In this document: piece after piece, positions 1-64,000 of the stretch
How the letters are laid out: each line of letters starts with the position of its first letter
How positions within the stretch are numbered: position 1 is the stretch's first letter
Assembly: GCA_039028615.1 (NCBI GenBank)
Contig: JBCCHT010000032.1
Span: 1-64,000, forward strand
DNA length: 64,000 bases
From: Myxococcota bacterium
GTDB taxonomy: Bacteria > Myxococcota_A > Polyangia > Nannocystales > Nannocystaceae
Direction of reading: 5' to 3'
Program-made: the position numbers and the translations under genes
The notes under the pieces: model-generated
The model's database searches: none
What the model was told of the DNA's origin: nothing
The model's input: only the letters and a program-made list of their open reading frames with translations

Positions 1-1200
1 ACACAGCACTGTCTTGTGAAGATGTGACACACCCCCCACGAGCAACTCTCTTCCAATTAAAACCCAAAGCATCGTTCATTGCACACGCACCATAGCAGAA
101 CGTCCGTATCCTTAGAATGGGTATCGGACAGTAGAATTGTGCACTGAGGACTTAATGCACACATTGGGGCAGTACAAAGACAAATTTTCACCTCACGTGA
201 AAGAAATACCGTATCCAGCGCAAAGCCCCATATCAAAGCTCCAATAACTCCAGTTGTGAGCGTTCAATGCCAACCCTTCAATGGTTGCTGGCCAAAAGTG
301 GGGTGTGAGGTTTAAAAAATTCAAATAGACAGGCATTTACCTCGAGCATGTGCACAAAAAGTCTCTTTCCATGCCCAGAACGTTGAAATGAGGGATGAAC
401 AAAGAAATCTAGCACGCAGAGAGCATTGTAGGATTTCAGTGGGTGCTCTCCATGATCCTGTGGGAGGAAAGGACACAACAATCATGACATGACATGAAGT
501 GAACATTAATGAATACCAGGGTCATATTTCATGGCTGATTCTAAACTGTGCAGGCCAACAGGTGCACTGCAATGCTTTCTTTCTGGCTTAACGAAATCAT
601 GACTTCGATCGAAGTCATGGAATACTGAGTTCCTGTTCAGTCTTTTGTGCAATGACTCCCGGGGCGAGCCTTTTTGGAGGGGGAGAGAAAAGCAAGTATC
701 GGGCCCAAATGTGGCAAAATTTAAAGTGGGCAGCATGCATGGTCAAAGAGGTAAAAGGTGAGCAGCATCAACATCCAGTTTTCACTCATCAGTGGCCCGG
801 TGTAGCTTACAGTGAGAAACAGGGATTTGCGTCCAACTTTGATGAAACCAATTGCTCGTGGCCTGCCCACAAACGCATAAACATATGAAGAGAACAAAAG
901 AATCGAAGACTAAGTTTGTTACACTGGTATTAGACATGGAATCAGGTATCTATCCTAACGGCAGTTTTTTGTTGCGTAATGTTACTTCGTAGTATTGTAC
1001 ATTTACGTTCAGATGTACATGTACCATGCTAAAAATAGGGTGACCAAACAATAATTCTTCCCACTCCTTCAACTGCTCATGGTAATTGTCTGCACTTTAT
1101 GAATGCAGCGCAGTTCTACAACAGGTTAAAAATCCCCCATCAGCTGGCCGGAGTGAAAGCTATTCCATGTACTTTTACAAAGGTTAGAAGATTGTCATCG
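1..1200. other. AT-rich eukaryote-like genomic segment (intron/exon DNA) joined to bacterial DNA
   Basis: Composition is visibly far more AT-rich than the rest of the window, with no long ORFs. It contains an exon with canonical splice signals, and GC-rich bacterial codon usage starts abruptly at about 1,207. Confidence 0.9.
341..457 (-). CDS. ATAT1: Internal exon of alpha-tubulin N-acetyltransferase (ATAT1/MEC-17, GNAT fold)
   Basis: 117 nt encode DHGEHPLKSYNALCVLDFFVHPSFQRSGHGKRLFVHMLE, matching the family motif LC(I/V)LDF(Y/F)(I/V)HxSxQRxGxG. On the minus strand it is preceded by a polypyrimidine tract plus CAG (ttgtgtcctttcctcccacag) and followed by a GTAAAT donor. Phase 0 at both ends. 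Confidence 0.88.
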
Positions 1201-1206
1201 TGCCAG

Positions 1207-1569
1207 GTGACCAAGAACATCTACGACCCCGCCTGGCCCGGCTTCTACGTCAACGTGCAGGTCGGCGAGGCCCTGGTGACCAACCCCGATCCCGGGGCGA
1301 CGCCCGACGAGGTCCTCGTGCAGATCTTACCGCCCGACCAGACGGTGGAGATGCAGTACATTCGCCGTTCGAGCTTGGTCGAGCCGGGGGCGACGGTGAT
1401 GACCCGCGAGCAGCTCGAGCTATTGGTGCAGCAGCTCGCCACGATCCACGAGCACTTCGCTCCGCTCTACGAACGACAGCGTGACCCCAGCTTCGCGATG
1501 GACGTCGAGTTCAAGATCGACGCCGACGGAAACCTGGCCATCAAACAGGCACGGCCCTGGGTGGATTAA
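1207..1569 (+). pseudogene. C-terminal fragment of a PEP/pyruvate-binding (PPDK_N, ATP-grasp) domain protein, truncated at the junction
   Basis: VTKNIYDPAWPGFYVNVQVGEALVTNP...MDVEFKIDADGNLAIKQARPW has the typical PPDK_N C-terminus (DVEF...QARP) and resembles the end of the 15,959-18,055 protein. The upstream part of the track ORF (1,099-1,206) is AT-rich non-homologous sequence. Confidence 0.8.
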
Positions 1570-1613
1570 CTCGTTCCGACGGTGATGGGCCTTTACCGGC
1601 GGAAAAAGCCCGA

Positions 1614-1629
1614 TGTAAAGGTCTTTACA
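1614..1629. promoter_or_regulatory. Palindrome TGTAAAG-GT-CTTTACA upstream of amtB; candidate CRP/NtcA-type operator
   Basis: Perfect 7-bp arms with a 2-nt spacer, AT-rich in a GC-rich background. It fits GTA-N8-TAC and lies about 110 bp upstream of amtB. Confidence 0.55.
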
Positions 1630-1737
1630 GCTCCACAAGGTCCGCGCTGCGACTCGTATTCGAGGTGCACCGACGCGAGTGCGGCAACGGCGAGGCGAGG
1701 TTGATCCGGCGCATGAGGGCTGCGAATCATCGCGCCC

Positions 1738-3000
1738 ATGGTAGGCGCAGTTTCAGTCGACTCCGGGACCACGGCGTGGATGCTGACATCCACGGCACTC
1801 GTGTTGTTGATGGTTCCCGGGCTGGCGATGTTCTACGGCGGGTTGGTGCGGACGAAGAACGTCCTCGGCACCATGCTCCACAGCTTCGCGGCCATGGCCA
1901 TCATCGGCGTGTTCTGGTCCGTATGCGGGTACGCCATGGCCTTCGGGCCCAACGTGGCCGGAGGCTGGATCGGCTGGAACCCCGACTACCTGTTCCTGGA
2001 GGCGGCCGACACCAAGATCATGGACGAAGGCGTCCCCGAGTACGTGTTCGCGATGTTCCAGGGCAAGTTCGCCATCATCACGCCGGCCATCATCGCGGGT
2101 GCGTTCGCGGAGCGGGTGAAGTTCTTCGGCTACTGCGTGTTCATCTGCCTGTGGGCGGTCTTGGTCTACACGCCGCTATGCCACTGGGTGTGGGCTTCCG
2201 ACGGTTTCTTGTTCAACCTCGGGGCACGCGGGGCGATCGACTTCGCGGGCGGCACGGTGGTGCACATCTCCGCGGGCGTGGCCGGCCTCGTCGCGGCGTT
2301 CTACCTGGGGGCGCGACGCGGCTACCCGGGCACGGTGATGCATCCCAACAACCTGGTCATGACCCTCATCGGCGCGGGCCTTTTGTGGGTGGGTTGGTTC
2401 GGCTTCAATGCGGGCAGCGCCATCGCGTCGGACCTGCAGACGGCTCAGGCGCTGACGGTGACCCAGATCGCGGCCGCGGCCGGAGCCGTGGCCTGGATGC
2501 TCATCGAAGCGGCGCACCACGGTCGGGCGACCAGCCTCGGCGTGGCCTCGGGCATCCTCGCCGGGCTCGTCGTGATCACCCCCGCGGCGGGCGTGGTGCA
2601 GCCCAAGGGGGCGCTGGTGCTCGGAGCCTTGGCCTCCGCGGTCAGCTACGGCGCCATCTTGCTCAAGAACCGACTCCGCTACGACGACACCCTCGACGTG
2701 TTCGGCATCCACGGGATCTCGGGCATCGTGGGGGCGATCGCGCTGACCTTCTTCGTGCGCGACAGCTGGATGGCCGAGGCGGCCGTCGAAGCCGGCGGCT
2801 CGTGGACGATGCTCGAGCAGCTTTGGGTGCAGACGGCCGGCGTCGGCGTGACCGTGGTGTACGCGGGGGTCGTGACCCTGGGAATCTTGGTGCTGGTGGA
2901 GCGCACGCTGGGCTTGCGCCTGGGCGAGAAGGCCGAGATGGCCGGGGTCGACCACAGCGAGCACGGTGAAGACGGCTACGGGATGTTGAACGCCGGCTGA
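1738..3000 (+). CDS. amtB: Ammonium transporter, Amt family
   Basis: Motifs PGLAMFYGGLVR, FQGKFAIIT, DFAGGTVVH, WVGWFGFNAGS and DDTLDVFGIHG; multiple TM helices; adjacent to a P-II gene. Confidence 0.97.
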   Translation: MVGAVSVDSGTTAWMLTSTALVLLMVPGLAMFYGGLVRTKNVLGTMLHSFAAMAIIGVFWSVCGYAMAFGPNVAGGWIGWNPDYLFLEAADTKIMDEGVPEYVFAMFQGKFAIITPAIIAGAFAERVKFFGYCVFICLWAVLVYTPLCHWVWASDGFLFNLGARGAIDFAGGTVVHISAGVAGLVAAFYLGARRGYPGTVMHPNNLVMTLIGAGLLWVGWFGFNAGSAIASDLQTAQALTVTQIAAAAGAVAWMLIEAAHHGRATSLGVASGILAGLVVITPAAGVVQPKGALVLGALASAVSYGAILLKNRLRYDDTLDVFGIHGISGIVGAIALTFFVRDSWMAEAAVEAGGSWTMLEQLWVQTAGVGVTVVYAGVVTLGILVLVERTLGLRLGEKAEMAGVDHSEHGEDGYGMLNAG

Positions 3001-3020
3001 GGCGGAAGGGGTCGCAGACG

Positions 3021-3365
3021 ATGAAGCTTCTCACGGCAATCATTCAACCCGACAAGCTCGAAGAGGTTCGCGAGGCTCTGCTCGCAGCCGAGATTTCACG
3101 CATCACGGTGTGTCGCGTGACGGGCCGAGCCCGCGCCGATGCATCACCGGAGCTGTTTCGTGGACGCGAGGTCGCGCCTGCGCTGCAGGCTCGGGTGCGG
3201 ATCGACATCGCGCTCAACGACGACTTCGTGAAGCCGGCCATCGATGCCATCTTGAGCGCGGCGCGGCACGGCGAGGGGGAGCAGGGCGACGGCAAGATCA
3301 TGATCGTGCCGCTCGAGCAGTGCATTCGCATTCGGACCGGCGAGTCCGGTACGGCCGCGATCTAG
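3021..3365 (+). CDS. glnK: P-II nitrogen regulatory protein
   Basis: MKLLTAIIQPDKLEEVREAL...GDGKIMIVPLEQCIRIRTGESG; lies directly downstream of amtB. Confidence 0.93.
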   Translation: MKLLTAIIQPDKLEEVREALLAAEISRITVCRVTGRARADASPELFRGREVAPALQARVRIDIALNDDFVKPAIDAILSAARHGEGEQGDGKIMIVPLEQCIRIRTGESGTAAI

Positions 3366-3393
3366 CCGACGGTGAGGACGGGCGAGGGCGAGG

Positions 3394-5808
3394 CTATTCG
3401 CCCTTGCCCTCTTTGTTCTTGCGGCGCTCGGCCGCCTCCCGGGCGAGCTCGAGGATGCGCTCGCGGGTGAGCATGGTGGTCTCGTCGCCGGGCCCGGGAG
3501 CATCGAGTTCGATCGGCGGCAAGTCGGGCACGACCCGTCGGGGAGCCGGGATCGGTGGCGCTGCGGCATCGGGAGGCGGCTGGTAGTCGGGCTGCGAGAC
3601 CGCGAAGCGCTGGCGAATGGAGGCGAGGTCTTCGGCTGCGAGCCAGGCGGTGCCTTCGGCTTCGGGATCGGTGGTGGCCAGCGCGGCCATGGCCGCGGCG
3701 CGCTCGAGCAGCTGCGTGGTCTCGGGGCTCACTTCTCGGGCGGGCGGCAGCTCGGCCTCTCCCGCGATGGCCGACACCTCTTCCCGCGTCAGCAGGCTCT
3801 GGCTGGAGCCGTCGAGGAACATGGTGGTTGCCTGGCGGATGGCGTGCTCTTCGTCGGAGCTCCAGCGATGCACCACCGTGGCCGAGCCGGCCGCACCCGC
3901 CGCGCTGGGCCCGATGGCCATGCCCGGCCAGTGCATCGCGGCGATTTCCTCGAAGGAGAGGTCGGCCGTGCCTTCGTCGGGGGCTTGCGCTGCGTCGGTG
4001 GTTTGACCGATGACGATCGTGCGCGACGACGCGGGCGGCGTGGAGCCGCCGAGCGCGACGGTGCCGGTCGACGGCGTGTGAAACGGTGGCAGTGCGTCGG
4101 GCGGGGTCGCGTCGGGGTTCGATGCGGCGATCGGGGGCGGAGGCTCGGCGGCGGGGTTCGGGGCGTACGGCGGTGGCTCGGGCGCTGGCGGTGGAGCGTA
4201 CGGCGGCGCGGCCGGGGTTGGCTCGGGACCAACCGAAGGGCCTGTGGGTTCGGCGGCGGGGGCAGACGGAGGCGCGTCGCCCAACGGCGGTGGTCCATGC
4301 TCCCCGGGTCTGGGTCCGGGCGGGAGCGGCTGCTCTTTGGGCAGTGGTACCGAGACGGCGGGCGACGCTTCGACCTGTTCGGCGGCTGCCCTGGCGGCTT
4401 CGGCTTCTTTGGCCGCTACCTCGATCGCTTCGGCCCGGGCGGCTTGTTCACGCCGCGCTCGTTCGCGCAGGGCCTCGACATCGACGCCTTCGAGGCGCAG
4501 TGCCGCTTCCCAGTACTGCTCGGACTCGCGATGCAGCCGCCGTTGCTTGCACACGATGGCCAACGCGCGGGCACAGTGCCCGCCGCTCCCCAGCGGAGCC
4601 ATCACGGGCTCCGCATCGGCCAGCGTGACGCCGCGAGACCAGAACGCGATCGCCTGGGCATCCATGCCGAGCAGCAATGCGGTGTCTCCCGTGAGTCGGC
4701 AGGCCTCGATGGCGAGCTGGGTTGACCCCGCGTTCTGAGCGCTGAGGGCCGCCTCGGAGTAGGCGAGCATCGCGGCGGGGCGGTTGCCCAAGGCCATGCG
4801 GGTGGACCCCAGCGACAGCTCGGCCAGCGGCAGCAGCTGCGGGTCGTCTTCATGGGTACGCGCCCGCTCCACCGCCCGCAGGTTGGCCAGCTCCGCCTGG
4901 TCACCCGCCTTTGCGCCGAGCAAGTAGCCCCCGAGCAACAGCTCCATCGAGATGCTCTGGGAGGCCCAGCCCGCCTGGGTGCACAGGTCGCGCGCGCGTC
5001 GTTGGAGCTCGACGGCCTTCGGCCCCTGGCCATCGTGTTGGGCTTGGCTGGCGTCGACGAGCAGCTTCGCCAGCTCGCGACGCTTGGCGGCGACCGGATC
5101 GTCGGCAGGTGCAGGGGCGGGCGGCTGCCCAGGGCGTGGCGGCGCGACGATGCCCTCGGGGCGCGCCCCGGGAGCGCCGCTGACCGGCGGCGCGGCAAGC
5201 ATGGATTGCAGCGCGTGGGTCTCGGCGGCCGTATCGGGCTTGCACTCGATCTCGCGAAGCTCCCGTTCGCTCGTCACCACATCGTCGATCGAGGAGCGCT
5301 CGGCATCGACCACGATCCAGCGGGTGGACTCGATCCCCGAGCCGCGCAGCAGCATGGCCAGGCCCCGCGACCACTGCCGCGTCGCCTTGACGTGCGAAGG
5401 ATTGAGGATGACGACCCAGGGGCGCGGGCGGGCGCCGTCGGGCACGGTCGTGGACACCCAGGCCAGCTGCTCGGCGAACCCGGCGATGCCGCGGGTCGGT
5501 GAGGGAGGCGGCAGGCTCGGCCAGGCGGGCTGCCCCGGCTCGACGAGCGAGCATCGATGCTCATAGTCGGCCCGTAGCGCCTCGCTGCGCAGGTCCCAGC
5601 CGGGATCGCCCGTGCCGTGCGGAGCCTCGAGCACGACAAAGGGGCCCGGGGCATGGGGTCCGTGCTCGAGGCTTCGCAGGGTCTCGAGCACGCCACTGCG
5701 CAGGGGGGCGGTGGTCACCACATGTAACAGACGCTGCTCCTGGCTGCGAAGGAACCGAGTCGCTTGGTCGTGCAGCTCGACGAGCGCTTCGGCAGGGCTA
5801 CCGCTCAT
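3394..5808 (-). CDS. VgrG-associated hypothetical protein with helical TPR-like centre and Pro-rich disordered C-terminal half
   Basis: 804-aa ORF with GC-rich codon usage starting 13 nt after the vgrG stop; Ala/Leu helical repeats followed by a PAPEPPP-type region. Confidence 0.75.
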   Translation of the reverse strand: MSGSPAEALVELHDQATRFLRSQEQRLLHVVTTAPLRSGVLETLRSLEHGPHAPGPFVVLEAPHGTGDPGWDLRSEALRADYEHRCSLVEPGQPAWPSLPPPSPTRGIAGFAEQLAWVSTTVPDGARPRPWVVILNPSHVKATRQWSRGLAMLLRGSGIESTRWIVVDAERSSIDDVVTSERELREIECKPDTAAETHALQSMLAAPPVSGAPGARPEGIVAPPRPGQPPAPAPADDPVAAKRRELAKLLVDASQAQHDGQGPKAVELQRRARDLCTQAGWASQSISMELLLGGYLLGAKAGDQAELANLRAVERARTHEDDPQLLPLAELSLGSTRMALGNRPAAMLAYSEAALSAQNAGSTQLAIEACRLTGDTALLLGMDAQAIAFWSRGVTLADAEPVMAPLGSGGHCARALAIVCKQRRLHRESEQYWEAALRLEGVDVEALRERARREQAARAEAIEVAAKEAEAARAAAEQVEASPAVSVPLPKEQPLPPGPRPGEHGPPPLGDAPPSAPAAEPTGPSVGPEPTPAAPPYAPPPAPEPPPYAPNPAAEPPPPIAASNPDATPPDALPPFHTPSTGTVALGGSTPPASSRTIVIGQTTDAAQAPDEGTADLSFEEIAAMHWPGMAIGPSAAGAAGSATVVHRWSSDEEHAIRQATTMFLDGSSQSLLTREEVSAIAGEAELPPAREVSPETTQLLERAAAMAALATTDPEAEGTAWLAAEDLASIRQRFAVSQPDYQPPPDAAAPPIPAPRRVVPDLPPIELDAPGPGDETTMLTRERILELAREAAERRKNKEGKGE

Positions 5809-5821
5809 GGGGACCCTTCGC

Positions 5822-8233
5822 TCAGTTGATCTTCACCAGCGGTGCGGTGATGGTGACCTGCGCTCCACCTTGGGCGGTGATCTGCTGGCCGGCCAGGGTG
5901 GTCTTGCTGGCCTCGCACAGCAGGTCGTCGCCGCGAACGGTGACACCGGAGCCCTCGAGCGTGGCGTTTTGGTCGAGCATGAGGCACGACGACTCGCCCT
6001 GCACCAAGACCTTATGCCCGGTGAGCGAGACGTTGGTGTCGAGGGTGAGCGCGGCTCCGGGCCCCGACTCGGGGGCGGTGAGGTTGACATCCTCGGCCAG
6101 GTTCAAGCTCGCGCCGGCTTGACTCGCGACCTTGGCGTTGGCATCGAGCTCGAGGGTGGCCCCCGGCGTCTGGGGCCCGGCCATGGCCGCGACCGCGAGC
6201 GGGCCGTCGGCGGTGAGCTCGAGGGTGGCCCCCGGGGTCGATCGCAGCAGCACCTTCTGATCGATGGAGACCGACGCGCCGTCGCCCGCCGGCCCGTTGC
6301 CTGCGCCGAGCACCAGCCCCTGGGGCGTGAGCGTCAGCGTGGTGCCCTGGACCTGGAGGGTGATGGACTCTTCGGCCTTCAGGTGGATGTGCTTGGTCGC
6401 GGCGACGTTGAAGTCGCTGTCGACGTCGATGGAGTAGTGCGGCGCGGGCTCGGGCGCGCCGTCGCTGGTGCGGCCCTTGACCGAGACCTGCTGGTTGCCC
6501 TGGATGGTGACGGTTTGCGAGCCCTGGACCGATACGTTGCGATCGGCCCCGACGCTGATGCCCTCTTGCGCGGCCACGGTGCGCTGGTGGTTGTGGCCGA
6601 CGACCTCGTTGAGGTCGCGCTGCGCGTGCAAGAACACCTCTTCGTTGCCGGCCGAGTCCTCGAAGCGGAGCTCGTTGAACCCGTCGCCGCCGGGGGTGCT
6701 GCGCGACTTGAGCGTGCTCTTGGTGCGATCGTCGGGCAGCGAGTAGGGGGGCTGATTGTGGCCGTTGTAGACCGAGCCCACGCATAGCGGCTGGTCGGGG
6801 TCGCCCCCGGCGAAGCTCACCAGCACCTCCATGCCCACGCGGGGGATGAACATCGAGCCCCAGCCCGCACCGGCCCAGGGCTGGGCGACGCGGATCCAGC
6901 AGGACGAATCCTCGTCGTCGGGGCCGTGCTCGCGATCCCAGTGGATCCACGCCTTGATCCGGCCGTGCTCGTCGGTGTGGATCTCCTCGCCGGCTGGCCC
7001 CACCACCGTGGCGAGCAGGTGGCCGTGCACGCTGGGGCGAGGCCGTGGCCGCGGCCGCCAGGGAAGCTCGGCGGGGACGCACTCGAATCGGTTCTCGTAG
7101 TTGGCCCCGGCGAACGCCCCGTCGTCGAATAGCTCCGTGTCGGGGCAATCGGCCCGATGCACGACACGGACCAGGGCGTACTCGCGATCGAGGGGCGCAT
7201 GGGGGTGACCCTCGAGTTCGAAGGTCTGGCCGGGCCCGAACGACAGGAGGTTGCCCTGCCCGATCGCCGCCTGTGATGCCGCGACACGGCGCTCGTGCCC
7301 GTCGGTCGCGCTGCGCGAGGTGTGGTCGAGGTGGGGGCCGGTCCCGTGCTCTTCGAGCAACCGGCGCTCGCCGTGCTCGTAGTGCTCTCCCATGGCCCAA
7401 GGGGCGTCGGTCTCGAGTTCGGTGCGGCTGCGGGCGGGCCCAGGCTCCCAGGGCTTCCAATCCCACGCCGAGCGCTCCACCCGTCGGGTTCGGGTGCGTC
7501 GGCGCCACTCGAAGGCGACGACGGTCTCCTCTTCGGCGTGCCCGAGACCCGAGGTGCGCACGGGGACCACGGGTGGAGGCCGCTGCGCTTCGCCCCCCGG
7601 CATGACGCTGACCCCCTGCAAGGCCTTGGGGTCGTCGAAGAGCACCATGGTCTCGACCGTGTCGTCGTGCTCGAAGAAGTACCCGATGCCCTCGCGCGCC
7701 AGCAGCCGGGTGACGAAGTCGAGGTCGGTCTCTTGAAACTGGACGCAGTAGTCGGCGGGGTCGTAGCTCCGCAGCAGGCGGGAGGCGTCGATGGACCGGT
7801 CGTGCGGGGCGATGGCCTCGGCGACCACCTGCTCGACGATCTGTACCGCCGTCTGGGCCTGGAAGACGCGGCTGCGCCGGCTGAGCTCGAGGGTGCTCAG
7901 CGCGGGGCCGACCTCGAGCCGGATGCGGACGCGGTCGGTGAACGTGCCCAGGTACCACGCCCGCTGGACGAGACCCTGCACGAAGCGCTCGTCGTCTTCG
8001 CGGCGGCAGCTCAGGGTGAAGCGGGCCCCGACCAGCCCGTCGATGTCCGTCTCGGGATCGGGCGTGAGCAGCAGGATGTCGAGCACGTAGGGTCGATCGA
8101 CGCCCTCGTCGAGCTCGAACTCTCGCACTTGCCAGTGCTCTTCGTCGTAGCTCTGCGCGGGATGATCGGGCCGCTCGGGCACCTCGATGCGCACCGCGTA
8201 GCGGACCCGGGACAGCTGATTGGAGTCGTTCAC
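5822..8233 (-). CDS. vgrG: Type VI secretion tip protein VgrG (start uncertain; GTG at 8,233 assumed)
   Basis: YCVQFQETDLDFVTRLLAREGIGYFFEH, ATVVGPAGEEIHTDEHGRIK, SSCWIRVAQPWAGAGWGSMFIPRVGMEVLVSF, FNELRFEDSAGNEEVFLHAQRD; ends ...ITAPLVKIN. Confidence 0.95.
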   Translation of the reverse strand: MNDSNQLSRVRYAVRIEVPERPDHPAQSYDEEHWQVREFELDEGVDRPYVLDILLLTPDPETDIDGLVGARFTLSCRREDDERFVQGLVQRAWYLGTFTDRVRIRLEVGPALSTLELSRRSRVFQAQTAVQIVEQVVAEAIAPHDRSIDASRLLRSYDPADYCVQFQETDLDFVTRLLAREGIGYFFEHDDTVETMVLFDDPKALQGVSVMPGGEAQRPPPVVPVRTSGLGHAEEETVVAFEWRRRTRTRRVERSAWDWKPWEPGPARSRTELETDAPWAMGEHYEHGERRLLEEHGTGPHLDHTSRSATDGHERRVAASQAAIGQGNLLSFGPGQTFELEGHPHAPLDREYALVRVVHRADCPDTELFDDGAFAGANYENRFECVPAELPWRPRPRPRPSVHGHLLATVVGPAGEEIHTDEHGRIKAWIHWDREHGPDDEDSSCWIRVAQPWAGAGWGSMFIPRVGMEVLVSFAGGDPDQPLCVGSVYNGHNQPPYSLPDDRTKSTLKSRSTPGGDGFNELRFEDSAGNEEVFLHAQRDLNEVVGHNHQRTVAAQEGISVGADRNVSVQGSQTVTIQGNQQVSVKGRTSDGAPEPAPHYSIDVDSDFNVAATKHIHLKAEESITLQVQGTTLTLTPQGLVLGAGNGPAGDGASVSIDQKVLLRSTPGATLELTADGPLAVAAMAGPQTPGATLELDANAKVASQAGASLNLAEDVNLTAPESGPGAALTLDTNVSLTGHKVLVQGESSCLMLDQNATLEGSGVTVRGDDLLCEASKTTLAGQQITAQGGAQVTITAPLVKIN

Positions 8234-8321
8234 GAAATACCGAGGAGGATCGTGCGAGCAGCGACGCTCGCATCGTCGCAGTTTGGAGGACTCGCCGGCA
8301 ATGGAAGGAGGCCGAACCCGG

Positions 8322-10190
8322 CTAACCGTGCGCGAGCGTGCGGCCCGGATGGCCCACATGTCCGTGCTCGGAACCGCCGTCGATCGCTGCCTTGGCGATG
8401 ACGAACCCGCCCAACGCCAGCCCCGCTGCACACAGGGCGACCGCGAGCGGCCACCATCGCTGTGCCCGACGGCGATGCGCTGCATCGGACCGGGGCGGCA
8501 GGCGGACCGGCACGACCAACGCATCTCGCGCAGGTTCGTTGTACAGCGGAGGAATGGGGGTCGGGAACGGGCGAGACGCGTCGGAAAACACGATCTCTCC
8601 GACGATGGGTGGGGGCGACGGCGGAGGCGCGATGGTCAGCGGCCCCGTACCCGGTTGCCACCCGGTGGAGCGGTCGTCGCGAGGCGAGGGCGGTGGCCCA
8701 TGGGACGTGGAGCAGACAGGGCCGGAATGGGCGGTGAAGGTGGGGGTCGAACTCGAGTCGGCGGGGAGAGAGTGTGCCGCGGAACGAGGGGGTGCGGGCT
8801 CGGGTGTGCGGGCATCGACTCGCGCTCGAGCGGAGTACGACGGGGTGAGCGTGGACGCGGATACGCCCGGGGCAGGCTCGACCGTTCGGCCCGAGCCGCT
8901 TGGGGGCGACGGTGCGGCCGGGCTGAACGTGGCGGTGGTGATGGACGGCTCCGCCGGGGTCGCCACTGTAGGGCTGAAGCGCGCCGTCGAGGCCGAGGCG
9001 TCGCGTTCGAAGGTGCGGGTCGACGCGGAGCTCGAGGCCGGATCGACGGTGGCGGTGGGAATGGGGCGGGCGAAGGTGAGGGTCGAGGCGGTGGTGGCCG
9101 GCAGCCGGACGTCGACGGACGCAGGCACGGTGTCGTCGTTGCCCCCGCTTCGCTGGACGGCCGGCACACCGTGGGCGCGACGGCGCACGATGATCGAACG
9201 AGGCGGAGGGAGCGGAGCATTGGCGCCCGACTGGGGAGACAGCGTGGACTCCAGAGCGACCAGCTCGGGGTGGATGCGTGGCTCGACGATGGTGTGGTGG
9301 GGGCGTTGGCGGTTGCCGAAAAACCGCCCCAGCAGGCGCCGTAGGGGCTCTGGAGCGGACAGGTTGAGATCGGGGCAGGCCTCGAGCGCCGCGAGGGCAC
9401 GCCGCGCGTGGGGGATGCGGGTCTGCTCGTTCGAGTCGAGCAGGCCGTGCACGAGCTCGGCCAGGCCGGCCGACACGTTGCCGCGGGTGAGGCGGGGACC
9501 CGGGCCCCGACGGGTGACGACCAGGGTCTCGCTGGTGGAGGACTCGGGCATGCGATGGGACTGCCCCTCGAGGAGCTCCCACGCCAGGGCCCCGGCCGCG
9601 TGCATGTCGGCGGCAGGGCCTACCCGGTCGGCCCCACCATGACAGAGCCCGGGGGCCGACCCGACCAGGCCCGCGAAGCCGAAATCGGTGAGCTTGATCT
9701 GCCCCTCGCGGGTGATCACGACATGACTCGACTTCAGGTCGCGATGGGTGCGATGCAGGGCCTTGCCATCCGCGCTGGCCCCGTACGCGTGCGCCAGACC
9801 CCGCAGGACCCCGGCCATGACCCACGAGACGGCGGGCTGCGGCCATCGCAGGTTCGCCTTGCGCATGGCCTGGACGACTTGCCCGAGATCGACCCCGCAC
9901 ACGTACTCCATGGCGAGATAGGGCAGCTCGCCGTCGACCCCGACATCGAGGGTGGTGACGATGTTGTCGTGGGGGCCCATGCGGGCGTTGGCCCGGGCCT
10001 GCTCGAGGAAGCGCTCGCAGGCCCCCCGCTGGTGCATGAGCGACAGCCGCGGCACCTTGAGGGCGACCCCCTGCTCGATGCCGTCGACCCGCCGCTGCGC
10101 GTGGTAGACCTGCGCGATCGACCCCACCCCGAGCAAGCGGATGAGCTGATACGGGCCAATGCGACTGGGGGTTCCGGGAGGCGCGGACAT
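8322..10190 (-). CDS. Hanks-type Ser/Thr kinase-like protein, probably degenerate, with Pro/Thr/Ser-rich linker and C-terminal TM helix
   Basis: LGVGSIAQVY, VALK, YLAMEYV, HRDLKSSH and DFG are present, but there is no GT..Y..PE segment. TM helix WWPLAVALCAAGLALGGFVIA. Confidence 0.85.
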   Translation of the reverse strand: MSAPPGTPSRIGPYQLIRLLGVGSIAQVYHAQRRVDGIEQGVALKVPRLSLMHQRGACERFLEQARANARMGPHDNIVTTLDVGVDGELPYLAMEYVCGVDLGQVVQAMRKANLRWPQPAVSWVMAGVLRGLAHAYGASADGKALHRTHRDLKSSHVVITREGQIKLTDFGFAGLVGSAPGLCHGGADRVGPAADMHAAGALAWELLEGQSHRMPESSTSETLVVTRRGPGPRLTRGNVSAGLAELVHGLLDSNEQTRIPHARRALAALEACPDLNLSAPEPLRRLLGRFFGNRQRPHHTIVEPRIHPELVALESTLSPQSGANAPLPPPRSIIVRRRAHGVPAVQRSGGNDDTVPASVDVRLPATTASTLTFARPIPTATVDPASSSASTRTFERDASASTARFSPTVATPAEPSITTATFSPAAPSPPSGSGRTVEPAPGVSASTLTPSYSARARVDARTPEPAPPRSAAHSLPADSSSTPTFTAHSGPVCSTSHGPPPSPRDDRSTGWQPGTGPLTIAPPPSPPPIVGEIVFSDASRPFPTPIPPLYNEPARDALVVPVRLPPRSDAAHRRRAQRWWPLAVALCAAGLALGGFVIAKAAIDGGSEHGHVGHPGRTLAHG

Positions 10191-10361
10191 CGTGCTGGAA
10201 CTACGTAGTCCTCACTGCCCCCTCGTTCGGACGACTTTTTCGCTCGCCGTCCGCTCTCAGCCCGAAATTGAGGGTTTCGCGGCGACTTTGTCCCGCTCGG
10301 GAGCCAAAGTCGCCGCGTCACCGGGCGCGATCCGTCATGGTTGGGGCCGACCGGCCCCGGC

Positions 10362-12497
10362 CTACCGGCCTTGGCGGGCGCGGATGGCCCGGGCGCGCTC
10401 GTGGTCCCCCGCGCTGTCGAAGCACCGGGCCGCGTTGGTCAGGGCGTCGTCGTGACGCTCGTGCTCCGGGTAGCGGGCGGCGAGCTGCTCGTACGCCTCG
10501 CCGCAAGCCCGGCCGTTCCCGGCGGCCGCGGCCTTCCAGGCGATGCCGAACTCGAGCGGCGGGACGGCATCGTGCAACTTCGTCGCCGACTCGTGCTGCC
10601 ACAGGGCCAGCTGCGGCAGCTGGGCGGTGTAGTCGGCGAGCTCGTTCGCGGCGGACTCGTCCCGAACCCACGCGATCGTCAGCAGGTCGAGCTTCATCTC
10701 GGCGGCTCGCACCGCGATGTCGGGCACCTCGGGTCGCTCGTCGAGCGAGGTGATGGCCATGTCGAGCGGCGTGCGAGCGTCGGTGAACTGATTGTGCTGC
10801 ATCGCCAGCTGCCCCCAGAAGTAGGCGACCTCGCCCCGCCGCGGGTCGTCGGCATCGGCGTGATCGAAGTAGCGCCGATAGCTCGCCAGCAGCTGCTCCG
10901 CCTCGGGACCATAAGGATGGGCGGGGAAATCCGAGCGGGCATCGCCGGACGCCGAAGGCTTCAGGGCGTCGGGCTTGTGCGCGTTGCGGGCTGCCATCAC
11001 CTGGGCGTACGCCGCCTCGCTCGCGAACTCGCCTTCGGGGTCCCGGTCGATCGAGGCATCGAAGAGACGCTGGGAGCGAAGGTAGAGTTCATCGACCTGC
11101 TCGGGTGCGTGCTCTTGGGCGTGCACCGCCCGGGCCCACAAGAGCTCGCCGTGGAAGTACTGCACGGAGTGGGTGTCGTCGTCCTCGGGGAACAGGGCGG
11201 CAAAGCGGGCGTAGGCGTCGGCCGACAGCGCTCGGAGCCGGTCGGTGCCGGTCTCGTACGACTGGTGGTGCCACTGGGTCGCGGCCTCGAGCAGCGCGTC
11301 GCGGGTCGCGTCGTGGCACGTCGCACCGGGGTCACCCTCCAGCTGCGCCTGCTCGAAGTGATCGGCGAGTCGGTGCAGCGCGACGGCATGGCGCTCGCTG
11401 TCGGTGACCGGGATCGATGCCAGCGCGTCGGCATCGGCTTCGCAGCGGGCGACGGCGGTCGGTTCCTCGGGTTGCGAGGGGACGCCCGCACAGGCGAGGA
11501 CTACGGTCGGCATGCCGAGCCCCACGGTGGCTTGGGCGATCGAGCCGAGCCGCGTGCGATGACGGAGGGCCCCGATGCGCTCGCGAACGTGACCGAACAA
11601 GCCCAGGGCCGCGCGAGGGCCGGGTCGTGCCCCCGCGGCGAGCTCGACCATGATGCGGCCGTACTCGCGCCAGCGGCCGTCGAAGCGGGCGACCGCTCGT
11701 TCGTCGGCGGCGAGCTCGAGCAGGGTCCGGGCCCGACGGGCGGCGAGCCAGACCGGGAGCACGGGCCACGCCAGAGCCACGAGCACGGTGAGCCCGGTGG
11801 CGACGGCGGGGTCGCGACGCTGCAGGTGGGCCCGCTCATGGGCGAGCACGCAGTGGAGGGTGGAGGCGTCGCTATCGATCAGCGCTCGGGGCAGCACGAT
11901 GGTGGGCTGTCGCCAACCGAAGGCGAGCGGGCCCGCCGTCTCGTGAACGAGCACCCGAGCTCGAGGCTCGGCGCCGCGGAGGTCGGCCGAGGTGGCGGGT
12001 CGCGAGTCCGCGGTGAGCTCGTGCAGGCGCACCCGATCCCGAGCCAGTCGCACCAGCAGGACGGCCGTGCCCCCGAGCCACGCGAGCAAGACCAACAGAC
12101 CCCAGGGCAGCGGCGTGGGGCTGGAAGGGGTCGACACCGACGACGCGGCGACCGGAGTCGTGGTCGCCGAGGTCCCGATGAGCGCGGGCGTGCTCAGCTC
12201 GATGAGCTCGGGGGTGGCGGCAGCGGTGGCCGAGGTGGTGATCATCGCCGATGCGGAGGCCGGCTCCGTGAAGGCGGTGAGCGGACTGAGCGGGCTCTCC
12301 CACTGCAATGGCAGCAGCAAGCGCACGAAGACCAGGCCATACAGAGGAAGCCGCCATGCTGCGCTCACGTGGCGACGCAGGGCGTGGTCGAGCGCTCGCG
12401 CCACCAGCAACAACGCACCCGTCCACACGGTGATGGTCAGCAGCCAGGAAACGAGGCCTTGGCCCAGGACATCGAGAGATTGCAGTGGCTCAAGCAT
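10362..12497 (-). CDS. BlaR1/MecR1-family M56 metallopeptidase with TPR-like C-terminal domain
   Basis: N-terminal TM helices, GPLAFGWRQPTIVLP, zinc motif VLAHERAHLQRRDP, ELAADERAV; overlaps the blaI-like gene. Confidence 0.92.
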   Translation of the reverse strand: MLEPLQSLDVLGQGLVSWLLTITVWTGALLLVARALDHALRRHVSAAWRLPLYGLVFVRLLLPLQWESPLSPLTAFTEPASASAMITTSATAAATPELIELSTPALIGTSATTTPVAASSVSTPSSPTPLPWGLLVLLAWLGGTAVLLVRLARDRVRLHELTADSRPATSADLRGAEPRARVLVHETAGPLAFGWRQPTIVLPRALIDSDASTLHCVLAHERAHLQRRDPAVATGLTVLVALAWPVLPVWLAARRARTLLELAADERAVARFDGRWREYGRIMVELAAGARPGPRAALGLFGHVRERIGALRHRTRLGSIAQATVGLGMPTVVLACAGVPSQPEEPTAVARCEADADALASIPVTDSERHAVALHRLADHFEQAQLEGDPGATCHDATRDALLEAATQWHHQSYETGTDRLRALSADAYARFAALFPEDDDTHSVQYFHGELLWARAVHAQEHAPEQVDELYLRSQRLFDASIDRDPEGEFASEAAYAQVMAARNAHKPDALKPSASGDARSDFPAHPYGPEAEQLLASYRRYFDHADADDPRRGEVAYFWGQLAMQHNQFTDARTPLDMAITSLDERPEVPDIAVRAAEMKLDLLTIAWVRDESAANELADYTAQLPQLALWQHESATKLHDAVPPLEFGIAWKAAAAGNGRACGEAYEQLAARYPEHERHDDALTNAARCFDSAGDHERARAIRARQGR

Positions 12498-12876
12498 CGT
12501 TGGTTCCTTGGTCTTCGAGCAGCTCGAGCAGCTGCTCTCGTTGGCGACGGGTCAGGGTGGTGCCCTTGGCCAAGAAGCGGAGCGCGGGGGCGGTGCTGCC
12601 CCCGAACGCGGTCTCCACGAAGCGCTGCCACGCCCCCTTGCGCGCTTCGGCTTGCGCTACGGCGGGGCTGTACTCCCACACGTTACCCACGCGGCGGGCC
12701 TGCAGCAGGCCCTTGTCGACCATTCGATCGAGCATGGTCTTGACGGTGGAGTAGGCCCAGCCGCGCTGCTCCTGCACCGCGTCGGCGACTTCGCGAGCGG
12801 TCGCGCGCTCGTTGGCCCATAGGACCTCCAGCAGATCCCACTCGGTATCGAGGATGGCGGTGGGGTTCACGCCCAT
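12490..12876 (-). CDS. BlaI/MecI/CopY-family transcriptional repressor
   Basis: EWDLLEVLW, WAYSTVKTMLDRMVDKGLL and RRVGNVWEYSP; AGGAG RBS before ATG 12,876. Confidence 0.95.
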   Translation of the reverse strand: MGVNPTAILDTEWDLLEVLWANERATAREVADAVQEQRGWAYSTVKTMLDRMVDKGLLQARRVGNVWEYSPAVAQAEARKGAWQRFVETAFGGSTAPALRFLAKGTTLTRRQREQLLELLEDQGTNDA

Positions 12877-12893
12877 GACTCCTGTAGCAGCGT

Positions 12894-12930
12894 CACTATG
12901 CATGTAGCTCTATCACTACATTTGTAGTGA
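12894..12930. promoter_or_regulatory. Tandem BlaI-type operators (TACA-NN-TGTA)
   Basis: Perfect TCACTACA-TT-TGTAGTGA at 12,913-12,930 and a degenerate copy CACTATG-CA-TGTAGC at 12,894-12,908, just upstream of the blaI-like start. Confidence 0.88.
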
Positions 12931-13001
12931 GGCAACGAGAAATCGATCGCGGGGAAGCCGCTGGCTGCTCCCCCGTGGCGGCGTACCTCTTTAGGGCGGG
13001 C

Positions 13002-14750
13002 TCAGAGCACGGGGCCTGCGTCGGGGCCGAGCATGGCCTCGCGGATCACGGGCAGGGGCGCGGCGCCGAACGACAGCAGCTCGTCGTGGAACGCTTTGAG
13101 GCTGAAGCTGCGGCCCTCGGCTTCGGCCTTGGCCCGCATGTCGTCGCGCAGCTTCAAGATGATGAGCTTGCCTAGCGTGTATGACAGGTACATCGGGTCG
13201 AAGGTCCCGCGCACCGCCTGTTGCTGCGCGTTGCCTTCGTCTTGAAACGCTTGGTCGCGGAACATCGCGAGCGATTGCTCGACGGTCATGCCCTTGGTGT
13301 GCAGGCCGATGGCGGACATGTAGCGGACGTTGCGGAGCAGGGCGTTTTGCAGCTGGCCCACGCGTACCCGGGGGTCGGTACTGATCCCCTGCTCCCACAT
13401 CATTTCCTCGGTGTAGTGCGCCCAACCCTCGGTCATGGCGTAGTTGCCGTAAGACTTCAGCGCGGCCGTGGCATGGGCCTTCATGTGCAGCGAGTGCAGG
13501 AAATGTCCGGGCCAGACCTCGTGGATGGTGATGAACAACAGGTCCGTGGTGCCGGGGATGTAGTCGCGTTGCTGCTGCTCGGGCCAGGCGGGGTCGGGCG
13601 GACTGATGTAGTAGAAGCTCGGGAGCGAACCGGTGGAAAAGGGCCCCGCCGGGTCGAGGAAGGCGGCGTTCCAGCGCATGAAGGGCGGGCTGAGCCGCAC
13701 CTCGGCCACGTCCTCGGTGGGGATGGAGATGAGGTCTTGGTCGAGCAGGAACGCCCGCATCTGCGTCGACTGCTCGGTGGCCACGTCGAGCACCGCGTCG
13801 GCGGCCGGCTTCTCGTTGCGGACCTTCTCGATGGTGGTGCGGACATCCGCCTCGGCGTCGATCTGCTTGGCGGCGGTGTCCATCGCCGCCAGGTTGCGCT
13901 CGAGGTCCGCCTGCCCGATCGCTTCCAGCGTGGCGAGGTCGACGTCGATGCCCTGCGTCTCGCGGAGCATGGCGATGAACGACTCGGCCCCGAGGGCGTA
14001 GTCGTCGGTGGCGGCGGCTTGCCGCTTCACCAGCGCGGCCTCGAAGGTGGTGAGCGCGGCGACCATCATCGACAGCGCGGTCTCGAGCTGCGCTGCGGTC
14101 ATGGGCTGGAGCCCCTTCATGGCCGTGGGCACGTCGGTCTGGACGAAGGTGATGGTGCCTCGCGTCTGAAGCAGGGCGGTGTCCACCCACGTTCGCGGCA
14201 GCGCGTCTTCGAGGTTGGCGTCGGCGTTGGCGAGGTGGGTCGCGGCTCCGTTGGCGATCGCGATCACGGCCTGGGCCCGCTGCTCGAGCGGTGCGTAGTC
14301 GCGAGCGATATACGGCGTCAGGTTCAGGTCGCCCATGTAGAACATGGGGTTGCGCCACGGGGCCCGGCGGTCCTTCAGCTCGAACCGCTCGCTGCGGGCG
14401 GCGACCAGCAGCGCGCCGTGCTCGACCCGCTGCGTGCGATCGAGCGTGCTCGGGTCGATGGCCTCCAGATCGGCGATGGCCGCTTCGATGAACTCGAGCT
14501 CCAGCTCGAGGCCGGCCTGGCTGCTGTCGTGGAGTTTGCCATCGAACTCGTGCAGGCCTAGCTCCACCGCCCGGGCGGGATATAGGTCGTAGTAGCCGGC
14601 CACGATCGAGTCGCGCAGCGCTCCGAAGTCGGTCGCCTCGGGCTGCGCGGCGCTGGCCGCAGGAGCGGGCGAGGCACCCGTGGGCTTGCAGGCGCTCGCG
14701 GCCAGCAGGACAGCCAGGGACAGCAGCTTCGACTCGAACGGGCGCGGCAT
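13002..14750 (-). CDS. DUF885-family lipoprotein (putative metallopeptidase)
   Basis: Lipobox LAASAC, HEVWPGHFLH, EGWAHYTEEMM, YLSYTLGKL and FHDELLSFGAAPL. Confidence 0.92.
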   Translation of the reverse strand: MPRPFESKLLSLAVLLAASACKPTGASPAPAASAAQPEATDFGALRDSIVAGYYDLYPARAVELGLHEFDGKLHDSSQAGLELELEFIEAAIADLEAIDPSTLDRTQRVEHGALLVAARSERFELKDRRAPWRNPMFYMGDLNLTPYIARDYAPLEQRAQAVIAIANGAATHLANADANLEDALPRTWVDTALLQTRGTITFVQTDVPTAMKGLQPMTAAQLETALSMMVAALTTFEAALVKRQAAATDDYALGAESFIAMLRETQGIDVDLATLEAIGQADLERNLAAMDTAAKQIDAEADVRTTIEKVRNEKPAADAVLDVATEQSTQMRAFLLDQDLISIPTEDVAEVRLSPPFMRWNAAFLDPAGPFSTGSLPSFYYISPPDPAWPEQQQRDYIPGTTDLLFITIHEVWPGHFLHSLHMKAHATAALKSYGNYAMTEGWAHYTEEMMWEQGISTDPRVRVGQLQNALLRNVRYMSAIGLHTKGMTVEQSLAMFRDQAFQDEGNAQQQAVRGTFDPMYLSYTLGKLIILKLRDDMRAKAEAEGRSFSLKAFHDELLSFGAAPLPVIREAMLGPDAGPVL

Positions 14751-14801
14751 CGCGGGGACGGTACCGTCGCCCGCCGCCTGCCCTCAACCGAAGGGCCTCG
14801 A

Positions 14802-15347
14802 TCAGCCGTCGAGAATCGAGACCTTGGTGACCCGGTGCTGGTCGTCGAAGCACACCTCGCGCAAAAATGGTGTGTTGTGCAGCAGGGCCGGCTGGTGCCG
14901 GCAGCACCCGTCGGTGCACTCGAGCTGCGGTGACTCACCGTCGGGCGTGCCCAGCGACAGGGGGTTGTAGGTCAGGCACGGTGGCTCGAAGGTCTCGAGG
15001 CAGCTTTCGGCCCAGGTCGCGGCGACCTCGGAGAGCCACTTTTGCGCATCCTCGGCCGCGATGGTCACGGTGGTCGGCGGATCTTCGCTGATGCTGTGCT
15101 CGCGCTCGAACACGATGGCGGCGCCCGTGAACTTCGCGAACCCGGCTGCATCGGCGACGCGCAGGACGTCGTAGAGGTCCACGAAGGCCTGCGTTTCGTC
15201 CCAGGGCGCGGGGGCGGGCGCATCGGCGGGGGGCTTGGCCGTCGCGGTGTCTTCGGTCTCGTCCGGCGGCGTCACCGGAGGATTCGTGGGGGGCTCGTTC
15301 TTGGAGCACGCAGCGAGGAGCACGAAGGGCAGCACGATCAGGCGCAC
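14802..15347 (-). CDS. Hypothetical lipoprotein
   Basis: VRLIVLPFVLLAAC lipobox followed by a Pro/Thr linker and a Cys-containing domain; GTG start assumed. Confidence 0.75.
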   Translation of the reverse strand: MRLIVLPFVLLAACSKNEPPTNPPVTPPDETEDTATAKPPADAPAPAPWDETQAFVDLYDVLRVADAAGFAKFTGAAIVFEREHSISEDPPTTVTIAAEDAQKWLSEVAATWAESCLETFEPPCLTYNPLSLGTPDGESPQLECTDGCCRHQPALLHNTPFLREVCFDDQHRVTKVSILDG

Positions 15348-15369
15348 GCCTCGATCATACACGAACCCC

Positions 15370-15861
15370 TCAGGTGCTCTCGGGGCGTGGCGGCGCCTTG
15401 TAGTCGGCGGCCACGAGCCCGGAGGGGGCGGAGAGCTTCGCCTGCTCCAGATCGGCCAGGCTCCGCGTGATGGCCTCCGCGCAGCTGGCCACGGTGGTGA
15501 TGGCCCACGGACTCGGTGACAGCCACTGCATCGCGGTCAGGGCTCCGCGGATCAGCGGGTTGTTGAGCACGACGTAGTTGCCCACGTTCAGCGCGGTCGC
15601 ATCTTCGGGCATGGCCGCGGTGAGCTCGGAGATCAACCGGCGCTCGAGCGGGGCGGGCCGCTTGGCTTCATTCGAATCGGTGATGAGCACATAGCCGCCG
15701 CGGAGCCGGGCCCGAGCGAGCACGGCATCGTTCCACGCGAAGAAGCGCCGAATCGACTCCGCTCCCGGGGCGCCGAACCAAGTTGCGATGAGGATCGGCT
15801 CGTAGCGATCGTCCAGCACGATGCTGCCGCCCGGGTCGGCCACGATCTCCACTGCACCCAC
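15370..15861 (-). CDS. Hypothetical protein, possibly STAS/SEC14-like
   Basis: 163-aa ORF with LITDS and VLNNPLIRGALTAMQWL segments, resembling small myxobacterial alpha/beta proteins. Confidence 0.65.
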   Translation of the reverse strand: MGAVEIVADPGGSIVLDDRYEPILIATWFGAPGAESIRRFFAWNDAVLARARLRGGYVLITDSNEAKRPAPLERRLISELTAAMPEDATALNVGNYVVLNNPLIRGALTAMQWLSPSPWAITTVASCAEAITRSLADLEQAKLSAPSGLVAADYKAPPRPEST

Positions 15862-15958
15862 CCCTCGAGCATAGCAGCGCAGGACGCCGAACGATGGGCT
15901 CGCGCGCTGCTGTCCGAGGAACCCTGGGGCGTGTGGGTGAGGACTGGTAGATTGAGGT

Positions 15959-18055
15959 GTGAGCGCGGGAGCACGACGGTGGTGGTGGCCCCTCGTGTTG
16001 TGGGGCGCGAGCTGTCAGGGCGCGCCCTCTGCCCCGAGCACCACCGCCGACGACTGCGACGTTGCCAGCGAGCGCCGAGGCCATCGGGTGTGTGTGCACC
16101 ACGTTGCTGCCGAAGACTGGGGCGGTCTCACCCAAGCGTCCGGGTTGGTCGGAGTCGTCGCCCAGACCAAGTTTCTGGTGCCGGCTCGCTCCGACGCACG
16201 CATCTCCACGTTCTTCCTCGACGCCAACCATGAGCTCGACCACTACGCGATGCTCACCGAGGCGTTCCCCGAGCGTTTCGCTGGCATGACCCTGGGGGAC
16301 TACGAGGACGCCATCCTCGGTGGGGCCGAGCGGGAGTTCTTTGCCGGGCCCATCCTCGAGTTTCAGGTGGCGGGCGAGGCCCGGGTGTACGGGTTCACGA
16401 TCTGGGACGAGGTGCTCGATCCCAGCCGGGGCCTGACCTGCGCGCAGCTGCTCGATGCCGAGGCTCAGCTGCAGGCCACCTTCGAGCCGCGACCCCTGCT
16501 GTTCGTGCCCCTGGGGGAGGCGCAGGCATCGATGGCGGCCGAGTGTGGCGTGGTGACCTATGACCCGGGCGCGGGCATTCCCTACGAGGTCTACAGCGTG
16601 GCCGAGGGATTCGGGACCGTGCGTACCCACGACCTGCCCGGCCTCGCCCAGGCGCAGGCCGAGTCGGCGCTGGGCTGGCGCGACATCCTGGTGCTCTCGG
16701 AGGCGCCCTTCGACCTCACGGCCGTGGTCTCCGGGGTGGTGTCGGGCTCGCGACAAGCCGCGCTGTCTCATCTCAACGTACGCAGTCAGGCCCGGGGCAC
16801 GCCCAGCTGCCATCTCCGCGACGCCGAGGTGTTGCTGTGGCCGTGGGAAGGGCAGCTGGTGCGCTTGGTCTGTGCCGAGCGCCAGTGGCTGGTGGAGTCG
16901 GCGAGCCTCGAGGACGCGGAAGCGTTCTGGGCCCGACTGCGGCCGGAGCCGGTCGAGGTTCCGGCGCCCGACGAATCGACCACCGCGCTCGTCGAGCTGT
17001 CGGCGCTGCCGACCGCGACGGCGGAACAACGAGCGAGCGCGATCGCGGCGTACGGAGGCAAAGGGCGCGGGCTGGCCACGCTGTATCAACGCTACGACGG
17101 GCCGAAGGTCGCGGGGTTGTTGGTGCCGCTTTCTTGGTACCTCGAGTTCATGCAGCAGGGCACGTGGATGGTGGATCTCGGCGGCGGTCCGACGATGCAC
17201 TCGTTCGCGGAGACGATCGAGCACTGGCTCGAGGACCCCGAGTTCTTCCAGGATGCGGCCCTGCGCAACGAACGGCTCGCGGCGCTACGGCAGGCGATGC
17301 TCGGCGCTACGCCCGATCCCGACCGGGTCCGCGAGCTGCACGAGCGCATCATCTCTCAGTGGGGCACGGACGAAGTCACTCTACGCTTTCGGAGCAGCAG
17401 CAACGCCGAGGACTCGCTGCGGTTTTCTGGTGCTGGGCTCTACGACTCGACCAGTGTCTGTCCCGCCGATTCCTTCGACGACGACGCGCTGGGCCCGAGT
17501 CGCTGCGATGCCACGCGCGCGTCGGAGATCACCATCGAGCGCGGTCTGCTGCGGGTCTGGGCCTCGCTGTGGAACGGGGCCGCGTTCGAGGAGCGCGACT
17601 GGTACGGCATCGATCATCGCCGGGTGGCCATGGCGGTTCTGGTCAACGATCGCACCGCCGAAGAGCGGGCGAACCTCGTCGCCCTGACCGGGAACCCCAC
17701 CGCGCCGCAGGACACCCGCTGGCTGGTCAATGCGCAGGTCGGCGAGCTCGACGTCGTCTCCAGTGCGCCGGGCGTGGTGCCGGAGCGAGTCCTGCTCGAC
17801 GTGCAGCAGGGAGTCGTGCAGCAGATCGTTCGGGTGGGTCCCAGCAGCGAGGTCGAGCCGGAGATCGTGGTCGTGTCCGACGGACAGCTCGAGGCCCTCG
17901 GTTCCGCGCTGGCGGAGATCGAGCAGGTCATGCCGATCGACGAGCCCATCCCGGCCGACATGCGACGGGTATGGGACACCGAGTGGAAGGTGCGGTCGAA
18001 TGGAGAACTGTTGATCAAGCAGGCGCGACCGATGCTGTTGCCCGCGCTGCCGTGA
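15959..18055 (+). CDS. Lipoprotein with phospho-His swivel-like motif followed by a PEP/pyruvate-binding (PPDK_N ATP-grasp) domain
   Basis: Signal/lipobox RRWWWPLVLWGASC, LSHLNVRSQARGTP, YGGKGRGL, RFRSSSNAEDSLRFSGAGLYDS, VWASLWN and LIKQARP. Confidence 0.88.
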   Translation: MSAGARRWWWPLVLWGASCQGAPSAPSTTADDCDVASERRGHRVCVHHVAAEDWGGLTQASGLVGVVAQTKFLVPARSDARISTFFLDANHELDHYAMLTEAFPERFAGMTLGDYEDAILGGAEREFFAGPILEFQVAGEARVYGFTIWDEVLDPSRGLTCAQLLDAEAQLQATFEPRPLLFVPLGEAQASMAAECGVVTYDPGAGIPYEVYSVAEGFGTVRTHDLPGLAQAQAESALGWRDILVLSEAPFDLTAVVSGVVSGSRQAALSHLNVRSQARGTPSCHLRDAEVLLWPWEGQLVRLVCAERQWLVESASLEDAEAFWARLRPEPVEVPAPDESTTALVELSALPTATAEQRASAIAAYGGKGRGLATLYQRYDGPKVAGLLVPLSWYLEFMQQGTWMVDLGGGPTMHSFAETIEHWLEDPEFFQDAALRNERLAALRQAMLGATPDPDRVRELHERIISQWGTDEVTLRFRSSSNAEDSLRFSGAGLYDSTSVCPADSFDDDALGPSRCDATRASEITIERGLLRVWASLWNGAAFEERDWYGIDHRRVAMAVLVNDRTAEERANLVALTGNPTAPQDTRWLVNAQVGELDVVSSAPGVVPERVLLDVQQGVVQQIVRVGPSSEVEPEIVVVSDGQLEALGSALAEIEQVMPIDEPIPADMRRVWDTEWKVRSNGELLIKQARPMLLPALP

Positions 18056-18088
18056 AATGAAGCGGCGTCCGTGTGGTAGCGTGAGTCG

Positions 18089-18841
18089 ATGCGATGCTCG
18101 ATTGTCTTGCCCTTGTTGTCGACGTTGGCCTGCGGTGACTCGGCGGCACCGACCGATGGTGGCAATGCGGGCAGCAGCGGGAGCGTGGCGACCTCGGACG
18201 CGACGACCGGCGACTCTGCCACGAGCGCGGCGACCCCCGTGGGATCGACCGGCGGGGACACGACGGGGGCCGCCGATTCGGGCTCTACGGGCGCGCCCCC
18301 GCTGGAGACCTGCATGGACGACAGCGACTGCGTGCTCGTCGACAACTGCAACGCATGCGGAGCGAACCTCGGGGGCAACGGAGCGCCGGGCAGCCACGGC
18401 CCCGGAGCGGTGCTCGGCGAGGGTCCGGCGGCCTTCGACATTCCGCCCGCGTGCGAGGTGACCCAGTGCGAGCAGTGGGGCGACCCGACCGCGGAGTGCC
18501 GTTTCGACCAGTGCGTGCTGTCCAAACTGCACTGTGCTCAGCCGGGGTGTGATGGGGTTCCCCCACAATGCGATCCGCCCTTGGTGCCGCTGGTCGACGC
18601 CGCCGCCGACTGCTGGTCGGGCGAGTGCGGCCCCGAGTCGGCCTGCGACTACGTACAGGACTGTCTCGCCTGCGAAGCGGCCGGCCTCCTGTGCGTGCAA
18701 TTCGAAGGGGAGCCCCTACCCACCTGCGAGCAGGCGCCGCCCGATTGCGATGGCTCAGCCGAGTGCGACTGTGCGGGCGCGGCCTTCTGCGGCGAGGCAT
18801 CGTGCACCGTCGACGCCGGGGCGATCGTGTGCGGTGCGTAG
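18089..18841 (+). CDS. Cys-rich lipoprotein
   Basis: Lipobox STLAC, Ser/Thr/Gly linker, then a domain with many Cys residues. Confidence 0.8.
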   Translation: MRCSIVLPLLSTLACGDSAAPTDGGNAGSSGSVATSDATTGDSATSAATPVGSTGGDTTGAADSGSTGAPPLETCMDDSDCVLVDNCNACGANLGGNGAPGSHGPGAVLGEGPAAFDIPPACEVTQCEQWGDPTAECRFDQCVLSKLHCAQPGCDGVPPQCDPPLVPLVDAAADCWSGECGPESACDYVQDCLACEAAGLLCVQFEGEPLPTCEQAPPDCDGSAECDCAGAAFCGEASCTVDAGAIVCGA

Positions 18842-19137
18842 AAGAGCACGCCGACAACGGCCGTATGCGGCACGAAGAAACTCGGTTTCGGTGCACGGGG
18901 GATCGTGCCGCGCGGCCGATGGCGAAGTGCTCGTCGCAGGTGGTCGCGCGCTTTCGTAGGTCGTTGCTCGACACACGCCCGCGGACCCTCGTTCCGTGAC
19001 CTTCGAACTCGACGTGAGGGAGGCCGGACCGCAACGGGCCGATGTTCTGTTCATGGAAACCCTTGGGCTTCGTTGAATTAACGAACGAGGCTTTTCGATC
19101 CACCGTCGCACGAGGCTGATAACATCTACGCCACGCA

Positions 19138-19983
19138 GTGAGTCTCCAAGCGCAGTTGACCAACTGGGGTGCCGGCCTGTTCGAGTTGTCGAGCAGTGAA
19201 GTCGGAGCCGCGATGGCATTCATCGAGGGCTACGAGCAGCTCCTCAAAGCACGGGCCCATCCTTCGTTGCCGATGTTGTCGGAAGAGGATCGGCTGTTGC
19301 TCCTCACCGACATCGCGGTCTTCGTGTGGGTGGACGATGTCTTCGACCGGGCGCAAGAGCGTACTCCGGTGCCGTGGCGCAACCTCATTCCCGGGGCTCC
19401 TGTGCCGAACCGCGAGGCGGTGGTCTTCGACCGCCTGCATACCGCGATGCGGGATCGGGGAGGCAATCCCGAGGCGCTCGAGCTGTGGCTCAGCACGGGG
19501 GTGGCCTTTCTCGAGCTGCAAGAGCGCGACTGGGCGGCTCGCCGCGCGGGCGAGAAGCGGCTGTGGACCTTCCTCGACTACATGCTCGAGGCCGAGGTCA
19601 ACAGCACCATTCAGCACATGCTCTCCACGCTGTCGCTGCTCCACGGGCTCGACATGCACGAGCGCATGGAAGAGGTGGAGTTTCGCAGCTACCTGCGCAA
19701 CATCGGCGTGCTCGCGCGCCTGCTCAACGACCTGGCCAGCGTCGAGCGCGAGCGCAAGGAAGCCGCGCCGCGCAATGTCGTGCTCTTCCTGGAGGGGCAG
19801 CTCGACGGGGCCGGGGCGCGCTCGCTCATCGAGACCCGGGTCAAGACGCATCGCGAGCACTTGGCCCGCGACCGCAGGCAGCTCAACGAAAACGATCCGC
19901 TGGCCGACGCGGGCGCGGTGATGCTCTCGGCCATCGAGCGGATCTACGGCTTGCCCGGCGTTCGCTACGAAGTCGCTCGCTGA
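19138..19983 (+). CDS. Class I terpene synthase
   Basis: DDxxD motif (WVDDVFD), NSE/DTE motif (RLLNDLASVERE) and an RY dyad near the C-terminus. Confidence 0.88.
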   Translation: MSLQAQLTNWGAGLFELSSSEVGAAMAFIEGYEQLLKARAHPSLPMLSEEDRLLLLTDIAVFVWVDDVFDRAQERTPVPWRNLIPGAPVPNREAVVFDRLHTAMRDRGGNPEALELWLSTGVAFLELQERDWAARRAGEKRLWTFLDYMLEAEVNSTIQHMLSTLSLLHGLDMHERMEEVEFRSYLRNIGVLARLLNDLASVERERKEAAPRNVVLFLEGQLDGAGARSLIETRVKTHREHLARDRRQLNENDPLADAGAVMLSAIERIYGLPGVRYEVAR

Positions 19984-20002
19984 GCGGCTCGTCCCGTTTC
20001 GC

Positions 20003-21145
20003 TCAGCGCAACGCCTCGCCCCAGGTGCCCTTGGACACCGGGCCGGTGGGACCGTCCTCGAGGCGGCACACGCCGATGAGATCGGTGATGTCGACGCCGA
20101 GGCCCAGCACCGAGCAATCTTCCGGGTTGCCCCAGCGCACGATGGCGCCGGCCTCGGGAAGCGTGGGGGCGCCCATGCCGGGGTTGGTGAAGTCGTCGCT
20201 CATCCATGCCGGCCAGGGCCGGCCGTCGAGCCCCTCCTGCGCGAAGAAGTCCATGCCGTAGACGGACTCCCAGGTATCCCACGCGAGGTCGGCCGCCGTC
20301 TCGTCGATGAGGTCGACGCACACGATCGTGATGCAGACCCCGAAGAGCGGGTCCTCTTCGCCGATCGACACATAGGCATGGTCGCCGGGCTGAGCCCAGA
20401 AACCATGAGAGCCGTTGGCGGTGTAGACCACGGGGTGGGTGCCGTCGAACAGTTCGACCTCGCCGCTGTCCCAGTCGTAGGCGCCCCCGAAACTATGGGC
20501 GGACAGGTACACCTGACTCGGCTCGTATTCGTCCTCGGCCTTCTCGATGAGGCGCACCGTGATGTGCTCCCAGTCTCCGACGTGGTTTCCCCAGATGGTA
20601 TCGACCACTTCTTTGCCGCGGTTGTACGGCGAGTAGACGAAGTACACGAGGTCGACGATGCCCCCCTTCTTTTCCGCCCAATAGGCGTAGACCGGCGCGG
20701 TCTCGAGGTCGCCCGCAAAGAAGGGGAGGGTGTCGGAAGGCGAGTCGAGCGGCTCGATGGTGCGCACCCAGTGTTCGCCTCCGCTGCCCACGAATCGCTC
20801 CAGAGAGGGGAACGCCCACTCCACCGACGAGGGGAAATAGGCTTCGTCGGCGGTGAACCAGATCCGCGGTGCGTAGGTCTCTAGGAGGGTCTGTCGGGGG
20901 TCTTCGGGCTCGATGCTTCCGCTGTCGCCATCGTCGGTGGTCGAGTCGGCCGGCTTGCCCGATTCGCTCTCGGTACCACTGGTCGGCGGCGGCTCCGTAC
21001 CGGGAGGGCTCGGGTCCGATGGTTTCGTTCCGGTTGAAGCGGTTCCCGTACCGAGGCCCGACGCGTCGCCATCGCCACTGGGTTGTGTAGGGGCGTCGTT
21101 GCACGCAGCGAGCGCGACGGTGAACGCGAGCGGAGCCATGCGCAT
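20003..21145 (-). CDS. Vps62-related (DUF946-like) lipoprotein
   Basis: Lipobox ALAAC, YAPRIWF...EAYFPSSVE, YNRGK, GNHVGDWEHITVR, YLSAHSFG and HPVVYTANGSHG. Confidence 0.82.
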   Translation of the reverse strand: MRMAPLAFTVALAACNDAPTQPSGDGDASGLGTGTASTGTKPSDPSPPGTEPPPTSGTESESGKPADSTTDDGDSGSIEPEDPRQTLLETYAPRIWFTADEAYFPSSVEWAFPSLERFVGSGGEHWVRTIEPLDSPSDTLPFFAGDLETAPVYAYWAEKKGGIVDLVYFVYSPYNRGKEVVDTIWGNHVGDWEHITVRLIEKAEDEYEPSQVYLSAHSFGGAYDWDSGEVELFDGTHPVVYTANGSHGFWAQPGDHAYVSIGEEDPLFGVCITIVCVDLIDETAADLAWDTWESVYGMDFFAQEGLDGRPWPAWMSDDFTNPGMGAPTLPEAGAIVRWGNPEDCSVLGLGVDITDLIGVCRLEDGPTGPVSKGTWGEALR

Positions 21146-21575
21146 GGGGGCAGCATCGCACGAGAGCAGGTCGGCGTTGGTGTAGGCACGGACTCGACGG
21201 AGGTGTCTCTACCGTCTCCGATCTGGTCGGTACTCACACATGTATATCGAAGTAGTCATGAACCGCCTCCTGGGTTCCCCGATGACGATCGGGCAATCAG
21301 GAACACCATTTGAAGGCAGAACGACAAAGCGTAGAACCATATCCGTGCTAGGCTTCCAAGGCTTCGGCAACGTTCCCCCGTCAGTTGTCGGGAAAGCCCG
21401 TCTTTCCTTCGATGACTGAGTTGTCGAAAGCTCGGTCGAGCATCTCCCTCGATCGAAGTCGAACTGGTTTGGTTTTACCACACCTGTGCCCCCGCTTCGT
21501 CACAGCGAGGACGATTGCCACCTCGATGCGGTTGGGCTGCTCTCTACGCGGCAATTCCCCCGGACGACTCTCCCT

Positions 21576-22556
21576 GTGAAATCTCTGTCCCTCGTACTGT
21601 CTGTCAGCTTCTTCTCCGTAGCTCTGAGTGAAACACCTGCCCAAGCCTGTCCGCTAGGCCCTCCCGAAGTCGTCGCTTCGTACGATGCAATGGCTTTGCA
21701 AACGCCAGAGGGAATAGCCACTGACTATTGGGGAAACCGATACGTCAGTCTCGCATTGACCGGCGAGATCAGCCGCATCGATGCCGCTGGCAATGTCGAT
21801 ACACTCGCGAGTCTACCCATTCCCACGCCATTGGAGCCTTGTCATGGCTTCATCGCAATCATGGGTGCAATCACCTATACGCCGTGGGGTCTGTACACAA
21901 ACCTCAATACTTGTGACCTCGACGATCGAGGAGTGTGGTGGATCTCCACGCACAGCGGTCAGAGTGCCCGGGTGGCCGCGCTTCCGGCCGATGCGGTCGC
22001 CAACGGCATCGCCCATCGCTTCGGCAACTTGTACATCTCCGACTCGGCGGTGGGGCGCGTGTGGAGAACCTCTGCATTCGGGGGTGACCCCGAGATCTGG
22101 TTCGAAGACCCCTGGCTCGACCCCGTGCCCAACGACGTCGGCGCGCCGGGCAGCAACGGCATCCAGATCTACGGCAACGAGGTCTATGTCGCGAACTCCT
22201 CGAGCCGAGAGATCATCGCCATCCCCTTCGAGGGGTGGGGCGACGAGGCGGGGGAACCCCGGCTCCACGCCGAGGTCGAGGCCGGCTGCGACGACTTCGC
22301 CTTCGACCTGTTCGGCAACCTCTACTGCACGACCAACCCGTTCAACACGGTGATCCTGGTCTACCCCGATGGAGAGAGCGAGGTCATTCTCGATCTCGAC
22401 GACGGCCTCGATGGCCCGACCGCGGCGACCTTCGGTCGCCTGCACGATCGCTTCAGCCTCTACATCGCCAACGGTGCGTTCCCGTTCTTCCCGAACAACG
22501 GCACCCCGGGACTGCTGCGCTACGACATGCCCGTGCCGGGCTATCCCTTCCGCTAG
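21576..22556 (+). CDS. Secreted SMP-30/gluconolactonase/LRE-type beta-propeller
   Basis: Signal peptide ending AQA, PEGIA, ANGIA, NLYISDS, GSNGIQI, DDFAFDLFGNLY and GPTAATFG. Confidence 0.85.
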   Translation: MKSLSLVLSVSFFSVALSETPAQACPLGPPEVVASYDAMALQTPEGIATDYWGNRYVSLALTGEISRIDAAGNVDTLASLPIPTPLEPCHGFIAIMGAITYTPWGLYTNLNTCDLDDRGVWWISTHSGQSARVAALPADAVANGIAHRFGNLYISDSAVGRVWRTSAFGGDPEIWFEDPWLDPVPNDVGAPGSNGIQIYGNEVYVANSSSREIIAIPFEGWGDEAGEPRLHAEVEAGCDDFAFDLFGNLYCTTNPFNTVILVYPDGESEVILDLDDGLDGPTAATFGRLHDRFSLYIANGAFPFFPNNGTPGLLRYDMPVPGYPFR

Positions 22557-22714
22557 TCCGCGGTTGTTCCGAAGCCTCCGGGCTCGTCCCACGCGACGAG
22601 GCCCGGGAGGCCCCACTGCATGCCCCCGTGGTCGCCATGACCGTCGGGGGCTGCGTCGTGTTACGCGATCTGGCTTCGACGCGAGCGAACCGCGATGTGG
22701 CCGTCGGCCCGGCT

Positions 22715-23761
22715 CTAGCGTTTGCGTTCCAGCTCGCTCACGACCGACGCTACATACTCGGGTCGTGCGGGCTGGGTGAAGTACAAGACGCCCCCCTCGC
22801 GACGTGACACCAGGCCACGGTGTTCGTGGTGTTCGTGATGCTCGTCGTGCCCGTACCCGTGGTGCTCGTGGTGCTCGTCGTGCCCGTATCCGTGGTGTTC
22901 GTGATGTTCGGGCTCGTTCCAGCGCGGGGGAGGCATTGCAGCTCGGTGCCCCCCGCTCTCCGGTCGCGGCAAGCGGGGAGGCGCCGCGGCACGTTGCGGT
23001 CGCTTGGGATAGATGGTGGCGATGAACTCGCGATCCAGCCGGCTGATGTCCGCGCCACCGGGCACGGGCTTGCGGTCCTTCATGATCTGCCCCGGTAGCT
23101 GGTAGGTCATGATCGAGATGTCGTCAGCGTGCGTGGTGCCGATGATCGAGCGCTCTTCCAGCGGCGTGAGCACCTGGGTCCACACGTCGTCGCGGTCCCA
23201 GCCGAACTCCCGCTCGAAGTAGCGGATGGCTTCTTCGGGGTCGATGCGGTCGATGATCTCGCGGCGCATGTGCTCGTGGGGAAACCCGAGGGTGTGTCCG
23301 GTCTCGTGCCGCACTACGCGACGCAGCTCCGACTCGCTGGTCGACAGCGTGAAGCCGTCGAGGTTCATGGTGGGCTGGTCCTTGTGCTCGACGAGGATGT
23401 CGGTGCCCACGAGCGACCAGTGTCCGTCATTGGGGAGGCGTGCGATGCGGACATCGCCGACGTCTCGGGTGTGGACGAAGCGGACGTCGGCCGTGTCTCC
23501 CCACGAGTTCATGTGGGAGAGGATCCGGTTGATGAGCTCGGCCGGGGGGTCGTCGAGGAACTCGACCGTCAGGTGAACCCCTTGTGTATGCCATCGTCGT
23601 CGCTCGACGACCGCGAGCCGGGCGGTGGGGCCGCCCGCGTCGCTGTGGTGTCCGTCGACCGCCTGCTCGTTGTCGGGGCGAGCCTGTCGGGCGCGCTTCC
23701 GAGCGACCCCGCGCAGCTCGGGTCGAAGAAGCCTGGGTGAGCACGGGATGAACGACTGCAT
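22715..23761 (-). CDS. Astacin-like (M12) zinc metallopeptidase with His-rich C-terminal repeats
   Basis: HETGHTLGFPHEH zinc motif and SIMTY Met-turn; no obvious signal peptide. Confidence 0.9.
   Translation of the reverse strand: MQSFIPCSPRLLRPELRGVARKRARQARPDNEQAVDGHHSDAGGPTARLAVVERRRWHTQGVHLTVEFLDDPPAELINRILSHMNSWGDTADVRFVHTRDVGDVRIARLPNDGHWSLVGTDILVEHKDQPTMNLDGFTLSTSESELRRVVRHETGHTLGFPHEHMRREIIDRIDPEEAIRYFEREFGWDRDDVWTQVLTPLEERSIIGTTHADDISIMTYQLPGQIMKDRKPVPGGADISRLDREFIATIYPKRPQRAAAPPRLPRPESGGHRAAMPPPRWNEPEHHEHHGYGHDEHHEHHGYGHDEHHEHHEHRGLVSRREGGVLYFTQPARPEYVASVVSELERKR
22818..22909 (-). repeat. Coding tandem repeat, 33-nt unit (HHEHHGYGHDE x2 plus a partial copy)
   Basis: Visible in both DNA and protein: EHHEHHGYGHDEHHEHHGYGHDEHHEHHEH. 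Confidence 0.9.
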
Positions 23762-23891
23762 CGCACTAGCCAATCACCGCCAGACGCTCCCCAACACCCC
23801 CCGTTCGGGGAGGCCCCGACGCGGTGTCGGGCGGGCGCTTCATTGCTCGCGTCGTGCACTCTCGCGCGTGCGCGAGTGCTAGCGTCGAAGG

Positions 23892-24272
23892 GTGACGCAC
23901 CGCGTGTTGGTCCCGCCGGGGTTCTCGGCTCGGCTCTCGGCCGAAGCACGGGCCGAGCTCGAGCGTCTGCAGGCGGGCCTCGCGGCAGTGGTGAAGGACG
24001 ACACCGGGCCGACGCAGGCCATCGATCCGGTCCAGGCCGCGGCCGACATCGCGGCGTGGTACCTGCGCATGGACACCAGCGCGGGGTCGTCCGAGATGGC
24101 CGAGGTCTCGATCGATGTCGACCTGTGCGCGCATCACATCGCCGAGGCGGCGGAGCACGGGCTGCGGCCCACCGCCAAGGGCATCGCGAAGGTCCGGGAG
24201 CAGTGGCTGTCGAGCGCGCGCTGGCCCTGTTTCCCGGGACAGTCCGAGCCCCCGCTCCTGCGCGGGGGCTGA
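23892..24272 (+). CDS. Hypothetical protein
   Basis: 126-aa ORF with GC-rich codon usage filling the gap between two minus-strand genes. Confidence 0.55.
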   Translation: MTHRVLVPPGFSARLSAEARAELERLQAGLAAVVKDDTGPTQAIDPVQAAADIAAWYLRMDTSAGSSEMAEVSIDVDLCAHHIAEAAEHGLRPTAKGIAKVREQWLSSARWPCFPGQSEPPLLRGG

Positions 24273-24283
24273 GCGCTCGGACT

Positions 24284-24769
24284 CTAGAGGTTGGCGTCCA
24301 CGCAGCCGCCGACCCCGTCGCAGGTCGAGTCCATGGCGTAGCAGCCGAACACCACGTTCGAGCACGCGAGGTTCTTGGTGCCCTCGCAGCCGGCCATGCA
24401 CAGGGTCATGTCGCTCTCGAGCCCGGTGCACTGGGCGTCGCAGTCGTTGCCCGCACACAGTGTGGCAATGTTGGCGCAGGCCGCCGCGCAGTCGATGGTC
24501 GCCGAGTCGAAGGCACAGTCGGTCATCTCGCAGGTCATGACCGCCTGATCGGCCGCGCATCGGCCCATGCCCGCCGCTCCGCTGCTGTCCTCCGCGGCAG
24601 CGTCGGCGGCCGCATCGGCGGCCGCGTCGGAGCCTCCCGAGGTGGCGGGATCGGTGGTGGTCGTGCCCGCGCCGTCGTCCGGGGTGGGCTCGTCATCGTC
24701 ACAGCCGGCCAGCGCGAGGGCGGCGAACAGCATCAGGGGCGACAGGGGGGGCAAACGTCGGGTACGCAT
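24284..24769 (-). CDS. Cys-rich lipoprotein
   Basis: Lipobox LALAGC, low-complexity linker and repeated CxxxC motifs. Confidence 0.8.
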   Translation of the reverse strand: MRTRRLPPLSPLMLFAALALAGCDDDEPTPDDGAGTTTTDPATSGGSDAAADAAADAAAEDSSGAAGMGRCAADQAVMTCEMTDCAFDSATIDCAAACANIATLCAGNDCDAQCTGLESDMTLCMAGCEGTKNLACSNVVFGCYAMDSTCDGVGGCVDANL

Positions 24770-24908
24770 GAGCCCGAGAGCCAAAGCAAGCGCCATGCCG
24801 GCTCGCCGCGCGCTCCCGCACGGTGTTTCGGGTGGTGGCCGGTCAGGTCTGGCGGACCACGAGGGCCCCGAGTCAGGAAATTCTGACTCGAGTTTTTCTG
24901 TGGACCGC

Positions 24909-27863
24909 CTACCAGGAGACGGTGATGGGGAACTCCGAGGTGCCCCACGTCTCGCGGACCCAGGCCTCGGCTTGGCTCCGCAGACCTTCGCTGCCCGGAC
25001 CGGCGCGGTCGAGGGCGACCAGGGCTCGGCGCGCGACTTGGACGGCCTCGGTGTCCTGGGCGTCGGCCTCGAAGAGCGCCCGGGCCAAGGTCAGCGCGGT
25101 CATGCCTCGATCCGCCGGGTCGACGACCGCGGTGCGGCGAATCTCGTCGGCGCGGCGCAGCACCTCGATCGCCGCGGTGGGCTCGCCCCGGGTCAATGCA
25201 CACTCGCCCAGCGACATCAGGGGATAGGCGGCCTCGGTGCTCTGCGGGCCGCGGCTCTTTTCGAAGATCGCCAGCGCACGGCGGAAGTAGGTCTCGGCCT
25301 TGGTGCAGTCGCCCCGCCGCGCCCAAAGGTCGCCGAGGTTCTGCACGCCGATGCCCACCGCCGGGTGGTCGGGCGCCATGGTGGTCACCGCGATCTCGTG
25401 CGCCCGGGTATGCAGGTCCACCGCGGCGGCGAGGTCGTTGCGGTCGGAGACGAGGTTGCCGAGGTTCGTCAGCGGGCTCATCAGGTCGGGATGCATGGGG
25501 CCGAGCTGCTCGGTGAGGATGTCGATGGCGGCTCGCAGATCCCGCTCGGCTTCCTCGACTCGGCCGAGCGGGGCCAGCGAGGTCGCTCGATTGCCTCGGG
25601 CGTTCGCCACCAGCTGGTGATCGTCGCCGAATTTCTCTGTTCGCAGGGCGACCGCCCGATCGAAGAGCGCCACCGCTTCGGCGTGCTCGCCCAGGTTGCG
25701 TCGCTCGAGACCCATGTTCATCACGATGGTGGCCACGTGCGGGTGCGACGCGTCGACCCCGCGCTCGTAGATCTCGAGTGCGCGTTGGCCCAGCTTCAAG
25801 GCGCGCTTCGGGTCGCCCCCCCGACCGGCGATGACGGCTTGGTCGGCGAGGGCATCGGCCACCGCGGGGTGGTCGGGCCCGAACAGCTCGGTGCGCATGG
25901 CCACCGCCCGCTCGACATGGGCGCGCGCCTCGTCGGACTGGCCGCGCTGGTCGACCACCATGCTCAGCTCGGTGAGGATTCCGGCGATGCGCTCGTCGTA
26001 GCCGGCGTGCCCGTCGAAGCGAGCGAGCGCGTCCTCGAGGTGGGACTGCGCCGCCTCGAGCTTCCCCGCACGCCAGGTGACGGTGCCCGAGATCCACGCC
26101 AACTGAGCCCGCAGCTCGTCGTCGTCGGGCAGGTGGGTCGTGGCGGCCTCGGCCAGCACTCGCCAGCGTTCGGCCTCGTCGAAGCCGCGCTGGCGATCGC
26201 CGACGACCCGCAGCAGCTCCATGCTGGCGGTGGCCTGGCGCCGCACCAGGTCGTGCTCGGTGGCAGTAGCGAGCGCGGCCGCATAGTCGGACAGGGCCTC
26301 GTCGTAGCGGGCCGTGGAGTCGCGGACCCGCCCGCGCTCGACGTAGGCATCGGCCAGCGCTCGCGGGTCGTGGCTCTGTCGCCCGGTCGAGACGGCTTGG
26401 TCGGCATGGGTGAGGGCGTCCGCGCTGCGCCCGAGCACCCGCATCGCCGCGCTGCGGGCCACCGCTTCGACCACGTCCGCCGCATGCGTCGAAGAGGGAT
26501 CGGAGGTCGTTGGTTCATCCAGGCAGGCCGCGGGGCGGGGCAGGGCCAGCGCCAGCTCGAGGGCATGGTCGGCGACCCCGGGCTCCTCGCGTGCTCCGCT
26601 GAGCTCGGCCACCGTCACCCGCAGCTGCGTGAGCCGATCGTCGAGACATGCATCGGTGGCGGCGGTGCGGGCCTGCGTGCCGTGGGCCTGTGCCTTGCAG
26701 TGATGGGTGGCGGTCTCGGTCCAGGCCTGGGCAAAGCGATCGAGGTGGGTCAGCACCCGGGGCGCGGTCTCGTCGGCGTGGGGCCGGCCGCTGGCGACCA
26801 TGGCCTCGCTCAGCGGTGCATGTCGTCGCTCGTCCCAGATCTCGGTCAACGCGGCGGTGCGTGGCTCGAGGCAGGCGGTGAGAGGATCGACGCTCTGTGA
26901 ACTCCACCAGGCCGCGCCGCCGAGCAGGAGCACTGCGCCCCCGGCCAGGGCCCATCCCGTGCGGCGGGGGGGAGCGATACCCCGTCGAAGCAGCTCGAGC
27001 ACCTGTGCCATGGAGTCGTGGCGCTCCGTCGGCTTGGCGTGCAGGCCCCGCTCGATCGCGGTGAGCAGCCAGCCGGGCACGCCGCGGCGATCCTCGGGGG
27101 TCTTCAGGCCCGCTTCGATCGACTCGATCAGCTCGAAGACATGGCGGCCGCCGAAGGGGCGCTCGCCGTATAGCGCTTCGTACAGCGAGATGAAGAACGC
27201 GAACTGGTCCGAGGCGGGGGTGGCCCGATCCCCGTGCAGCAGCTCCGGCGCCATGTAGCCTGGAGTGCCCACCGCGCTATGGGTCGACTCGCCCGAGCCG
27301 GTCATGATGGGCAGCTCCGCGCTGCGTTGCTCGTCCGGATCGACGCGGGCCAGGCCGAAGTCCAGCACGACCACCCGCTGGGTCTCGCGCTCCACCATCA
27401 CGTTGGCCGGCTTGAAATCGCGGTGGATGATGCCCGCATCGTGGGCGGCGCACAGGCCCTCGGCCGCCTGGATGAACAGCGAGACGGTCTCTGACCAGGG
27501 GTGCTCATCTTCGATCCACCGCGACAGCGGCACGCCTTGCACGTGCTCCATGGCCACGAACCACTCGGCGCCGAAGCGCCCGACGTCGTGCACCAAGGCC
27601 ACGTTGCGATGCCCGAGCCGAGCCAGCGCCCGACCTTCTCGCTCGAGCCGCGAGTGGGCCTCCTCACCGCGCTCGACCTTCATGATCTTCAGCGCGATGC
27701 TGCGATCGAGCCGAGGGTCGTAGGCGGCATAGACCTCGCTCATGCCCCCGCGGCCGAGGCACTCCAGGACCTGGTAGCGCTCGACCTGCTGCCCGCGGGC
27801 GAGCCTGTCGCCCGAGCGCCGCTGCTGCGTCGGGTCGTCCAGGGTGGCCTCGACCTCAGCCAT
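24909..27863 (-). CDS. Ser/Thr protein kinase with TM helix and TPR repeats
   Basis: LGRGGMSEVY, IALK, HRDFKPANV, DFGLA and GTPGYMAPE; kinesin-light-chain-type TPRs (GPDHPAVA). Confidence 0.96.
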   Translation of the reverse strand: MAEVEATLDDPTQQRRSGDRLARGQQVERYQVLECLGRGGMSEVYAAYDPRLDRSIALKIMKVERGEEAHSRLEREGRALARLGHRNVALVHDVGRFGAEWFVAMEHVQGVPLSRWIEDEHPWSETVSLFIQAAEGLCAAHDAGIIHRDFKPANVMVERETQRVVVLDFGLARVDPDEQRSAELPIMTGSGESTHSAVGTPGYMAPELLHGDRATPASDQFAFFISLYEALYGERPFGGRHVFELIESIEAGLKTPEDRRGVPGWLLTAIERGLHAKPTERHDSMAQVLELLRRGIAPPRRTGWALAGGAVLLLGGAAWWSSQSVDPLTACLEPRTAALTEIWDERRHAPLSEAMVASGRPHADETAPRVLTHLDRFAQAWTETATHHCKAQAHGTQARTAATDACLDDRLTQLRVTVAELSGAREEPGVADHALELALALPRPAACLDEPTTSDPSSTHAADVVEAVARSAAMRVLGRSADALTHADQAVSTGRQSHDPRALADAYVERGRVRDSTARYDEALSDYAAALATATEHDLVRRQATASMELLRVVGDRQRGFDEAERWRVLAEAATTHLPDDDELRAQLAWISGTVTWRAGKLEAAQSHLEDALARFDGHAGYDERIAGILTELSMVVDQRGQSDEARAHVERAVAMRTELFGPDHPAVADALADQAVIAGRGGDPKRALKLGQRALEIYERGVDASHPHVATIVMNMGLERRNLGEHAEAVALFDRAVALRTEKFGDDHQLVANARGNRATSLAPLGRVEEAERDLRAAIDILTEQLGPMHPDLMSPLTNLGNLVSDRNDLAAAVDLHTRAHEIAVTTMAPDHPAVGIGVQNLGDLWARRGDCTKAETYFRRALAIFEKSRGPQSTEAAYPLMSLGECALTRGEPTAAIEVLRRADEIRRTAVVDPADRGMTALTLARALFEADAQDTEAVQVARRALVALDRAGPGSEGLRSQAEAWVRETWGTSEFPITVSW

Positions 27864-29406
27864 CGAGGTCGAGGTCCTTGAGCATCTGGTACAGGTACTT
27901 CGGGTTCACGCCCAGAAGCTCGGCCGTCTTTTTGTGGTCGCCGCCGGCCGCGGTCCGGGCCTGGCGGACGAAGCGGCGCTTGAACTCGCGCACCGCCTGC
28001 TTGAGGTCGAGCGACGAGGCATCCGCGCCCGTGGCATGGCCGGCGATCTCGGGCGGGAGCAACGAAGCGTCGATGGTGTCGGTGTCGGCGAGGATGGCTG
28101 CGCGCTCGAGGACGTTGCGGAGCTCTCGGACGTTGCCCGGCCAGCGGTAGGTCTGCAGCGCGAGGCGGGCCGCGGGTGAGAAACCGCGGGCGGGCGAGCC
28201 ATAGTCGGCGGCGAGGCGGGTCAGCAGCCGCTCGGCGATGAGCAGGACATCGGCATCGCGCTCGCGGAGCGCCGGGACCTGTAGCTCGATGACCCGGATC
28301 CGAAACAGTAGGTCCTCGCGAAAGGCCCCCTCGGCGACTCGCTGTCGGAGGTCGGTATGGGTGGCGGCGACCAGGCGCACGTTGGCGCTGCGCGGGGCGG
28401 AGCTGCCCACCCGCTCGTATTGGCCCTGCTCGAGCACGCGAAGCAGCTTGGCCTGGGTCTCGAGCGAGAGCTCGGCGACCTCGTCGAGGAACAGCGTGCC
28501 GCCCTCTGCCGCTTCGAAACGTCCGACCCGAGCCCGATCGGCCCCAGTGAATGCCCCTCGCTCGTGCCCGAAGAGCTCGGCCTCGACCAGGGCGGCGGGC
28601 AAGGCCGCACAGTTGACGGCGACGAAGGGGGCATCGCAGCGGCGGGAGCCTTCGTGGATGGCACGCGCGACCAGCTCCTTGCCCGTCCCCGTCTCGCCGC
28701 GAATGAGCACGGTGGCGCGGGTGGGCGCGACCTTGGCGATGGTGCTCATCAGCTGGAGCATCGGCTCCGACTCGCCGACGATCGCGTCGAAGTCCCGCTT
28801 CGCCCGCAGGCTCTCGACTTGGGCCTGCACGGTGCGGCGCAGCCGATCGAGCTCGAGCTCTCGCACCACCAGCGGGGCGATGAGCTCGGCCAGCTCCCGC
28901 GCCGAGCTGCGGCGCGCATCGTCGAAGGCGGCGGCCTCGGTCGGGTTGTCGAGGTAGAGCACGCCGAAGGGCAGGTCCTCGTGCACCAGGGGCACCACGA
29001 GCACCGCCTTGAGTCGCAGCGCCTTGACGCTGCCCGCATCGGCGAAGCGCAGGTCGGAGGCCGCGTCGTCCACCACCAGCACACCCGCGTCTTCGAGGGC
29101 GGCCTTGAGGATCGAGCGCGACAGCTGAGCCTCGGGGGTGGCGATGGGCAGCGACGCAAAGGCCCGGGCCGCGACGAAGCACAGCTCGCCGTCTTCGTCG
29201 TGCACCGCGATGAAGCCCCGCTGGGCGCCGATCTGCTGCATCAACGCCGCGAGGGCGACGTCGACCGCTTCTTTGCCGGACACGTGCGCGACCGCTTCGA
29301 GGCGGCGGAGTACGCCGTCTTCGTCCTGCGAGTCTGCGCCCTCGCGATCGCGGCCGGTGAGGCGTCGGACGAGTCGGGACAGAGGTGAGCCGGGGGCGTC
29401 GGCCAC
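27856..29406 (-). CDS. Sigma54-dependent activator (GAF-AAA+-Fis HTH)
   Basis: GVLYLDN GAF, GETGTGKELVA, GAFTGA, GGTLFLDEV and WPGNVRELRN; overlaps the downstream kinase start. Confidence 0.95.
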   Translation of the reverse strand: MADAPGSPLSRLVRRLTGRDREGADSQDEDGVLRRLEAVAHVSGKEAVDVALAALMQQIGAQRGFIAVHDEDGELCFVAARAFASLPIATPEAQLSRSILKAALEDAGVLVVDDAASDLRFADAGSVKALRLKAVLVVPLVHEDLPFGVLYLDNPTEAAAFDDARRSSARELAELIAPLVVRELELDRLRRTVQAQVESLRAKRDFDAIVGESEPMLQLMSTIAKVAPTRATVLIRGETGTGKELVARAIHEGSRRCDAPFVAVNCAALPAALVEAELFGHERGAFTGADRARVGRFEAAEGGTLFLDEVAELSLETQAKLLRVLEQGQYERVGSSAPRSANVRLVAATHTDLRQRVAEGAFREDLLFRIRVIELQVPALRERDADVLLIAERLLTRLAADYGSPARGFSPAARLALQTYRWPGNVRELRNVLERAAILADTDTIDASLLPPEIAGHATGADASSLDLKQAVREFKRRFVRQARTAAGGDHKKTAELLGVNPKYLYQMLKDLDLDG

Positions 29407-29619
29407 CTGGGGATGATACCTGGCAATGCCCGAGTCGTGGTGAGAGGCCACGCGCCAGCGGGCGGGGAACGTCGCTCCGGGACGGTTGGCGGCGCCCCGC
29501 TGCTCGCGCAAACGAGCCTTCGTCGCTGCGGGTCGAGTGCGAGTCGAAGGCGAGGGCACGATCGGTCGCGGGGGGATCCCCCAGGGTCCGGCGCGGAAAA
29601 GGGTCTATGCTCGGAGCCG

Positions 29620-32600
29620 GTGTGGGAGCAGGCAGGCGCGCCCGCGGTCGGTGAGTTCCCGCCGACGCGGCGGTTCTCGGCGCGGGAGGTGCTCGGGCGC
29701 GGCACCTTCGGCACGGTGTTCGAGGTCGTCGACGCGGACTCCAAGGCGACGGTCGCGGCCAAGCTGCTGCACCACGAGGACCCCCGGGCGCTGGCTCGCT
29801 TCAAGCAGGAGTTTCGGGCGCTGGCCGACCTGCACCACCCAAACCTGGTGCGGCTGCTGGAATTCTACGCGGACGAAGGGCGCTGGTTTTTCACCATGGA
29901 GCGCCTGCGTGGACGCGATCTGCTGTCGTGGCTCGGCACTCGGGCGCCGATTGCCGCCACCCTCGATGCCAGCTCGATCGAGACCAGCGAGCTGTTGGCG
30001 CGGGCTCGTGGCGAGCAGCCGGGCGCGCTGCTCGAGGCGTTCTCGGTGCCGGAGCCCGCCAGCATTCGCTCGTGTTTCGCACAGATCGCCGAGGGGCTGG
30101 CGGCGCTGCACGAGGCCGGGTTGCTGCACCGCGATCTGAAGCCCACCAACATCATCGTCGACGACGAAGGGGCGTTGAAACTGCTCGATTTCGGCCTCGC
30201 CATTTCGTTGCGAGAGCAAGCGGGGGCGGGGGCCAAGCCGGTGGGGACGGTGCCCTACATCGCCCCCGAGCTGTGGCGGCAGGAGCCGGCCCGACCCGCC
30301 GCGGACTGGTTTTCCATGGGGGTCATGCTGCATCAGGTGCTGACCGGGCGCGTTCCACCGCGCAACGACGACGGCACGACGACGCCGGGCTCGATGGAGG
30401 ACCACGGTGATCCCGAGCTGAGCGCCCTGCGCTCGCTGTGTCGAAGCCTGCTCGCCGACGACCCGGAACAGCGCCCGTCCCGGGCGGAGATCCTCGAGTG
30501 TCTCGGGGCCGGCCGAGGGCGGGGCGCGCAGCTGGTTCCGCGCCGATCCGGCCCCTTCGTGGGGCGGGCGACGGAGATGCAGGCCCTGCACCGCGCGCTG
30601 GCCCAAAGCCGCACCGAGGGCTCGCACGTGGCGTTGGTGGTGGGCACCAGCGGCGTGGGCAAGTCCGCGGTCGCGCGGGAGTTCTGTGATGCCGCGGCGG
30701 CCGACCACGGGGCCCTGGTGCTCGCCGGGCGCTGCTTCCAGCAAGAGCGGCTGCCCTTCAAGGCGCTCGATGGCATCGTCGATGCGCTGGCCCATGCGCT
30801 GCTCGACCCGCGGTGGATGGACGCCTCGCTGCACGAGCTGTTGGCCGAGCACGGTCAGCGCCTGGGGCGGGTCTTTCCCGTGTTGCGCATGGTGCCCGCG
30901 GTGGCGGGCGCTCCTTCGCGGTCGCTGCCCGTCGAGGCGCAGGAGATTCGTCGGGCTGCCTTCGAGAGCCTGACCGTGGTGTTGCTCGCGCTGGCGCGCC
31001 GCGGCCCGGTGGTGGTGTTCATCGATGATCTGCAGTGGGGCGACCGCGAGTCGGCCGAGCGCCTCGTCGATCTGCTGACGCGAGCGAGCGGAGCGGGGGT
31101 GTTGGTGGTGGGGACCTGCCGCGCCGAGGAACGCGAGGACGCACCCTTCGTCGTCGCGTGGGCGGAGCTCGCGGCCTCGCTGCGGGGGCGGGCACGCTGG
31201 CATTCGATCGAGCTGCAGCCGCTGGCCCAGGGGCACTGCGAGGCGCTGGCCCGGGCCTTGCTCGCCGAGCACCGGGTCGAAGGCGTCGACGTGGGCACGC
31301 TCGTGCGCGAGTCGGGAGGCAGTCCGTTCTTCGTCGAGGAGCTGGTGCGGCGGGCTCCGACCCATGGCGGAGAGGACTCGAATCCGGCGGTCAGCTTGCG
31401 GCAGGCTCTGCGGGCGCGCATCGACGCGCTGCCGGAGGCCGAGCGGGCATTGCTGGAGCTGGTGGCGGTGGCGGGGCAGCCCATTGCTCGCGAGCCGCTG
31501 CTGCACGCGGCAGGCTCGTCCTCACCCATGTGGCGGGCCCTCGACACGCTTCGGGTCGCTCACCTCGTGCGCACCCGGGAGCGAGGCGAGACCCTCAGCG
31601 TCGAGAGCTACCACGATCGCATTCGCGAGACCTTGCTCGAGCTGCAGAGCGAGTCGGCCCGGGCTCGGGGACACCTGAAGCTCGCGCGATCGATGGCCGC
31701 GCTGGACTTTGCGGATCGAGGCCGCATCGCTCGACACTTGGTGGACGGGGGAGCCCCGGACGAGGCGGTCGAGCACGCTCGTGCGGCGGCGACCGAGGCC
31801 GAGGCGGCGCTGGCCTTCGAGCGGGCGGCTCAGCTGTGGGCGCTGGCCTTGCGGGGGGTTACGCCCGACGACGCACGCTACGATGCCATTCGTCGCCAAC
31901 GGGCCCAGGCGCTGGTGCAGTGCGGGCGTGGAGCCGAGGCGGCGCCGATCTACGAGTCCTTGGCCGAGGGCCGCGACGACCATCGCGACCTGCGGATCGC
32001 GAGCGAGCAATGGCTGGTCTCTGGCCACATCGACCGGGGCACGGCGGCGCTACAGACCGTGCTCGAGCGGCTCGACCTGCGCTGGCCGAGCAGCCCCCGG
32101 GCGGCCTGGACGGGAGTCTTACGGGACCTCCCGGCCATTGCCTTGCGCCGTGCCAAACCCCGCGCCGATGGCTTCGACCCCACCGTGCTCGAGCGGGTCG
32201 ATGCCTGCTGGTCTGCCGTGCGTGGGCTGTCGTCGGTCGATCATGTGCGGGGCTTGTTCTTCGTCGTTCGGGGCATGCGGCTCGCTGTCGCGGCGGGTGA
32301 GCCCACGCGGCTGGCTCGCTTTGGCATGTTCTTCGGCGCACAGCTACGCGCCATGGGGTTGCCGGGCGGGGAGGCGCTGTTCTCCCGCCATCGGGCGTTG
32401 GTGGCGGTCGACGACGTCGAACTCTCCACGTATGTCGACTTCCTCGAGGGCTACGTCCGGCTTCAGCAGGGCGATGGCATCGGGGCGGCGGCGGTGCTCG
32501 AGCGAGCCCTCGAACGCTTCGCCGACGAGTGCAGCGGCGTGGCCTGGGAGGTCTCGATCTGCCTCAACATGCTGTGCGAGACGGTCAGCGAGGGCGGAGA

Positions 32601-33378
32601 CATGAATGCGCTGGCCGAGCTCGCGGGACGAGCCCGGCGGCGGGCCGAGTCTCTGGGCGACATCGGCGGGCTGCAGGGGGCCTACACGTTCTTGGCGGCC
32701 TGCGCGATGGCCCAGGACCAACCCGGGAAGGCGCGGCGCTACTACGATGACCTGCTGGGCATGTGGACCGTCGAGGGCTTTCACTACCCGCACTTCATGG
32801 TCGGGGTGGGGCGCAGTCTCTGCGACCTCTACGAAGGCGAGCCGCGGGCGGCGTGGGATCGCATGGAGTCGCTGCTCGGCCCGCTCGATGCCTCGGGCCT
32901 CGGTCGGTCGCCACACATGCGCGCCAAGGCTCTGGCTCGGCGGGCGCAGTGCTGCTTGGCGTTGCTCGGTGCCGACGAGTCCACCCGCGCCGGGGTCGGC
33001 GAGCGAGCGCTGCTGCGGCTCGTTCGTCGTTGTGTCGGCGACTCCAAGCGCCTGCGACGAGCGGATGTGGCGGCCGAGGTGGCGCAGATCGAGGCCGCGC
33101 TGGCGTGGCACGGCGGCGACGTCGATGCGGCGGCGGCGGGCTTGCAGCTGGCCCGGGAGCGCTTCGAGGCGCTGGGTAGCCACGGGCGTGCCCGGCTGTG
33201 CGAGCTTCGCCATCGCCAGATCACGAGTGCATCGACCTCCGCCATCGACGAGGCCCGAGCCGAGATCGCGGCGCTGGGCATCGAGCAGCCGCTGCGATGG
33301 GCCCAGGCCTACGCGCCCGGGTTCTCCGGGAATCGCATGTCGCGGAACATCGCCAGCAAGTCGGCCTCGCTGAGGTAG
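29620..33378 (+). CDS. Ser/Thr kinase fused to AAA/STAND-type ATPase and helical repeats (start uncertain)
   Basis: LGRGTFGTV, HRDLKPTNI, DFGLA, GTVPYIAPE, FVGR, Walker A GTSGVGKS, VFIDDLQWGD and SGGSPFFVEEL. Confidence 0.95.
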   Translation: MWEQAGAPAVGEFPPTRRFSAREVLGRGTFGTVFEVVDADSKATVAAKLLHHEDPRALARFKQEFRALADLHHPNLVRLLEFYADEGRWFFTMERLRGRDLLSWLGTRAPIAATLDASSIETSELLARARGEQPGALLEAFSVPEPASIRSCFAQIAEGLAALHEAGLLHRDLKPTNIIVDDEGALKLLDFGLAISLREQAGAGAKPVGTVPYIAPELWRQEPARPAADWFSMGVMLHQVLTGRVPPRNDDGTTTPGSMEDHGDPELSALRSLCRSLLADDPEQRPSRAEILECLGAGRGRGAQLVPRRSGPFVGRATEMQALHRALAQSRTEGSHVALVVGTSGVGKSAVAREFCDAAAADHGALVLAGRCFQQERLPFKALDGIVDALAHALLDPRWMDASLHELLAEHGQRLGRVFPVLRMVPAVAGAPSRSLPVEAQEIRRAAFESLTVVLLALARRGPVVVFIDDLQWGDRESAERLVDLLTRASGAGVLVVGTCRAEEREDAPFVVAWAELAASLRGRARWHSIELQPLAQGHCEALARALLAEHRVEGVDVGTLVRESGGSPFFVEELVRRAPTHGGEDSNPAVSLRQALRARIDALPEAERALLELVAVAGQPIAREPLLHAAGSSSPMWRALDTLRVAHLVRTRERGETLSVESYHDRIRETLLELQSESARARGHLKLARSMAALDFADRGRIARHLVDGGAPDEAVEHARAAATEAEAALAFERAAQLWALALRGVTPDDARYDAIRRQRAQALVQCGRGAEAAPIYESLAEGRDDHRDLRIASEQWLVSGHIDRGTAALQTVLERLDLRWPSSPRAAWTGVLRDLPAIALRRAKPRADGFDPTVLERVDACWSAVRGLSSVDHVRGLFFVVRGMRLAVAAGEPTRLARFGMFFGAQLRAMGLPGGEALFSRHRALVAVDDVELSTYVDFLEGYVRLQQGDGIGAAAVLERALERFADECSGVAWEVSICLNMLCETVSEGGDMNALAELAGRARRRAESLGDIGGLQGAYTFLAACAMAQDQPGKARRYYDDLLGMWTVEGFHYPHFMVGVGRSLCDLYEGEPRAAWDRMESLLGPLDASGLGRSPHMRAKALARRAQCCLALLGADESTRAGVGERALLRLVRRCVGDSKRLRRADVAAEVAQIEAALAWHGGDVDAAAAGLQLARERFEALGSHGRARLCELRHRQITSASTSAIDEARAEIAALGIEQPLRWAQAYAPGFSGNRMSRNIASKSASLR

Positions 33379-33947
33379 CGCGTACCGCTGTCGTCGCGAC
33401 GCGCGAAGCACCACCACAGCGGAATGAACTCCCCGTAGGCGCCCAGCGTGGTGAGGCCGTTGCCGTCGTCCTCACGCCGATGGGTCTGCACCATGGTGTG
33501 CAAGTCGGACAGCGCCAAGCCCCGCTCGTTGGGTCCGCCACCCTCGGGGACGAAGGGCCGACCCCACCGCTCGAAGATCCGGTCGAAGTGTTCGCGGCTG
33601 AAGCGGCCCGAGCCCAGCGCTTGCAAGATCTTGGTGTCCGCGCGTGGCTTGTCCAGGGGCCCGCCGGTCAGGCCCGCCGAGTCGAAGCTGAGGGTGAGCA
33701 GGTTCCGTAGGAAGTTGTGCGGGCCGAAGCCGTTGCCCATCAGCCCCACCCCGGCCACCACCGCGCCGAAGAGGCGTGAGCCGCTATGCGCCCGGGCGTG
33801 CTCGTAGAGCTGTCGTACCGAGGCTCGCCCCACCGCCAGCGGCCGCACGCCGGTCTGCGGCTCGTTGTCGGGGTTCGCCGCGCAGCGCAAGAAAGGGCAG
33901 GGGGTGCCCGGGAGTTGTTCGGGAGGATCGGTGGACATCGGCCTCAC
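33309..33947 (-). CDS. Small PCP-motif protein resembling heme-thiolate peroxidase/peroxygenase (caleosin-like C-terminal half)
   Basis: N-terminal GTPCPFLRCAAN, late AYGE and C-terminal MFRDMRFP parallel the PCP, AYGE and FFxxERLP pattern of heme-thiolate peroxidases. GTG start overlaps the lipoxygenase TGA (alternative ATG at 33,938). Confidence 0.65.
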   Translation of the reverse strand: MRPMSTDPPEQLPGTPCPFLRCAANPDNEPQTGVRPLAVGRASVRQLYEHARAHSGSRLFGAVVAGVGLMGNGFGPHNFLRNLLTLSFDSAGLTGGPLDKPRADTKILQALGSGRFSREHFDRIFERWGRPFVPEGGGPNERGLALSDLHTMVQTHRREDDGNGLTTLGAYGEFIPLWWCFARRDDSGTRYLSEADLLAMFRDMRFPENPGA

Positions 33948-36259
33948 ACGTTGCTCGCCACCGTGACCAGCGATGGGCGAAGGTACTCGTAGGGGCGATC
34001 GGATCGGGTGGTCCGATTGTCGAGGGTGATCTCTCGTTCGATCCGAGCCAGGTGTCGCCGCAGCTGCGCGACCATGGGCCAGACGTCGGGGTCTTCGAAC
34101 CAGTCGAGGGCGTACTCGCCTAGGCAGTCGCCGCGAAGCTCGGAGAGCACGAACATCACGCCGGCCTGGGTCAGCGTCGTCTCACCGCCGGGCAGGAACG
34201 CACCGAGGTCGAGCTCGCGAACGCGCCGAGGATCGGCATAGATCGCGGCGGGCACGTGCGAGGGGTCGCACTGCAGGTCGAACTGCCCGTAGTTGACCCC
34301 GCTGTGGAACACGCTCGAGCGGAAGATGATGGAGGTGAGTACGTCGGCGAGCACCTCGGTGTCATCGAAGGACTCGGGGAAGCCGGCCACGTGTCCCCCT
34401 TGCGAGTCACACAGCTCGGCCCGCCAGGCCTCGAGCTCGTGGTCGTCCTTCAGCTCCCGTGCCGAGGGGTAGTAGTGCTGCACGTAGGCGGTGACGAACT
34501 CGTGCAGGGCGTCCCAGAGCCGCAGCCCGTCGTCGCGGAAGGGATAGTTGGGCAGGGCCTCGCGGTCGTCGACGCCGCGGCGGGCGAGCTCTTGCGGCAG
34601 GTGCAGGTCCCAGAAGTCCCACTGCCGATAGTGACGGCGCATGATCTCGATCGAGCCGTCTTCGAGGCGCCCGGACAGGAGCTGCTCGGTGAAGCCCTGC
34701 GGGTTGGTGAGCGTCTGGCGGCCCAGGAAGTTGTTCCACAGCACCAGCCGCAGGTGCACGGCGAGCAGGGCGGCGATGGGATGATCGCGATGCAGCTGGC
34801 GGGCGGTGGCCACGGCGAAGGCCTCGAGTACAAAGTGCACCCCCGCCAGATGCGTGGCCATCTCGTGGTGATTGAACTCGGCACACAGGTACAGCGCCTT
34901 GACCCGGGTCCACAGTTCGTCGCCATCGGCCGGGGTCAGGCACTCGAAGGCTTCGGGGTCGCGCCCCAGCTGAATCGCGATGGGCCACAGCCCCGACGCG
35001 CTGCCCTCTCCCCAGCGATAGAACAGCCCGTAGGGCGCAGGTAGATAGCGCTGACGGGCGGTCTCGGGGCCGAGCAGCTGCCCGAAGAAATCGCGGTCGG
35101 GGCTGTTTTGGCAGGGGATGTCCGCCACCATCCCGAAGTCGGTGAGGAACAGGCGCCCTTGCTCGACCGCCTGCGCCAGCGTGGCATTGCCCGCGGCTTC
35201 GTCGTCCATGCCATGCGCACGAAGGGCCGCTTGCAAGTGTCCGTCATTGACGGCGAAGCCCTCGGGCAGGCCGTGGTCGCCGTCGGTCCCCACACGCCGA
35301 AGCATCACCGGGTTCGTGCCCGCCACCGGACGACGTCCGAACTCGGTGTCGTCGAGCGTGGGGTTGGGCCCGGTCGGCAGGGGCAGGTCGCGAATGAGCC
35401 GGCTGAGGAACATCTGCCCGTCGGGCGCGACCGTGTGGTACCGCCGCATGCGAGCCATGAAGTTCACCAGCAGCTCGGCGGGGGCGACGATGCGCTTGAC
35501 GGAATCGGGCAGCCACGGGTCCGCGGCTCGTCCCGGCTCGGGCGGCAGCTCGGGCTCGGGTTCGGGTTCGGGTTCGCGCCCCACCAGCTGACGCGCATGA
35601 TCGCGGGCGTTGCCGACGACCGCCTCGACGGTGCTTCGGACGAAGCCCTGGACGATCGTCGCCAGCTGCTCCGCATCGGGAAGCGACAGGCCGCCGGACT
35701 CCTGCATCGTGGCCTCCACGACCTCGTCTTGGAGCGCGTCCATGGCTCGGCCCAGCGGGGTGGTGGTGCCCTGGTCGAGGACCCACGTGCTCAGCTCGTC
35801 GACCGAACGCAGCAGCAGATCCGTGAGGGTCATCGCCAGCTGCTGCGCGGTGGGAATCTGTACTCGAAGCACACGACGCTCACCCGGTGACGGCATCAGC
35901 TCTCGCAGGGCTTGCCCGACCCACTGCGGCACTTGCTCACGCGCCAGCTTTCGCGACTGCAGCATGAGGCCCAGCCAGTGCGTCCGAGGGACCCGCTCGA
36001 GCAGCTCGTAGATGGCCGGCCCGGCCCCCAGGGTCTTGCGAATCAGCCACTCGCTGGGCGGCTGTTCGGCGGCAGGAAGCCCGGCAAAGGAACCCGCGAG
36101 CACATCGTAGATCGACAGCACTCCGGTGCCGTCGACGTACGGGATGTGCAAGAACGGGAAGGGGGCGAGGTACTCGTGGTCCCAGCGGTAGAGCGAACGC
36201 TGTTGCTCGAGCTCGTCGGCACGGGCCGTGGAAGGGTCGTGTTGGGGCAAGCGAATCAT
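33944..36259 (-). CDS. Lipoxygenase (non-heme iron)
   Basis: DDTEFGRRPVAGTNP, LWPIAIQL, HHEMATHLAGVHFVLEAFAVATARQLHRDHPI, LPNYPFRDDG, HSGVNYGQ, RPYEYLRPS and C-terminal ASNV; GGAG RBS. Confidence 0.95.
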   Translation of the reverse strand: MIRLPQHDPSTARADELEQQRSLYRWDHEYLAPFPFLHIPYVDGTGVLSIYDVLAGSFAGLPAAEQPPSEWLIRKTLGAGPAIYELLERVPRTHWLGLMLQSRKLAREQVPQWVGQALRELMPSPGERRVLRVQIPTAQQLAMTLTDLLLRSVDELSTWVLDQGTTTPLGRAMDALQDEVVEATMQESGGLSLPDAEQLATIVQGFVRSTVEAVVGNARDHARQLVGREPEPEPEPELPPEPGRAADPWLPDSVKRIVAPAELLVNFMARMRRYHTVAPDGQMFLSRLIRDLPLPTGPNPTLDDTEFGRRPVAGTNPVMLRRVGTDGDHGLPEGFAVNDGHLQAALRAHGMDDEAAGNATLAQAVEQGRLFLTDFGMVADIPCQNSPDRDFFGQLLGPETARQRYLPAPYGLFYRWGEGSASGLWPIAIQLGRDPEAFECLTPADGDELWTRVKALYLCAEFNHHEMATHLAGVHFVLEAFAVATARQLHRDHPIAALLAVHLRLVLWNNFLGRQTLTNPQGFTEQLLSGRLEDGSIEIMRRHYRQWDFWDLHLPQELARRGVDDREALPNYPFRDDGLRLWDALHEFVTAYVQHYYPSARELKDDHELEAWRAELCDSQGGHVAGFPESFDDTEVLADVLTSIIFRSSVFHSGVNYGQFDLQCDPSHVPAAIYADPRRVRELDLGAFLPGGETTLTQAGVMFVLSELRGDCLGEYALDWFEDPDVWPMVAQLRRHLARIEREITLDNRTTRSDRPYEYLRPSLVTVASNV

Positions 36260-36329
36260 TCGAGTCTCCAACCGTCGTGAGGGAGTCTCTCACGGGGCTC
36301 GGGGTTTCGGCAGCTGCTACGATGGGCCC

Positions 36330-37262
36330 ATGGCCTGGTTGGAGGGACCCGGACCGTCGTCGACCGTCACGCTGGCGGCTCGCTCCGTGGTCGGGCGGGC
36401 GCCCAACTGTTCGGTGCGTCCCGCCGATCGCCGTGTCTCGGGAGAGCACGCCACGATCGCGTGGTCGGGGGAACGCTGGGAGATTCGCGATCTCGGCAGC
36501 CGCAACGGCACCTTCGTCAACGGCCAGCGGATCGAAGTTCGGCGGGCCGTTCCGCTGAGCGTAGGAGACCAACTGGGTTTCGGTGGCGTCGACGAGGTCT
36601 GGCGCCTGGCCGACGCGAGCCCGCCCGTGGCGACCGCGCGGCGCGTGGGGAGCGGAGAGGTCCTCGTCGCCGAAGGACAGCTGCTGGCCTTACCCAGCGC
36701 GGACGAGCCCTGGATCACCGTTTATCAGGACATGCACGGCACCTGGCAGGCCGAGTCCACCGCGGGGTGCCGGGCGGTCGAGGACGGCGAAGTGCTCGAT
36801 GTCGACGGCCAGGCCTGGGCACTGCACTTGCCCACCACCCTCGAGCCCACCGTCGACGTCGACCAGCGGAACCCGGCCTTCGGCGAGCTGGAGCTGAGTT
36901 TCTCCGTCAGCAGCGACGAAGAAGACGTCGAGCTCATCGTCCGTCACGAGGGGCAACCGCTCGAACTCGGAGGGCGAGCCCACCACTTCGTGCTCTTGTT
37001 GCTCGCCCGGGCCCGACTCGAAGATGCCCAACAACCCGGCCTGTCCGAGGCCGAGCACGGCTGGCGCTACGTCGAGGACGTCTGCCAGATGCTGCGGGTG
37101 GACGATCTACGCCTGAACACTGCGATCTATCGCGCCCGCAAGGAGCTGGGTGCCATCGGGGTTCGCGGGGCGCCGCAGCTGGTGGAGCGCCGTCGTTCGT
37201 CGCGAAGCCTGCGGCTGGGCACGGGCGCGGTCACGGTCACCCGCAGCGGCCCGATTCACTGA
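36330..37262 (+). CDS. FHA-domain protein with C-terminal winged-helix-like domain
   Basis: VGR, VSGEHA and DLGSRNGTFVNG; C-terminal LNTAIYRARKEL...VERR. Confidence 0.9.
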   Translation: MAWLEGPGPSSTVTLAARSVVGRAPNCSVRPADRRVSGEHATIAWSGERWEIRDLGSRNGTFVNGQRIEVRRAVPLSVGDQLGFGGVDEVWRLADASPPVATARRVGSGEVLVAEGQLLALPSADEPWITVYQDMHGTWQAESTAGCRAVEDGEVLDVDGQAWALHLPTTLEPTVDVDQRNPAFGELELSFSVSSDEEDVELIVRHEGQPLELGGRAHHFVLLLLARARLEDAQQPGLSEAEHGWRYVEDVCQMLRVDDLRLNTAIYRARKELGAIGVRGAPQLVERRRSSRSLRLGTGAVTVTRSGPIH

Positions 37263-37271
37263 GGTCGGCGT

Positions 37272-38105
37272 CTACGCTTTGTCGAGCCCGAGGTGCTCGA
37301 CGACCTCGGCCAGGTGCTGCGCGTCGCCATCGACGAGCTTCTCCAGCAGCTTGCGGAAGCGGTCGACCCCGGGGCGCGTGGCTGAGTCGTCCGGTCGATA
37401 CAGCGGCAGCGGCTCGTCGACGCCCTTGAGCGTGTAGCGATCGAGAAAGGTCAGGCACAGCTCCCGATTCATCTCGTTCATGCGCTTTTGGATCGCGATG
37501 CGGCGCTCGTCGTCCCGCTCGGCTCGCTCCTTGGCCCGCAGGTCGTTGAAGTTCTCCCCGTAGAACGCGGAGGCGCACATCTCGACGTTGGTGTCGCCGA
37601 TGATCACGCTGGCGTTGGAGATGATCTTGGTGAGGGCCTCGACGCGGGCGGAGACGTTGACGCAGTGCCCGATGAAGGTGTTGACCCCGGCCGCGCCCGC
37701 GCCCGCGCGGACCCGGGAGACCTCGCCCGACTCGACGCCCACGCCGAAGGACACGAAGGGGAGCAGGCCGGTGGAGTCCTCGCGCAGGTCACAGCAGCGC
37801 CGTAGCCCCGCCTCGAGCAGGTAGGCCGACAAGAGCCCGTTGGCGTAGTGCCGGGGGCCGAGGAACACGACGAGCAGCCCGTCGCCCGTGCCGTTGACCG
37901 ACAGCGTGGGCTCCTCGCGCTCGCTCGGCGCCAGCGCGACCATGCAGGCCTCGAGGGTGGCGGCATAAAACAGCGCCAGGAAGTGACAGAACTGGTTGGT
38001 TCCGTCCGGGTCGAGCGCGGCCGCGTTGAGGTTGGGCGTGAAGTTGCGCAGGTCCACGAGGACGCTGGTCGCGGGGACCGGGGGATCGACTCGGGGACGA
38101 CTCAT
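37272..38105 (-). CDS. Stand-alone class III nucleotidyl cyclase
   Basis: VDLRNFT, GDG, GVGVESGEV, IGHCVNVSARVE and LKGV. Confidence 0.85.
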   Translation of the reverse strand: MSRPRVDPPVPATSVLVDLRNFTPNLNAAALDPDGTNQFCHFLALFYAATLEACMVALAPSEREEPTLSVNGTGDGLLVVFLGPRHYANGLLSAYLLEAGLRRCCDLREDSTGLLPFVSFGVGVESGEVSRVRAGAGAAGVNTFIGHCVNVSARVEALTKIISNASVIIGDTNVEMCASAFYGENFNDLRAKERAERDDERRIAIQKRMNEMNRELCLTFLDRYTLKGVDEPLPLYRPDDSATRPGVDRFRKLLEKLVDGDAQHLAEVVEHLGLDKA

Positions 38106-38150
38106 GGGCGCCCCCAGGTTCGCCCGAAATCGGACTCGACGTCGAGCCTG

Positions 38151-39257
38151 TCAGGACACGACCACCACCATGGCCGCCAGCCCCACCGCGACACGCGCAA
38201 ACTCGAGGGGCACCGCCCAGCGTCGTCGTTCGAGCAGTCCCCCGCCAGCGACCACGGAGACCACGAGCCAGGCGACCATGGCCACGCGAAAACCGAGGCT
38301 CCAGTCGTCGCCCACCAACAGCGTCCAGCCGAGCACGGGCGGAATCAGCAGCCCCGAAAGGCCCACGTACCAGCGCAACGACCTCGTGCCCAGGGCCTCG
38401 GGGTGGGTCTCGGGCGAGGAGCTGCGATGGCCGGGCACGAGCCGCGCGAGGTGGGCGGGACCCGCCAGCCACAGGCGCAGGCGGTTTGCACCGTGGGCTC
38501 GTTGCGTGGCCGCGACCAGCTCGCGGAAGATCGCGAAGTTGCCCCACACCGAGTTGAGCGTGTGCAGCGGCTTGGTGAGGCCATAGCTGGGCTCTTCGTG
38601 TTCCTCTTGGAAGGTCCCGAACAGCCGGTCCCACACCACCAGGATGCAGGCGTAGTTGCGGTCGAGATACTTCTCGTTGCGGCCGTGGTGCACCCGGTGA
38701 TGCGACGGCGTGTTGAACACCCACTCGATTGGGCCCAGCTTGGGCACGTAGCGGGTGTGCATCAGGAACTGATACAGGAAGTCGAAGACCACGATGCCGA
38801 TGAACATCTCGATCGGCATGATGAGCGCCAAGGGGATGCGCCAGGGCCAGGAGGTCAGCTTCTGGAACGCGGCCTGGCGCAGCGCGGCGGCGAGGTTGTA
38901 GTCCTCGGCCGCGTGGTGGACCCCGTGGATGGCCCACAGAAAGTGAATCTCGTGGTGGTGACGGTGCAGCCAGTAGCTGGACAGGTCGAACGCGATGATG
39001 CCGATGACCCAGGCCCACCACGCATCGGTGGGCAGCAGGTCCCAGGTGACCAGCTGGGCGACGGCGAGGAAGGGGAGCGCCATCAGGCCCTTGGTGAGAA
39101 AATCGAAGGCCTGGTAGACGACGCCGTGGCCGATGTTCACGACCATCTCGCCCACGCGATAGCCACCGTCCTGCCGTAGTCGGCTCACCGCCAGTTCCGC
39201 GGTGATGAGCGCCACGAAGAAGAGGTAGGCGATCGCGAGCATCTGCAGTTCGGTCAT
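38151..39257 (-). CDS. Sterol desaturase/fatty-acid hydroxylase family (alkylglycerol monooxygenase-like)
   Basis: His boxes YWLHRHHH, HGVHH and PSHHRVHHG; NYACILVVWDRLFGTF. Confidence 0.93.
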   Translation of the reverse strand: MTELQMLAIAYLFFVALITAELAVSRLRQDGGYRVGEMVVNIGHGVVYQAFDFLTKGLMALPFLAVAQLVTWDLLPTDAWWAWVIGIIAFDLSSYWLHRHHHEIHFLWAIHGVHHAAEDYNLAAALRQAAFQKLTSWPWRIPLALIMPIEMFIGIVVFDFLYQFLMHTRYVPKLGPIEWVFNTPSHHRVHHGRNEKYLDRNYACILVVWDRLFGTFQEEHEEPSYGLTKPLHTLNSVWGNFAIFRELVAATQRAHGANRLRLWLAGPAHLARLVPGHRSSSPETHPEALGTRSLRWYVGLSGLLIPPVLGWTLLVGDDWSLGFRVAMVAWLVVSVVAGGGLLERRRWAVPLEFARVAVGLAAMVVVVS

Positions 39258-39859
39258 GAGGAGCCTCCGAGGGCGGGCAAGATGCGGCCCAGTTGCTCGA
39301 CCAGCGCGATGACGGGGTCCGACTGGCCGGGGCGTTCGTAGCTGGCACCGACCGCCAGCCCGTTGAAGATGGAAAACACCAGGCTGGGCAGGACCTCCGC
39401 GAGTGCGGGGGGCACATGGCGGAGATCGACCAGCGCCATGAAGGCGGAGCGGACCTCGTTGTCGAAGCGGGTCATCAGCGCCCGCATGGGTTCACGAAGC
39501 TGGGGGTCGGTACGGGCCGCGACCGCCAGCTCCAGCCACGCCACATAGACGGGGCCCTGCCACTCTGCCCACAGCTGCTGCACGAGCGCGGTCGGCTGCA
39601 GCGGGGACTGGCCCTGCCGCGACGCGACGAAGCGGGCGACTCGCTCGGCGAGGATCGAGTCGAGGGCGGCGAGCAGCAGCGCGTTGCGGTTGGGGAAGTG
39701 GTGCAACATCGTGCCGCGAGAAACCCCCGCGCGTCGGCACACCTCCTGGGTACTGGTGCCCGCATAACCGCACTCGGCCAGCGACTCGATCGTCGCGTCC
39801 ATCAGCTTGGCCCTCGTCTGTTCCGAGCGCGATTGCTTGGGTGTGCTGTCTGCGGACAT
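39254..39859 (-). CDS. TetR-family regulator
   Basis: GYAGTSTQEVCRRAGVSRGTMLHHFP HTH; ATGA overlap with the desaturase. Confidence 0.95.
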   Translation of the reverse strand: MSADSTPKQSRSEQTRAKLMDATIESLAECGYAGTSTQEVCRRAGVSRGTMLHHFPNRNALLLAALDSILAERVARFVASRQGQSPLQPTALVQQLWAEWQGPVYVAWLELAVAARTDPQLREPMRALMTRFDNEVRSAFMALVDLRHVPPALAEVLPSLVFSIFNGLAVGASYERPGQSDPVIALVEQLGRILPALGGSS

Positions 39860-39873
39860 GGCCAGCCGACTCT

Positions 39874-39930
39874 ACAGTCAGAGCTGACTGTTTAGCGCTG
39901 TGATCTAAAACCGTCAAGTGTGACTGTTTT
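39874..39930. promoter_or_regulatory. Two related inverted repeats; probable TetR operators
   Basis: Perfect ACAGTCAG-AG-CTGACTGT at 39,874-39,891 and AAAACCGTCA-AGTG-TGACTGTTTT at 39,907-39,930, immediately upstream of tetR. Confidence 0.82.
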
Positions 39931-40358
39931 TAAAAACCAGCTCTTCTCGGTCCGAATAACGTTGTTATCCGAACACCTACGCGGCCAATCGATGTTCTCC
40001 ATCGTTTTGTGCGGGGTGGGCCGAGGGCGATCGAAACTGAGGTTCGACGAACTCGAGGCCTTCCGGCGACGACCCATTGCCGATGGCATCGCCGTCGATG
40101 ACGGGCGGGTCCGGGCTCCGTGATCGATGTGGCGTCTGGTGGATCCGCGTGTCATTGAACCCGAGTCGACGCTCAATGGGTCGACATGAGACGAGGCCTG
40201 AATTGCGCAGCCCCCATCGCGCGTAGCCCTGGCTCGAATCTCGTGTGGTTAGTTCCCTGAGTCGTCGTCCCGACACTCGATCGCGACGCAATCCGATCGT
40301 CGCTCGTGCGTCTCCTTCACCATGTGCAAGCGGGTGCGAACGCTTGCCTCCAAGTCCC

Positions 40359-42371
40359 ATGAAGCTCTCTCGTCCCGCCCCCCTCGTTGCACTGTCTGCG
40401 TTGTCCGTTCTGGCTCCCGGTTGCGTGGACGTGACCGACATCGAGCCCGAGTTCATCGACGAGCCCGCCCACGAGCGTGACACCCAGACCGTGACCGAGG
40501 CCGACTACGCGGGTGCATGCCCGGATACGCGGTTCATCGCTCGCTCGATCAGCCCCAGCCACTGTCCCGAGATCGACGGATGGATCGCGAGGTCGCTGTT
40601 CGAGGAAGGCTCGCCGTGGCTGATGGCAGCGCCCTCGGCCGCGGTCTCCGACTCGGATGGACATCTGTGCCGCTACTCGTGGGACGAGGTGGTCGAGCTG
40701 GGGGAGGCGCATGACAACCTCGAGCTGGCCGCGACCGGCTTGGCCGCCACGGTCGATGACCCGGAGCCACCCGTCCCGCCCGTGTTGCACGACTACAGCT
40801 CCGACTGTGAGGTCGTACGGGGTCAGCGAGGCTCGGCCATCTCGGACGTCGTCGGTCCGGGGGTGCGTCAGGTCTTCCGCGATCAAATCGGCTGGGTCCC
40901 CGGGGTGGCGTTGCCGCCCGGGTCCTCACCCGTCGCCGTCGCCGTGGTCGACACGATGCCGACCAGCGAGCCCGACGACCCGCGTTCGGAGCACGGCGAG
41001 CTCATGGCCCGCATCATCGAAGACGTGGCGTGCTCGGGTGGATTTCCCTGCGACGTGTCCGTCAGTCGCATCCTGGGCTTGCCTCGCTACATCGCGGGCG
41101 AAGACCGAGATCGGGGCGGCTACGTGGGGAGCCACGGCGATCTGGCGGTGGGCATCGTGGAGTCGGTCGAGCGCTGGCGCCTCGGTCACCCCATCCCCGC
41201 CCTTCGTCCTCCGCTCATCATCAACCTGAGCGTGGGCTGGGAAGCTACGCTCTTCGGATCCGGCGAGACCGTCTCGACGGAAGCCGTCGAGATTGCCATG
41301 GAGTATGCCTCGTGCCACGGCGCCCTGCTGGTGGCGTCGGCCGGCAACTCCAACTCGGCGTGCCAAGCGGGCGCCATGGCTCCTGCGATGTGGGAGAACC
41401 GAGCGGCCCCGGACTCGGCTCGCTGTCAGGAGCTCGGGTTCCCGCCCAATAGCTGGAACTCCGGCTATCGCCCCTTGGTGCACGCGGTGGGCGGCTTGAC
41501 CTTCCAGGGCGAGGACATGCCGGGCACCCGCCCCGAGAGCATGCCGCGGATGGCCGCCCACTCGACCCATGCCTACGCGGGCAGTGCGGTGCTGAGTAGC
41601 TCGCTCACCGGGACCTCGGTCGGAGCGGCCGCGGTCACTGGAGCGGCTGCCTTGGTGTGGTCCTACGATCCTTCGCTGCAAGCCCACGAGGTCATGGAAC
41701 TCGTCTATGCGGGGAGCGCCGACTTGGGGCGCAATGCCGACCTGCACATCGCGGGCAACGGTGCAGACACCGTTCATCGGCTGGACGTCTGCGAGGTCCT
41801 GCAAAACCAGTGCTCGCAGGATGCCCTCTGCAGCGCGGCGGGGGTGAACCTCGGCTGCACGCCGCCGGCTCACCACGACATGGATGCGGTTGCGGATGCG
41901 GTCGCGAACATTCCCGTCGCCGATTCGTATGCGCCGGCCTTCGGTGCCGCCCTGGCGTGTGCACCCATCTGTGGCGTGCCCAGCGAGGCCTATAGCGAGA
42001 CGTCGACCGTCTGCAACGAGATCGAGCCCGATCCGGTGGTGTTGTTCGTCAACCCGCAGCCCAACCTGCCCACGTGCTCCAACTGCACGCTGACCGACGA
42101 TGATGCCGACGATGACGCCGAGGCGTGGCAGGTGCACGCCTCGCTCGACTCGTTCTACGACGGCGCGCCCATCGAGCGGGTCGTGGTGACGGTGACCAGC
42201 GACATCATGGAGCGCTTCGATTTCGGTGCCGTGCCGCTCAGCTCCGACCGCGTGACGGTGCTCGAGCTCGGTTCTTGGGTGGCGCCGCCCCATATCCGGG
42301 CGGCCGAGATCGACATGTACTTCACGGGAAAGGACGCGCCCGTCACGAACGACATCATCGTCAAGCAGTAG
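40359..42371 (+). CDS. S8 subtilisin-like serine protease lipoprotein
   Basis: Lipobox LAPGC; catalytic triad motifs VAVVDT, EHGELMA and GTSVGAAAVTGAAAL; INLSVG and VASAGN. Confidence 0.9.
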   Translation: MKLSRPAPLVALSALSVLAPGCVDVTDIEPEFIDEPAHERDTQTVTEADYAGACPDTRFIARSISPSHCPEIDGWIARSLFEEGSPWLMAAPSAAVSDSDGHLCRYSWDEVVELGEAHDNLELAATGLAATVDDPEPPVPPVLHDYSSDCEVVRGQRGSAISDVVGPGVRQVFRDQIGWVPGVALPPGSSPVAVAVVDTMPTSEPDDPRSEHGELMARIIEDVACSGGFPCDVSVSRILGLPRYIAGEDRDRGGYVGSHGDLAVGIVESVERWRLGHPIPALRPPLIINLSVGWEATLFGSGETVSTEAVEIAMEYASCHGALLVASAGNSNSACQAGAMAPAMWENRAAPDSARCQELGFPPNSWNSGYRPLVHAVGGLTFQGEDMPGTRPESMPRMAAHSTHAYAGSAVLSSSLTGTSVGAAAVTGAAALVWSYDPSLQAHEVMELVYAGSADLGRNADLHIAGNGADTVHRLDVCEVLQNQCSQDALCSAAGVNLGCTPPAHHDMDAVADAVANIPVADSYAPAFGAALACAPICGVPSEAYSETSTVCNEIEPDPVVLFVNPQPNLPTCSNCTLTDDDADDDAEAWQVHASLDSFYDGAPIERVVVTVTSDIMERFDFGAVPLSSDRVTVLELGSWVAPPHIRAAEIDMYFTGKDAPVTNDIIVKQ

Positions 42372-42374
42372 CGC

Positions 42375-45134
42375 TCAGGGAACGAGCACGTGCAGCGTCG
42401 CCCAGCTCGAGCTCGGAGCATCGACTCTGAGCTCGAGCTGTACCGCACGGAGGGCGGCCGCGAGATCGGCCTTCGGCTGTTGGGCGAGCTGCTCGGCGAT
42501 GCCCTCACCCACGCGCAGCGCGAGCTGATCGTCGAGGGTCCCGCTGGCGGCCAGCACCTCCTGGGCTCCGGCCAGTACGAAGGCTCGACCGAGGTTGACG
42601 CCGCCCGCCCACGCTCCCGCGCTATGGGACCCGGTATCGCAGCCCGCCAGGATCACCGCGGGGGGCACTCGGGACACGGCGAGTAGATCGATGACGCCCA
42701 GCTCACCGCCGTGTAGCAACAGGGCTGCATCCCACCCACCGGCTCCTCGATGTGCCCCGTGACCGGCGTAGTGCAGCAAGGCCGCGCTCTTCAGGCTCTC
42801 GAGGACGTTGGCTCGGGTCGCGCCCTCTCCATCGTGGCGGCCCACCTGCCAGCCCGCGCTCACCAGGGTCTGTTCGACGGCCCGGGCCTCGTTGCGGGCG
42901 GCGGGGAGGTTCTGCGAGGGGTCGGCCACGACGATGGCCCGGCGGGAGTCCACCGCGGCGGCGGGACGAGGCGGAAGGTCGAGGGCATGCACCAGCGGCG
43001 CAACGTCGAGCAAGGTCCGGTCGCCCACCCGAACCTTGGCCAAGGTCGGGTCTCGGTCGCGGCCGTCCGCCATGATGCGAATGCGCGTGGCGCCGTGCAG
43101 CGCCTCGGAGAAGGTCTCGAGAGTCTCGGGGGTCCAGCGGGTAGGCCCGGGGCTCGAGGGCAGCTGAGCCACCTCGACTCGACCGGCATCGTCGCCCACG
43201 AACGCCAAGCTCTGGTTTTGGTGCGAGAGGATGAGCAGCACTCGCTCGCCGCTCGGCACGGGAGGCAGTTGCTCGCAGCTCGGGGGCGGAGGCTCGAGCA
43301 GCAGGGTTCGCGTGGCCTCTTCGAAGGCCGCCGTCGCCTCGAGGTGTCGTTCGGATCGCCGGGCGCGACGGTTGATCTGCTGGGTCTCCGAGAGCGTCCA
43401 GTCCTCGCGAGCCTGGGCCTGGAGTTCGGCCCGGGTCTCGAGCAGGCCGAACGAGACCTGCTCCCATCGTGTTCGCTCCGCTGCGGGCAGACCCGCGATG
43501 CGGGCGGCGCGGTCCATTCTTCGCAGCGCCCGACGCCGGGCCATGCGTGCGCGGCACAAGGCCTCGGTCCGCTGCCCGCGGGCGACGAGGCGCTGCACCA
43601 GGCCCCACGCACTGGCCGACCGATCCCACAGGAAGTTCTCCGCGCCCACGCCCGTGCCCCCGGACGCCGAGGCCTCGTCGAGCAGGCCTTCGGCTGCTGC
43701 GTAGGCTTCGATGGCGGCTTCGTCGAGGCCGAGCCGGGTCAGCAGCGCGCCCCGGCGCACGGCCACGCTCCAGTCGAGGCCGAGCTCACCCGAGGGCGGG
43801 GTGCGAGCGAGCAGGGGAGGGGCCTGCTCCCAGCGCCCGGTGGCCAGCGCGACTTGGGCTCCGATCTCCGCGACCCAGGGCTCGAGCCACTGCGGCACGC
43901 CGTCGGCCCGCAGTTGCTGGTAGCGATCGTGAGCGTGCTCGAAGTCGCCTTCGACCAGCGCGGCGATGGCCAGGTTCACGCGCTGGTTCACCGCTTGCGT
44001 CGGATCGGGGCACTCGTGCTCGGACGCCTGCAGCGAGCGTTCGAAGGTCTCCCAGGGCACGTCCGCGGTGTGCCCCATCTGCACCATGCGCAGCTGGGCC
44101 CATCCCAGGTTGCCGAGCAAGCCACGTCGCATATGGCAGCGCAGGCGGGTGGAGTCGGCCAGGCGCATGCCTCGTTGCACGACGGCCATGGCCTCTTCGG
44201 TGCGTCCCAGCTCGCCGAGGAGCACCGCGTGTTGCTCGAGGGTCGTCGCCTGGTGGCTGAACATGCCCAGGCGGTCGGCTCGACGCTCCGCTTCGGCGAT
44301 CTGGGCCACCGCGGTGTGGAGGTCGCCCGTGGCGCTCAGCAGCAGCCCGCGATAGTACGGCGCCCAGGAGCGCGCCTCGGAGACCGTCTCGGTCAGCTGC
44401 TCGAGCCGCTCGATCCACTGCTGCGCCCGGTGCAGTGATTTGTCGAGGATGGCCCGGTAGGCGATCGCGGAGGCGATGTCGGCGAGGTCTCGATCGGCGC
44501 CCAAGGTTCGCGCGAGTGCGGCCGCCCGCTCGGCGGTCTTGGTGCCCTCGTCGACCGCCCCGGTGTTGTCGTGCAACCGCCTCAGGCGCTGGAGCACGGC
44601 CAGCCGAGCTTCGGGCTCGAGCGTCGGCAGGGCGTCGGTGAGCACCTGAATCTCTCGGTCGTATCCCTCCGCTTTGCCGAGCGCCTTCGCTTCACCCAAG
44701 ATCGGAGGCGCGCTGGTCCACTGCAGCGGGAGGGCGAAGGGCTCGGGCCACTGCGGGTCGATGCCCCCGAGCTGCACGACCGCGGTGTCGCTCGGGGGCC
44801 GAAGCACCACGTGTTGACCGCCGTCCACCGGCCGGGTCTGCAGTTCCAGGGGCTGCCCGTCCGCCGTGGCCTGCAAGGTCGCGGATGCGTCGGCATCGAT
44901 CCACAGGTTGAGGGTGGCGGTGCCCTTGCGACCCGCTCGCACGACACACTTCGGGCCCTGGCGCGAACGGCATCCGCGGACCTCGACCGTCGGTGTCTCG
45001 CCCAGGACGATCGTCGAGGGGCTCGCGGGCGCGGGAGGAGGCGGCGGCTCCTTCGAGCACGCGGCGACCACCAGGGCGACCAGCGGTGCCCCGAGCCGTC
45101 TGCGTTCAGCCGGATGGCGACGTGACCGTCGCAT
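42375..45134 (-). CDS. TPR-CHAT (caspase-like) protease with lipoprotein-like N-terminus
   Basis: LVVAAC lipobox, helical repeats, VVADPSQNLPAARNE, catalytic LHYAGHG and ILAGCDT, and AFVLAGA. Confidence 0.9.
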   Translation of the reverse strand: MRRSRRHPAERRRLGAPLVALVVAACSKEPPPPPAPASPSTIVLGETPTVEVRGCRSRQGPKCVVRAGRKGTATLNLWIDADASATLQATADGQPLELQTRPVDGGQHVVLRPPSDTAVVQLGGIDPQWPEPFALPLQWTSAPPILGEAKALGKAEGYDREIQVLTDALPTLEPEARLAVLQRLRRLHDNTGAVDEGTKTAERAAALARTLGADRDLADIASAIAYRAILDKSLHRAQQWIERLEQLTETVSEARSWAPYYRGLLLSATGDLHTAVAQIAEAERRADRLGMFSHQATTLEQHAVLLGELGRTEEAMAVVQRGMRLADSTRLRCHMRRGLLGNLGWAQLRMVQMGHTADVPWETFERSLQASEHECPDPTQAVNQRVNLAIAALVEGDFEHAHDRYQQLRADGVPQWLEPWVAEIGAQVALATGRWEQAPPLLARTPPSGELGLDWSVAVRRGALLTRLGLDEAAIEAYAAAEGLLDEASASGGTGVGAENFLWDRSASAWGLVQRLVARGQRTEALCRARMARRRALRRMDRAARIAGLPAAERTRWEQVSFGLLETRAELQAQAREDWTLSETQQINRRARRSERHLEATAAFEEATRTLLLEPPPPSCEQLPPVPSGERVLLILSHQNQSLAFVGDDAGRVEVAQLPSSPGPTRWTPETLETFSEALHGATRIRIMADGRDRDPTLAKVRVGDRTLLDVAPLVHALDLPPRPAAAVDSRRAIVVADPSQNLPAARNEARAVEQTLVSAGWQVGRHDGEGATRANVLESLKSAALLHYAGHGAHRGAGGWDAALLLHGGELGVIDLLAVSRVPPAVILAGCDTGSHSAGAWAGGVNLGRAFVLAGAQEVLAASGTLDDQLALRVGEGIAEQLAQQPKADLAAALRAVQLELRVDAPSSSWATLHVLVP

Positions 45135-45903
45135 GCACGCTGAGCGTACGCCACGCGGTGTCGTCGGGCGAACTCGGCAGCTGCTGCAACGACTCGGGGA
45201 GCGCGTCGGGGGGGCCGACCAACAGCTCGAGCGTCCATTCCCCGGGGGAGAGCGCAATGAAGCGATTGAGCGGCCCCTTCAGGTGGATACCGCCGTTGGC
45301 CGAGATCTCGACGCCCTGGGCCGGTCGTACCAGCTTCGCGGGCACGCCGTTGCGGCGCGCCACGACGACAACGGCGACCGTGTCCCGAAACGGCGTCTTC
45401 GGGGTCAGCACGAGATCGAGCGGGCCGTCGAACTGAAGCTCGATGCGCTGGCCGGGCTCGGGCTCGCCCGCGCGATCGGAGGCCTGGCCCGCGGCGAGGC
45501 GCGTGATGGAGTACGAGGGCAGCGACGCGACCAGGTCCCGTTCCGGGCTCGGCGAGCGCGGGCTGCCCCACCACAGCAGGAGCATGGCGGCGACGGCCAC
45601 CACGGCGACGACGACGGTGATCGCCGCTCCGCGACCACGGCTGGGCGACGGTGCGAGCGGGACCACGTTGTCCGACGTGTCGCTCGTAGCCTCGCCATCA
45701 TCGGTACCGGTATCGGCGTCGTTCGAAGCGTCGTCGTCCTCCGACGCATCGAGGCGCGCGAAGGCGCCATCCAGCACCGAGCCCCGCTCGTCACTCGACA
45801 AGAGGCGACTCAGCGCCTCGGGAGCATCGCCCCGGGACAGCTGGTCCTCTCGGTCTCGCAGGTCTTCGCCCAGCGCGTGCAAGATCTCGTCCTCCTCCGT
45901 CAT
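45106..45903 (-). CDS. Single-pass membrane protein, probable anti-sigma factor
   Basis: Acidic N-terminus, one TM helix (AITVVVAVVAVAAMLLLWW) and a beta-rich C-terminal domain; ATGA-coupled to the ECF sigma. Confidence 0.75.
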   Translation of the reverse strand: MTEEDEILHALGEDLRDREDQLSRGDAPEALSRLLSSDERGSVLDGAFARLDASEDDDASNDADTGTDDGEATSDTSDNVVPLAPSPSRGRGAAITVVVAVVAVAAMLLLWWGSPRSPSPERDLVASLPSYSITRLAAGQASDRAGEPEPGQRIELQFDGPLDLVLTPKTPFRDTVAVVVVARRNGVPAKLVRPAQGVEISANGGIHLKGPLNRFIALSPGEWTLELLVGPPDALPESLQQLPSSPDDTAWRTLSVHATVTSPSG

Positions 45904-46538
45904 CCCCCTACGGTCCCTCCTGCCTCGGCTCCCGTGGTCGAAGCGTTGGCGAGCCGTTGGCTCACGATGCGCGCCTGTTTGCGGGTGCGATAGCACCACG
46001 CGTTCACGGCCCCGCGCGACATCTCGAGTCGGCTGGCGACCTCCGTCGGCTCGAGTCCCTGCACGAACAGGAGATCGAATAGCTCCACGTCGCGTGGGCT
46101 CATTCGTGCGTGCAGAGCCTCGAAAATCTCACTGAGTCGGGCCCGGTCCTCGATTCGTTTGTCGAGGTCGCCATCGAGTTCCTCTTGGTACTCGAGCTCC
46201 CCTTCGCCCCATGGGTGCCCGCGGTGTCGATTGAGCACCCGGGCCACGCGACGCCGCGCCACCAGACGCACGAAGCTCTCCAGGCTTCGACCTCGCTGTG
46301 GGTCCCAGCGCCGGAGCTCTCGGGCGTCGTGTTCGAAGAGCGTGACCAGGACCTCCTGCACGAGGTCTTGCACGTCTTGTCGCGGGTCCCGGCCGCGGTC
46401 CTTGGCCGGCCGCAGCAGCGCGATGCCGACCTCCCGCGTGATCGCGTCGAGCAGTCGTTCGGCCAGGCGTCGTCGCGAGCTGGGTCGACCCGCCAGGGCG
46501 GCCTCGACCAGCTGGACGTCGTCGTGACGCGAACTCAT
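45900..46538 (-). CDS. ECF-type sigma-70 factor
   Basis: Region 2 DVQDLVQEVLVTLF...RRWDPQRGRSLESFV; region 4 EVASRLEMSRGAVNAWCYRTRK. Confidence 0.9.
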   Translation of the reverse strand: MSSRHDDVQLVEAALAGRPSSRRRLAERLLDAITREVGIALLRPAKDRGRDPRQDVQDLVQEVLVTLFEHDARELRRWDPQRGRSLESFVRLVARRRVARVLNRHRGHPWGEGELEYQEELDGDLDKRIEDRARLSEIFEALHARMSPRDVELFDLLFVQGLEPTEVASRLEMSRGAVNAWCYRTRKQARIVSQRLANASTTGAEAGGTVGG

Positions 46539-46824
46539 GACGCGGTGTTATCACAAGCCGCGGCTGCGCCCGGTCCGGTTCGATATCGACGCCGGCAAAT
46601 GCGGTTCGCGGCCCCCCGGCCCCGATACGCCCGGCGTGCGACCGCGGGGGCGGTCTCGGTCCGATGGGGCGGCCCCCGGGTGTCTGGTTCCTGCCGATTT
46701 GTTCCATCCCATGTGCCCGTTGTCGCTCGTCGCCCGGCCGATGACGGGCCGTATTTTTTTCGAGTGCAGGCGTCATCGATCGACGGGGCATGGCCAAGGG
46801 GTGGACAGAAAGGAACCCGTCATC

Positions 46825-47043
46825 ATGAAGCGTAAGAAGAACATCAAGCCGCAGCTCACTGCTACCCGAGGGCCCGCCACCGGCCTCGCCGAGATCGGCG
46901 AAGAAGAGTTGGCCGGCATCAGTGCCGGAAGTGGCTCCCACCATGTGCAGTGGTACGAGTGGTCGGTTTGGCGATTCAACGGCGGCCCGCAGGTTCCGGG
47001 ACAGGGTCCCGCTGCCCCCCACAACCCCAACACTCAGAGCTGA
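46825..47043 (+). CDS. Putative RiPP precursor peptide, 72 aa (hidden inside track ORF 46,537-47,043)
   Basis: RBS GAAAGGA at 46,808-46,814. Sequence MKRKKNIKPQLTATRGPATGLAEIGEEELAGISAG-SGSHHVQWYEWSVWRFNGGPQVPGQGPAAPHNPNTQS; EIGEEELAGISAG resembles the ELSxEELxxIxGG leader motif. Confidence 0.78.
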   Translation: MKRKKNIKPQLTATRGPATGLAEIGEEELAGISAGSGSHHVQWYEWSVWRFNGGPQVPGQGPAAPHNPNTQS

Positions 47044-47069
47044 GCTTCACCGCTGCTCGCCACGTTCGC

Positions 47070-47104
47070 CCCCCGGCCGCGAGGTTCGTCCTCGTGGTCG
47101 GGGG
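47070..47104 (+). other. GC-rich intergenic stem-loop between the precursor and its enzyme gene
   Basis: CCCCCGGCCGCGAGG-TTCGT-CCTCGTGGTCGGGGG forms a 15-bp stem with two G-U pairs; no immediate U-tract. Confidence 0.75.
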
Positions 47105-47134
47105 TCCACTCGGTCTGCCCTTTTTTGGAGCGAG

Positions 47135-49015
47135 ATGATGTCCGCGCAACGACCCACGCCCGACGAATTTTGGAACACGATCGTTCCCCGCCATGAACCC
47201 GCCGTCTGGCGCGGTGCCGTCTCCGACATGGAGATCGTGAAGCTCGCCCGCGATGGGGCCGACCCTCTGCTGGATCGGCTGTCGGCCACGTGTGGCGATC
47301 GCCGGGTTCATGTGACCGGGTGTCCGCCCAGCGCCGAGGGCAAGATGGGTTTTCACGAGACCTTGTGGCCCGACTGGTCGCGGCGGGGCTCGACCTTCGA
47401 TGCCTTCATCGCCGATCTTCGTACCGAGCGGGCGCAGCCCAGCGGTCACTGTGCCTACATGCAGTCGGCGCCCATCGGCTCCGCGCTGCCCGAGCTGCTG
47501 CCCCTGACCTCGATCTGGCTCGCCGACGAGCAGCGCATGCAGGCCGAGAGCCGACAGCTATGGATGGGCAGCGGCGGTCAGCGACTCGCCGTTCACCAGG
47601 ATTCGACCCACAGCATCATCTGCATGGTCTCGGGCCACAAGGAGTTCATCCTGTTTCCGCCCGACCAACATCGGAACCTCTACACCGCGCCGCAGGGGCG
47701 CCTGTTCGAGTGGCCGTGGCGCAGTCGCGTCGATCCGCGTCGGCCCGACCTCGAGCGCTACCCTCGGTTCGCCGATGCGTTGGCTGCCTCGCGGACGATT
47801 CGCATCGGCCCGGGCGACGTGTTGTTCTTGCCCGCATATTGGTGGCACTCGGTCGACTCGTTTGGGCTCAACATCATGTTCAACTCGCGGTGGCTCGACG
47901 TCGAAGCCTCGCGTCTCGACGACGTCACCGCGGCCTTTGCCCACGGGGTGGTGAGCGCCCGGACGCTGCCGCCGTCGTTGCAGGAGCGGCTCCGCTCCGA
48001 GATCTCGACGCATGCGCTCGGAGACGAGGTGGAGTCCGCCCTCGACGACCAAGAGCGGGCACCGTGGATCGATGCGCTGCGAGCCGGCACCGCCGTTCGA
48101 GCGTCCGCCTCCGCGCGGACGCTCGACTGGGACCGGGAACTCGAGCTCGGCCCCGACGTCGTGGCTACGATGGGGGAGGCAGGCGTCTGCCTGCGCAACG
48201 ACGATACCGGGGCCACGCGAACCCTGGACTGGGACTTCGCCCCCGTGCTCGAGCAGTTCGGCCGCCCACGAACGCCCGCAGATGCGCTCCGTGCTCTGCA
48301 AGAGCAGTTCGACGTCGACGCGGCGGTACTCGGTGAGCAGCTCGTCGAGCTGGTGGCGGGCGGAATCTTGGTGTGCACCGATCCGCGACAGCGTACCGAC
48401 GATGAAACCCGGCTGCGCGCGACGGTTGCCCATACCGTGCTCGCGGCCCGCGGACTGCCTCTCCATCACCGTCGAGCGCTGAGGTACGCGCTCGAGATCT
48501 TCGCGTTCTTGCGCGAGGGCGAGCCCTATCCCGAGACCGAGCCGGCCCACCGCGGGGTGCTCGGCGTGCCGATGCTCGATGCGAATCGGCGCTACCTCGA
48601 AGGCCTGGTCCGGGAGCGAGTGCAGCAGCGCTTCGGCGAAGAGCTCGTGCCGGACGACTCGTGGGAGACGCCATATCGACTGGACCACACGCGGTCGATG
48701 ACGGTGGGAGCGGGTGGGCTGGTGCTGGTCGGGACCTCGGAGCAGACGCTCCTGTTGCCGTGGCACGAGGTCGAAGTGCTGTCCGAATTCCGCGAACCGC
48801 GACGCCCCGCGGACGTCTTCGCCGAGATCGATGCGCAGTGGGACACGACGCAGGAGCAGTTTCGGGCGTTGGTGACCCGGTGGATCGCGTGGGGAGCCCT
48901 CGTGCCCGTGGAGCGGGCGGCGGAGGCGAACGGCGGCGGCTACTGCTGCAGGCAGACGACCGACCACTCCGCCGAGCAGTCGCTGCTGGCGCTGGGCAGG
49001 ATCCACTCCGCGTAG
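47135..49015 (+). CDS. JmjC/cupin-like 2OG-Fe(II) oxygenase fused to two PqqD/RRE-like winged-helix domains
   Basis: LWMGSGG, VHQD (HxD), GHKEFILFPP, IGPGDVLFLPAYWWHSV. Two C-terminal units (...VLEQFGRPRTPADALRAL...LVELVAGGILV and ...VLSEFREPRRPADVFAEI...VTRWIAWGALV). GGAG RBS. Confidence 0.85.
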   Translation: MMSAQRPTPDEFWNTIVPRHEPAVWRGAVSDMEIVKLARDGADPLLDRLSATCGDRRVHVTGCPPSAEGKMGFHETLWPDWSRRGSTFDAFIADLRTERAQPSGHCAYMQSAPIGSALPELLPLTSIWLADEQRMQAESRQLWMGSGGQRLAVHQDSTHSIICMVSGHKEFILFPPDQHRNLYTAPQGRLFEWPWRSRVDPRRPDLERYPRFADALAASRTIRIGPGDVLFLPAYWWHSVDSFGLNIMFNSRWLDVEASRLDDVTAAFAHGVVSARTLPPSLQERLRSEISTHALGDEVESALDDQERAPWIDALRAGTAVRASASARTLDWDRELELGPDVVATMGEAGVCLRNDDTGATRTLDWDFAPVLEQFGRPRTPADALRALQEQFDVDAAVLGEQLVELVAGGILVCTDPRQRTDDETRLRATVAHTVLAARGLPLHHRRALRYALEIFAFLREGEPYPETEPAHRGVLGVPMLDANRRYLEGLVRERVQQRFGEELVPDDSWETPYRLDHTRSMTVGAGGLVLVGTSEQTLLLPWHEVEVLSEFREPRRPADVFAEIDAQWDTTQEQFRALVTRWIAWGALVPVERAAEANGGGYCCRQTTDHSAEQSLLALGRIHSA

Positions 49016-50142
49016 ACGGTGGATCCGAAGGGCCGGGCCGCATACGCCGTGTCGGTCCAGCCATCGCAGGTCGTCTCTGCCGTCGCCATGCTGGTGGGCG
49101 AGTCGACGCCCGTCCAGAACGCGGTGGAGGGCGTGACGGTCCCGGTCGCATCGAACAGGACCGGGGCCTCGGCGATCAGCCACTGCGAGGGATCGCCCGC
49201 GGTGGAGATCACGGTGACGCCATCGGCCCGCACCCAGTCGCCGCCGTCGAGAGCGTGTCGCTCCCAGAGCGTCTCGCCGGGCTCCGCCATCAGGGCGAGG
49301 ACGGTGCCCTCCAACCCGGCGGCGTTGGCCTCGAGTGCACACAGGTCATCGGCGGCTTGGCGCCCCGCATCGGCGGTCAGCAATCCCGCCGTCGCGAAGA
49401 TGCGTCGCGCGTCGGCGGGCGGAGTGGGGGCGGGCTGCGGCGCATCGGCGTCGATCCCCAGGCACAACAGGTGGCCCGTGTTCGCGCAGGAGAACAGCAC
49501 GAAGTCGACCCAGTACCGGTCGCCGCCGTCGGTATAGCCCCCGCGTCCGCGAACCTTGCCGTCGGTGGATTGCCAGTTTTCGCAGTGCTCGGGCGCGACC
49601 AGGCCGCTACGCAGGCTCCCCGTGAACGCGCTCGCGACCCCGTTGCCGTTCACCAGCGTGCCGGACTCGGTGTACATCAGGGGATAGCTGATCTGTCCCG
49701 AGGTCAGCGCTTGGCGATCGGTCGCGAACACGCGGCCGTCGGTGCGGGTCCAGCCGTTGGCGGAGCCCAGCCGGGTCACGGCGTCGGCGGTGCTGTCGGA
49801 CAGGTACGCGACATAGCTCCCGGGGAGCCCGGCCTCCGATGCGCGGTCGTTGCAGATGGCATCCGCGGCCGCCAAACCCCCGAACGAAGGGTTGTGGGCG
49901 GTGGAGGTCACGAATGCCAGGTTCATCTCGACCACGGGCCCTCGCGCCGTCGATTCGTCGCCCGAGCCCCCGCTGCTGTCGGAGCCGCTCGTCTGCGAAC
50001 CCGTCGAGGTGCTCTCACCCGTGGTCGGTACATTCGCGTAGCTGGGGTCGATCTCGACGCAGCCGGTCGTGCTGCCCACGACCACGAAGGACGCCGCGGT
50101 CAGCCAGCCTCGGGCCACGCATCGCGGAGTTCGACATGCCAT
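48940..50142 (-). CDS. Lipoprotein with two DUF1554/endostatin-like domains (start uncertain)
   Basis: AFVTS...GGLAAADAICNDRASEAGLPGSYVAYLS and a second copy IFAT...AADDLCALEANAAGLEG. Confidence 0.8.
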   Translation of the reverse strand: MACRTPRCVARGWLTAASFVVVGSTTGCVEIDPSYANVPTTGESTSTGSQTSGSDSSGGSGDESTARGPVVEMNLAFVTSTAHNPSFGGLAAADAICNDRASEAGLPGSYVAYLSDSTADAVTRLGSANGWTRTDGRVFATDRQALTSGQISYPLMYTESGTLVNGNGVASAFTGSLRSGLVAPEHCENWQSTDGKVRGRGGYTDGGDRYWVDFVLFSCANTGHLLCLGIDADAPQPAPTPPADARRIFATAGLLTADAGRQAADDLCALEANAAGLEGTVLALMAEPGETLWERHALDGGDWVRADGVTVISTAGDPSQWLIAEAPVLFDATGTVTPSTAFWTGVDSPTSMATAETTCDGWTDTAYAARPFGSTVYAEWILPSASSDCSAEWSVVCLQQ

Positions 50143-50372
50143 CGTGAAGGTGTGCGTGCGGCGGGTCGTGACAACGACGAACCGCTGTACGCAGAGTACA
50201 CCGCAAAATCACTACGCATGCGTCGGGGATCCAACCCGGGCAACCCTCACGACGATCTCGTCATGCTCGCGACGTCGAGGTGGCCCACAATTGCACAAAC
50301 TTCATACGCGGCGTCAGCTTCGTTAGACCTCCGGGGAATCTCGGGCGCGACCTCGGACGAGCCGGCCCTCGA

Positions 50373-52540
<2,168 letters not shown>

Positions 52541-52544
<4 letters not shown>

Positions 52545-53425
52545 TGCGAGCCCGGGCCGGGAAGGCGTGGCTGGTCGCGGGGACACTGGCGATGGGCACC
52601 GTGCCGGGTGTCGTCCGTGCCGAGCCCGTGTCCGCCGTACCCGAAGCACCCGGCGACAGCGCCAGCCCACGAGGCACGGGCACGACGGTGGTGGTGCTCC
52701 CCGTGCGGCTGTCGGGTGAGCTGCCCCCCGGGACCGACGCCGAGGTTCGCGGGTTGCTCGAGACCAACCTGGCGCAGGAGGGCCTCGAGCTCACCGATGC
52801 GGATGCCGGGGTCGCGGCCGAGTGCGACGCGGCCTGCCGCAGCGCGACCGCGGGCCGCCTCTCCGCTGCGTTCCTCGTGCAGGCGGACGTCGTGGGCTCC
52901 GAGGACGAGTACTCGGTCACCGTGACGCTCTTCGACGGCACCACGGGGCAACCGCTGGCGCCCTTCGAAGCCGAGTGCTCCATCTGCGGCTTCGTCGAGG
53001 TCCGCGACATGGTGCGCCTGCGCGCGATGGATGCACGCGCCGAGATTGTCCGCCGCGCTCGTGAGATGGAGACGACGACCGAGGTGAAGCCGCCGCCTCC
53101 GGTCACCGATGAGCCCCGGCCTCGATCGCCGCTGCTGTCGGCGGGGTGGGCCTTGGTCGGGGCGGGAGCCGGCGCGACGCTCGGCGGCGTGGTGCTCATG
53201 TCGATGCACAAACAAAGTGCCGGTTGCGCCACCAACCCTCGCGGAGGGGAGTGCGTGCCGCTGCGCTACACCACGCTCCCGGCGGGCGCCGCGTTGCTCG
53301 GCGCTGGCGTGGCGGTGACGGTGGCCGGGGTCATCATGGTGCTTCGCGGGCGTCGCAAGTCGGCGCGACCGCCCTCCCAGGCACGCGTACGAAGCCACGG
53401 TGCCGGCCTGGCCTTGCGCTTCTGA
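52541..53425 (+). CDS. Exported hypothetical protein with two C-terminal hydrophobic helices
   Basis: Signal peptide ending VRA, CxxxC and CxxC motifs; ATGA-coupled to the kinase. Confidence 0.75.
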
Positions 53426-53486
53426 GCGGCACGGGTGCGCACCCTCGTGCGCGCAGGTGACGGGGTATCGTCGCCCCGAGTTCATC

Positions 53487-54908
53487 ATGTCCGAGACGCG
53501 TCGTCGCGATTTCTTGCGCTGGCTCGGGGCCGGGTCCGTCGGTCTCTCCCTGCCGGCCTGTGCTCCATCGAAGCCCTCCACCACCACCACCACTCCCGAA
53601 CCGGCTGCCGCTGCGCCTGCGACCCCGGTCGTGCCTGCACGCCGCGGCAAGAGTGTGGCCGGCTTGGTCGTGCCCAAGCTCGACACGGTTCGGGTCGGCT
53701 TGATCGGCCTGGGGCGCCGAGGCTCGGGTCACGTGATCCACATGTGCAACCTCGAGGGAGTGGAGGTCACCGCGCTGTGTGATCTTCGACCGGAGCCGCT
53801 GGCGCGATCGCAGCGAGAGGTGGTCGCGCGGGGCCGGCCCGAGCCCGCGACCTACGGCGGGAGCGAGGACGCCTATCTCGAGCTTCTCAAGCGTGATGAT
53901 GTCGATGTGGTCATCATCTCCACGCCCTGGCGTTTTCATGCGCCGATGGCCATCGATGCGATGCGCGCGGGCAAGCACGTGCTGCTCGAGGTGCCCGCCG
54001 CGTTGAGCGTGCAGGAGTGCTGGGACCTGGTCGATACCGCCGAGCAGACCCAGCTCAACTGCATGATGCTCGAGAACGTCTGCTACGGGCGCGACGAGCT
54101 GATGGTGCTCAACATGGTGCGCCAGGGGGTGTTCGGAGAGCTGCTGCACGGGGAAGCGGCCTATATCCACGAGCTGCGCTTCCAGATGCACGACCTCACC
54201 GAGGGCACGGGCTTTTGGCGCACGGGCTGGCACGCCGAGCGCAACGGCAACCTCTATCCCACGCACGGGCTGGGGCCCATCTCCCAGTACATGGGCATCA
54301 ACCGGGGCGATCGCTTCGACTATCTCAGCTCGTTCAGCTCCCCCGCCCGCGGGCGCCAGCGCTACGCCGAGGCCAACTTCCCGCCCGAGAATCAGCGCAA
54401 CCAGGTGCGCTACATCTGCGGGGACATCAACACCACCGTGATCAAGACCAACGGCGGGCGCACGATCATGGTGCAGCACGACACCACCACGCCGCGGCCC
54501 TACTCGCGCCACAACCTGATCCAGGGCACCAAGGGGGTGTTCGGGGGCTTCCCCAATCGCATCGCCATCGAGCGCCCCGAAGAAGGCAAAGACGCGAGCT
54601 ACCACCGCTGGGACGGGAACATGGAGCCCTGGTACCAGCAGTACGACCACCCGCTGTGGACGCGGATGGGGACCGAGGCCGAGCGCAACGGCGGCCACGG
54701 GGGCATGGATTTTCTGATGTTCTGGCGGACGATTTCCTGCCTGCGCAACGGCGAGCCGCTCGACCAAGACGTCTACGACGCCGCCGCGTGGTCGGTGCTG
54801 GTGCCGCTCACCGCCGAGTCCGTCGCCAATCGCAGCCGCTCGGTCGATGTCCCCGATTTCACCCGCGGGGAGTTCGTCGACCGGACCCCGCTGCCCGTCG
54901 TGCGCTGA
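53487..54908 (+). CDS. GH109/Gfo-Idh-MocA NAD-dependent glycosidase (alpha-N-acetylgalactosaminidase-like), Tat lipoprotein
   Basis: Tat signal RRRDFL with [47 protein letters not shown] and DVYDAAAWS. Confidence 0.93.
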
Positions 54909-54962
54909 TTTTTTCGGTCGAGTCGAGACCCATTGCCCAGCGTCGTGCGTTCAACGGCCCCC

Positions 54963-56351
54963 ATGTCGAGGTCGCTGCCCATCGTCTGTTCGTTGTTCGC
55001 ATCTGTGGCCGGCTGCGCCTCGACCTCGAGCCCTGCCCACGCCCCGGGGGCCGGCTCCGAATCCTCATCCGCGACGGAGGCCGAGTCCCCGCCGCCCGTG
55101 CTGCGCTGGCGGGCGATGTCGGCCGACGGCGCGCCCGTGGGGCGAGAGGACCACTCCGCGATCTGGACGGGGCAGGAGATGATCGTGTGGGGCGGCGAGA
55201 CCCGAGGCGGCGGCAACCAGCCGCTCGACAGCGGGGCGCGCTATGTCCCGGCGGAGGATCGCTGGGCGCCCATCTCCAGCGTCGGCGTGCCCGATCGCCG
55301 CAACGACCATACGGCGGTGTGGACGGGCACGGAGATGATCGTGTGGGGCGGCAACCAGCGCGACGAAGACTCGGAGCTGCTGGCCTCGGGCGGTCGCTAC
55401 GATCCGGCCCACGATCGCTGGACCCCCACCGCGGGTGGTCCTCTGTCTCCGCGCGACGATCCGACCGCGGTGTGGACGGGCACGGAGATGATCATCTGGG
55501 GCGGTCGAACCTTGGGCATGCAGCACGTGGGCTCGGGGGCTCGATACTCGCCGTACCGTGACGCCTGGGTGCTGACGAGCACGCAGGGCGCCCCGGAGCC
55601 TCGCGAGGACCACACGGCGGTGTGGACGGGCACGGAGATGATCGTGTGGGGAGGCTGGTCGGGGTACGACGACGATCGCCATCACCACGGCGACGGAGGC
55701 CGCTACGATCCCGAGACGGATACCTGGCGGACGATGTCCACCGTCGGCGCTCCCGAGCCCCGCGAAGACCATACGGCGGTGTGGACAGGCACGGAGATGA
55801 TCGTGTGGGGCGGCGTGGTGCATCGCTATGCCGAGCCCGAGCCGTCCGCCGAGGCTGCGAGCGAGCATGCCGACGAGGACGCCAGTGAAGACGCCGAGGC
55901 GCCCGAGGCCGCGGAGGCCATCGCCATCGAGCGCGTGGAGCCGGAGCTCGAAGACGCGCTCGACGATGCCGAAGAAGTCTCCTTCGAGTACGGCAAGGGC
56001 GGCCGCGGGCGGCTCGTCCAGCTCGGCAACGGTGCGGCCTACGACCCCGTCTCCGATACCTGGCGCCCCATCACCACGGTGGGTGCACCCGAGCCGCGCG
56101 AGGACCACGTGGCGGTTTGGCTGGGCGACGAGCTCCTCGTCTGGGGCGGCCGCCGGGGCACCGCAATGCTGGCCACGGGAGCGCTGTACGACCCGCGGCG
56201 GGATCGCTGGCGCCCGGTGAGCGCCGACGAGCCCCCGACCGCACGCTGGAACCACACCGCGGTGCTCGCGGGGGACCAGGTGATCATCTGGGGCGGATAC
56301 GCCGACGGCTACCCACAACGGGGCGCCCGCATCGTTCCGTCACGTCTCTAG
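54963..56351 (+). CDS. Kelch-repeat beta-propeller lipoprotein
   Basis: Lipobox VAGC; repeated REDHTAVWTGTEMIVWGG...GGRYDP units with an acidic insertion. Confidence 0.92.
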   Translation: MSRSLPIVCSLFASVAGCASTSSPAHAPGAGSESSSATEAESPPPVLRWRAMSADGAPVGREDHSAIWTGQEMIVWGGETRGGGNQPLDSGARYVPAEDRWAPISSVGVPDRRNDHTAVWTGTEMIVWGGNQRDEDSELLASGGRYDPAHDRWTPTAGGPLSPRDDPTAVWTGTEMIIWGGRTLGMQHVGSGARYSPYRDAWVLTSTQGAPEPREDHTAVWTGTEMIVWGGWSGYDDDRHHHGDGGRYDPETDTWRTMSTVGAPEPREDHTAVWTGTEMIVWGGVVHRYAEPEPSAEAASEHADEDASEDAEAPEAAEAIAIERVEPELEDALDDAEEVSFEYGKGGRGRLVQLGNGAAYDPVSDTWRPITTVGAPEPREDHVAVWLGDELLVWGGRRGTAMLATGALYDPRRDRWRPVSADEPPTARWNHTAVLAGDQVIIWGGYADGYPQRGARIVPSRL

Positions 56352-56914
56352 GGCTCGTAGCCGTCCCACTGGTGCAGGGCGAAGCCCTCTTGGCCGCAAG
56401 GATCTCGCACCACCGCCTGCAGGGCGCTGCTGCCCCAGTCGTCGAAGAACATGCGGATGCCGTACTCCTCGACGTTGCCGTCGACCATGCGCCAGGGCTG
56501 GTCGCCGCCCAGGACCAGTCGCTCGTCGAAGCCTCCGTCCTCGCAGGGGACGTCCTCGGGCAGGCACTCGTCGTCTTGGAAGTAGGTGAGGGTCACCTCG
56601 ACGCGGTCGTAGTGCGCGGGGTCGATGCCCCCGATGCGTAGCGCGATGAACGAGTGCCCTCCGCCGCCCTGCGGCCCCGAGTACTGCACGGGGCTTCCGG
56701 CCAGGGTCTGGAACTCGTCGGCGCCTTGGCCCAGGGTGACGTCGAGATCGCCCATCAGCTCGCAGGTGGGATCGAGCTCGAACTCGCTGGGATTCTCGCA
56801 GCCCTGACAGTCGGGCTCGGGCCCGAAGTTCTGCGGCTCGGACCCACCGAAGAGGAAGCAGTTGCATGCCATCAGGCACCCCAGCAGACCCAGGGAGTGG
56901 AGCGCGGCTCTCAT
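56348..56914 (-). CDS. Hypothetical lipoprotein
   Basis: Hydrophobic leader with Cys (LMAC); GPQGGG.H motif of a kind seen in myxobacterial lipoproteins. Confidence 0.72.
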   Translation of the reverse strand: MRAALHSLGLLGCLMACNCFLFGGSEPQNFGPEPDCQGCENPSEFELDPTCELMGDLDVTLGQGADEFQTLAGSPVQYSGPQGGGGHSFIALRIGGIDPAHYDRVEVTLTYFQDDECLPEDVPCEDGGFDERLVLGGDQPWRMVDGNVEEYGIRMFFDDWGSSALQAVVRDPCGQEGFALHQWDGYEP

Positions 56915-57155
56915 CTGTCCAGGTAGTGCCGCGACCGGGCGTTTCGATCGAGCGTGGGCCTAGAAAAAATCGCGCGGGGGAGCATCCTGCGCACCGTCGG
57001 GGTGGCAACTGTTCGAGCCACGCGGCTACTGCTTCCAGGGCGGTGCTCAGAGGCCGAAATCCGGCACTACGGGCCGAATTCTTGATGCGGTGAAGAGATG
57101 CGGGACATGTGGGTACTCCCCGTGCACCTTCGCTTCGCCTGTCGCGACTTCGCCG

Positions 57156-58577
57156 ATGACCACCTGCACGAACGACGCCTTGCTCACCCAGTCGCCCGCT
57201 CGGGCGTTGCGTGGACTCACAATCCCCGGGGTGCTCTCGCACCTGACCCTCATGGTCTTCGTGCTGGCCGACATGTACTTCGTGGGGCTGCTCGGTCCCG
57301 AGTCGCTCGCCGCGATGTCGTTCACGGTGCCGGTCGGGCTGTTCATCTTCACCGCCGCCGTCGGCCTGGGCTTCGGGGTCACCTCCAAGGTCTCCCACGC
57401 CTGGGGCAACGGCGACGCGACGCGGGCCCGCGGCCTGGCCACCGACGGGTTGCTCATGATGCTGGCCATCGTGGGCCTGATGTGCGGGCTGGGCCTGGCG
57501 ACGGTGGACCCGGTGTTCCGGGCGATGGGGGCGGGCGAGACCTCGCGCGTGCTCATCAGCGAGTACATGACGCCCTGGTACTTCGCGATGGTCGTGCTGG
57601 CGCTGCTCATCGCCGCCAATGCCATCCTGCGAGGAGCGGGGGACACCAAGACTCCGCTGCGCGTGTCGGCGCTGGCGGCCGGCCTGAACATCGCGCTCGA
57701 TCCTTGCTTGATGTTCGGCCTCGGCCCCTTCCCCGAGCTCGGCCTGGTGGGCGCGGTCCATGCCACGTTGATCTCGGCGGTGGTGGGCACCTCCTATGCC
57801 CTGTACGCGCTGTGCCTGCGCGACCGCCTGGTCAGCTCCGAGGGCTGGTCGGGTTCGCGGATGTTCGAGTCCTGGCGAGAGCTCATCGCGGTCGCCGTGC
57901 CCGGCATCGCCATCGCGGCCGTGCCCCCGCTGGGGCTGGCCATCGTGACCTCGTTGGTCGCCCGCGATGCGGAGACGAGCGTGGCCGCGTACGCGGTCGG
58001 CAGCCGCATCGAGGTGCTCGTGGTCGCGGTCCCGGCCGGGCTGTGCGACGCCCTGCTCGCCTACGTGGGTCAGAACGCGGGCGCGGGACGACTCGACCGG
58101 GTACGTGAGGGCATGCGCCACGCCATCGTCTGGGCAGCGGTGGCGGGCGTGGCCGTGTGTGCGCTGCTCGTTCCCTTGGCGCCGACCTTGGCCGCGTTGT
58201 TCACCGCCGAGCCCATCGTGCAGGCGGGCGTGGTGTCGTACTTGCGCATCATCTCAGTCAGCTATGCGCTGCTGGGCATCGCGATGATCGCAAGCCCCAT
58301 GTTCTTGGGGCTGCAGCGGCCGGGCATGGCCTTCGTGGTCGCCACGTTGCGGATGATCGTGCTGATGGTGCCCGCGGCGATCGTCGGGCTGCTCGTGGCG
58401 GGTCTGCCCGGGGTGCTGGTGGGCATCGCCATCGCCAACGTCGTGGGTGGGCTCTTCGCTTGGGCGATCTCGGCTCGGGCCTTGGGCTGGTTGCCCTCGG
58501 GTCGGGAAATGTGGGCGTTGCTCAAGGGCAGGTTCGCGTCGCGGCCGATGGCGACTGTTGCCAGGGTGAGGTCCTGA
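57156..58577 (+). CDS. MATE-family efflux transporter
   Basis: DMYFVGLLG, ILRGAGDTKTPL, NIALDPCLMFG, ELGLVGA and VGQNAGAG; about 12 TM helices. Confidence 0.95.
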   Translation: MTTCTNDALLTQSPARALRGLTIPGVLSHLTLMVFVLADMYFVGLLGPESLAAMSFTVPVGLFIFTAAVGLGFGVTSKVSHAWGNGDATRARGLATDGLLMMLAIVGLMCGLGLATVDPVFRAMGAGETSRVLISEYMTPWYFAMVVLALLIAANAILRGAGDTKTPLRVSALAAGLNIALDPCLMFGLGPFPELGLVGAVHATLISAVVGTSYALYALCLRDRLVSSEGWSGSRMFESWRELIAVAVPGIAIAAVPPLGLAIVTSLVARDAETSVAAYAVGSRIEVLVVAVPAGLCDALLAYVGQNAGAGRLDRVREGMRHAIVWAAVAGVAVCALLVPLAPTLAALFTAEPIVQAGVVSYLRIISVSYALLGIAMIASPMFLGLQRPGMAFVVATLRMIVLMVPAAIVGLLVAGLPGVLVGIAIANVVGGLFAWAISARALGWLPSGREMWALLKGRFASRPMATVARVRS

Positions 58578-58680
58578 GGTCGACGACCGACGCACGGATT
58601 GGATTGATGCGGGCGTAGTCTCGGCTACGCCGTGGAGAACCGAACGGTGTTCGTCTCCTCCGAGTCGAGGCGGCTCGGGG

Positions 58681-58696
58681 TGGTACGCGATTTGCT
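58681..58696 (+). promoter_or_regulatory. Sigma54 (-24/-12) promoter
   Basis: TGGTACG-CGAT-TTGCT is one mismatch from TGGCACG-N4-TTGCW, with exact GG-N10-GC spacing, in the intergenic region just upstream of the kinase. Confidence 0.7.
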
Positions 58697-58711
58697 TTTG
58701 ACGCAGGCGGA

Positions 58712-61612
58712 ATGACTGCTGCCGGCGATCGGGCGACGCGCGAGGGGGGAAGTGTTCCCACCATGGTCGACGAGGAGTCGGGTCAGCCACGCCCCGGAGA
58801 GCCGGCGGTCGGCGCCACCATCGGTCGCTACCAGATCCTCTCCCGCGTCGGGGCCGGAGCGATGGGAGCCGTGTTCGCGGCGCACGATCCGATGCTCGCC
58901 CGACGGATCGCCTTGAAGGTCCTGCACCCGGGGCGGCGAGGGCCGGTGGCGCAGCAACGCCTGCTGCGCGAGGCCCAGGCGCTGGCGCGGCTCGGTCATC
59001 CCAACGTGGTCACCGTCAACGACGTGGGCACGGAGGGCGACCTGCTGTACATCGCCATGGAGCTCGTCGAGGGGCAGAGCTTGGGCAAGTGGCTCGAGGC
59101 CTCACCGCGAGCATGGTCCGAGGTGCTCGACATCGTGCTGCAGGCGGGGCGAGGCCTGGCTGCGGTGCACCGGGCCGACCTCGTGCACCGCGATTTCAAG
59201 CCCGAGAACGTGATGGTCAGCGAGGGGCGGGCGCTCGTCGCCGACTTCGGCATCGCACAGAGCAAGGACGACGACGACTGGGCCGGGTCGAGCGATTCGA
59301 TGCCTTCGCGCGGTGGCGATGATGGCCGACACCTCGAGATCTCCGACCGGCTGACGCAGACGGGGACGATGCTCGGCACGCCGCGCTACATGGCCCCCGA
59401 GCAGTTCCTGAGTGAGCCGGTCGACTCGCGCACCGATCAGTTTTCGTTTTGCATCGTGCTGTGGGAGGCGCTGTACGGCCAGCATCCCTTCTCGGCGGGC
59501 TCGCTGACGTCACTGACGATGTCGATCACTTTGGGCGAGCTGCAGCCGCCGCCGTCGGGGCACGGCGTGCCGCCGCGGATCCATCGGGTCTTGGTCCGAG
59601 GGCTGTCCACGCGGCCCGCCGATCGCTTCGCGTCGATGCCGGCGCTGCTGAGCGAGCTGGAGCGGGCCGCGGCCCCTCGTCAGAAGGCGCTGGTGCTGGG
59701 CGTCGTCGCGGCCCTGGCCGTGGGTGGGGTTGCCCTCGCGGCGTATTTGCCCGCCTCGAGCACCACCGCGTGCGACGGGCGAGGGAGCATGGACGCCACG
59801 TGGGGCCCCGACGATGCGCGGCAGCTGCAGGAGGCCTTCGAAGCGACCGGCATCCCGATGGCGCGGGCCAACGGTCAGCAGGTCGTGCGGCGGCTCGAAG
59901 ACTACGCCGAGCGCTGGGTGCAGGCCCATGGCGCCCAGTGTCTCGAGCGGCGGGACGCGGATGCCGAGACCCAGATCCTGCTCGATCGTCGGATCGCTTG
60001 CTTGAAGGAGCGGCGAGGGAGCCTGGACGCGCTGATCCAGGTCTTGCAGGACCCCGATCCCACCATCGTCGAGAATGCGGCGAGCGCCGTGCTGGAGCTC
60101 GGTGAACTCTCGGCCTGTGCCGACGACGAGCGCCTGGCCGCCGAGGCGGAGCGTACGGTCGAACCCCGCCTGGCCGCGCGGGTCGAGGATGCGCAGCAGC
60201 AGCTCGACCAGGTCCGGGCTCTACAGTCGGCCAGAGCCGACGATCGTGGGCTGGAGCGGCTCGACGAGATCGAGGCCCAGCTCCGTAGCATCGATTACTT
60301 GCCGCTCCAGGCCGAGGTGTCCTTCCTCCGCGGCACGCTGCTCGACCACCAAGGCGAAAGCGATCGGGGACGGGCGGAGGTCGAGCGGGCCTTCGAGATC
60401 GCGACGGCGCAGGGCATGGACGAACTGGTGGCCAAGTCGGCGTTGCGCTTGACCAACATCGCATGGACCATGGGCGCGACCGCCGATCAAGCGCGTCGAT
60501 GGGCTCGCCACGCCGACGCGGCCATCGCTCGTCTTGGCCGCCCACCTCGGCTGCAGGTCGACTACCTGGAGTTTTCGTCCTTCGTCCTCGAGCGCGAGGG
60601 CAACCACCGGGAGGCGCAAGCCTTGCTTCGCGAGGCCCTGGCCCTCGTGCAGCGAGAGATGCCCGACAACCAGGTCGCGGCTTCGCATGTGCACTCGGCT
60701 CTGGGTCGGATCGCGTTGATGCTCGGCGAACACGACGAGGCCATCGAGCAGTACGGGCTCGCGCACGACCGGCTCACGGCCGCACTGGGCGAGGCGCACC
60801 CGGGGGCGGTGAGCATCCTGGGGTCGATGCAGGAGGTCTATCGGGCGCAGGGCAAGTTCGCCGAGGCGCACGCTCTGGACGAGCGGGTGTTCCCGCTGCT
60901 GGTCGCTGCGTACGGACCCAAACACCCCGAGGTGGTCAGCATGCTCGTCAAGCGGGGGTCGTTGCTCGCCTCCGAGGGCTTTGCCGAGGATGCGCTCGAG
61001 TACTACGGCCGGGCGCTCCGGATCACCGAGGAGCGCTACGGCCCCGACCATACCGGGGTGGGGGTCATTCGCTCCAATCGCGGGGTCGTGCTGAGTTCGA
61101 TTGGACGCCACGATGAAGCGGTGGCCGATCAGCGTCGGGCCTTGCGAATCGCGGAAGCGGTGTTTCCCGCCGAGCACCGGCGGATCGCCATCGCGCTGGA
61201 CAATCTGGGCTCTGCGCTGGTGGGCGCCGGGCGGCCTGCCGAGGCAATTCCCCTGCACCGCCGCAGTCTGCCGATCTGGTCCCGCCAGGGGGATCACTCC
61301 CCGAGCCTGGCCATCTCGCTCACCGACCAGGCGCTGGCGTTGCTCGAGCACGGTGAATCGGCCGAGGCGGTGCCGCTGGTCGAGCGGGCGGTGAAGATCT
61401 TCGAGTCTCGGACCATCGATCCGCTAGAGCTGGCCCGAGCCCGCTTCACCCTGGCGCGGTCGCTCGCGGCGAGCAACCGGGACTCGGCTCGCGCCCGACA
61501 GCTGGCCTCTCGTGCCCGTGCGGCCTATGTCGACGGCGGCGAGCGACGGTACGAACACGTGGACGCCATCGATCTGTGGACCCAGGGTCTTCAGGCCGCG
61601 GACGACGGGTAG
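58712..61612 (+). CDS. Ser/Thr protein kinase with TM helix and TPR repeats
   Basis: VGAGAMGAVF, HRDFKPENV, DFGIA and GTPRYMAPE; TPRs (GPKHPEV). Paralogous in architecture to 24,909-27,863. Confidence 0.96.
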   Translation: MTAAGDRATREGGSVPTMVDEESGQPRPGEPAVGATIGRYQILSRVGAGAMGAVFAAHDPMLARRIALKVLHPGRRGPVAQQRLLREAQALARLGHPNVVTVNDVGTEGDLLYIAMELVEGQSLGKWLEASPRAWSEVLDIVLQAGRGLAAVHRADLVHRDFKPENVMVSEGRALVADFGIAQSKDDDDWAGSSDSMPSRGGDDGRHLEISDRLTQTGTMLGTPRYMAPEQFLSEPVDSRTDQFSFCIVLWEALYGQHPFSAGSLTSLTMSITLGELQPPPSGHGVPPRIHRVLVRGLSTRPADRFASMPALLSELERAAAPRQKALVLGVVAALAVGGVALAAYLPASSTTACDGRGSMDATWGPDDARQLQEAFEATGIPMARANGQQVVRRLEDYAERWVQAHGAQCLERRDADAETQILLDRRIACLKERRGSLDALIQVLQDPDPTIVENAASAVLELGELSACADDERLAAEAERTVEPRLAARVEDAQQQLDQVRALQSARADDRGLERLDEIEAQLRSIDYLPLQAEVSFLRGTLLDHQGESDRGRAEVERAFEIATAQGMDELVAKSALRLTNIAWTMGATADQARRWARHADAAIARLGRPPRLQVDYLEFSSFVLEREGNHREAQALLREALALVQREMPDNQVAASHVHSALGRIALMLGEHDEAIEQYGLAHDRLTAALGEAHPGAVSILGSMQEVYRAQGKFAEAHALDERVFPLLVAAYGPKHPEVVSMLVKRGSLLASEGFAEDALEYYGRALRITEERYGPDHTGVGVIRSNRGVVLSSIGRHDEAVADQRRALRIAEAVFPAEHRRIAIALDNLGSALVGAGRPAEAIPLHRRSLPIWSRQGDHSPSLAISLTDQALALLEHGESAEAVPLVERAVKIFESRTIDPLELARARFTLARSLAASNRDSARARQLASRARAAYVDGGERRYEHVDAIDLWTQGLQAADDG

Positions 61613-61959
61613 AGCCGTCGCCCGGTCTCCCACGACGCGATCGCCAGCGCCAGCGCAGCCGTCGCGGGCGCGAACTCTCCGTCACCGATGGCGACATGGG
61701 CCGTGGCAGCGAGGATGAGCTCGTAGAAGAACCCGGCGTAGGCCAGGTTGGTGAGCAGCGGGGACTTGCGGGTCAGGATCGCGGTCAGCCCCAGGAGCTT
61801 GGCGATTGCCAACGGACAGATGATGTACGCGGGGTAGCCGAGGGTCGCGAACTTGTCGGCGACCATGTCGTGCTGCACGAAGTACATCACTGCGCCCATC
61901 CCGATGAGCGCGGTGAACAGCCCGGTGGTGATGCGGTACGTCAGCTTGGTTTTGTTCAT
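61591..61959 (-). CDS. DoxX-like membrane protein
   Basis: YRITTGLF, LGYPAYI, AKLLG and AYAGFF; four TM helices. Confidence 0.88.
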   Translation of the reverse strand: MNKTKLTYRITTGLFTALIGMGAVMYFVQHDMVADKFATLGYPAYIICPLAIAKLLGLTAILTRKSPLLTNLAYAGFFYELILAATAHVAIGDGEFAPATAALALAIASWETGRRLYPSSAA

Positions 61960-62158
61960 CGTGCTCGCAAGCTAGGGCGCACCCGCGGACGCTTCGACGC
62001 TCGAGTTTGCGTACCGGCCGTGCATTCGTGCACAGCCCCATGAACTCCCGAATTCGGCCGTGAACGGTGGATCTGAGGTGTTCCACCGGGCGGGGCCAGG
62101 CAAGGCTGGCCACGACCGTGCTGCCGTGCACGGCCGTGGTGCGCCAAAGGCGAGGGGC

Positions 62159-63952
62159 TCAGAGCCAGGCCGGATCGAGGTCCACGTAGGACTCGTCGTG
62201 CTTGCAGCGATGGGCGAGCACGCGGACCCGCGGGAGCTCGGCATCGAAGAAATGCGCCGCCGCGGCCAGCTTGCCGCGCAGGAACCCCTCGGAACCTCGA
62301 CCTGCCGCCAGCATGTGCGTGGCCGTGCTGGCTTGCTTGAGCCACTGCCAGGCCACCGCGATGGTGGAGAGCAGATCGAGGAAGTCGGTCGCGTGGGCGA
62401 GGGCCCCCGACAGGTCCTTGGGTGCCCGTGCACCGAGATGACCGACCACGCCGCTGGCTCGGCCCATGGCGTCGAGCAGCGCCGGCCCGAAGCGAGCGTC
62501 GACGCCGGCTTCTTCCGCGGCCCGCACGTCGGATTGGATCTGCTCGGCGAGCATGGCCAGCGAGCGCCCCTGCTCGCGAAGGACCTTGCGGCCCAGCAGG
62601 TCCAGGGCCTGGATCCCGGTGGTGCCCTCGTGGATGGTGTTGAGCTTCTGATCGCGCAGCCAGGCCTCGGGCAGGTACTCGCTGCTATAGCCGTAGCCGC
62701 CGTGGATCTGCAGCGCCAGGGCATTGGCGTCGAAGCCCCGCTCGGCGGGGAAGCTCTTGGTGATGGGCGTGATGAGGTCGAGCAGGGCCTGGGCGCGCTC
62801 GCGCTCCTTTTTGTCCTCGCCGTGGGCCACCACGTCGGCCCAGCGCGCGGCCTCCATCACCAGCGACAGCCCGCCCTCGACGATCGCCTTTTGTCGCACC
62901 AGCATGCGTCGCACGTCCGCGTGCTCGATGATCGGCACGGGGGCTCGCTTCGGGTCGCGGTCGCCGATGGGGCGCCCCTGCGGCCGGCCGCGCGCGTAGA
63001 GCAGAGACTCGTGATACGCGACCGAGGCCGTCGCGGTGGCGTTGAGGCCGACCATGATCCGCGCCTCGTTCATCATCTGGAACATGCAGGCCAGGCCGCG
63101 ATGCTCGGGGCCCACGAGCCACCCGTGACAGTCGCCGCGCTCACCGAAGTTCAGCGCCAGGCTGGGAAGTCCACGCCAGCCGATCTTGTGGATCGCCCCC
63201 GCGACGCTGACGTCGTTGTCGACCCACTGCCCGTCGTGCTCGCGGCGCTGCGGCACGGCGAACAGCGAGATCCCGGCCGTGCCCTCGGGCGCCCCTTCGA
63301 TGCGGGCCAGGGTCATGTTGACGACGTTGTCGGTGATCCCGTGGTCGGAGGCGGAGATGAAGATCTTCGAACCCGAGATCCGGTAGCTCCCGTCCGGCAT
63401 GGGGGTGGCCTTGGTGGTGATGTCGCCCAGGCTCGAGCCGGCCTGCGGCTCGGTGAGCGCCATGGTGCCCGTCCACCGCCCCTCGAGCATCGGCACCATG
63501 AAGCGCTCGCGGACCTCGTCGCTGCCGAAGCTCTCGACCAGGTGAGCCGCGCCGCGAGTCAGCCCGACGTAGCCGAACGCGCTCCCGTTGGCGGCCATGA
63601 GATACAGGTCGGCCGCGGTCGAGATCAGCAAGGGCAAGCACAGACCGCCGACCGACTCGGGTCGCGTCACGCTGAGCAGGCCGAGGTCGACCATGCGCGG
63701 CCAGATCTCGTGCATGGCGGAGTGAGCCAGGACCCGACCGTCTTCGAGGGCGGGCGGGGCCTCGTCCATCGGGCGGTACGCGGGCCACAAGGTCTCCCGG
63801 GCCAGGCGTCGCGAGCTTCCGATGAACAGGTCGAAGGTCTCGCGATCGTGCTCGCCGAACGCAGACAGCTGCGTCAGCGCCTCGGCATCGTGCACTTCAT
63901 AGAGCAGGAACTCGATGTCGCGATCGTCGACGAGCGGATTGGCGTCGGACAT
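62159..63952 (-). CDS. Acyl-CoA dehydrogenase
   Basis: GTMALTEPQAGSSL, GSKIFIS, MFQMMNEARI, LQIHGGYGY and IHEGTTGIQALDLLGRK. Confidence 0.96.
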   Translation of the reverse strand: MSDANPLVDDRDIEFLLYEVHDAEALTQLSAFGEHDRETFDLFIGSSRRLARETLWPAYRPMDEAPPALEDGRVLAHSAMHEIWPRMVDLGLLSVTRPESVGGLCLPLLISTAADLYLMAANGSAFGYVGLTRGAAHLVESFGSDEVRERFMVPMLEGRWTGTMALTEPQAGSSLGDITTKATPMPDGSYRISGSKIFISASDHGITDNVVNMTLARIEGAPEGTAGISLFAVPQRREHDGQWVDNDVSVAGAIHKIGWRGLPSLALNFGERGDCHGWLVGPEHRGLACMFQMMNEARIMVGLNATATASVAYHESLLYARGRPQGRPIGDRDPKRAPVPIIEHADVRRMLVRQKAIVEGGLSLVMEAARWADVVAHGEDKKERERAQALLDLITPITKSFPAERGFDANALALQIHGGYGYSSEYLPEAWLRDQKLNTIHEGTTGIQALDLLGRKVLREQGRSLAMLAEQIQSDVRAAEEAGVDARFGPALLDAMGRASGVVGHLGARAPKDLSGALAHATDFLDLLSTIAVAWQWLKQASTATHMLAAGRGSEGFLRGKLAAAAHFFDAELPRVRVLAHRCKHDESYVDLDPAWL

Positions 63953-64000
63953 GGTGCCTCCATACCAGAGGTCGCGCCGGTTAGATCTCCATCCGGCGGC

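Follow-up and report, generated by a model that had tools for sequence, protein, structure and literature searches.

A lipoxygenase gene overlapping a bacterial unspecific peroxygenase gene in Nannocystaceae: a candidate oxylipin pathway

RESULTS

A lipoxygenase gene and a peroxygenase gene overlap at a stop-start junction

The window (the whole 64,000-nucleotide stretch of myxobacterial DNA that was analyzed) carries a lipoxygenase (LOX) gene followed by ORF2, the gene of a bacterial unspecific peroxygenase (BUPO), with a kinase gene and an FHA-domain gene on either side (Table 1). The features that the sequence-only reading had described were all found again on the DNA: an intact LOX, the GTGA overlap, a TGC codon for the Cys of PCPFL, and the motifs GPLDK, AYGE, and FRDMRFP. 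The 209-amino-acid form of ORF2 is the version on record (P0003), as is the corresponding form for a relative that is 89% identical (P0180). Both starts are possible, because locus L087 carries ATGA exactly where the window has GTGA, and the genes are coupled, as read from the sequence, with either start. At loci L003 and L085 the junction is spelled TGATG. Thus, the LOX stop overlapped the BUPO start in all four distinct intact loci that were read on the DNA, which represent three nonindependent lineages within one family. The translational coupling proposed earlier, together with its recurrence in other genomes, is therefore upheld as a prediction from sequence. Since the overlap recurs in three spellings among relatives that are 57 to 68% identical, the adjacency of the two genes goes beyond chance, and since both neighboring genes sit on the opposite strand, the pair forms a unit of its own. 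A promoter scan was uninformative, giving no sigma-70-like sites and two terminator-like sites, with 1.0 expected. No RNA data set was listed with this stretch, and one DNA run, which is labeled as a marine metagenome and may be its source, contains it. Prediction of a LOX-BUPO complex scored 0.00 in two runs whose controls were not folded, which speaks neither for nor against binding.

Table 1. Coordinates of the genes and predicted functional residues in the window
Feature	Position	Strand	Remarks
Ser/Thr kinase and AAA_16 NTPase gene	29413..33378	+	Convergent; PF00069, PF13191; 3' end overlaps BUPO 3' end by 70 nt
BUPO gene (ORF2)	33309..33947	-	212 aa from GTG, or 209 aa from ATG at 33938
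Glu170 of AYGE	33429..33431	-	Predicted distal acid-base catalyst
Lys97 of GPLDK	33648..33650	-	Predicted base of distal acid-base pair; corresponds to Lys95 of HydBUPO
Cys14 (209-aa numbering) of PCP	33897..33899	-	Predicted proximal heme ligand
Coupling junction	33936..33947	-	LOX TGA (33946-33944) within GTGA, 4-nt overlap; alternative ATG 5 nt downstream
LOX gene	33944..36259	-	771 aa, zero internal stops
C-terminal Val771 of LOX	codon 33949-33947	-	Predicted fifth iron ligand
His652 and Asn656 of LOX	34292..34306	-	Predicted iron ligands, from alignment with LOXs
Gly513 of LOX	34721..34723	-	Coffa site, from alignment
His470 and His475 of LOX	34835..34852	-	Predicted iron ligands, aligned with solved LOXs
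Subtype-specific helical insertion of LOX	35390..36142	-	About residues 40 to 290; residues 103 to 243 poorly modeled
FHA-domain gene	36330..37262	+	Divergent; PF00498, E 1e-19; 70 nt from LOX start

ORF2 is a real gene, as judged from its GC content at codon positions 1, 2, and 3 (0.68, 0.52, and 0.89), from six further clusters of relatives at 57 to 69% identity, and from a crude dN/dS of approximately 0.19 to 0.34 against three loci (dN of 0.26 to 0.37; dS of 1.03 to 1.38, which is near saturation).

The flanking genes recur with the pair. Orthologues of the FHA gene, a candidate regulator, stand in the same place at L085, L119, and (cut) L087, and orthologues of the kinase gene, the true start of which is probably near position 29630, were found at 50 to 53% identity at L085, L087, and L119; the best match of these in the genome of the window is this same gene. 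Because both genes were inherited with the pair, part of the conservation of the pair is plain linkage. In genome G001, where a deletion has destroyed the copy, the kinase gene is absent beside the broken copy.

The LOX belongs to a distinct subtype with a predicted complete iron site

The LOX matched Pfam PF00305 (E 6e-48), and its best matches among solved structures were LOXs. Together with this match, the five aligned ligands mark it as a putative iron lipoxygenase in which the terminal Val771 replaces the usual Ile; His was present at both the 470 and 475 positions in all 20 aligned LOXs. The N terminus has no hydrophobic signal (15-residue hydropathy maximum of -0.06), and no PLAT domain was evident. 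A long N-terminal helical insertion is diagnostic for this subtype. In the structure model it is helical, with a pLDDT below 50 across most of residues 103 to 243, and a comparison of the insertion with the Atlas gave nothing at 0.9 or above and structural TM scores below 0.4. A protein of 1,089 amino acids (P0192) was considered as a fusion and rejected, as it is a LOX with an upstream extension only.

A Gly at the Coffa site goes with R-type oxygenation. Opposite Gly513, the coral AOS-LOX protein has a Gly and Cyanothece LOX2 an Ala, and the site was Gly in P0178 and in all 17 rows of the subtype and its sister group, compared with Ala in two outgroup rows. From Gly513 only, the LOX is predicted to oxygenate in the R manner; the Gly/Ala switch at this site has been described previously (PMC13319228).

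ORF2 is a BUPO outside clades V and VI

The structure model of ORF2 (pLDDT of 93.2) is confidently that of a short unspecific peroxygenase (UPO), a helical, chloroperoxidase-like fold. It resembled five UPO/chloroperoxidase (CPO) chains with Z scores of 13.7 to 10.7 (rmsd of approximately 3 Å over 168 to 177 residues; next best, 5.9), and the best 27 Foldseek matches listed were all UPOs. The earlier suggestion of a heme-thiolate peroxygenase was thus confirmed at the level of the predicted fold, with the Z score of 13.7 belonging to a fungal UPO. The PCP motif was present in 13 of 13 close relatives and aligned with the PCP of solved UPOs. Lys was found at the Lys97 position in 62 of 65 aligned rows and Glu at the Glu170 position in 58 of the 65, the latter aligning with the AYGE of the fungal UPO 9he6. 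HydBUPO also has GPLDK, and counting along its printed sequence places Lys95 within this motif. The Cys/Glu/Lys triad, the same in kind as that of HydBUPO, was kept in all 13 close relatives, and Glu170 and Lys97 would supply the distal acid-base pair of BUPOs (Glu plus His, Lys, or Arg). The N terminus is not signal-like.

ORF2 belongs to the BUPO family, which was published in 2025-26. It matched the listed clade V BUPO of Pseudosporangium ferrugineum at 31% identity (E 3e-14; hhalign, 98.9%), and its branch is 27 to 32% identical to clades V and VI. In a quick, midpoint-rooted tree without identified clade I to IV sequences, the clade V/VI group (61 rows, including those of Bradyrhizobium, Pseudosporangium, and Burkholderiales) had an SH-aLRT of 98 and the ORF2 branch lay outside it. 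Four Nannocystaceae genus names searched for in the 188-protein list of PMC13394420 were absent from it.

The fungal Mg-binding motif EHD/EGD is replaced by PLDKP in ORF2, which had been taken as a hint of different chemistry. That idea fails: GPLDK is the ordinary motif of BUPO clades V and VI, and HydBUPO, which performs normal H2O2-driven peroxygenation, uses the Lys of this motif as the base of its acid-base pair. The Glu lies in AYGE, and no BUPO has the Mg-binding residues (PMC13394420). The reference CO Soret band of BUPOs lies at 441 to 443 nm (PMC13394420).

ORF2 had no match to the fungal UPO/CPO profile PF01328 at E values up to 1 and none to a P450 or catalase profile in Pfam; PF01328 occurs on 15% of the members of the Atlas cluster nearest to ORF2 by features. 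The caleosin echo seen earlier in the second half of the protein was reduced to a subthreshold match to PF05042 (E 0.032; 14.6 bits, with a cutoff of 27) in 1 of 11 family members, and caleosin membership was rejected on this profile. EF-hand proteins matched residues 97 to 204 approximately, with Z scores up to 5.9, and no caleosin chain was among the matches listed. Genome scans gave no match to PF01328 in 73 family genomes and none to PF05042 in 1, with controls equally without matches.

The pairing recurs with this branch of BUPOs

A survey of LOX neighborhoods for the same pairing, as the sequence-only reading had proposed, found the pair again in related genomes, on the DNA. The ORF2 branch occurred in 3 of 401 class genomes, and the LOX subtype was strongly matched in the same three. 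Of the 14 close BUPO sequences, 11 shared the size of their longest contig with a LOX, and reading the DNA confirmed three of these matches in addition to that of the window; the remaining three sequences lay on contigs of 529 to 2,260 bp. Every assessable member of this branch has a LOX. No LOX was found at 79 clade V/VI BUPO loci, and no BUPO was found near 28 of the 30 family LOX loci examined. The neighbors of clade V BUPOs were unrelated and variable, and a scan of 53 of the 91 candidate neighboring ORFs from 25 clade V/VI loci brought up neither a LOX nor a member of a P450, catalase, or heme dioxygenase family (E 1e-8). A phylum sample gave three matches in 401; there, the BUPO of G543 was of the clade V type and stood in 11.5 kb that lacked a LOX, and G331 had a weak match on a protein without PCP. 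In a search for fusions, none of 8,000 candidates of 465 to 2,000 amino acids scored, a weak negative because the known Bradyrhizobium fusions were missed as well; its range excluded 372 to 464 amino acids.

Four members of the LOX subtype (P0164, P0165, P0168, and P0169) form a subclade that is nested among the paired ones and has no matched BUPO, as judged by equal contig size. The LOX therefore probably works without the BUPO in one lineage. Viral contigs held no relative of P0165. The distances of LOX and BUPO correlated (Spearman, 0.49 over 45 nonindependent pairs) and the subclades of both matched, as is expected of linked genes, and we did not count this as evidence of function.

DISCUSSION

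A candidate two-step pathway

Because the genes overlap and the coupled pair recurs in related bacteria, the BUPO likely uses the fatty acid peroxides that the LOX would make, and these would then be the first natural substrate known for this enzyme family. That it consumes them in some way we regard as probable; that it uses them as the oxygen donor, giving hydroxy and epoxy oxylipins, is our main reading, to which we assign a probability of roughly 0.45. By this reading, the LOX, given its intact iron ligands and Coffa Gly, would add O2 to a polyunsaturated fatty acid (PUFA) to form an R-type hydroperoxide. The PUFA may plausibly come from the genome's own Pfa synthase; matches to PfaA and PfaD above the cutoff lie adjacent to each other on contig C14. 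The hydroperoxide would then bind the Cys-ligated heme, where, as predicted from the triad, heterolytic cleavage of the O-O bond by Glu170 and Lys97 would yield compound I and a hydroxy fatty acid. The oxygen of compound I may finally pass to a double bond or the carbinol, either in that fatty acid or in another one, and the products would be epoxy-alcohols, epoxides, or keto acids. Overall, this would be the chemistry of plant caleosin peroxygenases on a chloroperoxidase fold, and reduction plus epoxidation is a known peroxygenase mechanism. Tert-butyl hydroperoxide supports epoxidation by a fungal UPO, and fungal UPOs epoxidize PUFAs. The characterized BUPOs are slow with H2O2, and their authors suggest that BUPOs may prefer organic peroxides (PMC13394420). 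HydBUPO, the nearest characterized enzyme, made less than one turnover on palmitic and 16-hydroxypalmitic acids. The active-site motifs show no specialization, as the triad is the same in BUPOs without a LOX.

An unlikely alternative is that the BUPO needs no second substrate and rearranges the hydroperoxide via an alkoxyl or epoxyallylic intermediate, acting as an allene oxide synthase, epoxyalcohol synthase, or hydroperoxide lyase in the manner of the catalase-related enzymes or of the CYP74s, which are Cys-ligated themselves. The logic of the operon and the Gly-type LOX are as in the coral and cyanobacterial LOX-AOS systems, the catalase-related AOS enzymes likewise arose from a peroxide-splitting scaffold, and the separate position of the ORF2 branch, with its low identity to clades V and VI, would suit such a change of function. 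The thiolate alone does not select the oxygen-donor route, since the heme-thiolate CYP74s split fatty acid hydroperoxides homolytically. However, the intact Glu/Lys pair favors oxygen donation over allene oxide synthesis, as a rearranging enzyme would presumably not need a heterolysis pair that all 13 close relatives keep, and GPLDK is no departure among BUPOs.

It is quite improbable that LOX and BUPO are neighbors by history only, within a four-gene block, and that the BUPO substrate is unrelated to fatty acids. The kinship of all loci, the FHA and kinase genes conserved with the pair, the changing neighbors of clade V BUPOs, and the LOX subclade without a matched BUPO fit this view, but the overlap was kept or re-formed in three spellings, a LOX accompanies every assessable member of the branch, and the flanking genes lie on the other strand.

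About equally improbable, in our view, is a safety valve in which the BUPO works in peroxidase mode and reduces the hydroperoxide with any cellular reductant, the end point being a hydroxy acid or membrane damage. One-electron peroxidase activity is a property of BUPOs, the genome (96.7% complete) gave no match to the catalase profile PF00199, and one LOX subclade seems able to do without the partner; however, most LOXs of the family are without such a partner, which means that there is no general need for a dedicated sink. Least probable is that the BUPO does not consume the hydroperoxide and uses H2O2, as all characterized BUPOs do and as fungal UPOs do when epoxidizing PUFAs, to epoxidize or hydroxylate the fatty acid upstream or downstream of the LOX step. 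The conserved block showed no oxidase gene, whereas a peroxide source is encoded next door.

Relation to known systems

ORF2 shares with BUPO clades V and VI (HydBUPO of Hydrogenophaga sp. A37; Lopez-Tavera et al. 2026, PMC13394420) a length of about 210 amino acids, the PCPFLR, GPLDK, and GE motifs, a chloroperoxidase-like fold, and the lack of an Mg-binding motif and signal peptide; it differs by its separate branch and its LOX, and in clade VI a fusion with a diheme cytochrome c peroxidase is common instead. With the fungal UPOs and CPO (TteUPO 9iz8, HspUPO 7o1r, PabUPO-II 9he6, and CPO 1cpo) it has the fold and PCP in common, and its AYGE and FRDMRFP are identical letter for letter in PabUPO-II. 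However, the identity is only 11 to 19%, the PF01328 match and the EHD/EGD site are missing, and no LOX coupling of the fungal enzymes was found in the literature searched. Fungal UPOs are mostly secreted.

In the coral AOS-8R-LOX and in the catalase-LOX fusions of Acaryochloris and Anabaena, as here, a LOX is linked genetically to a heme enzyme whose ancestors split peroxides, and the coral enzyme shares the Coffa-site Gly. The catalase-related partners take the LOX hydroperoxide; they are fused and have a Tyr heme ligand, whereas the partner here is chloroperoxidase-like with a predicted Cys ligand and is encoded by a separate, coupled gene, as read on the DNA. In the LOX-CYP74 cascade (AOS, HPL, DES, and EAS), a Cys-ligated heme enzyme, as predicted here, also acts downstream of a LOX, but on a P450 fold and starting with homolysis, whereas ORF2 retains the acid-base pair that serves heterolytic cleavage. 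The caleosin peroxygenases of plants and fungi perform the reaction predicted here, reducing a hydroperoxide and epoxidizing a double bond, and weakly resemble the C-terminal half of ORF2. Their heme has a His ligand, and they carry an EF hand that binds Ca as well as a proline-knot anchor, whereas ORF2 has the PCP Cys and the UPO fold.

The pairing was not found in the literature searched. The earlier expectation that the novelty would lie in the LOX coupling rather than in a bacterial UPO proved correct: BUPOs were already published, and the word lipoxygenase is absent from the main text of PMC13394420. The physiological roles of BUPOs are uncertain, and those of fungal UPOs have not been fully clarified after twenty years (PMC13394420). 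Since the operon names a specific organic peroxide and its would-be maker, a two-protein experiment in Escherichia coli could address this question. If confirmed, the pathway would be a self-contained, O2-driven epoxidation cascade without added H2O2 or NAD(P)H, would bring a new enzyme fold into oxylipin biosynthesis, and would indicate uncharacterized oxylipins in myxobacteria. A broader proposal, which we consider unlikely, is that the UPO fold is a fourth independent class of fatty acid hydroperoxide-converting enzymes, beside the CYP74s, catalase-related hemoproteins, and caleosins. In these myxobacteria the flanking kinase and FHA protein would activate the BUPO to rearrange the R-hydroperoxide of a long-chain PUFA, the product being a new oxylipin in the form of an allene oxide, an epoxy-alcohol, or a cleavage product, and lipid hydroperoxides instead of H2O2 would be the natural cosubstrate of part of the UPO superfamily.

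Conservation and specificity of the gene pair

The window DNA confirmed that the LOX stop codon lies within a GTGA at the start of ORF2 and that the codon for the PCP cysteine is where the sequence-only reading had placed it. An ATG at 33938 gives a 209-amino-acid ORF2, the form recorded in databases, and its residue numbering is used here. Both flanking genes (encoding a kinase-NTPase and an FHA protein) are on the plus strand, opposite the LOX and BUPO genes.

Locations of the gene pair and of the Pfa-type cluster in the same genome
Feature	Location	Strand	Remarks
LOX ORF, 771 aa	36259-33944	minus	First of pair
BUPO ORF (ORF2), 212 aa	33947-33309	minus	Directly after LOX
Pfa-type cluster	G000:C14:180576-197790		PfaD match, PfaA match over cutoff, 2882-codon frame behind PfaA

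The LOX-BUPO coupling is conserved and specific. A survey of LOX neighborhoods, which the sequence-only reading had proposed, showed the same coupling in all four distinct intact loci read as DNA, with LOX directly upstream of BUPO in the window, L087, L085, and one locus represented by L003, L086, L084, and L119 (identical proteins, counted once). The junctions read GTGA in the window, ATGA in L087, and TGATG in both L085 and L003; since the last two are 94 to 95% alike, the four loci represent three lineages, and all paired loci are kin. In searches that scored the best few candidates per genome, many of the genomes being incomplete, the BUPO branch of ORF2 was found in 3/73 family genomes and 3/401 class genomes, and LOX residues 1 to 300 had matches in 5/401 class genomes. 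Three of these five (E values of ≤8e-118) were the genomes with the BUPO branch, and the other two matches were short and weak (E of ~5e-4). LOXs of other subtypes were common (31 of the 73 family genomes), and among 30 LOX loci with flanks of about 1.5 kb, a BUPO stood beside the LOX only at the window's locus and in genome G062. Likewise, among the best 80 of 264 BUPO loci in GTDB genomes, 73 of them with at least 1.5 kb on both flanks, a LOX was near the BUPO only in the one close relative.

Using equal size of the largest contig as a proxy for pairing, we matched 11 of 14 close BUPO sequences to a LOX, the remaining 3 being on contigs of 529 to 2260 bp. In the opposite direction, of the 16 close LOX sequences, 11 had a matching BUPO. 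One of the five unmatched LOXs was shortened (492 amino acids), and by the same proxy the unmatched P0164, P0165, P0168, and P0169, from contigs of 16 to 710 kb, formed a subclade nested among the paired LOXs, for which loss of the BUPO is the simplest reading. The G001 copy (L118:8729-9961) was broken by one deletion that cut both genes and joined LOX residue ~382 to BUPO residue ~131, removing the C-terminal half of the LOX and BUPO residues 1 to 130; there is an additional frame break within the LOX. This copy, from a genome that is 72% complete, may have decayed or been misassembled.

Identity of the partner

ORF2 is a BUPO. Pfam and NCBIfam profiles gave it no family name. Its predicted structure (mean pLDDT of 93.2, from a 65-sequence alignment) points to a UPO-type fold, in line with the heme-thiolate peroxygenase that the sequence-only reading had suspected. 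Compared with 48,161 representative chains, the model matched four fungal-type UPOs and a chloroperoxidase best (Z of 10.7 to 13.7 over 168 to 177 residues; next Z, 5.9), and 27 UPO rows ranked first in Foldseek, only one of them with an E value of <0.001. A profile comparison with PabUPO-II aligned PCP, AYGE, and FRDMRFP (E of 0.0028). In the sections of Lopez-Tavera et al. (2026, PMC13394420) drawn on here, BUPOs are defined as having PCP, a Glu paired with a basic residue, and the fold of chloroperoxidase, and as having lost the residues that bind Mg. GPLDK had earlier been taken as a hint of different chemistry, but the printed sequences of HydBUPO, the nearest characterized member, and BU05 contain both GPLDK and GEW (PMC13394420), and by residue count the catalytic Lys95 of HydBUPO is the K of GPLDK, provided that the tag stands in place of the initial Met; thus, the motif is the ordinary BUPO catalytic base. 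ORF2 was 31% identical to a protein of Pseudosporangium ferrugineum (hhalign, 98.9%), a species that the same paper, in the part used, lists under clade V. A profile search returned 270 representatives (E of ≤0.001), and a quick 83-row tree placed the close relatives of ORF2 together on one branch (SH-aLRT of 98), outside the group containing clades V and VI. Cys14, Lys97, and Glu170 were retained in 13/13 close relatives.

P0053 and P0066, from a sister lineage of this branch, keep the Cys, but their catalytic Glu is replaced by Gln and their Lys by Ala or Arg; judged by these residues, they, and not the window's BUPO, are candidates for altered chemistry. Three proteins of 1672 to 1846 amino acids (P0034, P0038, and P0040) have no Pfam match and end, C-terminally, in a BUPO domain resembling clade VI, an architecture absent from those described in the portion of the Results of PMC13394420 consulted; P0034 is apparently rich in membrane-like stretches. 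In L065:5950-8779, the cytochrome c domain of a clade VI BUPO is not fused to it; the two occupy separate, consecutive frames.

The lipoxygenase

From its sequence, the window LOX looks active. It matched PF00305 at 6e-48, and in alignments with solved LOXs, His470, His475, His652, Asn656, and the terminal Val771 fell at the iron-ligand positions. The catalytic domain was modeled well, and residues 103 to 243 form a poorly modeled helical insertion. The Coffa-site residue is Gly513, and the AOS-linked enzyme from coral likewise has Gly there; Gly at this site predicts R-products. The Gly/Ala switch is confirmed in the part consulted of a 2026 review (PMC13319228). The window's LOX subtype differs in this position from the bacterial LOXs studied by 10.1101/2022.06.21.497025, all of which have Ala according to the sections used. 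Neither LOX nor BUPO has a hydrophobic N terminus, so both are probably cytoplasmic.

P0175/P0194 and P0176/P0196, sister LOXs of the window's subtype that are 43% identical to each other, have the same contig sizes (6143; 10534), which suggests a tandem LOX-LOX pair, with Gly at the Coffa site in both. In several family genomes, two or three LOX matches also adjoined one another, at G031:C26, G066:C43, G018:C256, G023:C29, and G002:C22. Other family LOXs (L114:3-1235, L116:3-1214, and L117:2-445 and 2914-4086) adjoin genes that by eye we take to resemble FAD-linked oxidases, and L117 has a presumably P450-like ORF close by.

Proposed reaction and alternatives

LOXs make hydroperoxides, heme-thiolate peroxygenases require a peroxide, and here the gene overlap couples synthesis of the two enzymes. 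The Glu/Lys pair of the BUPO could then promote heterolysis of the LOX hydroperoxide, and its reduction with epoxidation would yield epoxy-alcohols. In the part of PMC10813956 consulted, two routes from hydroperoxide to epoxy-alcohol are known, peroxygenase reduction with epoxidation and homolytic rearrangement, with CYP74s beginning by the latter. Because the retained Glu/Lys pair is heterolysis machinery, we tentatively favor the peroxygenase-type route, with a probability of roughly 45%; the same pair argues against a CYP74-like rearrangement by the BUPO, which we consider unlikely. Published work adds to the plausibility of the favored route: in the sections consulted, tert-butyl hydroperoxide supports epoxidation by a fungal UPO (PMC6853256), fungal UPOs epoxidize PUFAs (PMC11719350), and the BUPO authors suggested organic peroxides as the true co-substrates (PMC13394420).

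Rather less probable is that LOX and BUPO are functionally unlinked. Orthologues of the FHA and kinase genes occupied the same positions in L085, L087, and L119; therefore, what is conserved is a block of four genes (FHA, LOX, BUPO, and kinase), and part of the LOX-BUPO pattern is accounted for by linkage alone. That the kinase and the FHA protein regulate the pair is a guess based on this conserved position. With saturated fatty acids HydBUPO showed very little turnover, which was counted against the favored route. A BUPO serving as a peroxide sink is about as improbable, if not slightly more so; no PF00199 catalase was found in the whole genome. We give the least credence to a BUPO step driven by H2O2.

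BUPOs are already known, as are LOXs tied to hydroperoxide-converting heme enzymes (catalase-related fusions and CYP74s). The LOX-BUPO pairing is real, conserved, and apparently unreported: it was not found in the literature searched, most subscription journals being outside it, so that a prior mention is possible. The word "lipoxygenase" did not occur in the main text of PMC13394420, of its preprint (10.1101/2025.11.07.687166), or of a second BUPO preprint (10.1101/2025.11.27.690923), the 188-protein list of the BUPO paper being covered in part, and "operon," "gene cluster," and "heme-thiolate" were absent from the review PMC13319228. The value of the pairing is that an enzyme family lacking a natural co-substrate gains a named candidate open to testing.

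Genomic background

The genome of the window (12.3 Mb; GC content, ~70%; completeness, 96.7%) has a single LOX and a single BUPO, and a LOX 66% identical to the window's is labeled Nannocystaceae, which makes a myxobacterial host from that family likely. Its adjacent PfaD and PfaA genes, both above cutoffs, are a plausible PUFA source for the LOX, and PfaA-type synthases can also produce other lipids. A second PfaA-like locus is on contig C15, and the genome has 28 P450 and 12 desaturase matches.

At 38151-39859 (minus strand), 1.9 kb upstream of the LOX, are a TetR regulator and a fatty-acid hydroxylase-family gene (PF04116; E of 6e-27), with no orthologue of the hydroxylase seen in related loci. 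A 277-amino-acid ORF at 37272-38105 (minus strand) had no NCBIfam match, and its motifs recall what we take to be a class III nucleotide cyclase. The first 2000 nucleotides of the window (1-2000) have a GC content of 0.52, compared with ~0.70 across the remainder.

Follow-up and report, generated by a model that had tools for sequence, protein, structure and literature searches.

Two adjacent genes in the window (the whole 64,000-nucleotide stretch analyzed, from contig C32 of a 12.3-Mb genome that is 96.7% complete) probably constitute a small, undescribed pathway that hydroxylates a peptide by chemistry known elsewhere. The first, P0001, encodes a precursor-like peptide, and the second, P0002, encodes a JmjC enzyme whose C-terminal part consists of a duplicated module with an RRE-type fold in structural models. 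Leader-guided, Fe(II)/2-oxoglutarate (2OG)-dependent hydroxylation of the P0001 core by P0002 is the explanation we favor, and we consider it fairly likely. An earlier, sequence-only reading of this DNA had proposed a new RiPP class; that was overstated, as MppG and the JmjC hydroxylases CzlI and BipG/PbsQ have already been characterized. What is new here is the twin module together with the stand-alone enzyme/precursor pair. The features of the locus are as follows.

46809..46814, + strand: Shine-Dalgarno-like AAAGGA, 10 nt 5' of the P0001 ATG (sequence)
46825..47043, + strand: P0001, precursor-like ORF of 72 aa (sequence; GC1/2/3 = 0.63/0.54/0.76)
46825..46929, + strand: leader, aa 1-35, with a basic MKRKK start, an I24-x4-L29 motif, and an I-S-A-G end at the putative cut site (alignment with 7 related precursors, cross-validation)
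46930..46980, + strand: putative core, aa 36-52, with putative boundaries, containing Trp43, Trp46, Trp49, His39, His40, Tyr44, and Asn52 (sequence)
46981..47040, + strand: tail, aa 53-72, rich in Gly/Pro/Gln/Asn (sequence, alignment with relatives)
47070..47104, + strand: 15-bp hairpin between P0001 and P0002 (RNA folding)
47135..49015, + strand: P0002, 626-aa enzyme of JmjC-(helical+RRE)x2 layout (sequence, family alignment, predicted structure)
47159..47893, + strand: JmjC/Cupin_8 domain, FIH/JMJD7/JMJD5-like, with His154, Asp156, His238, and Lys169 (Pfam, alignment to FIH, Foldseek)
47897..48382, + strand: module 1, the copy that has diverged more: RRE-fold unit 1 (48125-48379) preceded by three helices (model, hhalign, profile)
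48392..48913, + strand: module 2: RRE-fold unit 2 (48659-48910) preceded by three helices (hhalign to module 1, VIA-align)

Residues 9-253 of P0002 matched Cupin_8 (PF13621) with an E value of 5e-48 and 164.7 bits (cut-off, 27.4). FIH and JMJD7 were the best Foldseek matches of the catalytic domain (FIH, E 6e-17), and the solved proteins closest to P0002 by sequence and fold were FIH, JMJD7, and JMJD5. When aligned to FIH (E 4e-19), H154, D156, H238, and K169 paired with FIH residues 199, 201, 279, and 214, of which we take the first three to be iron ligands and the last to be the 2OG ligand. All four residues were at least 90% conserved over 12 family sequences, and the two catalytic histidines lie where the sequence-only reading had placed them, at 47594 (His154) and 47846 (His238). 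As aligned, the catalytic residues of P0002, an H-x-D...H triad plus the 2OG lysine, are intact. Residues 595-626 were unconserved and were modeled with low confidence.

In the predicted structure (mean pLDDT, 79), the JmjC domain is followed by three helices, a 3-strand/3-helix unit, three more helices, and a second such unit. Both units (residues ~331-415 and ~509-592; two AlphaFold2 models, pLDDT mostly 66-92) run from three strands into three helices, which is how the available part of one account defines an RRE (PMC12710340). Residues 255-416 and 420-593 aligned to each other by hhalign with a probability of 99.5 (E 2.6e-21), and therefore a whole ~165-aa helical+RRE module has been duplicated. 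The twin RRE-like units proposed earlier are thus both present, although the duplication embraces the entire module and not the RRE alone. A profile of 12 single-module relatives gave module 2 a score of 74 bits and module 1 one of 32+11 bits. By VIA-align, unit 1 superposed on TbiB1 (Z 8.9, rmsd 2.8, 80 aligned) and unit 2 on TigE (Z 10.4, rmsd 2.3, 82 aligned). When the C-terminal part was folded alone, its best 4 Foldseek matches were three chains of the cyanobactin oxidase ThcOx (PDB 5LQ4, 8PZ5) and TbiB1; its structural matches comprised ThcOx, TbiB1, TigE, TfuB1, PqqD, and MccB, and 11 of the best 13 VIA-align matches were RiPP/NRPS peptide-binding or RRE-type domains. A PqqD-family profile matched P0002 weakly, in module 1 (E 0.063, 14 bits versus a cut-off of 23.4), and the family member P0055 cleared that cut-off at 23.6 bits. 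On these models, both C-terminal units have an RRE-type fold, as had been claimed for the same positions. The winged helix of MINA53 matched unit 1 in the same fold search with a Z of 8.4, level with true RREs, so the fold in itself does not prove leader binding. A co-fold of P0002 residues 1-595, P0001 residues 1-56, and Fe scored 0.02 (mark, 0.32) and was counted neither for nor against.

The 72-aa ORF with leader, core, and tail was confirmed at its proposed position, and P0001 is present as a called gene of the same assembly in the public protein collection. AAAGGA is, by its sequence, a fair candidate for the Shine-Dalgarno site of this gene. Leaders of the double-glycine type have hydrophobic residues at -12, -7, and -4 and acidic residues at -9/-8; the P0001 leader fits this pattern, with I24, L29, and I32 as the hydrophobic and E27 and E28 as the acidic positions. 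The G(G/A) ending ascribed to it was not found. Position -2, at which C39 peptidases require Gly, is Ala34 within I-S-A-G, and all 13 related precursors (13/13) have Gly-Gly. In the alignment with 7 related precursors, Trp46 and Trp49 fall in invariant Trp columns, and Trp is the sole residue type invariant across the aligned cores. The W-x-x-W-x-x-W array is real in P0001 (Trp43/46/49), but its spacing is not conserved, the relatives having W-x-W-W. Core offset and tail likewise differ from those of the relatives, whose tails are of Gly/Tyr/Trp composition versus Gly/Pro/Gln/Asn in P0001. Searches with P0001 returned no match to any Pfam or NCBIfam precursor family, no further copies in its own genome (motif matches were shadow frames), and, among PDB sequences, only antibody matches that we judged to be chance. 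A suspected resemblance of the P0001 leader to cyanobactin (PatE-type) leaders was rejected, P0001 being absent from the 13 TIGR03678 matches of the genome (E up to 10; 0/13 above cut-off).

An ATG at 47135 places the enzyme gene 91 nt past the P0001 stop, as described earlier; public records start P0002 one codon later, at 47138, which is probably the true start. The region around the intergenic hairpin folded at -47.4 kcal/mol (z -3.34; 1/200 shuffles as good), and the hairpin may act as an mRNA-stabilizing or partial-termination element. A divergent ECF sigma/anti-sigma-like/CHAT group lies on one side of the pair and a convergent DUF1554 gene on the other; the upstream sigma/anti-sigma/CHAT/S8 group was rejected as part of the cassette, being divergent and not seen at related loci. 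A scan of 10 neighboring ORFs (40245-58577) found no known RiPP maturase, with no rSAM, LanM, YcaO, or P450, and no C39 transporter, in agreement with the sequence-only reading. No protease or exporter linked to P0001/P0002 was found: other gene groups 4-8 kb off contain an S8 peptidase (40245) and a MATE transporter (57090), and the three C39 (PF03412) genes are elsewhere in the genome, none of them linked to the pair and one in a graspetide-like cluster.

Several characterized enzymes resemble P0002 in part. As presented in the available portion of its preprint, MppG, from the mpp cluster of Moorena producens, is a non-heme Fe/2OG hydroxylase carrying a C-terminal RRE; it beta-hydroxylates both Trp residues of a W-R-W core, is leader dependent, needs an L(X)4L motif, and prefers an already cyclized core, with <10% turnover on the linear one (bioRxiv 10.64898/2026.10.04.756588). 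Compared by description and not by sequence, MppG shares with P0002 the H-x-D...H triad (141/143/229 versus 154/156/238), the C-terminal RRE, and a Trp-rich core after an L(X)4L leader (I-x4-L in P0001), but it has one RRE instead of a duplicated module and a long Nif11 leader, and, as a tailoring enzyme of a multi-enzyme cluster, it acts on its peptide once the lanthionines have formed. CzlI (curacozole; PMC11575548) and BipG/PbsQ (biphenomycin; PMC12707348, PMC12257519) are also JmjC/cupin Fe/2OG enzymes that hydroxylate a precursor-peptide residue, Phe and ornithine, respectively; they differ in serving YcaO or MNIO/rSAM clusters as accessory enzymes, and the descriptions at hand mention no RRE. 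JmjC-RRE fusions in RiPP-like contexts have been noted before, in the part of that report available (PMC12710340). The Cupin_8 proteins of TonB receptor-SapC-cupin-tryptophan halogenase operons have a catalytic domain ~30% identical to that of P0002, together with the first helical unit, but are ~340 aa long, with no RRE and no such precursor annotated. ThcOx, which we take to carry two RRE-type clamps, is the best Foldseek match of the C-terminal half of P0002, and VIA-align places its first 202 residues across both units; it is, in contrast, an FMN oxidase of the cyanobactin pathway with no helical insert between its units. No published account of a twin-module enzyme or of this precursor family was found in the literature searched, most subscription journals lying outside it. 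Crocagin is a myxobacterial RiPP. Its dioxygenase CgnC is, by the available text, another RiPP Fe/2OG enzyme that oxidizes a Tyr/Trp core, but it does not itself bind the precursor and needs the separate peptide-binding CgnB/CgnE, and it has a linked protease (PMC10070186).

In the mechanism that we propose, P0001 and P0002 would form a minimal two-gene, RiPP-type cassette that is co-transcribed, with the hairpin probably keeping the peptide in excess over the enzyme. One or both RRE units, of predicted fold, would bind the leader near I24-x4-L29 as an added beta-strand and bring the core to the Fe(II)/2-oxoglutarate center, where the JmjC domain would hydroxylate core side chains at +16 Da each. 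The duplicated helical unit may yield a pseudo-dimer within one chain, whereas single-module relatives would homodimerize. Leader removal and export would take place in trans, through one of the three C39 transporters or a general protease; removal by C39 is uncertain because of the Ala at -2. Within this hydroxylation reading, Trp C-beta is our best guess at the target, held with slight preference because of the Trp invariance of the cores, the MppG precedent, and the tryptophan halogenase genes that adjoin RRE-less relatives of P0002 in 2/3 loci examined. The Asn/Gln three residues past the last Trp ranks second, as a lesser but real prospect, because of the likeness to FIH and the covariation of W-[QR]-[IVF]-[QN] with the enzyme (5/5 enzyme-adjacent precursors, 0/6 enzyme-less family precursors), and His, Tyr, or another residue comes a little behind it. 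If true, leader-guided Fe/2OG peptide hydroxylation would extend to a stand-alone myxobacterial system, and the purpose of a second RRE module would become apparent. The pair is a compact and directly testable enzyme-substrate system, with two genes and a predicted +16 Da readout.

Pairing of enzyme and precursor recurs among the relatives. Seven two-module loci had DNA context, and five of them carry an adjacent same-strand precursor; the other two are cut by contig ends. One of these contigs (L020) ends within the enzyme, and the other (G067:C16) begins 111 nt 5' of it, with another ORF ending at the enzyme start and no precursor in the 6.9 kb downstream. At G063:C2, G064, G065, and L019, the enzyme is followed at 22-88 nt by a same-strand ORF of 81-87 aa, which encodes a basic start, a leader ending in V-A-G-G, the core REWGWWQ[IV]Q, and a Gly/Tyr/Trp tail. 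Leader-bearing ORFs had been expected upstream of the homologs; adjacency held, but the gene order is opposite, with the precursor upstream here and downstream in the relatives, and the cores differ. Since L019 and G063:C2 encode one and the same precursor, the five loci amount to roughly two lineages, one being this genome and the other a single genus. The enzyme does stand alone here, as had been proposed, but a gene for a 232-aa protein is added in 2/4 precursor-bearing relative loci, and 4/4 of these loci abut an S9 peptidase. A P-loop sulfotransferase-like neighbor of the relatives (our own label; no Pfam match) has three homologs in this genome, none beside such a precursor, and was therefore treated as synteny.

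Of 92 JmjC loci searched with a leader profile, only the two-module L019 matched; 0/89 other-cupin loci did, many of them short contigs. By two profiles of relatives' precursors built without P0001, P0001 ranked 3rd and 7th-8th among the 46,862 small ORFs in the genome; 0/5000 and 1/5000 shuffles scored as high, and the genome-wide E values were 0.56 and 6.4. A third profile, of five enzyme-type precursors of relatives, gave P0001 a score of -1.0, a rank of 18,535, and 1296/5000 shuffles scoring as high. Overall, the profiles hint weakly at kinship between P0001 and the relatives' precursors.

The precursor family also occurs without a JmjC enzyme, at 6 loci, each with a gene for the 232-aa protein downstream. 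This gene was found in 8/73 genomes, of three genera, and an R[DE]WGW precursor lies upstream of it in 8/8 loci, with the motif at the very C terminus in two; the genomes counted are related, and these numbers are not independent of one another. G064 and G065 carry both the JmjC enzyme and the 232-aa gene, which are apart elsewhere; at G063:C2 and L019 the enzyme and precursor occur without the 232-aa gene, of which G063 has a copy elsewhere. This distribution suggests that the precursor family is served by two maturases with separate motifs. In an unlikely extension of that view, the pair would be a RiPP family of its own, with the twin-RRE JmjC enzyme as the only maturase, oxidizing and possibly crosslinking the Trp array; the wider family would be a modular myxobacterial system in which the 232-aa protein, a new enzyme family, acts on R[DE]WGW, and leaders, cores, and tails are swapped between both enzymes.

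It is rather improbable that the 232-aa protein is instead the core maturase and the JmjC enzyme an add-on, the pair here being a relic or dependent on an enzyme elsewhere. The constant company of the 232-aa gene at the JmjC-less loci and its upstream R[DE]WGW precursors speak for such an arrangement, as does the need of MppG for a pre-modified substrate, and no 232-aa gene was detected in this genome, which is 96.7% complete. However, P0001 and P0002 are both intact, with a hairpin between them, and P0001 has neither R[DE]WGW nor a Gly/Tyr tail, which would be expected of a peptide that no longer serves a 232-aa partner. The G063:C2 and L019 pairs also do without the gene, although for G063 the copy elsewhere must be borne in mind.

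We think it improbable, to a slightly greater degree, that P0002 crosslinks or desaturates the Trp/Tyr/His-rich core in -2 Da steps and makes the product alone, a class-defining chemistry. P0002 is the only enzyme at the locus, the three Trp are spaced i, i+3, i+6, MppG products lose water readily, and CgnC, which depends on two helper proteins for this, forms a ring system on Tyr-Trp; yet the i+3 spacing gives way to W-x-W-W in the relatives, the nearest solved relatives are FIH, JMJD7, and JMJD5, and CzlI and BipG/PbsQ hydroxylate.

Equally doubtful is a ribosomal-oxygenase-like hydroxylase whose winged helices bind another cellular protein, the small ORF being incidental or regulatory: MINA53, NO66, and YcfD do share the order JmjC, helical dimerization motif, winged helix, the last two doubled in P0002, but with a single module and ribosomal protein substrates, as far as the available part of the source goes (PMC6182338), and the MINA53 match to unit 1 and the lack of a precursor-family match for P0001 are set against an FIH/Cupin_8-type catalytic domain nearer FIH/JMJD7, a leader-bearing peptide adjacent in both gene orders, and a patchy occurrence unlike that of a housekeeping gene. 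Ribosomal oxygenase identity was not supported by profile, JmjC_2 (PF08007) scoring E 0.011 and 15.7 bits, below its cut-off of 22, and 0/43 PDB sequences matched by the P0002 family profile were of JmjC_2 type. Should the favored hydroxylation reading hold, the pair would bear on the question of whether ribosomal oxygenases and RiPP hydroxylases follow a single recurring design in their JmjC-helix-winged-helix layout.

Relatives of P0002 were found by HMMER-based searches. Of 73 genomes of the order, 4, all from one other genus, encode a full-length ortholog (38-45% identity), giving a two-module enzyme in 5/73 with this genome included; 0/5 same-genus genomes have a full-length ortholog. A word-based search with residues 250-600 returned only P0002 itself, a scan of the genome contigs found one distant cupin, and Atlas searches gave leads <0.9 only. 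No further full-length member turned up in phylum and class samples of 401 genomes each, in which 3 candidates were scored per genome, and a same-genus DNA search matched a kinase region, with nothing over the cassette among the matches listed. The P0002 family accounted for 2/80 metagenome loci, and one ortholog is annotated as Nannocystaceae bacterium. RRE-type units among the best 150 of 1.84 billion representatives numbered two in 9, one in 19, and none in 122, and the 8 two-module sequences in a quick tree of 57 rows formed a clade (SH-aLRT 100). The 232-aa protein, for its part, has 38 homologs and no Pfam, PDB, or Atlas assignment; tied as it is to the R[DE]WGW precursor, it may be the more novel enzyme.

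The gene for a protein of about 232 aa follows a double-Gly precursor bearing R[DE]WGW in all eight of the related loci that hold it, which span three genera. The protein received no assignment from Pfam, PDB or Atlas, had 38 homologues in the protein collection, and was not found encoded in the genome of the window itself. We consider it a candidate for a new RiPP maturase, a function that is predicted.

Genes for the ~232-aa protein (locus and coordinates)
L134:8734-9429
L135:7478-8170
L136:7763-8464
L137:8578-9279
L015:5725-6432
L017:6574-7272
L165:1444-2181
L166:1480-2220

Two further genes recur beside relatives of the JmjC cassette. A gene for an S9 oligopeptidase was convergent with the cassette in 4 of 4 related loci holding both enzyme and precursor; its product could trim the tail, a predicted role, or its position could reflect plain synteny. 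In genus g17, precursor cassettes are accompanied by a divergent gene for a P-loop protein, which appeared sulfotransferase-like by eye and had no Pfam hit; three homologues are present in the genome of the window (G000).

S9 oligopeptidase genes, convergent with the cassette
L015:3430-5706
L016:5723-7966
L017:7273-9297
L019:8236-9387
P-loop protein genes, divergent from the cassette
L015:9683-10540
L017:3500-4357
L020:4967-5809
P-loop protein homologues in the genome of the window
G000:C51:77898
G000:C22:96802
G000:C44:57028

The same Gly/Tyr/Trp-rich tail was also observed on the precursors P0163 and P0164, which carry leaders of other types and Cys-containing cores; for P0164 there is a match to NF038153, a leader model of class I lanthipeptides (E 7e-8). 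This suggests that the tail may act as a swappable follower.

Among enzyme relatives, the two-module family member P0008 is fused to a domain of ~390 aa (aa 600-990), which contains an H-D-x-x-H motif, has no Pfam match and is possibly a second metalloenzyme. JmjC relatives of ~430 aa share operons with an ABC transporter and glycosyltransferases (L021:2-4414 and L022:1-3072), and the former operon also includes the start of a gene resembling, by eye, a B12-radical SAM protein, with no Pfam hit for the fragment. These operons are RiPP-like, and no precursor was seen with them. The region G049:C65:15676-26599 (L011, L013 and L014) contains at least four JmjC genes, of which three form a tandem array; a small acidic ORF and a gene resembling those of ABC transporters lie nearby.

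In the window, 40245-46538 contains minus-strand genes for an ECF sigma factor, an anti-sigma-like membrane protein and a TPR-CHAT protease, together with an S8 peptidase gene that is convergent with them. As these minus-strand genes are divergent from the precursor ORF, the two share a common upstream region (46539-46824). Positions 1-1000, at the contig end, have a GC content of 44.5%, compared to about 70% in the remaining window. Elsewhere in the same genome, a graspetide-like cluster (G000:C18:214226-218716) encodes a 74-aa precursor with four TTLA[IL]GEE repeats. Its other genes are one that looks ATP-grasp-like by eye and those for a C39 transporter and a membrane fusion protein.
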